Below, piece by piece: positions 1 to 36,209 of a stretch of DNA of 36,209 nt. Made by a program: the position numbers and the translations under genes. The stretch spans positions 1-36,209 of the forward strand of contig JALTDM010000023.1 of the NCBI GenBank assembly GCA_027074135.1. The letters are read 5' to 3'. The first letter of the stretch is position 1; the number at the start of each line of letters is the position of its first letter. The stretch is from Bacteroidales bacterium. GTDB taxonomy: Bacteria; Bacteroidota; Bacteroidia; Bacteroidales; JALTDM01. Below the pieces are notes generated by a model, which worked only from the letters and a program-made list of their open reading frames with translations, did not search any database and had not been told where the DNA came from.

Positions 1-132
1 ATATTCACCGAAAGCATATTTTTGTACTATTGGTCCAAGAATAATACCTCCTATAAAGAGTAATACCAAAGCAATACAACCTGCCCGGTAAAAACCTTTT
101 TTGCCTGCTATGGCAAGAATAATAAATAGAAC
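1..132 (-). pseudogene. Fragment of a membrane protein, 5'-truncated and running off the window edge
   Basis: The minus-strand frame reads VLFIILAIAGKKGFYRAGCIALVLLFIGGIILGPIVQKYAFGEY (hydrophobic, protein-like). It has an in-frame TAA at 133-135 directly upstream and no ATG, and it abuts a putative IS end at 137. Confidence 0.5.
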
Positions 133-240
133 TTAAGAAACTATCCCACAAAATATATAGGCACTTTCAGGAGTAGATGAATAAAAATATTTTGAGATAA
201 TTGAGATTGATTTTTGTATGGGTAATATTAGTTTTTTACT

Positions 241-723
241 TTATTTTTTTATTATGTTTGAGGTGGTGTCTAATTTGTGTGTGTATAAGGTTTCAGTTTT
301 GCAAAAAAAATCAAAATTGTTTTGTCTGTAGTTCTTGCAACTTACTTGTGAAGTCGAATGCTTGCCATACAGATCTTTAAAGATATCTCCTACTTGTTCT
401 GTTGTTAACCCACTGCCATACAACTTAAAGGCTAATTCTTCCATCTCCCTCTGCTGTGATTTTAACACCGCCAACAATACAGGATAAAAGTGATGATAAC
501 GACTGCGGGGAACCCGAAGCTCAAAAATCATATTATTGCTTATTACTTTCCTTGGACGATAACCATTACTGACATCCATTGTCGATTCATTATGTTCTCG
601 TTGTTCTGCTCGCATTAACGCTTTTAAAAAAATCTTTAAAACTTTACTTATTCCTTCTTTGCCAACTGCAATGTCTGACAAAATTTTTGTAACTTGCTCC
701 TGTGTAAAGTTGAGTGTTTCCAG
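241..723 (-). pseudogene. IS256-family (Transposase_mut) transposase, N-terminal fragment
   Basis: Motifs NGYRPRK, FELRVPRSR..FYP..L, LYGSGLTT..V and STSQVS match the IS256 N-terminus. The frame stays open upstream to CTG at 723 (xETLNFTQEQVTKIL; probably a mutated ATG). Similarity ends near nt 340, and the DDE domain is absent. Confidence 0.8.
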
Positions 724-755
724 AATAATTACTTTTTAGTTAATAGTTGTAATTA

Positions 756-1250
756 ATGCTAAAAATGAAATCTAAAATCAAAAAATATTATAAAAAAACA
801 AAAAATAATAATTTATTTATAAAAGATACTTCAGTAATAGCTTTTGCTATTACAATCGCAGGACTATTTATTTTAGTAAAAAATCATTCCATAATATCAG
901 ATAATATAATTACAATAACTATTCAAATTCTTTCCGTTACATTAATGATTTGGGCAAGAATAATTTTTGGATTTAAATCTTTTCACGCACCAGCAAATAC
1001 ATATAAAGAAAAACTTGTAACCGAAGGACCATATAAATGGTTACGCCATCCAATTTATGCAGCAGTAATTTACTTTTTTTCGGCTTGTATTATAGCATAT
1101 CCGAATATCAAAACTATAATAGCAGTTGTATTAATTGATGCAAGTACATTTGTTCGAATGTTACTTGAAGAAAAAGTACTATTTGAAAATTTTGAAGGTT
1201 ATGATGCTTACTATAAACGAACTAAAAGATTTATTCCTTTTGTTTATTAA
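756..1250 (+). CDS. Isoprenylcysteine carboxylmethyltransferase (ICMT/PEMT/Ste14) family membrane protein
   Basis: LVTEGPYKWLRHPIY motif, EE..L...F..Y..Y...T.RFIPF C-terminus and several TM segments. Confidence 0.85.
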   Translation: MLKMKSKIKKYYKKTKNNNLFIKDTSVIAFAITIAGLFILVKNHSIISDNIITITIQILSVTLMIWARIIFGFKSFHAPANTYKEKLVTEGPYKWLRHPIYAAVIYFFSACIIAYPNIKTIIAVVLIDASTFVRMLLEEKVLFENFEGYDAYYKRTKRFIPFVY

Positions 1251-1367
1251 AAGATTAAAATAATTCATTAAAAATATAGTGAGAAATCGAATAATAAATG
1301 TTAAATGAAAAACAAGCACTAATTACAAATTTAGGAAACCTCTCTTTACACACTTTTGGGGACAGTA

Positions 1368-1442
1368 TCATTTTGCAAAATCTTTTTCGTAAAAATAAAA
1401 TAGACTTTCACTCCTGAATTTAGTTATTCTTTGTACCTCCAT
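1368..1442 (-). pseudogene. Possible 5' remnant of a gene cut by the IS end (24 aa, MEVQRITKFRSESLFYFYEKDFAK)
   Basis: ATG at 1442 lies downstream of a TATCTTTG promoter motif at 1511-1518. The TGA stop (1370-1368) overlaps the first bases of the IS terminal repeat. Confidence 0.3.
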
Positions 1443-1510
1443 GCCTGTTTGTATTAAAATTGAAACCCCGATTTTGTGGCTAAATGTCGCTTTTCGGTTT
1501 TTTTATTGCA

Positions 1511-1518
1511 CAAAGATA
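1511..1518 (-). promoter_or_regulatory. Bacteroidota -7 promoter element (TATCTTTG)
   Basis: Exact match to the TAnnTTTG consensus on the minus strand, pointing towards the IS region. Confidence 0.45.
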
Positions 1519-1623
1519 TAAATTATTCAGCTGAAATACAATAGGTTAGGCTGATTATGAATGTGCCTATATAAATAAAGAATAAAAACAAGATAATGAA
1601 AATTATCGTAATTCTTAAAAAAC

Positions 1624-1654
1624 AATAAAGGCTGCCCCAAAGACAGCCTTTATT
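1624..1654 (-). terminator. Rho-independent terminator of the mbx operon
   Basis: Stem AATAAAGGCTG / CAGCCTTTATT, 20 nt downstream of the last operon stop codon. Confidence 0.75.
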
Positions 1655-1674
1655 TATCCGATAAATACAAATCT

Positions 1675-3471
1675 TTACTTTCCTTTTCCCATCAAGAATT
1701 TTTCAATACCTCTTACAGCCCTGTATCCATCTGCTATAGCACTAATAGCATCTGCTGTTCTGTTTACGGCATCGCCACCTGCAAATACTTTTTCAAGAGT
1801 AGTTTGTTGTATCTCGTTAACAATAAATCTTCCTCTTTCTATCTTGATTGCATCTTTAAATTTACTTTCATCTATAAAAGAATAATCTCCTTGTTGACCT
1901 ATAGCTGCAAACACAGAGCTACATTCAATTATAGTATTACTACCTTCAATTGGTTGAGGTCTTGGCCTTCCTCCCTTAGGATCCGGAACCATTTCAGCTT
2001 TCAAATACTCAACTGCTTTTACCTTACCATTTTCTCCGTGTATCTTAATCGGTATAGCTTGCGGTATAATTTCTACTCCTTCAGCTTCGGCTCCTTCTAT
2101 TTCTTCCCAGTCAGCAGGCATATCTTCAACTCTTCTACGGTATAGCATAACTACTTCAGCACCTAATCTACGTGATACACGAGCCGCATCAATTGCTACA
2201 TTACCACCTCCAATTACAACGACTTTATAACCAACATTTATTATTTCTCCACTATTTATTCTTTCAAGAAAATATACAGCTTGTGAAGAACCTTCCAAAT
2301 CTTCTCCTTCTATACCAAGAGTCCAAGGCTTACCAAAACCGACACCAACAAATACAGCATCAAACTTTTCATAAATTTCTTCAAAACTTATATCCTTACC
2401 AACCTTAGTATTAAAGTGAAATTTAACTCCTACTTTTTTCATATAATCCACCTGCTTCATCAAGCTTTCTAGAGGCAACCTGTATTTAGGAATACCATAC
2501 ATCGTCATACCACCAGGTTTATCGTGAGCTTCGTATATTGTCACATCAAATCCTCTCAATGCCAAATAATATCCTGCTGTAAGACCGGAAGGACCAGCAC
2601 CAACTATACCTACTTTATATCCGTTAGGTGGTAAAATTTCCGGATTAACAATTTCCTTAATCATATCAGCATTTATGGCTCTTTCTGTTGCATATCTCTT
2701 AAGCCATCTTATAGCAACCGGTTCACCTCTCTTAGCAATAGCACATACTTCTTCACAACGACGTGTACATACTTTACCGCACATTTCTGGAAGCGGATTA
2801 TTATCATAAATAATTCTTATGGCATCTTCATCATTACCTTGTGCTATGGCATTAATATATTCGGGTATATGCATGTGATCCGGACATGCTTCTGTACATA
2901 AGCCGCAACTGATACACCTCTGTGCTTCTTTTCTTGCCTCATCTTCGTTGTACCCCAATACTACTTCTGCAAAAGATTTAACCCTTTCACTACCATCAAG
3001 TTCACGCATAGGAACTCGCTGATATTCATTCAAAGATGTTTCCGGTGATGAAGTAAATGAAATTAGATTGATGCCATCGGGATTATCTACCCCTGGTGTC
3101 CATAAAAATTCATCGGGATCTTCGGAAACAAAAATATAATCCTTTGTTAAAGAGAGACTTCCGGTAGGACAAACTTCTACACACAAAGCACACCAACAAC
3201 ATCTACCGTTATCTATCCTAGGTCTCAATCCCGAATCACCTTTTTTAGGTTCTATTCCCTCAACAGGAACCATATCTATAGCGGCATTCTGACAAATTGT
3301 AGAACAATTGCCACACCCAATACAGTAATCTAAATTATTATAATGCAAACCTCTATACCTTGGACTCGTTTCAGGAACTTCCAAAGGGAATTCAATGGTA
3401 TGTGGTTTTTTTGCAAATTGCTTAAGTGATGTTAACGGCTTTAATGTTCCTCTAAGATTGAAAAAACTCAT
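1675..3471 (-). CDS. mbxN: MbxN/NuoI-like 2x[4Fe-4S] subunit fused to a GltD/SudA/NfnL-like FAD-dependent NAD(P)H oxidoreductase
   Basis: N-terminal T.EFP...RYRG.H with CIGCGNCSTIC and CCWCALCVEVCP motifs, then a DPD/GltD Fe-S domain (RCISCGLCTEACP, CGKVCTRRCEEVC), GAGPSG (FAD), YGIPKYRLP, GGGNVA (nucleotide binding), YRR and FAGGD. Confidence 0.88.
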   Translation of the reverse strand: MSFFNLRGTLKPLTSLKQFAKKPHTIEFPLEVPETSPRYRGLHYNNLDYCIGCGNCSTICQNAAIDMVPVEGIEPKKGDSGLRPRIDNGRCCWCALCVEVCPTGSLSLTKDYIFVSEDPDEFLWTPGVDNPDGINLISFTSSPETSLNEYQRVPMRELDGSERVKSFAEVVLGYNEDEARKEAQRCISCGLCTEACPDHMHIPEYINAIAQGNDEDAIRIIYDNNPLPEMCGKVCTRRCEEVCAIAKRGEPVAIRWLKRYATERAINADMIKEIVNPEILPPNGYKVGIVGAGPSGLTAGYYLALRGFDVTIYEAHDKPGGMTMYGIPKYRLPLESLMKQVDYMKKVGVKFHFNTKVGKDISFEEIYEKFDAVFVGVGFGKPWTLGIEGEDLEGSSQAVYFLERINSGEIINVGYKVVVIGGGNVAIDAARVSRRLGAEVVMLYRRRVEDMPADWEEIEGAEAEGVEIIPQAIPIKIHGENGKVKAVEYLKAEMVPDPKGGRPRPQPIEGSNTIIECSSVFAAIGQQGDYSFIDESKFKDAIKIERGRFIVNEIQQTTLEKVFAGGDAVNRTADAISAIADGYRAVRGIEKFLMGKGK

Positions 3472-3487
3472 AACTCAATTTTTTTAA

Positions 3488-4606
3488 TTATCTTTCTATT
3501 TCAGGCGGACAAGTGCCCAAACTATTCATTATAAATGATACATCAGCAACATTTTCTCCTATCAGGATATTTTCCAATAAGGTTATTGCATGTACATAAG
3601 CAGCACCTCTCATGTGAGTTCTTCTAGGTTTATTACTACCGTCACTTGCCACAAAGAAACCTATTTCTCCACGGGTTGCTTCTACTCTTGAATATGCATC
3701 TCCTTTTGGTAATGTCCATTTATGTGGATTTGGAATCTTATTATAAAAATCACCTGACGGAATATTATCCAAAACATAACGGATAATTTTTATAGATTGG
3801 CGAATTTCAAATCTTCTCACAAGTGCTCTTGCCCAAACATCCCCACCTTCGTAAGGATGTACTTCAAACACTCCCTTTTCATATAATTCTCCGTAAATTT
3901 CATACGGATCATCTATTCTTATATCACTTTTAATTCCACAACCTCTCAAAGGCGGACCTACCACTCCCCATTCAATTGCTTTATTTTTATCAATAATACC
4001 AACTCCTTTTGCTCTCTTTTGAAAAATTGAATTTTCGAAAAGCAATGTATCATAATCGTCAAGCCTCTTTTCTAAATAATCCATAACCTTCATAGCCTTA
4101 TCCTTAAAACCTTTGGGAAGGTCTCTTCTTACTCCACCCGGCCAAATAAACATATGATATACACGACCACCGGTCAAATCTTCGAACAAATCAAGTATAT
4201 AGTTTCTGTCACCGACACTCCATTGACCCATAGTATATAAACCTGCAGAACCTGATTGACCTCCATACCATAAAAGGTAAGAAGCTATTCTTGCCATTTC
4301 CAAAACTAAAACTCTGATATATTTTGCTCTTTCGGGTACTTCACGTCCTTCTAACAATTCTACTGCAAGAGCATACGCTTCTTCTACTGGATCCGGTTCC
4401 GGCACACAAAACCTACATAAAATAGTAAATGCTTGTAACCAATTTCGTCTTTCTTGTAGCTTTTCAAAACCTCTGTGTAAGTAACCGACTTCTGTTCTGG
4501 CTCCAACTATCGTATCCCCTTTAACTTTAAGCCTGACCATCATATTCCCGGTTATACCCGGGTGTTGTGGTCCTAAATATAATGTTGTAACTTTTTCTCT
4601 TGCCAT
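3488..4606 (-). CDS. mbxL: MbxL/MbsL (NuoD / hydrogenase large-subunit homolog lacking a NiFe site)
   Basis: GPQHP, GYLHRGFEKL, RFCVPEPD and C-terminal CPPEIER. Lacks both the RxCxxC and DPCxxC NiFe motifs. Confidence 0.88.
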   Translation of the reverse strand: MAREKVTTLYLGPQHPGITGNMMVRLKVKGDTIVGARTEVGYLHRGFEKLQERRNWLQAFTILCRFCVPEPDPVEEAYALAVELLEGREVPERAKYIRVLVLEMARIASYLLWYGGQSGSAGLYTMGQWSVGDRNYILDLFEDLTGGRVYHMFIWPGGVRRDLPKGFKDKAMKVMDYLEKRLDDYDTLLFENSIFQKRAKGVGIIDKNKAIEWGVVGPPLRGCGIKSDIRIDDPYEIYGELYEKGVFEVHPYEGGDVWARALVRRFEIRQSIKIIRYVLDNIPSGDFYNKIPNPHKWTLPKGDAYSRVEATRGEIGFFVASDGSNKPRRTHMRGAAYVHAITLLENILIGENVADVSFIMNSLGTCPPEIER

Positions 4607-4616
4607 CTTTCAAAAA

Positions 4617-5189
4617 TTATCGTGAATATTTTTTTGCGAAATCAGGTATTTCTTCTCCTGTACGTTCAGCTATAGTCTGTCTTACATCTCGGGCATCTTC
4701 TCGACCCGGCCGTGCAAAGAAACGTTTTCTAGCATAAGCTTCTGTGTCAAAATCCCTTCTCATAGGAGGCATATCATCCCAATCCTCCAATATAAATTCT
4801 TTCGGTGCCACCAAACCTTCAAATTGAATACCGAACATCTCTCTCAATTCTCGTTCATATGTATTTGCTTGCCTCCAAATCATATCAACATTATCCATTA
4901 CAGGATTATTTCTATCTAAAAATGTTTTGACAAATACTTTTATTTTATCAACAGGTGACCAAACAATAAATATTACTTCGAATTTCCCTTCCTCTAGCCA
5001 GTCAACACATGTAATATGTACCAAATGCTTATATCCCATTTCATCTTTCAAATAAAATAATATAGCAGGTATCTTATTTTTTTCAATTCTGAGATCAACC
5101 CTATTGTAAGGAAAATCATTTTTTGTTTCTGATATTTCAGGGAAAACTTTCTGTAATTTTTCCAATATTTGAGCTTTCTTTTCTTCCAT
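4617..5189 (-). CDS. mbxK: MbxK (NuoC-like, complex I 30 kDa family) subunit
   Basis: ITCVDW, W..A..YERELREMFGIQFEG and PPMRRDF motifs; operon position. Confidence 0.88.
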   Translation of the reverse strand: MEEKKAQILEKLQKVFPEISETKNDFPYNRVDLRIEKNKIPAILFYLKDEMGYKHLVHITCVDWLEEGKFEVIFIVWSPVDKIKVFVKTFLDRNNPVMDNVDMIWRQANTYERELREMFGIQFEGLVAPKEFILEDWDDMPPMRRDFDTEAYARKRFFARPGREDARDVRQTIAERTGEEIPDFAKKYSR

Positions 5190-5199
5190 AACTAAATTT

Positions 5200-5751
5200 T
5201 TACCAATTGTATTCTTGTATATGAGGTGTTGTTGGACCTAAAACTTTCTTTTGATTTGCTCTATACCATTCAAGATTTTCTTTGTAATGCTTAGCACCTT
5301 CAGCACGCCCTTCCATTATTTTCTTTTGCAACTTAATAAAACCTTCTATTACAGCTTCAGGCCTTGGCATACACCCATTAATATAAATATCCACCGGCAA
5401 ATACCGATCTAGCACTTTAATAGTATTATATGAATCCCAATACATTCCTCCATTTATAGTACATGAACCAAAACCGATAACATATTTTGGATCTTGCATT
5501 TGCTCATAAACTCGAATTACTCTTTTTACTGTTTTCGTTGTCAAGTAACCTGTAATAAGTAATACATCCGCTTGTCTTGGTGTTGCTGCTCCCCTAATAC
5601 CAAAACGTTCAGCATCATAACGTGACGTCATTGTCGGTGGTATTTCAATGGCACCACATCCGGTACCATACGCCAAAACAAACAAAGAGTGTTTGCGCGC
5701 AAAATTTTGTATTATATCAACAATCTTTTGACTATTTTTATCGTTTATCAT
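5200..5751 (-). CDS. mbxJ: MbxJ (NuoB-like) [4Fe-4S] small subunit
   Basis: GTGCGAIE.PP.MTSRYDAERFG, PRQADVLLITG, PKYVIGFGSC..NGG and VDIYINGCMPRPEA. Confidence 0.9.
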   Translation of the reverse strand: MINDKNSQKIVDIIQNFARKHSLFVLAYGTGCGAIEIPPTMTSRYDAERFGIRGAATPRQADVLLITGYLTTKTVKRVIRVYEQMQDPKYVIGFGSCTINGGMYWDSYNTIKVLDRYLPVDIYINGCMPRPEAVIEGFIKLQKKIMEGRAEGAKHYKENLEWYRANQKKVLGPTTPHIQEYNW

Positions 5752-5763
5752 CGCAATATTATT

Positions 5764-6669
5764 TTAAATTACAACAGAATATACAAGTGCTGCCAACCCT
5801 AATACTGTTGGCCATCCCCAAAAATATCTAATAGCTTGCTCCGTCCTATATCTTGGACTTACTAAACCATAAAGCATTGGAATCAGATATAATGTAAATG
5901 TTTCTATCAGCAATACTACAATGTTTGATGCTCCTCCCATGAATAAATCAACATACAACGTTAATTTAGTAAATGCAAAAATAGAACCTGAAGACATCAT
6001 CAAACCTAAATATTTGCCTCCAAATTCCGATATTGGACCTGATGCCAATTCGGCTGGTGCTCCAACAATATCAAAAGGTGAATATCTAAACATACCCAAC
6101 ATTGCTAATATTGCTGCCAAAAATGCTAAAGGGTTTTGAAACATCAACCATCCATGTTGTTGTTGGATAGCCATCAAATCACTAATAGAAGTTGTATGAT
6201 ATTGTATCATCATTGCAACCAAAGCCATAACCCAAGGTATCTCAAAACCAACCATTTGACTCAAACCACGTGTTATACCTATTGCAGCATTCGGATTGCC
6301 TGTTTGACCTGCACCTAACGCCATTCCCAAAGAACCTAACACCATAAAGTACAGAATGAAAATTAAATCTCCATGATATGAAAGATTAGGAAACCAAGAC
6401 TGTCCCCTTAAAATAGGAATAAACAATAAAGTTCCCATTGAAGAAATCATTAGAAAAGCAGGAGCCAAATGTTGCATCACACCATGATGTACAGATGTTT
6501 TCTTTGAGACCAACTTTAAGGCATCAATATAATTCTGCCAAACTGGAGGACCTACTCTATTTTGCACTCTCGCCGTAATCTTTCTATTAATCCCCATGTA
6601 GAGCATTCCAACAATAAAAGCTACAATTATTGTAGCAATTGCTCCTAATGTTTTTATTAAAAAATCCAT
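5764..6669 (-). CDS. mbxM: MbxM (NuoH/ND1-like) membrane subunit
   Basis: RKITARVQNRVGPP..Q...D..KL..K and PFDIVGAPAELASGPISEFGG; multiple TMs. Confidence 0.9.
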   Translation of the reverse strand: MDFLIKTLGAIATIIVAFIVGMLYMGINRKITARVQNRVGPPVWQNYIDALKLVSKKTSVHHGVMQHLAPAFLMISSMGTLLFIPILRGQSWFPNLSYHGDLIFILYFMVLGSLGMALGAGQTGNPNAAIGITRGLSQMVGFEIPWVMALVAMMIQYHTTSISDLMAIQQQHGWLMFQNPLAFLAAILAMLGMFRYSPFDIVGAPAELASGPISEFGGKYLGLMMSSGSIFAFTKLTLYVDLFMGGASNIVVLLIETFTLYLIPMLYGLVSPRYRTEQAIRYFWGWPTVLGLAALVYSVVI

Positions 6670-6687
6670 AACCCACCTACTTTTATT

Positions 6688-8538
6688 TTATACTGTGAAA
6701 ATGTTATTAGCAATCAACAATAAAATTACCAGAAATGTTATAACATAAATTGCATATGTTTGAGCATTCCCATTATATATCCTCCTAGTCCAATCAAAAA
6801 ACGCCTCCATTCCATCAGCAAATTCATTATAATATTTACTTATTTTATATCTGAGTAAAGGAGATATTGCTCTCTCAAACGGTTTATAAAAATCAAGTTT
6901 AAAACTGTAATTTTCATCTTCCTTAGGCATTTCACCGGATAAACTTATATCCTTTGTACTAACATATCTTCCATTTTTCCACCTATAGAAAAGAACTATT
7001 GCAATTGTCACAAAAACTGTTATTGTAGTATACATAATTAAGTCTGTGCTAACTTTATTACCCCAAGCATTAAACAAGGTTGTCATTTCCCACCATTTAC
7101 CTTGGCTTACCGGATAACCCATTACGACCAATGCATTATCAATGTATTTCAGTAGATAACCCGGAAAAGCGCCAAAGAAACCTAAAAGTAATGCAATTAT
7201 CACCATTGGTATAACCATCAAAGCCGGTGCTTCTTTTACATTTTCAAATTCAGGTTCTTCCTGTCCAAGGAAAATGCTATATAATATTTTAAAAACATAT
7301 AAGAAACCTGCTGTACTCGCAAAAAAGATTACTATTACCAAAATATAATTACCATTAGAAATCAAAGACTCATAAAGCATCCATTTCCCAACATAACCTA
7401 CTAGAGGAGGAATACCTGCCAAAGCTATAGCAGACATTAAAGCAGAAAAGAAAGTCCACGGCATTTTTCTAATTAATCCTGTCAATACAGTTAAGTCAGT
7501 AGTGCCTGCTTGTCTTTCTACGGCACCAACAACCATAAAGAAATTTGCTTTAAACATACCGTGTACTATAGAAAGCATTAAAGCTGCAATCATTGATATT
7601 TCAGTTCCTATTGCCACACCTGTAATTATATATCCTAATTGTGCCACTGAAGAATATGCTAACAATTTTTTGGCATCGTCTTGGAAGATTGCATAAATAG
7701 TAGCCATCCCTGCAGTAATTGCACCTAACCATGCAATTGTTTCACGAACCCAAAAATTTTGAGGTAAATGACTTACCATAGTAACAAACACTATAACAAG
7801 ACCATAAACCCCCATCTTAGACAAAGCCCCCGAAAACATTGCCGTATATGACATAGGAGCATTACTATAAGCATCCGGTGCCCATACATGTAATGGCATC
7901 ATAGCAGCTTTTACGGCAAAACCTGTAATTAATAATAACGCTATCGTTATTTGATAACTTGCAGGCATTGTTGTAAATCCCGCAGATAAATCAGCTATTG
8001 AAAAAGAATGTAATTGAGAATAAACCATTACAATTGCCATCAACATAGAATATGCACCAAGAGCACTAAACAATATATATTTAATACCTATTTTATTAGC
8101 TTTATTCCCATTATATACAACAATAAGATATGATGACCACGTCATTATTTCCCAAAAGATAAAGAAAGATACTAAATCTTTGGACATAACAATCCCCATC
8201 ATACCAAAAATGCTAAGCAAATAATTCATGTAAAAGAATCCCAAATTATCTTTACCTTTCATATATGGTAAAGAGTAGAACCCAGCTAACACAGCTAATC
8301 CTAGTATAATAATACTAAACAATAATCCTAAATGATTCATTCCCAAAGAAAGGGTAATACCTCCCAAGTTAAAAACAGCAACAGTGTCAGGCGTCATCTT
8401 AATAAAGAATAATGCTGCTGCAACGACTATTGTCGAAATGAACATCAGATCACGTACTACTCCGGATATCTTGTTGGCAAAGTATGTTAATATTGCCCCA
8501 CCAAGTAATATTCCCAATGTTATATGTATTATATTCAT
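6688..8538 (-). CDS. MbxH' antiporter-like (MrpD/NuoL/M family) ion-translocating subunit
   Basis: FFIFWEIM, KAAMMPLHVWAPDAY..AP, KKLLAYSSVAQLGY and GIPPL.G..GKW; long C-terminal extension. Confidence 0.88.
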   Translation of the reverse strand: MNIIHITLGILLGGAILTYFANKISGVVRDLMFISTIVVAAALFFIKMTPDTVAVFNLGGITLSLGMNHLGLLFSIIILGLAVLAGFYSLPYMKGKDNLGFFYMNYLLSIFGMMGIVMSKDLVSFFIFWEIMTWSSYLIVVYNGNKANKIGIKYILFSALGAYSMLMAIVMVYSQLHSFSIADLSAGFTTMPASYQITIALLLITGFAVKAAMMPLHVWAPDAYSNAPMSYTAMFSGALSKMGVYGLVIVFVTMVSHLPQNFWVRETIAWLGAITAGMATIYAIFQDDAKKLLAYSSVAQLGYIITGVAIGTEISMIAALMLSIVHGMFKANFFMVVGAVERQAGTTDLTVLTGLIRKMPWTFFSALMSAIALAGIPPLVGYVGKWMLYESLISNGNYILVIVIFFASTAGFLYVFKILYSIFLGQEEPEFENVKEAPALMVIPMVIIALLLGFFGAFPGYLLKYIDNALVVMGYPVSQGKWWEMTTLFNAWGNKVSTDLIMYTTITVFVTIAIVLFYRWKNGRYVSTKDISLSGEMPKEDENYSFKLDFYKPFERAISPLLRYKISKYYNEFADGMEAFFDWTRRIYNGNAQTYAIYVITFLVILLLIANNIFTV

Positions 8539-8545
8539 TGCTATT

Positions 8546-10048
8546 TTAATTTATAGTTTGACTTAATGATAACACATCGTTAATATAAGAACCTTTATCC
8601 AACAATGTTGCAGATGCTTTATGCAACACTCCGGTTATAACATCCGGATAAAATCCGACAATCAATATTATTGCACCTAGTACCAACATAGAGAACATTG
8701 CTTGTGGAGTAGGTTTCGTTATTCCCAAATCTGTATCTCTTTTTACAAAATAAATTCTGTTTACTACTCTTAAATAATATATCACTTCTATTAAACTTAT
8801 TGAAAGAATCAAAGCAATAATCAAAAGCATACCGGAATCTGCTGCTGCAGTAAGCACAGCCAATTTACTCCAGAAACCTGCAAATGGTGGGAACCCCACA
8901 ATGGCAAAAGCTCCAAGTGCAAATAAAAATGATGTTACCGGCATCATTTTGCCTACACCATTGAGTTCTGATATATATTTATTTTTAGACTTATAAACTA
9001 AATAGCTACCTGACATGAAAAGTAAAGACTTAATGATAGCATGATTAAACATGAGGAAAAGCGCTGCATAAACACCTTCTTCCTTTCCAATCCCGAATGC
9101 TACCAACACAAGTCCCATTTGTCCAATACTGGAATATGCCAACATCCTTTTAAGCTTTGTTTGACTAAATGCTGCAAATTCAGCAAAAAACATAGTAATT
9201 AAGCCCATCACAATCAGATATTCATAAGTTCCTCCAACTTCAAACAATGTATAAATAAGCCTAATAACAGTGTACAATCCTGCTTTAACCACAATTCCGG
9301 CAAAAGCGGCTCCAACAGGTGCCGGTGCTTGAGAATAAGCATCTGGTGCCCACCCATTCAACGGGAACATTTCGGCTTCAATACCAAATGCTACTAAAAA
9401 TAATACCAGTGCTGTTATTTTATAAACAGGTTTTAATTCATGAGCTTTCACAGCTATATCTGCCATATTTAATGTGCCCAATTGAGAATAAATAATCATT
9501 ATTGCTAAAAGCAAAAATGTTGAAGACAAAGAACCAATAAACAAATACTTAAATGATGCTTCTGCACCGTCTCGATGACGATAATAAGCAGTAAGTCCAT
9601 AAGCAGTGATACCTAAAATTTCGATAAACACAAACAAGTTGAATATATCACCGGTTAAAACTACACCTACAGATGCTGTAATCATCATCATCAGAAGTAA
9701 ATAATACTTCAACGTAGGTTCATAGTCATCATAATCTTCAAAAGTTTGATACCTGTATGAATAAATCCATACAAGCAATCCCATAAACAACATTAATGTT
9801 GCCAAGAAACCACTAAAAGGAGAAAATACTAAATCAATTCCCCAAGGTGGTGTCCATCCGGCAATTACTTCAACTACTCTTCCGTGTTCAATGGTGTAGT
9901 TCAATAAATCTACAGATAAATATAACAAATACAGTATAACTACACCAGGAGTTATTCTCACTAACTCTTTCCATGCCTTTCCCAACAGCGGAATCAAAAA
10001 AGCCGCAAACAATGGGATGGCTATCAATTGTACAGGTGATCCTACCAT
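8546..10048 (-). CDS. mbxH: MbxH antiporter-like (MrpD/MnhD) subunit
   Basis: GWTPPWGI, TGDIFNLFVFIEI, EASFKY, FPLNGWAPDAY, KRMLAYSSIGQMG and GFPPFAGFWSK. Confidence 0.9.
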   Translation of the reverse strand: MVGSPVQLIAIPLFAAFLIPLLGKAWKELVRITPGVVILYLLYLSVDLLNYTIEHGRVVEVIAGWTPPWGIDLVFSPFSGFLATLMLFMGLLVWIYSYRYQTFEDYDDYEPTLKYYLLLMMMITASVGVVLTGDIFNLFVFIEILGITAYGLTAYYRHRDGAEASFKYLFIGSLSSTFLLLAIMIIYSQLGTLNMADIAVKAHELKPVYKITALVLFLVAFGIEAEMFPLNGWAPDAYSQAPAPVGAAFAGIVVKAGLYTVIRLIYTLFEVGGTYEYLIVMGLITMFFAEFAAFSQTKLKRMLAYSSIGQMGLVLVAFGIGKEEGVYAALFLMFNHAIIKSLLFMSGSYLVYKSKNKYISELNGVGKMMPVTSFLFALGAFAIVGFPPFAGFWSKLAVLTAAADSGMLLIIALILSISLIEVIYYLRVVNRIYFVKRDTDLGITKPTPQAMFSMLVLGAIILIVGFYPDVITGVLHKASATLLDKGSYINDVLSLSQTIN

Positions 10049-10419
10049 TTTAAATTCTTTATTTCGTCAATATTAACTGTTTTATGATGTCTGTATAGTC
10101 TGATAACTAATGCCAATGCCACTGCTGTTACTGCAAATCCTATAACAATAGCTGTAAGAACCAATGCTTGTGGCACAGGATCAACCATAGCAGGATTTTT
10201 GTCTATCACAGCAGGTGAAAAAATAGGAGCTGTTCCTCCTTTCAAATACCCAATTGAAACTAATAATAAATTTATACCAGAATCAACAATGGACAATCCG
10301 ATTAGAATTTTAATTAAAGACCTTTTTACCAATGCGGCATAAAGCCCAATTAATATCAAAGCTATTGCCGTACCGTAAAAGGTCACCGTCAACAGATCCA
10401 GATTACTTCCTAAACTCAT
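10042..10419 (-). CDS. mbxG: MbxG (MrpC/MnhC-like) subunit
   Basis: LIKILIGL, GGTAPI and VDPVPQALVLTAIVIG. Confidence 0.92.
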   Translation of the reverse strand: MSLGSNLDLLTVTFYGTAIALILIGLYAALVKRSLIKILIGLSIVDSGINLLLVSIGYLKGGTAPIFSPAVIDKNPAMVDPVPQALVLTAIVIGFAVTAVALALVIRLYRHHKTVNIDEIKNLKW

Positions 10420-10422
10420 AAC

Positions 10423-11127
10423 TTATGATTTTTTATATTCTTTTTCGTTTAACATAGTGTAAAGCACTCCTGTTAATTCAGCTCCAACCTTAAAACCTAC
10501 TGCAATGTAAATTATAGGTATAATTCCTCCACTAAACAGGTCATTTATTGTTCCGATAGGTAAAAAATTTTCCAAAAAAGTTTTCCCTAAAATTAAACCA
10601 GTCAAACCTAAAGAAGCAAACGTAAGTCCGGCTAACGATTCCACCCATGTTAAAACTCCATGACTTACTTTATAATCATGGTATGCCAACAACATTAATA
10701 AAAATCCCGTAGCGATAATTGTTCCACCTTGAAAACCTCCCCCTGGAGATAAATGTCCATGTATAAAAACATAAGCTCCAAGAAGTAGTATTGGAGCAAA
10801 TAATAAATGTGCTCCAGACCTTACAATAGTACTTGCATTAAAAAGTACAGCTTCCCCATGTGCTTTCCTTCTATACAAAACACTACCCAAAGCAGTAGCT
10901 GCCAGAAATAAAACGGTAACTTCACCTAGAGTATCAAATCCTCTGAAGTTTACAACTATTGAAGTTACACTATTTGAGACATGAAGGTCATTTTTTGATT
11001 TATCCAAATAAAAGTCCCTTACATTTTCCCCTTGGAATCTATTTTCACCAAATTTTATTTGAGAAAAAACGTCAACCAAATAATAAGCAACCACAGCCAA
11101 TAATATAAGAACTATAACTTTTTTCAT
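10423..11127 (-). CDS. mbxE: MbxE (MrpB/MnhB-like, MbhE+F fused) subunit
   Basis: N.VTSIVVNFRGFDTLGEVTVLF and HGHLSPGGGFQGG. Confidence 0.9.
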   Translation of the reverse strand: MKKVIVLILLAVVAYYLVDVFSQIKFGENRFQGENVRDFYLDKSKNDLHVSNSVTSIVVNFRGFDTLGEVTVLFLAATALGSVLYRRKAHGEAVLFNASTIVRSGAHLLFAPILLLGAYVFIHGHLSPGGGFQGGTIIATGFLLMLLAYHDYKVSHGVLTWVESLAGLTFASLGLTGLILGKTFLENFLPIGTINDLFSGGIIPIIYIAVGFKVGAELTGVLYTMLNEKEYKKS

Positions 11128-11411
11128 TTTTTAATGATTTTATTTCCTATTTTAACATGTCTTTTATCTTCGTGCCTTTCGGTATTACGAATAGTAATAA
11201 CAAAAACAATTGTAGTCAAAGCAACACCTATAGCCGCTTCTGTAAGCGCTACATCAGGAGCTTGTAACACATAAAAGAAAATAGAAAGAATAAGGCTTAT
11301 TACAGATGTTGCAATTACGGCATAGAGCAAATCTTTTTGTATAACTGCATATATTGCAGCACCTATTTGCAATATTGCCATTATAATGATACTGATAGTT
11401 AAAATATCCAT
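11124..11411 (-). CDS. mbxD: MbxD (DUF4040 / MrpA C-terminal-like) subunit
   Basis: LQAPDVALTEAAIG motif, three TMs, ATGA overlap with the next gene. Confidence 0.88.
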   Translation of the reverse strand: MDILTISIIIMAILQIGAAIYAVIQKDLLYAVIATSVISLILSIFFYVLQAPDVALTEAAIGVALTTIVFVITIRNTERHEDKRHVKIGNKIIKK

Positions 11412-11422
11412 AATTCGACCTC

Positions 11423-11776
11423 CTAATTATTTTCGTTACGTTCTACAACTTCTTTATATGCATCCAAATCCTCTTCTTTACCTTTAAAGAAAGGTTTAAT
11501 TTTAGATTTATAAGCACTTCTTGCCAAAGCATGTGAACTAATCGGATTTGATAAAGCTATAAAAATTACCAAAATCAAAGATTTCCAAAACCAATCTGGT
11601 TGAATTAGCCCTACACCTATAATTAATGACATGCCTCCAAGAGTGGTAGCTTTAGTTCCGGCTTGAAGTCTATTATATACATCTGGCATACGATATATAC
11701 CTAATGCACCTAAAAATAAGAAAATGCTACCTATTATAATTAATATTAAACCGAGAATTTCCAATATTTGATTCAT
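11423..11776 (-). CDS. mbxC: MbxC (MrpG/MnhG-like) subunit
   Basis: G..RMPDVYNRLQAGTKATTLG and NPISSHALARSAY. Confidence 0.92.
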   Translation of the reverse strand: MNQILEILGLILIIIGSIFLFLGALGIYRMPDVYNRLQAGTKATTLGGMSLIIGVGLIQPDWFWKSLILVIFIALSNPISSHALARSAYKSKIKPFFKGKEEDLDAYKEVVERNENN

Positions 11777-12042
11777 AACGCGTCCTCCAAATATCTAGCA
11801 ATTACTAATACACCTACAAAACCTAAAACACCGTAAACTAATGCAACATCAAGGTAAATAAATCTTTGGTACAAATATCCCAATAAGACCAAAGCTCCAA
11901 CCCCAATGGTAGTAAGAGTATCCACGGCTACCGTCCTGTCTGCAGCAGTCGGACCTTTTATAAATCTGATGAATCCAAAAATCATCGCTAATATTATAAA
12001 CCCGAATGCAACTAAAATCGTAATGTCCTTAAATGCTTCCAT
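11773..12042 (-). CDS. mbxB: MbxB (MrpF/MnhF-like) subunit
   Basis: R..KGPTAADR.VAVD and YLDVALVY..LGFVG....ARYLE. Confidence 0.92.
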   Translation of the reverse strand: MEAFKDITILVAFGFIILAMIFGFIRFIKGPTAADRTVAVDTLTTIGVGALVLLGYLYQRFIYLDVALVYGVLGFVGVLVIARYLEDAL

Positions 12043-12557
12043 TATTCAAAAATTTTTAACAATATTTTTTCGAAAGTTTCAGCTATATCCTTAAAAGCTT
12101 GTTCCGGATCTGTATTTTTAACATCAATCCAGTGTATATAAATATAATCATCAACAATATCTACAGACAATGTACCGGGAGTAAGGGTTATACTATTTGC
12201 CAAAACCATTTTTGCATAATTAGTTTTCAGCTTTGTTCTAATTTTAACAATACCCGGATTTATCGGCAAAGAAGGCGAAATAACTCTGCGTGCCACATCA
12301 AAGTTTGCCTTAATCATTTCAATAATGAAAACAATTATATACTTAATTACGTTATATAGCTTTCCCGGAGCTAAAAACGAAAAAGTACAACAATCAAAAA
12401 ACCTTAACGTAAATAAGGCGACTAACATAGTTGTCGCAGCACCTACCAGCACTTCTTGTATTTCTAATGTTGATGTAAATGCCAACCAAACAAGGAAAAG
12501 CAACGCCCAACTTAAAAAGAAGTGCATCACCTTAGCCGAAAATGTACTCTCTTTCAT
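12042..12557 (-). CDS. mbxA: MbxA (MrpE/MnhE-like) subunit
   Basis: KANFDVARRV..P.LPINPGIV, LANSITLTPGTL and YIHWIDV. ATG at 12557 is preferred over TTG at 12578. Confidence 0.9.
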   Translation of the reverse strand: MKESTFSAKVMHFFLSWALLFLVWLAFTSTLEIQEVLVGAATTMLVALFTLRFFDCCTFSFLAPGKLYNVIKYIIVFIIEMIKANFDVARRVISPSLPINPGIVKIRTKLKTNYAKMVLANSITLTPGTLSVDIVDDYIYIHWIDVKNTDPEQAFKDIAETFEKILLKIFE

Positions 12558-12801
12558 AAAATTTTGTGTTATTAGCAATTATTTTTTCGGCATAAATATA
12601 ATTCTTTACAGAAATCAAAAAAGTGTTTTATAACAAATTTTATTTTATATAAACTTTAAGATGCCTAAAATCCGCAAAATACCGTAAAACAGAACATGTT
12701 CAAACATTAAACCCTACGCAAATAATACTTAAAAACATTTAACGTAAAAACCCTAATAGTTAAAAACCTTAAAACAAAAATTATTTACTATAAAAAAAAT
12801 G

Positions 12802-12809
12802 TACTTTTG
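12802..12809 (+). promoter_or_regulatory. Bacteroidota -7 promoter element (TACTTTTG)
   Basis: TAnnTTTG consensus about 30 nt upstream of the M16 protease ATG, followed by an A-rich leader without a Shine-Dalgarno sequence. Confidence 0.6.
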
Positions 12810-12837
12810 TGATTGGAATAAAAAAAAATGAAAAAAA

Positions 12838-15657
12838 ATGAAAAAATTAATTACTAATGCTTTTTTACCATTATTATTAATTCTGTTCTCATTCGGAGCG
12901 GTGGCCCAAGATTTTAGAATGTCCGACAAACTGCCGCAAGATCCTAATGTTATAACAGGTAAACTAGACAATGGTATAACTTATTATGTAAAACACAATT
13001 CAGAACCGAAAAATAGAGCGAGTCTTATGCTTGTGGTCAATGCGGGTTCCGTGCTGGAAGATGACGACCAACAAGGATTAGCTCACTTTTGTGAACACAT
13101 GGCTTTCAACGGAACAAAAAATTTTCCCAAACACAAATTGATTCAATTTCTAGAATCCATAGGCATGAAATTCGGTGCGGACTTGAATGCTTATACTTCA
13201 TTTGACGAAACAGTATACACAATAGAAGTTCCGCTAGATACTATTTCAAATCTGGATACCGGTTTAATGATTTTAAATGACTGGGCACATAATGTTTCAT
13301 ACGAAACTGAAGAAATAAATAAAGAAAGAGGGGTTATTCATGAAGAATGGCGTTTGGGTAGAGGGGCTCAAGATCGCTTAATGAGAAAAACATTCCCGAC
13401 AATGCTTTACGGCTCAAAATATGCCCAAAGAATTCCAATAGGTAAACCTGAAATTTTTGATAAATGCCCACCAGATAACTTAAGAAGATTTTATAACGAT
13501 TGGTATAGGCCTGATTTAGAGGCAGTAATAGTTGTTGGAGATTTTGATGCAAAAAAAGTAGCAGAACAAGTAAAAAAATTATTCTCTCAAATACCAAAGC
13601 GGACACAAGAAAGACCTAGAGTTTATCCTCCGATACCAGGACATAAAGATATAAAAGTAAAAGTAGCAACCGACCCGGAAACTCCTTACTCCATGATAGA
13701 AATTCTTTACAAATTGCCTATGGAAAAAACTGTTACTTATGCCGATTACAAAAAAGATCTCGCAAAAAATTTGTTTAACGTAATGATTAATCAACGTTTA
13801 CAAGAAAAAACTATCAAACCGGAATGTCCATATAATATGGCTTTCTCATTTTACTCACATTTATTAGGTAAAAGAGACGCTTTTATGTCTTATGCTATTG
13901 CCAAGAACAACAAAATCACGGAAGCATTAAAGACTGTCTTAGAAGAAAATCAAAGAGTAAAGCAACACGGGTTCACTCCCAGTGAATTGGACAGGGCTAA
14001 AAAAACGTTACTCAAACAAATTGAAAAACAATATAACGAAAGGAACAAAACTAAATCTGACATTTTTATTTCACAATATCACCAAAATTTCGGTATAACT
14101 CATGAACCGATTTTGTCTCTTGAACAAGAATACAATATTTCAAAAAAACTTGTACCCGACATTAAATTAGAAGATGTAAACAAGTTTGCAAAACAATGGA
14201 TAATAGATTCAAACATGGTGGTTATTGTTACTGCACCAGAAAAGAAAGGTGTAAAAGTTCCTACAGAAGATGAAGTATTAAAAATTGTACAAGAAGTAAA
14301 AAAAGAAAAATTGGCACCATATAAAGATGAAGCCGTTAATAAACCATTAATCAGCGAAACAATAAAACCAGGAAAGGTTGTAAAAAAAGAAAAAGATAAA
14401 AAAACCGGAACAATTACTTGGACTTTAAGTAACGGAATAAAAGTAGTATTAAAACCAACCGACTTTAAAGATGATGATGTTGAAATGAGTTCATACAGTG
14501 AGGGCGGATATTCATCATATTCATTAGAAGATAATGTTTCTGCAAGAATTGCAGATGATGTTATTTTGGAAAGCGGAGTTGGAGATTTTAACAAAGTACA
14601 ACTTACAAAATACCTATCTGATAAACAAGTAAGTGTTACTCCTTATATAGGTTTAAATTTTGAAGGCATAAAAGGAACAAGTACTGTAACTGACTTTGAA
14701 ACAATGCTTCAACTAACATACCTTTACTTCATGCATCCACGCTACGACAAAGAAGCTTATGAAGCATATATGGAAAAGACTAAAGATTTCTTAAAAAACA
14801 AATCTAATGACCCTCAATCAGTTTGGAGCGACAGCATAAATATGGTATTACACAGTAGGAGCAAATATGTAGAACCGTTAACACTGGATTTATTGAAAAA
14901 AGCAGATTATAAAAAAGTTCACAAAATCTACCGTGAAAGATTTGAAGATCCTGCAAGTTTCACATTTACCTTTGTCGGCAACATAGATGTTAAAAAAATG
15001 AAACCTCTTATTGAAAAATATTTAGGTGGACTCCCTGCTGACAAAAAAGATGAAAAATTTAAAGATGTTGGAGCACAATTACCTGTAGGGGAAGTCGTAA
15101 AATCAATAGCCCAAAAGGGTACTGACCAAAAGAGCTTAGATTATATGGTATATACAGGAAACGCAGAATATTCATTAGAAAACGCATTACTAATGAAAGC
15201 TGTATCAGAAATTTTCACGGATCGTTTACTGGATTCTATTAGAGAAGAAAAGGCCATAACATACAGCATATCAGCACATGCAGGTTACTCACTATTTCCT
15301 AAAAATCAATATGGTATTTATATTTTCTTTAGCTGTGCTCCTGACACTGTAGATTATATAGTAGAAAATATCAAGCAAATTGCCACAAGTCTGAAGAATG
15401 TAAAAAATATTAGTGATAATGATTTTAAGAAAACAATAGAAAAATTAGATAAAGAATATGAAGTAAATATTAGGGATAATAAATATTGGTTATACCAATT
15501 GGAAAAATATGAAAAATTAGGGCAATACCCCGATTTTGTAACCCGATACAATTCAATAATAAAAAGTTTAACAAAAGAAAAAATAGCCGAAGCTGCAAAA
15601 CGTTTCTTGAATAATAACAGCTATGCGGTAATATCGCTACAACCCGAGAAAAAATAA
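12838..15657 (+). CDS. pqqL: M16 family (insulinase/PqqL-like) secreted zinc protease
   Basis: Signal peptide, inverted Zn motif AHFCEHMAFNGT, NAYTSFDETVY, ERGVIHEEWR, WYRPD and a duplicated M16 architecture. Confidence 0.9.
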   Translation: MKKLITNAFLPLLLILFSFGAVAQDFRMSDKLPQDPNVITGKLDNGITYYVKHNSEPKNRASLMLVVNAGSVLEDDDQQGLAHFCEHMAFNGTKNFPKHKLIQFLESIGMKFGADLNAYTSFDETVYTIEVPLDTISNLDTGLMILNDWAHNVSYETEEINKERGVIHEEWRLGRGAQDRLMRKTFPTMLYGSKYAQRIPIGKPEIFDKCPPDNLRRFYNDWYRPDLEAVIVVGDFDAKKVAEQVKKLFSQIPKRTQERPRVYPPIPGHKDIKVKVATDPETPYSMIEILYKLPMEKTVTYADYKKDLAKNLFNVMINQRLQEKTIKPECPYNMAFSFYSHLLGKRDAFMSYAIAKNNKITEALKTVLEENQRVKQHGFTPSELDRAKKTLLKQIEKQYNERNKTKSDIFISQYHQNFGITHEPILSLEQEYNISKKLVPDIKLEDVNKFAKQWIIDSNMVVIVTAPEKKGVKVPTEDEVLKIVQEVKKEKLAPYKDEAVNKPLISETIKPGKVVKKEKDKKTGTITWTLSNGIKVVLKPTDFKDDDVEMSSYSEGGYSSYSLEDNVSARIADDVILESGVGDFNKVQLTKYLSDKQVSVTPYIGLNFEGIKGTSTVTDFETMLQLTYLYFMHPRYDKEAYEAYMEKTKDFLKNKSNDPQSVWSDSINMVLHSRSKYVEPLTLDLLKKADYKKVHKIYRERFEDPASFTFTFVGNIDVKKMKPLIEKYLGGLPADKKDEKFKDVGAQLPVGEVVKSIAQKGTDQKSLDYMVYTGNAEYSLENALLMKAVSEIFTDRLLDSIREEKAITYSISAHAGYSLFPKNQYGIYIFFSCAPDTVDYIVENIKQIATSLKNVKNISDNDFKKTIEKLDKEYEVNIRDNKYWLYQLEKYEKLGQYPDFVTRYNSIIKSLTKEKIAEAAKRFLNNNSYAVISLQPEKK

Positions 15658-15672
15658 AAAGGAGTAATAAAT

Positions 15673-15709
15673 AAAAAAGGGGCTGTATGAAATGGACAGC
15701 CCCTTTTTT
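15673..15709. terminator. Bidirectional Rho-independent terminator
   Basis: AAAAAAGGGGCTGT / ACAGCCCCTTTTTT stem between the convergent M16 protease and arsC genes. Confidence 0.85.
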
Positions 15710-15757
15710 ATATTAACAAGTTTTATTTTACCGAACTTATATACAAAATCCGGTAAT

Positions 15758-16174
15758 CTAATCTCCAAAAAAATCAAAAAGCCATTCTTTTATTTCATCA
15801 CGACTGCGGCGGAATGCTTCTAATTTTTCTTCGTCAGTTCCTTGTGTTCCTGACGGATCTTTAAATTCCTTGTGTACATAATTCTTGCCTCCAGGAAAAA
15901 ACGGACAAGTTTCTTTTGCATTATCACAAACTGTTATCACATAATCAAATGTATCATTCTCAAACTCATATACTGTTTTTGACTGATGGTGTGAAATATC
16001 TATTCCTAATTCTGACATCGCTTTTATTGCAAACAGTTTTACAAAAGTAGCCTCTGTACCAGCACTATATGCATTAAGTTTATCTCCGAAAAAATAATTA
16101 GCCAATCCTTCTGCCATTTGAGATCTAGCAGAATTATGAGTGCATATAAATAATACTTTCAATTTATCAGTCAT
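15758..16174 (-). CDS. arsC: Arsenate reductase ArsC (LMW-PTP fold, thioredoxin type)
   Basis: VLFICTHNSARSQMAEG P-loop, VITVCDNAKETCP and F.DP; ATG at 16174. Confidence 0.85.
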   Translation of the reverse strand: MTDKLKVLFICTHNSARSQMAEGLANYFFGDKLNAYSAGTEATFVKLFAIKAMSELGIDISHHQSKTVYEFENDTFDYVITVCDNAKETCPFFPGGKNYVHKEFKDPSGTQGTDEEKLEAFRRSRDEIKEWLFDFFGD

Positions 16175-16176
16175 AT

Positions 16177-16368
16177 TCAAGATATTTTATTTGTAGTTAT
16201 GTGGTTTATTTTCCCGTTCTTTAAATCTTTTAGTTGGCATGTAGAATTACCACACATACTGCATGGATTAACATCTTTTCTAAACAACCCAACAACCTTC
16301 CACAGCTGCCTGAAAGCTAAACTGAAAGCGACAAAAACTATTATCCACGCAACTATATCATAAATCAT
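16177..16368 (-). CDS. FeoB-associated Cys-rich small membrane protein (63 aa)
   Basis: ATG at 16368 overlaps the feoB TGA (ATGA). One N-terminal TM followed by CSMCGNSTC. Confidence 0.75.
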   Translation of the reverse strand: MIYDIVAWIIVFVAFSLAFRQLWKVVGLFRKDVNPCSMCGNSTCQLKDLKNGKINHITTNKIS

Positions 16369-18743
16369 AACAAAAGTCCTCCAATTTGATAAACTAAAAA
16401 TCCGAATATCCACGCCAAACCAGTGGTATAAACCATCATAAACGTAGGCCAAGTCCATGTGCCTGTTTCTTTGTAAACCGTGGCAATGGTAGCGACACAT
16501 GGAAAATACAATAAAACAAATACTAAAAATGCAAGTGCAGTTAATTTGTTAAAAACAGGGGCTCCATCGCTTTTCCTTGCTGTTTTCAGTGCTTGTTTTA
16601 AATCTTTTTGATCGTCACCACTCCCAACATATAACACGCCCATCGTACTGACTATCACTTCTTTCCCGGACACTCCCGCAATTACGGCAACAGTTTCTCT
16701 CCAATCAAATCCTAATGGAGCAAATGCAGGCTGAACTGCACGTCCTATTTGACCTATGTATGAATTATATAAAGTTGTCTTGTGAGTTTCTTTTATATCT
16801 TTCTCCGGCCGGGGAAAATAACCTAAAAACCATATAATTATTGAGGCAACTAAAATTATACCCCCCATTTTATTCAAATATTGCAGAGCTTTATGCCACA
16901 TATGCCTTAATGTAGATTTCATCGTCGGCATTCTGTACGGTGGTAATTCCATTACAAACGGAACCTCTTTTTTGTTGAAAAATATTTTTTTGAAAATAAT
17001 AGCTATTAAAATAGCAACGGAAATACCCAATAAATACAAAAAGAAAATAACTGATCCTGCACGGTGTGGGAAAAAAGTTCCTGCAATTAAAATGTAAACA
17101 GGCAAGCGTGCACTGCAAGACATAAAAGGATTTATCAAAATGGTGAGCAATCTGTCGTTTTTGCTTTCTATCGTTCGAGTAGCCATTATTGCCGGCACAT
17201 TACAACCAAATCCCATAATAAGCGGTATAAATGACTTGCCGTGCAAACCTATTTTATGCATCAACTTATCCATAATAAAAGCCGCCCGTGCCATATATCC
17301 TGTATCTTCCATGAATGATATAAAGAAAAATAGTATCAAAATGTTAGGCAAGAACACTATTACACTTCCAACACCACCTACAATACCATCGACAAGCAAA
17401 TCTCTTAACATTCCTGTAGGCAAAATCATATTTAAAACATCTTTCAACCAAACAATAATATAATCAATCCAATCCATAGGATATTTTCCCAACCAAAAAG
17501 TTCCTTCGAACATCACCAAAAGAAAAAATAAAAATATAGGGAACCCTAAAAATTTATGTGTAAGTATATTATCAAGTTTATTAGTACCTATGTGAGAATT
17601 TTTATTCCCTTCTAAATAAGTTTCTTTAAGCGCTCCTCTTACAAAAGCATAACGCGAATTTACAATCAAGTCGTCCACTTCTTTTTCACTACCTAAATGC
17701 TCTTTAGTCTTTTGGCGGTAATTATATGTTTTTTTCCTTATTTGTTTATAATTATTAAAGGACTTTGATTTTTGCATAATCAACGGGTCTTGCTCCAATA
17801 ATTTTATTGCCAAAAAGCGTGGTGATACAGCATTAGATAACGAACTTCCCGTTTTTTCAGCAGTTAACTCTTCTGCTAATTCAGAAACAAAACGTTCTAT
17901 AGGTTTTTGATACCTTATAATGACATTTCTTTGATTATCGTTTTCGTAAGTATCTATTATTGACTGTAATACTTCACCGATACCAATTTTTTTACTACCT
18001 ATTGTTGGAACAAGTTTAACTCCCAACATTCCCCCAAGTAACTTATAATCTAGATGTGAACCTGTCTTTTGCAACTCATCATACATATTAAGTGCAACCA
18101 CCAACTTGAGGTTTGTTTCCAAAAGCTGCGTTGTCAAATACAAGTTCCGTTCAATATTTCCTGCATCTGCCACATTTAAAACAACATCAGGTATGTCGGT
18201 TATCAAATGGTTCAATACAAATTTTTCTTCAGGAGAATATGCAGTTAGCGAATAAGTACCAGGTAAGTCGATAAAATTGATTCTATATCCTTTAAAAGTC
18301 GTACTACCTTTTTTTGCATCAACTGTAACACCGCTGTAATTCCCCACATGTTCAACTGAACCGGTAAAATAATTAAACAACGTGGTTTTACCACAATTAG
18401 GATTACCTACAAGTGCAACATTTATAACCTTTTGCTTATGTGTCTTAGAGCTGAAATTGGAATTATTTTTTAAATTATATGTCTGAGAAATCTCTTCCGC
18501 ACTTATTTTAAAATCATCAAAATCTTTACTCACTTCAATCAACTCCGCTTCACTACGTCTAAGACTCACTTCAAAATTCATTATTTTGTAGTCAACTGGG
18601 TCTTGTAAAGGTGCTTGCCTAACAACCTCAATAATCCGTCCTTCCACAAAGCCAAGCTCTGCCATCCTTTTCTTAAATTCACGGTGTCCTTTGACTTTTA
18701 CAATTACACCTCTTTCTTTATTTTTCAGTTCTACCAGTTTCAT
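16365..18743 (-). CDS. feoB: Ferrous iron transporter FeoB with fused N-terminal FeoA domain
   Basis: FeoA domain (APLQDP..Y......SLRRSEA), G1 GNPNCGKT, VGNYSGVTV, DLPGTYSL, GFGCNVPA, PFMSCSARLP and LLYFPCVAT. Confidence 0.95.
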   Translation of the reverse strand: MKLVELKNKERGVIVKVKGHREFKKRMAELGFVEGRIIEVVRQAPLQDPVDYKIMNFEVSLRRSEAELIEVSKDFDDFKISAEEISQTYNLKNNSNFSSKTHKQKVINVALVGNPNCGKTTLFNYFTGSVEHVGNYSGVTVDAKKGSTTFKGYRINFIDLPGTYSLTAYSPEEKFVLNHLITDIPDVVLNVADAGNIERNLYLTTQLLETNLKLVVALNMYDELQKTGSHLDYKLLGGMLGVKLVPTIGSKKIGIGEVLQSIIDTYENDNQRNVIIRYQKPIERFVSELAEELTAEKTGSSLSNAVSPRFLAIKLLEQDPLIMQKSKSFNNYKQIRKKTYNYRQKTKEHLGSEKEVDDLIVNSRYAFVRGALKETYLEGNKNSHIGTNKLDNILTHKFLGFPIFLFFLLVMFEGTFWLGKYPMDWIDYIIVWLKDVLNMILPTGMLRDLLVDGIVGGVGSVIVFLPNILILFFFISFMEDTGYMARAAFIMDKLMHKIGLHGKSFIPLIMGFGCNVPAIMATRTIESKNDRLLTILINPFMSCSARLPVYILIAGTFFPHRAGSVIFFLYLLGISVAILIAIIFKKIFFNKKEVPFVMELPPYRMPTMKSTLRHMWHKALQYLNKMGGIILVASIIIWFLGYFPRPEKDIKETHKTTLYNSYIGQIGRAVQPAFAPLGFDWRETVAVIAGVSGKEVIVSTMGVLYVGSGDDQKDLKQALKTARKSDGAPVFNKLTALAFLVFVLLYFPCVATIATVYKETGTWTWPTFMMVYTTGLAWIFGFLVYQIGGLLL

Positions 18744-18848
18744 ATAAATACAAACAATGGATTGAATTTGTAAAATTACATTAAGCCAACCAGTTGGAAA
18801 TAACCTTTTTTAGGTATTTAAAAAAGGAAGATATTTTATGTAATAAAA

Positions 18849-19200
18849 AAGCAGCAGGTCTGTAAGCCGGATTCTGTAACTGTTCCGCAAGGAAACAGTT
18901 TTCCGTCATTTATCTGATGCGGCCTACCCTCCTACTCGGGCGGGACCACCCTCAAACGCAGGTTTACTTGGCCTTGCAGCCCGCAGCCGGTACGGCTACC
19001 GCTGTTACCAACGGTACCGGTAGGCTCTTACCCTACCTTTTCACCCTTGCCGGCATACCCGTAGATCTGCTTAGGCGGTTGTTTTCTGTTACCGGTACTT
19101 GCCCTCACGGACAACTCCCGTTTCGGAAGTGCGAAGCCCTTCGCTGTCCGGACTTTCCTCTCCTACAACATGGCAGAAGCGACGGAACGACCTGCTGCTT
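18849..19200 (-). ncRNA. rnpB: RNase P RNA (type A)
   Basis: Minus strand has GAGGAAAGTCCGG near the 5' end, AGGGTGAAAAGGTAGGGTAAGAGCCTACC, and ACAGAATCCGGCTTA at the 3' end. The P1 helix AAGCAGCAGGTC / GACCTGCTGCTT is a perfect 12 bp. Confidence 0.96.
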
Positions 19201-19231
19201 ATCTTATACTGCAAAACAAATAAAAAGTTGC

Positions 19232-20935
19232 TTATTCCACAAACTTTTCTATTTCGGCAGTGATGTTTTCAATTTTTTTGTGCAATGCCATTTTTGACTT
19301 GTTGCTTTCAAACTTAGATTTTACGCTTATGTAAAATTTAATTTTAGGCTCTGTGCCGGATGGCCTTACAGATAATTTTGTTCCGTCATCATACACAAAT
19401 TGCAATACATTAGAAACTGGAAATCCCAGCAGAGGCTTTTCACCTTCATTATCAAAAATCTTTTGCAACTTATAATCAAAAGTTCTTTCTATCTTCATTC
19501 CCTGCAGCTCAAGCGGATTCCTTCGTAACTTTTCCATAATTTCAGCAATTTGTGCAGCACCTTGTGCTCCTTTTTTCACAACATTTATCAAATGTTCGGC
19601 GTACAAACTGTATTCAGCATAAATATCATCCAGTATGTCAATAAGTGTTTTGCCTTGTGATTTTGCCCATGCTGCTGCTTCCGCCAACAATACGCCGGTG
19701 GAAATTGCATCTTTGTCCCTTGTGTAATCTCCCGTCAAAAATCCATAACTTTCTTCTCCGCCGCAAATGAACCTTTGTTTACCTTCGTTCAGCTTGATTT
19801 GTTCTGCAATGTATTTAAAACCGGTAAGTACTTCTATACACCTCACACAAAAAGATTCTGCAATATCGCAAAGCAAATCAGTGGTTACAATTGTTTTTAC
19901 AATGAAATCGGTAGATTTTAAGTCTTTTTTGTGTTTAAGAATGTAATAGGTTAGCAGTGAAGCAATTTGATTGCCGTTAATCAGTTCTATGTTGCCTTGA
20001 TGCTTTACTCCTGCAGCAACTCTATCTGCATCGGGGTCGGTAGCCAGCACAAGGTCTGCACCTTCTTGTTTGGCAAGTTTTATTGCCAGAGACAATGCTT
20101 CTGCATTTTCGGGGTTGGGTGATTTTACGGTTGGGAAATTGCCGTCGGGAACAGCTTGTTGTGGCTCTGTAGTTATATTTTCAAACCCGTATGCTTCCAA
20201 TATCCTCGGCATCATTTTTATTCCTGTGCCGTGAATTGGTGTGTAAACTATTTTCAAATCTTTTTTCAGATTTGGATTTACGGAAAGTTTTGTTATTTCG
20301 CTTATGTACGCTTTGTCAATTTCTTCGCCGATTACGGAAATAAGTGATTCGTTTTTGTTGAAGTTTATTTGAGATACGGAATTTATGTTTTTTACTTCCG
20401 CTATAATGTTTCTATCGTGTGGTGGTACTATTTGTCCTCCGTCTTCCCAATAAACTTTGTATCCATTATATTCTTTTGGATTGTGTGATGCGGTAATGAC
20501 TATTCCGCTTTGGCAATTCAAGTACCTGACGGCAAAAGAAAGTTCGGGAGTAGGGCGGATATCGTCAAATATGTAAACTTTTATGCCGTTTGCACTCAAA
20601 ATTTCTGCAGCAGTGGTTGTAAACAATTTACTGTTGTTGCGGCTGTCATAGGCTATTACCACTTTAATTTCTTTGCCTTCAAATGACTTGTTCAGGTAAT
20701 TTGCAAGACCTTGTGTGACCATTCCGACAGTATAAATATTCATTCTATTAGTTCCTACGCCCATTATACCACGCAAACCGCCGGTACCAAACTCCAAGTC
20801 TTTATAAAAAGCGTCTATCAATTCTTTTTCATCGTTTTCCAGTATATATTTCACTTGCTTGCGAGTTTCTTCGTCAAACTCATTGCCAAGCCAAACTTGA
20901 GCTTTTTTCTTTATTTCTTTAATATTCAGTTCCAT
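19232..20935 (-). CDS. pgm: Phosphoglucomutase / phosphomannomutase
   Basis: FGTGGLRG, TASHNP (phospho-Ser), DPDADR (metal), GEESYG and RPSGTEPKIKFY. Confidence 0.93.
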   Translation of the reverse strand: MELNIKEIKKKAQVWLGNEFDEETRKQVKYILENDEKELIDAFYKDLEFGTGGLRGIMGVGTNRMNIYTVGMVTQGLANYLNKSFEGKEIKVVIAYDSRNNSKLFTTTAAEILSANGIKVYIFDDIRPTPELSFAVRYLNCQSGIVITASHNPKEYNGYKVYWEDGGQIVPPHDRNIIAEVKNINSVSQINFNKNESLISVIGEEIDKAYISEITKLSVNPNLKKDLKIVYTPIHGTGIKMMPRILEAYGFENITTEPQQAVPDGNFPTVKSPNPENAEALSLAIKLAKQEGADLVLATDPDADRVAAGVKHQGNIELINGNQIASLLTYYILKHKKDLKSTDFIVKTIVTTDLLCDIAESFCVRCIEVLTGFKYIAEQIKLNEGKQRFICGGEESYGFLTGDYTRDKDAISTGVLLAEAAAWAKSQGKTLIDILDDIYAEYSLYAEHLINVVKKGAQGAAQIAEIMEKLRRNPLELQGMKIERTFDYKLQKIFDNEGEKPLLGFPVSNVLQFVYDDGTKLSVRPSGTEPKIKFYISVKSKFESNKSKMALHKKIENITAEIEKFVE

Positions 20936-20964
20936 AGAATAAATTTTTATTTAACATTTTTTTC

Positions 20965-21033
20965 ACCTCTGTGTATATCCCCTCAATATGAGGAGAGCTT
21001 AAATTTTCTCCCTTGAGGGAGAATTAAGGGGGT
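20965..21033. repeat. Nested double-hairpin (REP-like) intergenic palindrome
   Basis: Hairpins TCCCCTCA-ata-TGAGGAGA (20978-20996) and TTCTCCC-ttga-GGGAGAA (21006-21023), enclosed by ACCTCT...AGGGGGT. Confidence 0.5.
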
Positions 21034-21035
21034 AA

Positions 21036-21923
21036 TTACTTATTGCTTTTATACCCTAATTTCTTCAGACAACGTTTCAATGCGTTTCGCCAATATGGTA
21101 TTTCCACACCGTAAATTGTTTTAATCTTTGTTTTGTCAAGCACCGAAAAATGTGGTCTCTTTGCCGGTGTTGGAAATTCTTCGGTTTTTATAGGTATTAC
21201 TTTTTTATCTATGCCTGCAAGTTCCAAAATATTAACAGCAAAGTCGTACCAACTTGCAACTCCTTCATTAGAAAAATGATAAATACCCGGTTGAAAGAAA
21301 TTGTTTTTAATATCTTTTTCCAAAATGTGCAAAATGACCTTTGCCAAATCAGCAGCATAAGTAGGTGTTCCTACTTGGTCACTTACTATACGAAGTTCAT
21401 CTTTTTCGTCGGCAAGCCTCAAAATCGTTTTTACAAAGTTGTGTCCAAAGGATGAATATAGCCACGATGTTCTGATAATCAATACATTGTCGTTGTCTTG
21501 TATCCGCTTTTCTCCTTCCAGTTTGGTTTTACCGTAAACTCCCGTAGGGTTTACTTCGTCTTCTTCCGTGTAAGGAGTGTTTTTTTCCCCGTCAAATACA
21601 TAATCGGTAGATATGTGAATCATTTTTACTTCCGGGTTGTACTCCATGGCGGCTTTCAGTAAAATTTCTGGAGCATTGGTATTTACCATTTTTGCCTGCC
21701 CGGGCTCAGATTCTGCTTTGTCCACGGCTGTATATGCCGCACAATTTACCACATAATCAATCGGATTTTTTGCAAAAAAACAAAAAACCGATCTGTCGTC
21801 TGTTAAGTCCAATTCATCAATATCAACAAATACAAAGTCCAAAAAAGGAACTGCCGCAGACAGTTCCTTTAATTCGTTTCCGAGTTGCCCTTTGGCACCT
21901 GTCACCAAAACTTGTTTGTTCAT
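21036..21923 (-). CDS. rfbD: dTDP-4-dehydrorhamnose reductase
   Basis: VTGAKGQLG, NCAAYTAVDKAE, HISTDYVFDG, YGKTKLEGE and DQVGTPTY. Confidence 0.95.
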   Translation of the reverse strand: MNKQVLVTGAKGQLGNELKELSAAVPFLDFVFVDIDELDLTDDRSVFCFFAKNPIDYVVNCAAYTAVDKAESEPGQAKMVNTNAPEILLKAAMEYNPEVKMIHISTDYVFDGEKNTPYTEEDEVNPTGVYGKTKLEGEKRIQDNDNVLIIRTSWLYSSFGHNFVKTILRLADEKDELRIVSDQVGTPTYAADLAKVILHILEKDIKNNFFQPGIYHFSNEGVASWYDFAVNILELAGIDKKVIPIKTEEFPTPAKRPHFSVLDKTKIKTIYGVEIPYWRNALKRCLKKLGYKSNK

Positions 21924-23386
21924 TATGCTTCAGGTATGTTTTCTATTACATCTTTCAACAAATCATAAAATTTCTTAACAGTTTCAATTTCAATTCTTTC
22001 GTCAGGTGAATGCACGTCTTTCAATGTCGGACCGAATGAAATCATATCCAGATAAGGATATTTTTCAAGGAACAATCCGCATTCAAGCCCTGCGTGAATA
22101 GACCTTACAACAGGCATTTTGCCGAAAAGCTTTTTGTATGAGTTTTCGGCAATTTTTAATACTGTAGAATCAGGATTTGGTGTCCAGCCCGGATATTCAC
22201 CACCGTGTTCCACTTTGGCTCCAGCAAGCGTAAATACTGCTTCTATGGCATTGGCAATATCGTATTTTGCTGAATTTATTTCGCTGCGTTGGCTGGTGGT
22301 AACTTCAATGGTGTTTTCGTCAATATATTTGATAGAAGCTAAGTTTGTAGAAGTTTCTACCAGTCCGGGCATTCTCTTGCTCATTGCAATTACACCGTTT
22401 GGCAAGCCGTAAATGGCATTCAGTAAGCGGTCTTTTGTGTTTTCGTCTATTACATATTCAGGTAATTCATGTGAACCGAGTTCAAGTTTAATGTCCGGTT
22501 CCACAATTTTTATTTCGTTTTCTATGTCAGCTATAAATTTGTTGAAATCAGCTCTTGCTTCTTCTTTGTGTTTGTGCGGAACAGTGAATACCGCATAAGC
22601 TTCTCTCGGTATGGCATTCCTTAAGTTACCACCTTCAAATTTATAAAGTTCAATACCGTATTTTTTGTTCATTGTCCATAAGTAGCGGTTAAGGATTTTG
22701 ATAGCATTCCCGCGGTTTTTGTTGATGTCGTCTCCAGAGTGACCGCCTTTCAAGCCTGATATTTTAATTTCGAGGGCTTGGTGGCTCTGAAGAGCAGGTT
22801 TGGTATGGAAGTTAAATTGTGCTACTGTATCAAGACCTCCTGCACAACCGATAAAAATTTCTCCTTCGTCTTCTGAATCCAAGTTCAGCAAAATTTTACC
22901 TTCAAAAAATCCTTCTTCCAAATTAAATGCTCCTGTCAAACCTGTTTCTTCATCTACCGTAAACAGTGCTTCTATAGGTCCGTGCTTTACGCTGTCGTCA
23001 ATTAGTATTGCCATTTGAGCTGCCATTCCGATACCATCGTCAGCTCCCAGTGTTGTTCCTTCTGCAGTTACCCAACCGTCTTCTATTTTTACTTTAATGG
23101 GGTCAGTGTCAAAATTATGAGGTACATCGCTGTTTTTTTCGCAAACCATATCCATGTGGCTTTGCAATACTACAGGTACACGGTTTTCATATCCTGGAGT
23201 GGCAGGCTTTTTCATAAGAACGTTACCCGCTTTATCGGTTTTTACTTCTATGTTGTGTTTTTTTGCCCATTCTATAAGGAAGTTCCTTATTTTTTCTTCT
23301 TTTTTAGAGCATCTCGGTATTTTGGTTATTTCATCAAAAATTTGCCAAACGAGTTTAGGTTCCAATTCTCTTATTGTTGTTGCCAT
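21923..23386 (-). CDS. pepD: Aminoacyl-histidine dipeptidase PepD (M20C)
   Basis: LQSHMDMVCEK, TTLGADDGIG, DEETG, NLDSE, GGHSG and IHAGLECG. ATG at 23386 lies downstream of the promoter motif. Confidence 0.93.
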   Translation of the reverse strand: MATTIRELEPKLVWQIFDEITKIPRCSKKEEKIRNFLIEWAKKHNIEVKTDKAGNVLMKKPATPGYENRVPVVLQSHMDMVCEKNSDVPHNFDTDPIKVKIEDGWVTAEGTTLGADDGIGMAAQMAILIDDSVKHGPIEALFTVDEETGLTGAFNLEEGFFEGKILLNLDSEDEGEIFIGCAGGLDTVAQFNFHTKPALQSHQALEIKISGLKGGHSGDDINKNRGNAIKILNRYLWTMNKKYGIELYKFEGGNLRNAIPREAYAVFTVPHKHKEEARADFNKFIADIENEIKIVEPDIKLELGSHELPEYVIDENTKDRLLNAIYGLPNGVIAMSKRMPGLVETSTNLASIKYIDENTIEVTTSQRSEINSAKYDIANAIEAVFTLAGAKVEHGGEYPGWTPNPDSTVLKIAENSYKKLFGKMPVVRSIHAGLECGLFLEKYPYLDMISFGPTLKDVHSPDERIEIETVKKFYDLLKDVIENIPEA

Positions 23387-23413
23387 TTTTTTATGTTTTT
23401 TTGTTATCCTTTG

Positions 23414-23421
23414 CAAATGTA
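23414..23421 (-). promoter_or_regulatory. Bacteroidota -7 promoter element (TACATTTG)
   Basis: TAnnTTTG consensus about 28 nt upstream of the pepD ATG. Confidence 0.6.
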
Positions 23422-23487
23422 AATATTAAAATTAAAAAGAGGTAATGATAGTGGAGATTATTAGTTTTTATTTTTAATTTTTTTAAC

Positions 23488-23522
23488 AAAAAAGGCTGCC
23501 TTTGTAAAAGACAGCCTCTTTT
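23488..23522 (-). terminator. Rho-independent terminator after the FadL-like gene
   Basis: AAAAAAGGCTG / CAGCCTCTTTT stem with a minus-strand U tract, about 20 nt past the stop codon. Confidence 0.75.
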
Positions 23523-23541
23523 CCGGTAAGCTATTTCTTAA

Positions 23542-24984
23542 TTAAAATCTTACCCCTACAGTTGCTGTAAAGTAATTAAGAGATTGATTAGCATTAATGG
23601 CACTTACCGGTTTATCTTCCAATTTATATGGATAAATTACAGTTTTCTTTTGCAATAATGAATATGTAAGGTCAAGGTATAAACTTTCGCCTCTTATTCT
23701 TACTCCTCCGTTATAATTTATGGCATATAGGCTTTTATCTGTTTTGTAAGGGCTGGAATAGTAACCTACACCGCCTCTCAAGGCAATTATACCAATATTA
23801 TATTCTATACCACCTCTTATGTTAAGTCCCCAGGTATATAGGTTTGAAATATTGTTATTTTCTGTTGTAAAGTTATAATCATCACTTTTTAATCTGGCAC
23901 TGCCGTAATTCACGCCTTCAATATCCAGAGATAATATGCCGTTTTGTGAAAAAACTATTCCGAGAGAGCCAATAAATCTTGCCGGAGTTATCAAACTATA
24001 TTCGTATTTGTTTTTTGTAGAAGAAATTGTAAAAGCACTTGTATCAAAATGTGTATCCATTTTAGTCCAATAATCATCTTCCATACTGAAAAATGTAGGT
24101 GTATGAACTGCCAATCCTATACGAAACATACGGTTTATTTTGTATAATAATCCGAATTTGAGATTTGCACCGGTACCATCCGTATTCAAGTTATCGGTAA
24201 AAGTAAAATAATAAAAATCAGGTATGGAATCATATTGGTCGGCTTCTGTAATAATTTTTTTGTGAGAATAGTTTATTGTTTGGATATTAAACGAAGCACC
24301 CAGGTACAATTTATTTTCATAGTTTCCTGCAAAAGCAAAATTGAATTCTCCAAGTCCGCCTTTTGACGATTGTTCATAAGATTGCAGTTCTCCGTATTTA
24401 CCGTCATAAACATTGTGATATGTAGAAGTGGTGCCGGGAACTGTATCAATCAAATATGTGTTGAATGCAAGTCCTTCTTCAAATTCATATAAAGCATTAG
24501 GCGGATTACCATTTGCCATTTGAACAAAATAATCAGCCAAAGAACTTGTATTATTTATCCCTTGTGCATTAATATCGTTTCTAAAATCCGCCAATCTGTT
24601 ATATGTTTCTGCAAAATTTGTATTTATCCACCCTTCTTTTTTATCATTAGAACTAAATGTAAGAACCATACCTAAATTATTAAACTGTACTCCATAGGAA
24701 AAGTCATTAAGTTTATTATCCAAATAATTTGAATTTGTACTGTTGAAAACAAACGATGGAGTTATGGTTACTACTGAATTATGTCTGTAAACTCCCAATC
24801 CCGCAGGATTTTGTGCTGTCAAACTAAGATCTGCTCCCAATGCTCCAAATCCACCACCCATTGCCGAAAAACGAGCTGTTCCCATAGGTGTGAGGAATGA
24901 ATATCTCAACGCATCATCTTCGTTTTGAGCAAACAGCCCTAATCCTGTTGTTAGTAAAACCAATATTGCAATGATTTTTTTCAT
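23542..24984 (-). CDS. FadL/OmpP1-family outer-membrane beta-barrel protein ('hemin receptor'-type)
   Basis: Signal peptide, DALRYS...GTARF.AMGGGFGALGAD.S...NPAGL N-terminus, amphipathic strands and terminal Phe (TVGVRF). Confidence 0.85.
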   Translation of the reverse strand: MKKIIAILVLLTTGLGLFAQNEDDALRYSFLTPMGTARFSAMGGGFGALGADLSLTAQNPAGLGVYRHNSVVTITPSFVFNSTNSNYLDNKLNDFSYGVQFNNLGMVLTFSSNDKKEGWINTNFAETYNRLADFRNDINAQGINNTSSLADYFVQMANGNPPNALYEFEEGLAFNTYLIDTVPGTTSTYHNVYDGKYGELQSYEQSSKGGLGEFNFAFAGNYENKLYLGASFNIQTINYSHKKIITEADQYDSIPDFYYFTFTDNLNTDGTGANLKFGLLYKINRMFRIGLAVHTPTFFSMEDDYWTKMDTHFDTSAFTISSTKNKYEYSLITPARFIGSLGIVFSQNGILSLDIEGVNYGSARLKSDDYNFTTENNNISNLYTWGLNIRGGIEYNIGIIALRGGVGYYSSPYKTDKSLYAINYNGGVRIRGESLYLDLTYSLLQKKTVIYPYKLEDKPVSAINANQSLNYFTATVGVRF

Positions 24985-25015
24985 GATTATAATTTTTTAT
25001 TGTTAAACAACTGAA

Positions 25016-26701
25016 TTATCTTCTGTGACCACCACCAAAACCTCCACTACTTCTTCCGCTACTATGACTTGAACTGCTTCCTGAGCTTCCGCTGAAACTG
25101 CTTCTACTATAGGAGGAAAAAGAACTACTACTTCTAGTTCTCGAAGGTCTTGAATAAGAACTAGTACTCCTACTTCTAAAAGAAGGTCTTGAATATTGTT
25201 TATAATTGGAATTTCTTTGAGGACGTTGATATTTTATTGTTGACCTTCTACTAGGTCTTGCATAAGTATTCCTTCGTATTTTTTGAGGTCTGTAATAAGT
25301 ATTGGTTCCATTAGGTCTAGATATTTGCCTTCTATGAGGACGTATATTAGTTGGTCTAACTCTTCTTGTATGGGTATTTGATTTTATATTTTGTCGTTGT
25401 AAATTCAGTCTTATATCTTTTTGTGAAACAGGCTTTTGTTGTCTTATTCTGCCAGAGCTAACAGGTCTTCGTTCAGTTTGTATTTTTGGTTGACTTTTAA
25501 CTTGCCTTCTTGATTGCGGACTTTGCAAATTTACCACATTAATTTGTTGTGGTTTAGCAACATTTTGTATCCTCGGGCTGCTTATGGTTTGAGTAACAGG
25601 TTTACTCGAGTTTATTTTTTGCGGTTTTTGTTGCAAAACAGAGTTGCTTTGAGGTTTTTCAAGTCTTGTGGGTTTTTGTTGAATTCCACCTCTAACCGGG
25701 GTACTCAAACTTTGTGACGATGGCTTGCCAGCACTTAACCTTTGCGGCTTTTGTTGCAAAGTAGTAGAACTTTCTGGTTTTTCAAGCCTCGTAGGCTTTT
25801 GTAAATTTTGTGTTCCTCCCGTAGCAGGATTATCTGTCAAAGTAGGCTTTGAATTAATAGGTTTAGAAACACTTGGTGCTTTGCTATCCATGGGTTTTGA
25901 GGCAGATAACCTTTCATAAGTATTAACAAACGATTGATATGTTCCATGTTGAGGAGTAGAAGGTGATTGACTTCCGACACCACCTCTTCTATGAGTATGA
26001 CTTAAGGTTTGATCATAGCTATTATAATAGTAAGGTGTATAATAATTGTAATATGAACCATCGTAATATCCATCCCAATACCCATTATTATATCCATCCC
26101 AATATCCCCAATCATAGCCAGACCAATATGAACCCCAATAGTACGGACTATAATGCCATCCATAACCGTAATATGGTCTGTAACCATATGCCCCCCCCCA
26201 CCAAGGATATCCAAGATAAATACTTACCCCCCAATCCCAAGGATCGTAAGAATACCAGTAACTATTTGTATAATATGAGGAATAATATGGGAAATCCCAG
26301 TCATCATCAAATCTTCTGATTCGCGAAGAATATGAATAATCATAATAATCATCATAATAATTGTTTGTTATATATGTATTTCCATCTTTATCTTGATAAG
26401 AATCAGATGTTGAATATTCTGGTTGAATACTATCCGATTCATCATAATATTGTGTAGAATCCTGCTCACCATAATATGCACTATTTTGTTGTTGGGCATA
26501 AGTTTGAGTGTTACTTTGTTGAGATTGAGTAGAATTATCCTTTGATTGCAAAGAAGATTTAACGGAAATTTGATCAGGTTGTGATGACGGATCATAATAA
26601 ACATCATCGTGGTAAACTCTGGTTTGTATGGAGCACGATGATAACACCAATGCTGCCAACAATGTTAACAGATACGGTTTATATTTCTTTTGTGTTTTCA
26701 T
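25016..26701 (-). CDS. Lipoprotein with a Tyr/Trp/Gly-rich domain and a long basic low-complexity tail
   Basis: Lipobox LSSC (Cys23), DDVYY motif, YWDGY-type repeats and a Q/K/P/S/R-rich tail ending GGFGGGHRR. Confidence 0.8.
   Translation of the reverse strand: MKTQKKYKPYLLTLLAALVLSSCSIQTRVYHDDVYYDPSSQPDQISVKSSLQSKDNSTQSQQSNTQTYAQQQNSAYYGEQDSTQYYDESDSIQPEYSTSDSYQDKDGNTYITNNYYDDYYDYSYSSRIRRFDDDWDFPYYSSYYTNSYWYSYDPWDWGVSIYLGYPWWGGAYGYRPYYGYGWHYSPYYWGSYWSGYDWGYWDGYNNGYWDGYYDGSYYNYYTPYYYNSYDQTLSHTHRRGGVGSQSPSTPQHGTYQSFVNTYERLSASKPMDSKAPSVSKPINSKPTLTDNPATGGTQNLQKPTRLEKPESSTTLQQKPQRLSAGKPSSQSLSTPVRGGIQQKPTRLEKPQSNSVLQQKPQKINSSKPVTQTISSPRIQNVAKPQQINVVNLQSPQSRRQVKSQPKIQTERRPVSSGRIRQQKPVSQKDIRLNLQRQNIKSNTHTRRVRPTNIRPHRRQISRPNGTNTYYRPQKIRRNTYARPSRRSTIKYQRPQRNSNYKQYSRPSFRSRSTSSYSRPSRTRSSSSFSSYSRSSFSGSSGSSSSHSSGRSSGGFGGGHRR
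25560..25805 (-). repeat. Intragenic tandem duplication with a 41-aa (123-bp) period
   Basis: QKPTRLEKPESSTTLQQKPQRLSAGKP... versus QKPTRLEKPQSNSVLQQKPQKINSSKP..., with copies 123 bp apart. Confidence 0.7.
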
Positions 26702-26783
26702 AACTTTGTCCTCCCGTTTTAGTTTTTTTATTTATTTTGCAACTTATTATTTCTAATTATTAACAAGCAAATACCATACCAAA

Positions 26784-28268
26784 ATGGCTAAAGCAATAAC
26801 AAAAAGAAGTGAAAATTATTCGCAATGGTATAATGATATTGTAAAAGTTGCGGATCTGGCAGAATACTCTCAAGTTAGAGGTTGCATGGTAATTAAACCA
26901 TACGGATATGCAATTTGGGAAAAAATAAAAGACCAACTGGATAAAATGTTTAAAGAAACCGAGCATGTTAATGCTTACTTTCCGCTTTTTATTCCTAAAT
27001 CGTTTTTTAATAGGGAGGCACAACATGTAGAAGGTTTTGCAAAAGAATGTGCTGTAGTAACACATTACCGTCTCAAAGTAGATGACGAAAGCAAAAAAAT
27101 AGTGGTGGACGATGATGCAAAACTCGAGGAAGAATTAATTGTAAGACCTACATCAGAAACAATTATTTGGGATTCGTATAAAAATTGGATACAATCTTAT
27201 CGTGATTTGCCTATACTTGTAAATCAATGGGCAAATGTGGTTAGATGGGAAATGAGAACAAGGTTGTTTTTGAGAACCGCGGAATTTTTGTGGCAAGAAG
27301 GGCATACGGCACACGCAACCAAAGAAGAAGCTATGGAAGAGGCTATGAAAATGATAAATGTGTATAGAACATTTGCCGAAGAATGGATGGCGTTGCCGGT
27401 GTATTCCGGTCACAAAACCGAAAACGAAAGATTTGCAGGTGCTATAAATACCTATTCCATTGAAGCAATGATGCAAGACGGTAAGGCACTTCAAGCAGGA
27501 ACATCCCACTTTTTGGGTCAAAATTTCTCCAAGGCTTTTGATGTGAAATTCTTGAACAAAGAAGGTAAACTTGAATATGTTTGGGCTACATCGTGGGGCG
27601 TATCAACCAGACTTATAGGTGCTTTGATAATGGCACATTCAGACGATAACGGTCTTGTGTTGCCACCGAAACTTGCACCGTTGCATGTTGTTATCGTGCC
27701 GGTTTACAGAAAGCCCGAACAATTGGAAGAAATTACAAAAACTGTAAACGAAAAAATATTGCCCGGATTGCGTGAAAAAGGCATTACGGTTAAATATGAT
27801 GATGACGACAAGTATAAGCCGGGTTATAAATTCAACGAATACGAAGTAAAAGGTGTACCTGTAAGGCTAACAATCGGTATACGTGATATTGAAAACGGAC
27901 GAGTGGAAGTAGTAAGACGCGATACATTGGAAAAAAACTTTTATCCGCTGGATAATATTGCCGATACCGTTGAAAAATTGCTAAATGACATACAAAACGG
28001 TATTTTCAAAAAGGCAAAAGATTTCAGGGATTCACATACTCATAAAGTAAGCAATTTCGATGAGTTTAAAGAAGTGGTAAACAACGGAGGATTTGCTTTG
28101 GCATACTGGGACGGAACAACTGAAACCGAATTGAAAATAAAAGAAGAAACAAAAGCAACCATCAGAGTGATACCGTTTGATATTGACCAAAATAAAACAA
28201 AAGGAAAAAAAGATGTTTATAGCGGCAAAGATGCCAAATACAAAGTGATTTTTGCCAAAGCTTATTAA
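26784..28268 (+). CDS. proS: Proline--tRNA ligase (archaeal/eukaryote-like type found in Bacteroidota)
   Basis: [61 protein letters not shown] and C-terminal FAKAY. Confidence 0.97.
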
Positions 28269-28295
28269 GAGATAATACGCGGGGGTTTATGTTTT

Positions 28296-28325
28296 AAGGC
28301 AATCCGGTTGCGGGTTGCCTTTTTT
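28296..28325 (+). terminator. Rho-independent terminator after proS
   Basis: AAGGCAATCCG-gttg-CGGGTTGCCTT followed by a T tract. Confidence 0.8.
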
Positions 28326-28368
28326 GTTTTATACAATTACTAACATTTATAGCAAACATTTATTCACT

Positions 28369-28376
28369 TATCTTTG
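28369..28376 (+). promoter_or_regulatory. Bacteroidota -7 promoter element (TATCTTTG)
   Basis: TAnnTTTG consensus; supports the ATG at 28398 rather than the TTG at 28374. Confidence 0.6.
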
Positions 28377-28397
28377 CGAAATAATAACAAAGATTTT

Positions 28398-31331
28398 ATG
28401 TCAAGCAATTTAGCCGCACAACTTAAAGAAGCAAGGTTCAAAGGCGAGATATGGAGCAGCGAAGAAAAATTAGTGCTTTATTCAACCGATGCTTCAATTT
28501 ACAGAATAAAGCCTCTTTTGGTTGTTTTTCCCATCAACAAAGATGATTTGAAAACTTTGATGTTTTTTGCTTATCGCAATTCTATTCCTGTTATACCAAG
28601 AGGTACAGGGACTTCACTTGCGGGGCAAGTAGTCGGGAAAGCCATTATTGCAGACATCTCAAAGAATTTCAAGAAAATAATCGAGATAAACAAAGAAGAA
28701 AAATATGCTGTTGTACAGCCCGGAGTGATACGTGACGAATTGAATTTGGAACTGAAAAAATACGGTTTGATTTTCGGTCCGGAGACCTCGACATCGAACC
28801 GTGCCACTATTGGCGGAATGTTCGGTAATAATTCTTCAGGTTCTCGTTCGCTGCGATTCGGAACAACACGCCAAAGTATTATTTTAGCAAAAGTTATATT
28901 ATCAAATGGAGATGAAGCGGAATTTGGTCCGATAGATGAGGGAGAATTTAACTACAAATTAAAACTAAACACACTTGAAGGTAAGATTTACAGGACATTT
29001 CATGAATTGTTATCCAACGAATCTTTTAAAGGACAAATTGAGAAGGAATTTCCCGATAAAACTATTCACAGGAGAAACACAGGCTACCCGCTTGACGAAC
29101 TTGCAGAAAGCAAAATTTACGATAAAACCGGCAACAAGGAATTTAACATAGCCAAATTCTTGTCAGGCACAGAAGGAACACTTGCTTTTGCTTACGAAAT
29201 AAAGGTAAAACTTTTTGATTTGCCTCCCAATCACAAATTACTAATTACCAGCCAATTTGATAAGTTTTACGATGTGTTTGACGCAAATATTGAAATACTG
29301 AAATTCAACCCTTATGCAATAGAACTAATTGACGATAAAATACTGAAACTTACCGAAGCCAATATCAACCAAAACAAAAACCGCTTTTTTATCAAAGGCA
29401 GTCCTAAGGCTGTGCTCATTACCGAAATTGCAGCCGAAACTAAAGAAAAAGCATTAAAAGAAGCAACAAAAATTATAAATTATCTTACCGAAAAAAAACT
29501 TGGTTATTACCACACGATAATTGAAAAAGAGGATATCAACAAAGTTTGGGAACTTCGTAAAGCAGGTTTGGGTGTATTGTCCAATATGCGGGGAGATGCA
29601 AAACCTGTGGGGTTTATTGAAGATACAGCAGTAAGTCCTTATAGGCTAAAAAAATACATTACCGACATAGACAAGATACTGAAAAGTAAGAATTTAGAGT
29701 GTATTTATTATGCACATATAGGTTCGGGTGAATTGCATTTGCGTCCAGTGTTGAACATAAAAAACAAAAATGATGTTGAGTTGATGCATGAAGTAGCCCT
29801 GGAGACTGCTAAAATCGTAAAGAAACACAAAGGATCTTTGAGCGGAGAACACGGAGATGGACTTTTGAGGTCGGAATTTATTCCCATAATTTACGGTGAA
29901 GAGGTTTTTAATGCTTTCAGAAAGATAAAGCAAACTTGGGATCCGAAAAACATAATGAATCCGGGGAAAATTACCGAACCCGTTAAGATGACTAGCAACT
30001 TGCGTTATTCGGAATATAATCCCTCAAAAATTCAAACTGTTTTTAAATACACAGCTACAGGGTCTTTGTTGCAAACGGCGGAAAAATGCAACGGAAGTGC
30101 CGACTGTAGAAAAAATATTGTGTCTGGAGGCGTGATGTGTCCCACATATATGGCAACAGGAGATGAAAATTTTACCACACGTGCTCGAGCAAATACCATT
30201 CGTGAGTATCTTATTTCGGGACCTCTGACCAACGAAAAATTAAAAAAAATAATTGCCATCCTTTCATTTTGTGTATCGTGTAAATCTTGCAAATCGGAAT
30301 GCCCGTCGGGTGTTGACATTACCAAGATGAAAGCCGATTTGTATCAAATTTATTACGACAGGTTTCACGCACCGCTGCGAAATATACTCATTGCAAACAT
30401 TGCCAAATTTCAAGCGTTGGGCAGTAAAATACCAGGATTATACAACTTTGTGATATCGCACAAGCCTTTTTCATCGCTTCTTAAATCAGTGCTTAAATTC
30501 TCACCCAAAAGGGAATTACCGAAAATAAGTTCACCCACTTGGCACAAATGGTATAATACTAACAAAAACAAATTAAACAACAATACCAACGGCAAAAAGG
30601 TACTGCTATTTGCAGATGAGTTTACAAATTATTTAGACGCAAAAATCGGAATAGCGGCAACCGAATTGCTGATAAAGTTGGACTACAATGTTTCTCTCTC
30701 CAAGCCACTTACAAGCGGAAGAACATATTTGTCTAAAGGTTTTGTCAAGAAAGCCAAAGCAATAGCAATCAACAATATAAAGTATTTGGATAAATTTGTT
30801 TCTGATGGTTCTTTTATAGTAGGAATAGAACCTTCTGCAATATTGACTTTGAGAGACGAATATTTGGACTTGACTGATGGGGAAATGCATTCTAAAGCGC
30901 AAAAGCTGTCGGAAAAAACTTTAACAATAGATGAGTTCTTATTTAATGAAATAAAAAACGGTACTATTACGTCCGGTCAATTTGACGAGAAAGAGTTGAA
31001 TATAATTTTGCATACACACTGCTACCAAAAGGTATTGTCAGACCCTAAATACACTGAAGCTATTTTAAATCTCCCAATTGGAACTAAAGTGAAAACCATA
31101 AAATCAGGTTGTTGCGGAATGGCAGGTTCTTTTGGGTACGAAAAAGAACATTATGACCTTTCCATAAAAATTGGGAATCTGTCTGTAGTTCCAGAAATAA
31201 AAAAAGCAGGTGAAACAACAATTATTGCAGCACCGGGAACAAGTTGCCGCGAGCAAATCAAACACGGTACGCAACGAAATGCAAAACATCCTGTGGAGAT
31301 ACTCAACGAATTGTGCAAAGAAAATGCTTAA
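28398..31331 (+). CDS. FAD-binding Fe-S oxidoreductase (YdiJ/GlcD-GlcF fusion; 2-hydroxyacid dehydrogenase family)
   Basis: YSTDAS.Y, RGTGTSLAGQ, GTEGTL, SGEHGDG, CNGSADC..CP, CVSCKSCKSECP, and CCG-type domains (GCCGMAGSFGY, GTSCR.Q). Confidence 0.9.
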   Translation: MSSNLAAQLKEARFKGEIWSSEEKLVLYSTDASIYRIKPLLVVFPINKDDLKTLMFFAYRNSIPVIPRGTGTSLAGQVVGKAIIADISKNFKKIIEINKEEKYAVVQPGVIRDELNLELKKYGLIFGPETSTSNRATIGGMFGNNSSGSRSLRFGTTRQSIILAKVILSNGDEAEFGPIDEGEFNYKLKLNTLEGKIYRTFHELLSNESFKGQIEKEFPDKTIHRRNTGYPLDELAESKIYDKTGNKEFNIAKFLSGTEGTLAFAYEIKVKLFDLPPNHKLLITSQFDKFYDVFDANIEILKFNPYAIELIDDKILKLTEANINQNKNRFFIKGSPKAVLITEIAAETKEKALKEATKIINYLTEKKLGYYHTIIEKEDINKVWELRKAGLGVLSNMRGDAKPVGFIEDTAVSPYRLKKYITDIDKILKSKNLECIYYAHIGSGELHLRPVLNIKNKNDVELMHEVALETAKIVKKHKGSLSGEHGDGLLRSEFIPIIYGEEVFNAFRKIKQTWDPKNIMNPGKITEPVKMTSNLRYSEYNPSKIQTVFKYTATGSLLQTAEKCNGSADCRKNIVSGGVMCPTYMATGDENFTTRARANTIREYLISGPLTNEKLKKIIAILSFCVSCKSCKSECPSGVDITKMKADLYQIYYDRFHAPLRNILIANIAKFQALGSKIPGLYNFVISHKPFSSLLKSVLKFSPKRELPKISSPTWHKWYNTNKNKLNNNTNGKKVLLFADEFTNYLDAKIGIAATELLIKLDYNVSLSKPLTSGRTYLSKGFVKKAKAIAINNIKYLDKFVSDGSFIVGIEPSAILTLRDEYLDLTDGEMHSKAQKLSEKTLTIDEFLFNEIKNGTITSGQFDEKELNIILHTHCYQKVLSDPKYTEAILNLPIGTKVKTIKSGCCGMAGSFGYEKEHYDLSIKIGNLSVVPEIKKAGETTIIAAPGTSCREQIKHGTQRNAKHPVEILNELCKENA

Positions 31332-32091
31332 TTATATCATTTTCTTTATTCCGTTTAAATAGTAACCACATCGGTTTAAAAAATTCCACCACTTTTTCCG
31401 AAGTAATAAAAGAGTAATTAAACGGATGCTCAAACTCCACTTTTGTGTAATTCTTGGCTTCGGGTAAGTTGCCAATATGTTTTTGGGCAAAATTTCCAAG
31501 TAAAATCAAAGTCGGTTTACCTTCCAATTGTTTTAGCAACGACCTGATAAACTGTTTCCATTTTTTAATGTGGAAAGCACTTTCTTTCGGCGATGTAAAA
31601 ATTAATGCGGCATTTAATAGTAATACTCCATTAGAAACAAAATTGTCCCGCAAGTCAAAAATACTCTTGATAAATCCCTCTTTGTTTACTTTTTTTATAG
31701 CGGCAGGAGAAAAGTCATCAGTAAGATAACCATGAGCAAACAGCAGCATTTTCATAATGTTTCGCAAACTCGTAGCTCTGTTTACTTGCTTGGATAATCC
31801 GCCGTCAGCACTCCATAGCGACTCCACTGCTCCGTCAATAAATGCTTCGCCAATGGCACTTTCCTTTCTCGGATAAGGGTCTTGTCCGAAAAGTATGTAT
31901 TTAACCTCACAGGGTTTCAAATGCTTAAAAGCATTCAAAAAAGTATTTCTGTCGGGGGAATAATCATCTGTTTCATTCAAAAATTTTAAGTACGAATAGT
32001 CAAGACTTGCAAGGCTGCATGTTAGTATTTCCCTCCAACAGTTATCTATGTAGACTAATTTGTTTGCAAGTTCGAGCTTAAAATCCCTCAT
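31303..32091 (-). CDS. Uracil-DNA glycosylase family 1-like protein with atypical motifs
   Basis: YILFGQDPYP, GVLLLN and EHPFNYSF. ATG at 32091; the 3' end overlaps the convergent oxidoreductase by 29 nt. Confidence 0.78.
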   Translation of the reverse strand: MRDFKLELANKLVYIDNCWREILTCSLASLDYSYLKFLNETDDYSPDRNTFLNAFKHLKPCEVKYILFGQDPYPRKESAIGEAFIDGAVESLWSADGGLSKQVNRATSLRNIMKMLLFAHGYLTDDFSPAAIKKVNKEGFIKSIFDLRDNFVSNGVLLLNAALIFTSPKESAFHIKKWKQFIRSLLKQLEGKPTLILLGNFAQKHIGNLPEAKNYTKVEFEHPFNYSFITSEKVVEFFKPMWLLFKRNKENDIIKHFLCTIR

Positions 32092-33508
32092 TTCTGCTAA
32101 TATCTTTGTCAAAGTTAATCAAATAAACCAGCTCTTTGGCACGGGTAAGTGCTGTGTAAAGCCAACGGTAATATGCCTTGTCGTGCGGTACAAAATTGAA
32201 ATGCCCCCTGTCCACAAAAACCGTGTTCCACTGTCCGCCTTGAGCTTTGTGGCATGTTACGGCATAAGCAAATTTTACTTCCAAAGCATTGAAATAAGGA
32301 TTCTCCATTACATAATCATAAATTTTCCGTTTGCTTATTCTACGGCCTTTTTTCTCTTTAATTTCTTCCGTGAGTAAATTGTAAAACTCCATTTTGTCTT
32401 CATATCCCAATGATGGTGACGGTGCATACAATGTGTCCAAAATTAATTTAACATCCAATTCAATATCAGGATAATATAACAATGATACAGAAACATCTGC
32501 AAATCTAAAACCGTATTTTTCTTCAAAATCATATATCCTGTTCAGCCTGATAAAATCTCCATTGGCAATAAATGGTATATCGTTTATGCCTTCGGTCCAC
32601 AAGTAATTATTTTTCACCACCATAAGAATATCACCTTCTGTTATTTCCTCGTCATAGTCAAAAATTCTGCGGCGTATTGTGGCATTATATTGATTGGCAG
32701 CTTTATTCGATACGGTTATTATTACTGTTTCTTCTTTCCCGTATTTGTCGTACGCGTTTTCTATGAGTTCCCATATTTCGCTTCTGTCCGGCACTATTAC
32801 ATCTGTTGCAGTTTGTAGTTTTATATTATCAGTGATACCGGTTATCACATTGCGTACATTTGTGGCATTGGTTATTATTCCGGAGTCAAGTGCCTGCCGT
32901 GTTATTTCTGTAAGTTCAAAACTGTTTGTACCGTAACCGAAACCTTTAAGGTAATCTTCAGACAAGGCATAAGCATATTCATCGCCAACAGGTGGCAATT
33001 GGGCGTTGTCTCCTACAAGCAAAAGTTTGTTTCCGTTGTCATTAAACACAAATTCAATCAAGTCTGAAAGCAATGATCCGGACCCGAAAATGTTTTTCTC
33101 TCCGCTGTTTTTTATGTTAATCATAGAAGCTTCGTCCACGATGAACAGAGCATTTTTAAACCTGTTGAAATTTAATCCGAACTTGCCTTCGTATCCCTTG
33201 GAAGTATTTTTGCGGTAAATGTATTTGTGAATGGTAAAGGCGGGCTTGTCGGATATGTCCGATATAACCTTTGCCGCTCTGCCTGTAGGTGCCAGTAAAA
33301 CTACTGGCATACCGTACCTGCTCAAAACATTGGTCAAAATGCTGATAATGGTAGTCTTACCTGTACCTGCATAACCTTTCAGCACAAAAATTCCGTCTTC
33401 CGTACTTGTAATAAATTTCGCAATTTTTTTCAACGCCTCATCTTGTCTTCCTGTTAGGTTGAGGCTTGTGCTCTTAACAAATTCTGTATATAGTTTTTCG
33501 TTTAGCAT
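32078..33508 (-). CDS. RecD-like SF1 ATP-dependent DNA helicase (AAA_30 / UvrD_C_2)
   Basis: Walker A GYAGTGKT, LAPTGRAAKV, VDEASM, VGDNAQLPPV, YAVTCHKAQGGQW and WLYTALTRA. Confidence 0.9.
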   Translation of the reverse strand: MLNEKLYTEFVKSTSLNLTGRQDEALKKIAKFITSTEDGIFVLKGYAGTGKTTIISILTNVLSRYGMPVVLLAPTGRAAKVISDISDKPAFTIHKYIYRKNTSKGYEGKFGLNFNRFKNALFIVDEASMINIKNSGEKNIFGSGSLLSDLIEFVFNDNGNKLLLVGDNAQLPPVGDEYAYALSEDYLKGFGYGTNSFELTEITRQALDSGIITNATNVRNVITGITDNIKLQTATDVIVPDRSEIWELIENAYDKYGKEETVIITVSNKAANQYNATIRRRIFDYDEEITEGDILMVVKNNYLWTEGINDIPFIANGDFIRLNRIYDFEEKYGFRFADVSVSLLYYPDIELDVKLILDTLYAPSPSLGYEDKMEFYNLLTEEIKEKKGRRISKRKIYDYVMENPYFNALEVKFAYAVTCHKAQGGQWNTVFVDRGHFNFVPHDKAYYRWLYTALTRAKELVYLINFDKDISRNEGF

Positions 33509-33517
33509 GGAAGAGAG

Positions 33518-33525
33518 CAAAAGTA
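33518..33525 (-). promoter_or_regulatory. Bacteroidota -7 promoter element (TACTTTTG)
   Basis: TAnnTTTG consensus 10 nt upstream of the helicase ATG at 33508, implying a very short leader. Confidence 0.55.
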
Positions 33526-33546
33526 GTAAAAAATATTTACCTCCCT

Positions 33547-33587
33547 AAAATAAAAACGGCACGGCAGAAATTAATTGCCGCACCGTT
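33547..33587 (-). terminator. Rho-independent terminator after the dipeptidase
   Basis: Minus strand AACGGTGCGGCA...TGCCGTGCCGTT (G-U pairs form only on the minus strand) followed by a T-rich tail. Confidence 0.7.
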
Positions 33588-33609
33588 GATAATAGGAATT
33601 CACGCAATT

Positions 33610-34995
33610 CTACTTATTCAATTTCGCAAAATACTTGTAAAACAAAGGTATGGTTTCAATTCCTTTGTAAAAGTTTTCGAGCGGGTAGTTTTCGTTCGGC
33701 GAATGGATAGCATCGGTATCGAGACCGAATCCCATCAAAATTGATTTTATTCCCAAAATTTTCTCAAAGGTGGAAATAATAGGAATACTACCACCACTTC
33801 TATATGGTACGGGTTCTTTACCAAATGTGTCTGTCATAGCTTTTTTGGCAGCTTGGTAAGCCGGCAGTGTAATAGGACAAACATAAGCATATCCGCCATG
33901 CAATATTTTAACATCAACCGAAACGGTATCGGGTGCTATTTGCTTGATATAATCTGCTACAAGTTTGCTTATCTTGTGGTGGTCTTGGTCGGGTACCAGT
34001 CTCATTGAAATCTTGGCACTTGCTTTTGAAGGGATAATGGTCTTGGCTCCTTCACCTGTGTACCCGCCCCAAATGCCGTTTACATCGAGAGTAGGTCTTA
34101 TGCCAAGTCTTTCTATCACGGTAAATTCTTTTTCGCCTCCTACTTCTTTTATGCCAATGTCTGACTTGAATTTTTCAATGTCAAATGGTGCTTTGTTCAG
34201 TTCTTTTCTTTCTTCTTCTGAAACCTCCAATACATCATCATAAAATCCGGGAATAAGAATTTTTCCGTTTTCATCTTTCAGCTTGGAAATAATTGTGGCA
34301 AGAACATTTGCGGGATTATCCACTGCACCGCCATAAAGTCCGGAATGCAAATCCCTGTTCGGTCCTGTTACTTCCACTTCAATGTAAGACAAACCTCTCA
34401 AACCTGTAGTAATGGAAGGTTGGTCGGAAGCAATCAAACTTGTATCTGATACGAGAATAATGTCGGCTTTGAGCATATCTTTATGTACCTCACACCACTT
34501 GCCAAGGTTCGGAGAACCGATTTCTTCTTCGCCTTCTATCATGAATTTCACATTGCAAGGCAGCGTGCCGGTTTTGTTCATAAGCTCAAAAGCCTTGGCG
34601 TGCATAAATGATTGACCCTTGTCGTCATCTGCTCCGCGTGCATATATCTTACCGTCTTTTATAACAGGTTCAAACGGGTCGGTTTCCCACAAATCAATAG
34701 GGTCAACAGGCATCACATCCATATGTCCGTAAACAAGAACTGTTGGCAACGATGGATCTATAATTTTTTCGCCATAAGTTACAGGATTCCCGTCTGTTTC
34801 GTAAACTTCAGCCCTGTCGGCACCTGCTTCCAAAAGAATGTTTTTCCAATATTCCGCAGCCTTGTACATATCTTGCTTATATTCTGGCAACGGACTTATA
34901 GAAGGAATCCGAATCAATCCGAAAAGTTCATTCCCAAATCTGTCTTTATTTTTTTCTATATAATTTCTAATCAGGTTTCTATCAAATGTTTCCAT
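33610..34995 (-). CDS. M20 family dipeptidase (DapE/ArgE/CNDP-like)
   Basis: YGHMDVMP, ARGADDDKGQ, EGEEEIGS, DLHSG, GGSIP and IHSPNE. Confidence 0.9.
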   Translation of the reverse strand: METFDRNLIRNYIEKNKDRFGNELFGLIRIPSISPLPEYKQDMYKAAEYWKNILLEAGADRAEVYETDGNPVTYGEKIIDPSLPTVLVYGHMDVMPVDPIDLWETDPFEPVIKDGKIYARGADDDKGQSFMHAKAFELMNKTGTLPCNVKFMIEGEEEIGSPNLGKWCEVHKDMLKADIILVSDTSLIASDQPSITTGLRGLSYIEVEVTGPNRDLHSGLYGGAVDNPANVLATIISKLKDENGKILIPGFYDDVLEVSEEERKELNKAPFDIEKFKSDIGIKEVGGEKEFTVIERLGIRPTLDVNGIWGGYTGEGAKTIIPSKASAKISMRLVPDQDHHKISKLVADYIKQIAPDTVSVDVKILHGGYAYVCPITLPAYQAAKKAMTDTFGKEPVPYRSGGSIPIISTFEKILGIKSILMGFGLDTDAIHSPNENYPLENFYKGIETIPLFYKYFAKLNK

Positions 34996-35013
34996 ACTCG
35001 TTTGTTTTTGTGT

Positions 35014-35787
35014 TTAATCAAATCTAAGATGCTTAACCGAACGACCTTCATCGGCAATTTCTTCAAGTGCTTTAACTCCGATTCTAATGTGGTCGTGAAC
35101 AAAATTTTGTGTAACCAATTTATCGCTCTTGCGGGTTTTTATGCCTGTGCTTATCATCGGTTGGTCACTTACAAGCAACAAAGCTCCGGTAGGTATCTTA
35201 TTGGCAAATCCCACCATAAAAAGTGTGGCGGTTTCCATATCTATTGCCATTGCACGAATCTTACGCAGATATTCTTTAAAGTTTTCGTCGTATTCCCACA
35301 CGCGTCTGTTGGTTGTGTAAACCGTACCTGTCCAATAATCCCTGCCGTAGTCGCGAATATTTGAAGAAACGGCTCTTTGCAAGCTAAATGCAGGTAATGC
35401 AGGTACTTCAGGCGGAAAATAGTCGTTTGAAGTACCTTCTCCTCTTATTGCCGCAATGGGAAGTATAAGGTCTCCGAGTTGGTTCTTTGCTTTCAAGCCG
35501 CCGCACTTGCCCAAAAACAACACTGCTTTTGGCATTATGGCACCCAGTAAGTCCATAACGGTAGCGGCATTTGCACTACCCATACCGAAATTTATCATTG
35601 TGATACGACCGTGCTTTACACTTTGCATAGGCTTACCTTTGCCGATAATTTCACCACCGAATTCTTCAGAAAAAATTTCAAGGTAATTGGTGAAATTTGT
35701 AAGTAAAATGTAATCTGAAAATTCCTCGAGTTCCCTTCCTGTATAACGAGGTAACCAATCTTTTACGATCTCTTCTTTTGTTTTCAT
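35014..35787 (-). CDS. amn: AMP nucleosidase (short Bacteroidota type)
   Basis: WLPRYTG, YILLTNF, INFGMGSANAAT.MDLL, GKCGGL, AIRGEGTS and DMETAT; ATG at 35787. Confidence 0.9.
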   Translation of the reverse strand: MKTKEEIVKDWLPRYTGRELEEFSDYILLTNFTNYLEIFSEEFGGEIIGKGKPMQSVKHGRITMINFGMGSANAATVMDLLGAIMPKAVLFLGKCGGLKAKNQLGDLILPIAAIRGEGTSNDYFPPEVPALPAFSLQRAVSSNIRDYGRDYWTGTVYTTNRRVWEYDENFKEYLRKIRAMAIDMETATLFMVGFANKIPTGALLLVSDQPMISTGIKTRKSDKLVTQNFVHDHIRIGVKALEEIADEGRSVKHLRFD

Positions 35788-35802
35788 ATAACCAAGTTTT
35801 TG

Positions 35803-35810
35803 CAAAGGTA
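35803..35810 (-). promoter_or_regulatory. Bacteroidota -7 promoter element (TACCTTTG)
   Basis: TAnnTTTG consensus upstream of amn. Confidence 0.6.
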
Positions 35811-35837
35811 AAAATTATTTATAAAAAATTATTTATA
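35810..35837. repeat. Exact 14-bp tandem duplication AAAAATTATTTATA x2
   Basis: 35810-35823 and 35824-35837 are identical. Confidence 0.85.
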
Positions 35838-35859
35838 TGTTATAATATTCTTTTTTCTT

Positions 35860-36209
35860 ATGAAGAAGGTTATGGTATTTGGAGTCTTTGATATCTTTCA
35901 TAAGGGGCATGAATATTTTTTAAAAGAGGCAAGAAAACATGGGGATTATTTAATTGCTGTAATACCACCTGATGAAAATATTCTGAAAGAAAAAGGACAT
36001 ATGCCTCATAATAATGTTAATAAAAGAATTATGGTTCTTAATAAATATGTTGATAAGGTAATTGTGGGAGATAAAAGCAATTATATAAAACCATTAATAG
36101 ATGAAATGCCAGATGTAATATGTCTTGGTTATGATCAAAATACAAATTTAGATATCATTGAAAAATATCTGAAAATTAAAAATGTTGATTTAATAAGAAT
36201 ATCTTCTTT
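35860..36209 (+). CDS. Cytidylyltransferase-family protein, archaeal/CPR-type FAD synthase (RibL-like), partial at the window edge
   Basis: Not in the ORF track; translated by hand as MKKVMVFGVFDIFHKGHEYFLKEARKHGDYLIAVIPPDENILKEKGHMP...PDVICLGYDQ. It has an HxGH motif and no stop codon before the window end. Confidence 0.8.
   Translation, partial: MKKVMVFGVFDIFHKGHEYFLKEARKHGDYLIAVIPPDENILKEKGHMPHNNVNKRIMVLNKYVDKVIVGDKSNYIKPLIDEMPDVICLGYDQNTNLDIIEKYLKIKNVDLIRISS

Follow-up and report, generated by a model that had tools for sequence, protein, structure and literature searches.

An MBS/Mbx-type operon of a Bacteroidales genome with a fused NfnB/GltD-type flavoprotein: a candidate NADPH-driven sulfane reductase

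Introduction

What kind of respiratory complex is encoded by a 13-gene operon of antiporter-like and complex I-like genes in a Bacteroidales genome, where does it draw its electrons from and to what does it pass them? An earlier note on this 36,209-nucleotide stretch of DNA (the window) recognized the subunit set and order of the Pyrococcus furiosus membrane-bound sulfane reductase, MBS or Mbx, and took the last gene to be NuoI. We find that the last gene encodes considerably more than NuoI. Our preferred reading, to which we assign a probability of about 50% on sequence grounds, is a bacterial complex of MBS/Mbx type that would carry electrons from NADPH through FAD and Fe-S clusters to sulfane sulfur and couple this reaction to ion translocation.

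Results

The ORF list of the window contains 13 tightly packed minus-strand ORFs running from 12578 to 1675, which overlap by 1-7 nt or are separated by gaps of 3-18 nt. The first ORF can start at a TTG at 12578, but an ATG at 12557 is likelier. Upstream lies an AT-rich intergenic region (12579..12837), common to the operon and a divergent M16 peptidase gene, that from its sequence is presumed to hold the promoter; a sigma-70 scan returned 48 sites against 52 expected and carries no information on this region. On the minus strand, a terminator-like hairpin (1654-1624; 14 pairs, a loop of 3, then GTTTTTT) begins 21 nt past the operon stop codon. Such sites show no excess across the region (7 found, 5.7 expected), so the case for a terminator is one of position and stem length. 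The layout of 13 coupled genes with a closing terminator thus stands as previously described, and a scan of the other 18 window ORFs found no Nuo subunits or hydrogenase-maturation genes, again in agreement with the earlier reading. A transposase fragment is located 1 kb downstream of the operon.

All genes described below are on the minus strand. The series opens with subunits similar to MbsA/MrpE (12042..12578; 178 aa from the TTG, 171 aa from the ATG; Pfam MNHE, 3.9e-43), MbsB/MrpF (11773..12042; 89 aa; MrpF_PhaF, 6.9e-19) and MbsC/MrpG (11423..11776; 117 aa; PhaG_MnhG_YufB, 8.9e-26), the last of which also passes the cut-off of NCBIfam NF009314 (117.8 bits; cut-off 102). These are followed by MbsD, an MbhD/DUF4040 protein equivalent to the C-terminal part of MrpA (11124..11411; 95 aa; MbhD, 9.6e-21), MbsE (10423..11127; 234 aa; MnhB, 7e-23, and MbhE, 3.7e-10) and an MbsG/MrpC/NuoK-like subunit (10042..10419; 125 aa; Oxidored_q2, 2e-28). 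Two antiporter-like proteins with Proton_antipo_M domains come next. MbsH (8546..10048; 500 aa; 2.5e-65) has NF006241 as its top NCBIfam match, at 444 bits and below the cut-off of 645. The second, MbsH' (6688..8538; 616 aa), has a C-terminal extension and scores 306 bits against MbsH' of the P. furiosus structure (6u8y_X) and 180 against MbhH; its residues 6-607 align to 7-614 of 6u8y_X, and the P. furiosus residues E128, K217, K248 and K399 are all kept. The remaining genes encode an MbsM/NuoH-like membrane anchor (5764..6669; 301 aa; NADHdh, 1.2e-54; 168 bits to 6u8y_M, 82 to MbhM), the MbsJ/NuoB-like carrier of the proximal [4Fe-4S] cluster (5200..5751; 183 aa; Oxidored_q6; 230 bits to 6u8y_J, 142 to NdhK), an MbsK/NuoC-like subunit (4617..5189; 190 aa; Complex1_30kDa, 3.8e-27; 54.9 bits to 6u8y_K, marginally above NDUFS3 at 50), an MbsL/NuoD-like subunit without NiFe ligand pairs (3488..4606; 372 aa; Complex1_49kDa) and the 13th gene (1675..3471).

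Six PDB searches, run with L, J, H', M, K and the last gene (counted here by its N domain), each gave a chain of P. furiosus MBS (6U8Y) as the top match. Together with the Pfam order, this bears out the assignment of the subunit set and order to MBS/Mbx: the same 13 subunit types occur in the same order, and the long extension on H' is shared. The order proposed earlier, MrpE to NuoI, holds for genes 1-12 by Pfam and fails at the 13th, a 598-aa protein. Complex I has a homologous L/J/K/M/N core and antiporter-like pumps, but the window operon lacks NuoA, NuoJ, NuoE, NuoF and NuoG and has a full Mrp set instead, and its nucleotide module is of NfnB rather than NuoEFG type. Nevertheless, source annotations give the complex I-like genes Nuo names, with L as 'NADH-quinone oxidoreductase subunit D', and NCBIfam names the Mrp-like genes antiporter subunits, just the split into antiporter and NADH dehydrogenase that had been foreseen.

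The motifs RFCVPEPD and CPPEIER, noticed earlier in the 49-kDa homolog, are located at residues 65-72 and at the C-terminus of L. This subunit scores 349 bits against 6u8y_L, 229 against Thermus Nqo4 and 150 against MbhL; its identity to P. furiosus MbsL is ~47-48%, estimated by eye from the alignment. As in P. furiosus MbsL, quinone ligands are missing: Thr19 and Val68 occupy the positions of the quinone-binding His38 and Tyr87 of Nqo4. The Val is present in all 87 loci examined and Thr19 in 12 of 12 alignment rows. Also as in P. furiosus, the NiFe cysteine pairs are absent and two of the four cysteines are kept, Cys67 and Cys366 (P. furiosus C85 and C385). These vestigial residues are uninformative on substrate because they are kept in only 2/4 loci of a paralogous clade 2 and are dispensable in P. 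furiosus, according to a portion of PMC7684303. An L phylogeny had been suggested as a check on the MBS assignment. In our tree, built without P. furiosus MbsL, which could not be placed, the window L falls in its own clade, outside both the NiFe-motif clade and the mass of NuoD-like sequences. By its scores and in the tree, L is MbsL-like rather than NuoD-like or hydrogenase-like. 'Ehr versus MbsL', which the earlier note had posed as a choice, offers no clean alternative since Mbx itself is described as a hydrogenase-related (Ehr-type) complex in part of PMC6349859.

The membrane-bound hydrogenase MBH (group 4 [NiFe]; 6CFW) shares the Mrp-like arm and the M/J/K/L/N peripheral module. It differs in having the RxCGxC and DPCxxC ligand pairs that the window L lacks and one antiporter-like subunit where the window has two, and no NiFe hydrogenase large subunit (PF00374) was found in any of five related genomes. 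The J subunit has three cysteines in all (32, 97 and 127), and the proximal cluster has three Cys ligands as in P. furiosus MBS; unlike that enzyme, J has Gly at the C25 position, as do 83/83 covered loci. Exactly three cysteines would fit the non-cysteinyl Fe proposed as the MBS catalytic site in a section of PMC7684303.

The reading of the last gene as NuoI did not survive. Its NuoI/MbsN-like part spans only residues ~9-125 (domain 1-125, 3097..3471), a 2x[4Fe-4S] ferredoxin with Fer4 families at 44-109 that scores 84 bits against 6u8y_N and 51 against NdhI. Residues ~150-596 (module 150-598 plus stop, 1675..3024) form an NfnB/GltD-type NAD(P)H flavoprotein composed of Fer4_20 (1.5e-29) and Pyr_redox_2 (1.5e-25). 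Two [4Fe-4S] sites in Fer4_20, an FAD site (GAGPSG) and an NADPH-type GGGNVA...YRRR motif are recognizable in this module. Against the PDB, it reaches 324 bits with Thermotoga maritima NfnB (4ylf_B) and 319 with P. furiosus NfnI-L (5jca_L), to which residues 151-596 align full length with the same Fer4_20, FAD and NADPH sites including YRR; large chains with an NfnB-like domain (9n5u_A, 9bov_A, 8oh5_C) reach 303-320 bits, GltD 203-209 and DPD 136. In contrast to NfnAB, an NADH-dependent ferredoxin:NADP+ oxidoreductase, the module is fused to a complex I-type ferredoxin subunit, and the operon has no NfnA/S partner.

The sites of the fused protein are conserved among its relatives: all 16 cluster cysteines, the FAD GxGxxG and GxGxxA...YRRR. 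The eight N-domain cluster cysteines are kept wherever covered (74-75 loci of clade 1, to which the window belongs, and 4 of clade 2), and the Glu that follows the seventh Fer4_20 Cys never varies (72/72 and 4/4 loci). YRR is present in 69/69 covered clade-1 loci and, in an alignment with the window protein, in the NADPH-binding T. maritima NfnB; in clade 2 an NADH-like motif, TSLE, replaces YRRR. The fused protein also matches NCBIfam NF010590 (PRK13984, 'putative oxidoreductase') along its whole length (positions 11-609 of 611), but its 639 bits fall below the curated cut-off of 946, and clade 2 scores closer, at 881. One control genome, which we infer to be T. maritima, exceeds this cut-off. 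An AlphaFold model of the fusion (pTM 0.59) has pLDDT < 50 across 154-173, 190-200 and 221-265 of Fer4_20, and a connection of the cluster chain is not visible in it.

The operon is real and widespread, and belongs to a family already noted. At least 589 species-level genomes contain a relative, and the majority of the best 80 loci come from MAGs of Bacteroidales, other Bacteroidota, Ignavibacteria and Calditrichota. The complete 13-gene set is found in 43 of these 80 and in 36 of the 38 with sufficient flank, and the full-length fusion in 59 of the 60 with >= 1850 nt downstream. Passages of PMC4758237 describe 'mbx-like' operons of Thermotoga and proteobacteria in which a gltD-related flavoprotein takes the position of NuoI, and MBX of T. 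maritima is described in part of PMC9431562. The 13-subunit operon and a fused N-flavoprotein as last gene are shared with these bacterial operons. The operon is not unusual.

Discussion

From these observations we infer which way electrons flow, what accepts them and that ions are pumped. In the reaction we favor, the FAD of the flavoprotein would oxidize NADPH. Electrons would then pass through four [4Fe-4S] clusters, two in the flavoprotein and two in the domain of the presumed electron-entry subunit N, and reach the proximal [4Fe-4S] cluster of MbsJ with its three Cys ligands. In the chamber formed by L, J and M, this cluster would reduce a sulfane-sulfur substrate (polysulfide, S0-derived or organic polysulfane). 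With J, K and L as peripheral subunits and M as anchor, sulfane reduction may drive H+ (and Na+/H+) translocation through the Mrp-like set A, B, C, D, E and G and the antiporter-like pumps H and H'. Standard potentials are -320 mV for NADPH and about -260 mV for polysulfide/sulfide. With so small a gap, much less energy would be available than in the archaeal reaction, which runs on ferredoxin, and the two-pump and Mrp arm therefore looks oversized. For P. furiosus MBS, whose 208-aa MbsN (6U8Y) accepts ferredoxin, a part of PMC7684303 names ferredoxin and not NADPH as the donor; the fusion makes a ferredoxin-driven reaction of this type unlikely as the sole mode in the window complex, whose host is a bacterium and not, as in P. 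furiosus, a hyperthermophilic archaeon, and which is known from its genes. On S0, mbxA of T. maritima rises 4.36-fold (PMC9431562).

The quinone-linked enzymes of the lineage count against a sulfur acceptor, and one can envision that menaquinone or another hydrophobic oxidant enters the L/J/M chamber, making the complex an NADPH-specific replacement for complex I. We consider this unlikely. The MbsL gene is the only Complex1_49kDa-type locus in the window's family, which includes two 99%-complete same-genus genomes, and no NuoD-type complex I was found in the genomes of this family, while a NuoD-type match at 31-38% identity turns up in most of the order's other families. An NqrB-like locus is present in the window's own genome and 3/4 related genomes, RnfD-like loci are present in the lineage, and cytochrome bd occurs in 4/5 genomes and UbiA-type prenyltransferases in 5/5, with two UbiA-family members in the lineage. 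With menaquinone as acceptor, NADPH oxidation would yield enough energy to run several pumps. In width, the opening of the MBS chamber matches that of complex I, as a part of PMC7684303 describes. However, Thr and Val take the places of His38 and Tyr87, the ligands of the quinone head group, just as in the P. furiosus enzyme, which is free of quinone; the J cluster with its three cysteines carries the signature of MBS and not the tandem-Cys signature of N2; and MenA (TIGR00751) scored above cut-off in none of five genomes.

Doubtful, too, is the original 'Mbx' proposal of a ferredoxin:NADP+ oxidoreductase, or its reverse, in which reduced ferredoxin would feed the Fe-S chain, NADP+ would be reduced at the fused flavin and ions translocated as in Rnf. 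The built-in NADP(H) site makes it structurally possible, and 5/5 genomes encode PFOR and further 2-oxoacid:ferredoxin oxidoreductases. This reading is given for mbx-like operons with a gltD-type subunit in passages of PMC4758237, and for Mesotoga Mbx (bioRxiv 10.1101/322537). Against it, a route via N would bypass the strictly conserved J/L/M chamber and three-loop coupling site, and P. furiosus Mbx has been re-assigned to sulfane reduction (parts of PMC7684303 and PMC9431562). An Rnf-type locus already exists in the lineage, and one same-genus genome has a separate NfnA+NfnB-like pair; in the reading we favor, this pair could supply the NADPH from ferredoxin and NADH.

We give little credence to a membrane-bound flavin-based bifurcating or confurcating enzyme, in which NADPH electrons would be split between the chamber acceptor and ferredoxin, or ferredoxin and NADPH combined. 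The flavoprotein module does score higher against Nfn-type proteins and the three large chains, which we take to be from bifurcating enzymes, than against GltD and DPD, relatives of the same fold that to our knowledge are non-bifurcating; the invariant Glu also speaks for it. Nfn enzymes are electron-bifurcating, as stated in part of PMC9431562. Yet the operon has no NfnA/NfnS-like partner with a [2Fe-2S] cluster and second flavin, no second exit path is evident, and the AlphaFold model is uninformative here.

A last alternative is that the operon is foreign to this Bacteroidales genome. The source MAG is 82% complete in 372 contigs, the operon flanks are non-syntenic with same-genus genomes and the transposase fragment is nearby, but an assembly or binning artefact is scarcely credible given L identities of 95, 93 and 91% in three genomes of the genus and of 78 and 77% in two others of the family, 92, 80, 78, 61 and 58% for the flanking M16 peptidase in the same five, and even GC along the contig (0.30-0.39). 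Placement in Bacteroidota rests on these same-genus orthologs and on the titles of relatives: an 'uncultured Bacteroidales bacterium' MAG has a 93% identical L, and Bacteroidales or Bacteroidetes stands in the titles of most of the 80 best loci. The sequencing run that best contains the window DNA is labelled a hydrothermal vent metagenome, perhaps just the source sample.

The operon and its contig

Judged from its sequence, the locus is a genuine, intact and well-conserved member of a known family. The minus strand carries thirteen ORFs between 12578 and 1675; adjacent ones share 1-7 nt or leave gaps of 3-18 nt, and are as tightly coupled as the earlier note had described. The first ORF is listed from a TTG at 12578; the ATG at 12557, the start used in that note, is likelier. 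Pfam assigns MNHE, MrpF_PhaF, PhaG_MnhG, MbhD, MbhE+MnhB and Oxidored_q2 to genes 1-6, and Proton_antipo_M (500 aa), Proton_antipo_M (616 aa), NADHdh, Oxidored_q6, Complex1_30kDa and Complex1_49kDa to genes 7-12. The note had matched this order to that of MBS, the membrane-bound reductase of sulfane sulfur (A,B,C,D,E,G,H,H',M,J,K,L,N), and the order is indeed identical here, in one cluster, with an extra module fused to N. The proposed terminator is also present: a hairpin of 14 pairs at 1654-1624, 21 nt past the last stop codon, with a T-run after it. Hairpin-plus-T-run sites are not in general excess over the scanned region (7 versus 5.7 expected), so the argument for termination here is one of position and a long stem. 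A sigma-70 promoter scan was uninformative (48 sites versus 52 expected), and Bacteroidota promoters lie outside the coverage of the tool.

The source MAG comprises 2.13 Mb in 372 contigs (82% complete, 3% contaminated), and the window corresponds to the whole of contig C23 (36,209 bp). The public run in which this DNA is best represented carries the label hydrothermal vent metagenome and is possibly the source sample itself; none of the nine public runs listed is an RNA run. Whether the contig might be chimeric had been raised as a concern. Six flanking window proteins had no match in seven related loci at E <= 1e-10, and synteny could therefore not be used to support contig integrity; we turned to orthologue identities. 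The M16 peptidase flanking the operon has orthologues that are 92, 80 and 78% identical in the same genus and 61 and 58% identical in the same family. L declines similarly (95, 93 and 91%, then 78 and 77%), and GC content is even along the contig. A chimera is unlikely.

Relationship to MBS

In all six PDB searches (L, J, H', M, K and the N domain), the closest solved relative is a chain of Pyrococcus furiosus MBS (6U8Y). L scores 349 bits against 6U8Y, followed by Thermus Nqo4 (229), MbhL (150) and HycE (122); J scores 230 (next NdhK, 142), H' 306 over its full length (next MbhH, 180), M 168 (next MbhM, 82) and the N domain 84 against 6u8y_N (next NdhI, 51). For K the margin is marginal, at 54.9 bits versus 50 for NDUFS3.

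The MBS signature residues described for L and J in PMC7684303 are present in both subunits. Like P. furiosus MbsL, L keeps two of the four NiFe cysteines, Cys67 and Cys366 corresponding to C85 and C385; these vestigial residues sit in RFCVPEPD and CPPEIER, which replace the RxCGxCxxxH and DPCxxCxxH/R ligand motifs of group 4 [NiFe] hydrogenases. J has exactly three cysteines, at 32, 97 and 127, which pair with C28, C93 and C123 of P. furiosus. Gly occupies the fourth position in the window and in 83 of 83 related loci; the P. furiosus residue there, C25, is present but too distant to ligate the proximal cluster, according to PMC7684303, which proposes the three-Cys proximal cluster as the MBS catalytic site. 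With Gly at this position, the J sequence itself would enforce a three-Cys proximal cluster. The proximal [4Fe-4S] cluster of J is predicted to have three Cys ligands, leaving a non-cysteinyl Fe, and the residues of J agree with this.

As in P. furiosus MBS, there are two antiporter-like pumps, H and H', the latter with a C-terminal lateral helix and TM15-16. Residues 6-607 of H' align with 7-614 of 6u8y_X, and E128, K217, K248 and K399 are retained. At the position of P. furiosus H336 stands a Leu, with a conserved His four residues further on. Unlike respiratory complex I, the operon has no NuoA, NuoJ or quinone His/Tyr, and J reads GTGCG rather than a tandem CC. The note had reported no NuoA/J/K/E/F/G and no hydrogenase-maturation genes; among the other 18 ORFs scanned in the window there is no Nuo gene and no Hyp gene, and a Pfam search of the window found no member of the NuoA or NuoJ families.

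We placed L in a quick maximum-likelihood tree (LG+G4, SH-aLRT support only) of 152 rows: the window, the L sequences of four relatives, another 12 taken from named loci, and 135 representatives out of the 150 best at 50% identity, 14 of the 15 omitted being shorter than 340 aa and one having an aligned span below 300. The window L falls inside a 14-row clade, clade 1 (SH-aLRT 99), which joins a four-row paralogous clade 2 (99) and then the representatives P0121, P0122 and P0256 (95) to give a 21-row clade. The best PDB match of the outer members P0121 and P0122 is 6u8y_L (363 and 347 bits). The six sequences with the NiFe motif RxCGxC that turned up on inspecting the first 60 representatives all lie in a separate 23-row clade (100), and a 96-row NuoD-like mass is likewise separate from the 21-row clade. 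Built without P. furiosus MbsL itself and without named Thermotoga, Fpo or Ehr references, the tree tentatively favours a grouping of L with MbsL. The note had set MbsL against NuoD, Ehr and true hydrogenases; Ehr has to be taken out of that contrast as not a true alternative, since Mbx itself is described as a hydrogenase-related complex in PMC6349859.

The last gene

The earlier note was mistaken in reading the thirteenth gene as plain NuoI, and overlooked a flavoprotein fusion: 1675-3471 encodes 598 aa, of which residues ~9-125 form a NuoI/MbsN-like 2x[4Fe-4S] domain and residues ~150-596 match Fer4_20 and Pyr_redox_2. The fused module scores 324 bits against Thermotoga maritima NfnB (4ylf_B) and 319 against P. 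furiosus NfnI-L (5jca_L), above its matches to GltD (203-209 bits) and dihydropyrimidine dehydrogenase (136 bits). It has the features of the NfnB/GltD type, namely an eight-Cys Fer4_20 region that accounts for two clusters (Cys 186, 189, 192, 196, 231, 235, 239 and 243), the FAD motif GxGxxG (GAGPSG at 291), and GxGxxA in the second Rossmann fold (GGGNVA at 421) followed by YRR (YRRR at 444). In this fold, YRR after the second Rossmann motif marks NADPH specificity, through the 2'-phosphate.

The best family model is NCBIfam NF010590 (PRK13984), the fused 'putative oxidoreductase' of bacterial MBX operons, aligned over 11-609 of its 611 positions. The window protein reaches 639 bits, under the curated cut-off of 946; by this comparison it shares the NF010590 architecture and belongs to a different subfamily. 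An AlphaFold2 model of the fusion, from a 36-row alignment (A2), has a mean pLDDT of 72.8 and a pTM of 0.59. Its Fer4_20 segments 154-173, 190-200 and 221-265 fall below pLDDT 50, and the model is therefore of no use for inter-domain wiring.

Distribution and subfamilies

The survey across Bacteroidota that the note had called for was run as a distribution scan with a pattern from the L alignment, one genome per species. It found at least 599 stretches, of which at least 589 are confirmed relatives. The best 80 of these relatives are 69-93% identical and all come from MAGs. Their record titles are mostly Bacteroidales or Bacteroidetes; others name Lentimicrobiaceae, Prolixibacteraceae, Marinilabiliaceae, Flavobacteriales and Saprospiraceae, and further titles Melioribacteraceae/Ignavibacteriales, Calditrichaceae, Chlorobiota and Neomarinimicrobiota. 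All 13 genes are colinear in 43 of these 80 loci, and all are present in 36 of the 38 with 8 kb or more upstream of L and 1.85 kb or more downstream, the exceptions being L056, without A-E, and L068, without A-B (E <= 1e-8). The full-length fusion occurs in 59 of 60 loci with enough downstream DNA. In the family of the window, an orthologue is present in five of five other genomes (77-95% identity). An MbsL-type match occurs in four of 35 genomes from other families of the order, one of which (G030) has two, and in two of 300 genomes, both of one family, in an even sample of the phylum (>=90% complete). The complex is thus patchy within the phylum and common in certain uncultured lineages.

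Two subfamilies differ in the nucleotide site. GGGNVA...YRRR is found in 69 of the 69 clade-1 loci that cover the position. The four clade-2 loci, whose fusion protein is ~42-45% identical, have an insertion and TSLE in place of YRRR, and lie nearer NF010590 (881 bits). By the usual Rossmann-fold rule, the YRRR pattern points to NADPH and the TSLE pattern to NADH.

G030 carries two complete 13-gene operons (L009 and L010, on G030:C18 and G030:C21), one of clade-1 type (L 73% identical, YRRR) and one of clade-2 type (L 47%, TSLE). Some 1.8 kb past the clade-2 operon there is an NqrB-like gene. Clade-1 operons also appear in MAG records of one isolate series titled 'Leptospira biflexa' (L086), 'Draconibacterium orientale' (L058) and 'Melioribacter roseus' (L094). 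The Leptospira label looks unreliable, since its L sits among Ignavibacteria/Calditrichota-type sequences in the tree.

Proposed mechanism and alternatives

We propose that NADPH would reduce the FAD of the fused module, with electrons passing through the two Fer4_20 clusters and then the two N-domain clusters to the three-Cys proximal cluster of J, which would reduce sulfane sulfur in the L/J/M chamber. Conserved loops would transmit the energy of this reaction to pumps H and H' and on to the Mrp-type module as well. The whole path from NADPH to sulfane sulfur, with its ion coupling, is a prediction from conserved residues and domains. Outside support for the scheme is thin: S0 induces mbxA of T. 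maritima 4.36-fold (PMC9431562).

We searched five genomes for metabolic context: the source MAG, two 99%-complete genomes of the same genus, one of the same family, and G030, from another family of the order. The genomes of the window's own family, f1 (G000, the source MAG, and G002, G003, G004 and G005; ~1.9-2.2 Mb), have a single Complex1_49kDa-type locus, the MbsL gene, and most other families of the order have a NuoD-type match at 31-38% identity. The f1 lineage thus seems, from these gene contents, to lack a canonical complex I. An RnfD-like locus occurs in all five genomes searched and an NqrB-like one in four (not found in G005). An [FeFe] hydrogenase occurs in four of the five, and none has a NiFe hydrogenase large subunit (PF00374). 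A Psr-type polysulfide reductase was considered as another sulfur route and rejected: NrfD is found in only two of the five, and was not found in the source MAG or in 99%-complete G002.

The main objection to NADPH-driven sulfane reduction is energetic. By standard potentials, NADPH to polysulfide releases far less than the ferredoxin-driven archaeal reaction. The acceptor could instead be something other than sulfur, for example menaquinone. Two UbiA-family prenyltransferases are present in each of the five genomes, and cytochrome bd in four (not found in the incomplete source MAG); no MenA match exceeds the cut-off in any of the five, and L has Thr19 and Val68 at the positions of the complex I quinone ligands, Nqo4 His38 and Tyr87. 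In the same-genus genome G003 the cytochrome bd subunit I gene is split (G003:C2:47673-49167), with a TAG inside the match, which may reflect a pseudogene or a fault in the assembly.

An older reading makes the complex a ferredoxin:NADP+ oxidoreductase, as proposed for mbx-like operons in PMC4758237 and also in bioRxiv 10.1101/322537. Genes for PFOR and other oxoacid:ferredoxin oxidoreductases are found in all five genomes. In P. furiosus MBS, N is free-standing and reduced ferredoxin is the donor, whereas here N is fused to an NADPH-type flavoprotein. Flavin-based electron bifurcation is a third alternative. In G002, a separate NfnA-like gene (291 aa, DHODB_Fe-S_bind) adjoins an NfnB-like gene (501 aa, Fer4_20+Pyr_redox_2) at locus L096 (G002:C7:11000-18000); no counterpart of the pair was found in the 82%-complete source MAG. 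For family f1 one could further picture the NADPH-type complex as the only complex-I-type coupling site and, through its Nfn-like flavin, as a membrane-bound electron-bifurcating or confurcating sulfur respiratory enzyme that links the ion gradient with ferredoxin and the pool of NADPH, with coexisting NADPH-type and NADH-type paralogues, as in G030, forming an ion-coupled transhydrogenase via a shared sulfur acceptor; we consider this combined picture very improbable.

If NADPH-driven sulfane reduction is correct, many uncultured Bacteroidota, Ignavibacteria and Calditrichota of sulfidic and hydrothermal sediments could gain energy by NAD(P)H-driven sulfur reduction, and metabolic reconstructions of these MAGs would change. 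Such a complex goes under the pipeline labels 'Na+/H+ antiporter' and 'NADH dehydrogenase'. The fusion is a natural experiment in which a nucleotide-oxidising module has been added to the MBH/MBS/complex I scaffold independently of NuoEFG, and the YRRR (NADPH-type) and TSLE (NADH-like) paralogues offer a direct handle on donor specificity.

Previous descriptions

Neither the operon type nor the fusion is new in kind, both being already recorded. For Thermotoga and proteobacteria, a last subunit of gltD type in mbx-like operons has already been published (PMC4758237), and PMC10356935 discusses bacterial MBS in Thermotogota, Caldisericota and thermophiles related to them. Our literature search, whose scope was papers open without subscription, found no description of the operon in Bacteroidota or Ignavibacteria; in one paper that mentions Mbx, Bacteroidetes and ferredoxin, MbxL is only named as a [NiFe]-hydrogenase large-subunit paralogue, with nothing on the operon. 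Work by Leng et al. (2022, Environ Microbiol, doi 10.1111/1462-2920.15931) reportedly deals with Bacteroidetes VC2.1 Bac22 / Ca. Sulfidibacteriales, a vent clade, and may bear on sulfur reduction in bacteria of this kind.

Other genes of the window

The 18 other ORFs are unrelated to the operon and include the M16 peptidase, FeoAB, phosphoglucomutase, RmlD, M20 peptidases, ProRS, an FAD-oxidase/Fe-S protein and a RecD-like helicase. A Mutator-family transposase remnant lies on the minus strand at 241-681, a 146-aa ORF that matches only model positions 35-139 of 379. This truncated IS remnant, ~1 kb downstream of the operon, may be related to the missing flank synteny with same-genus genomes. 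A single 792-aa protein (16365-18743, minus strand) combines FeoA with FeoB. At E <= 1e-5, Pfam recognises nothing in two adjacent minus-strand ORFs, 23542-24984 (480 aa) and 25016-26701 (561 aa). On the plus strand, 28374-31331 encodes a 985-aa protein in which FAD_binding_4 and FAD-oxidase_C are joined to a Fer4_17/Fer4_8 dicluster region; these domains suggest an enzyme of GlcD/D-lactate-dehydrogenase-like type that carries its own Fe-S domain.
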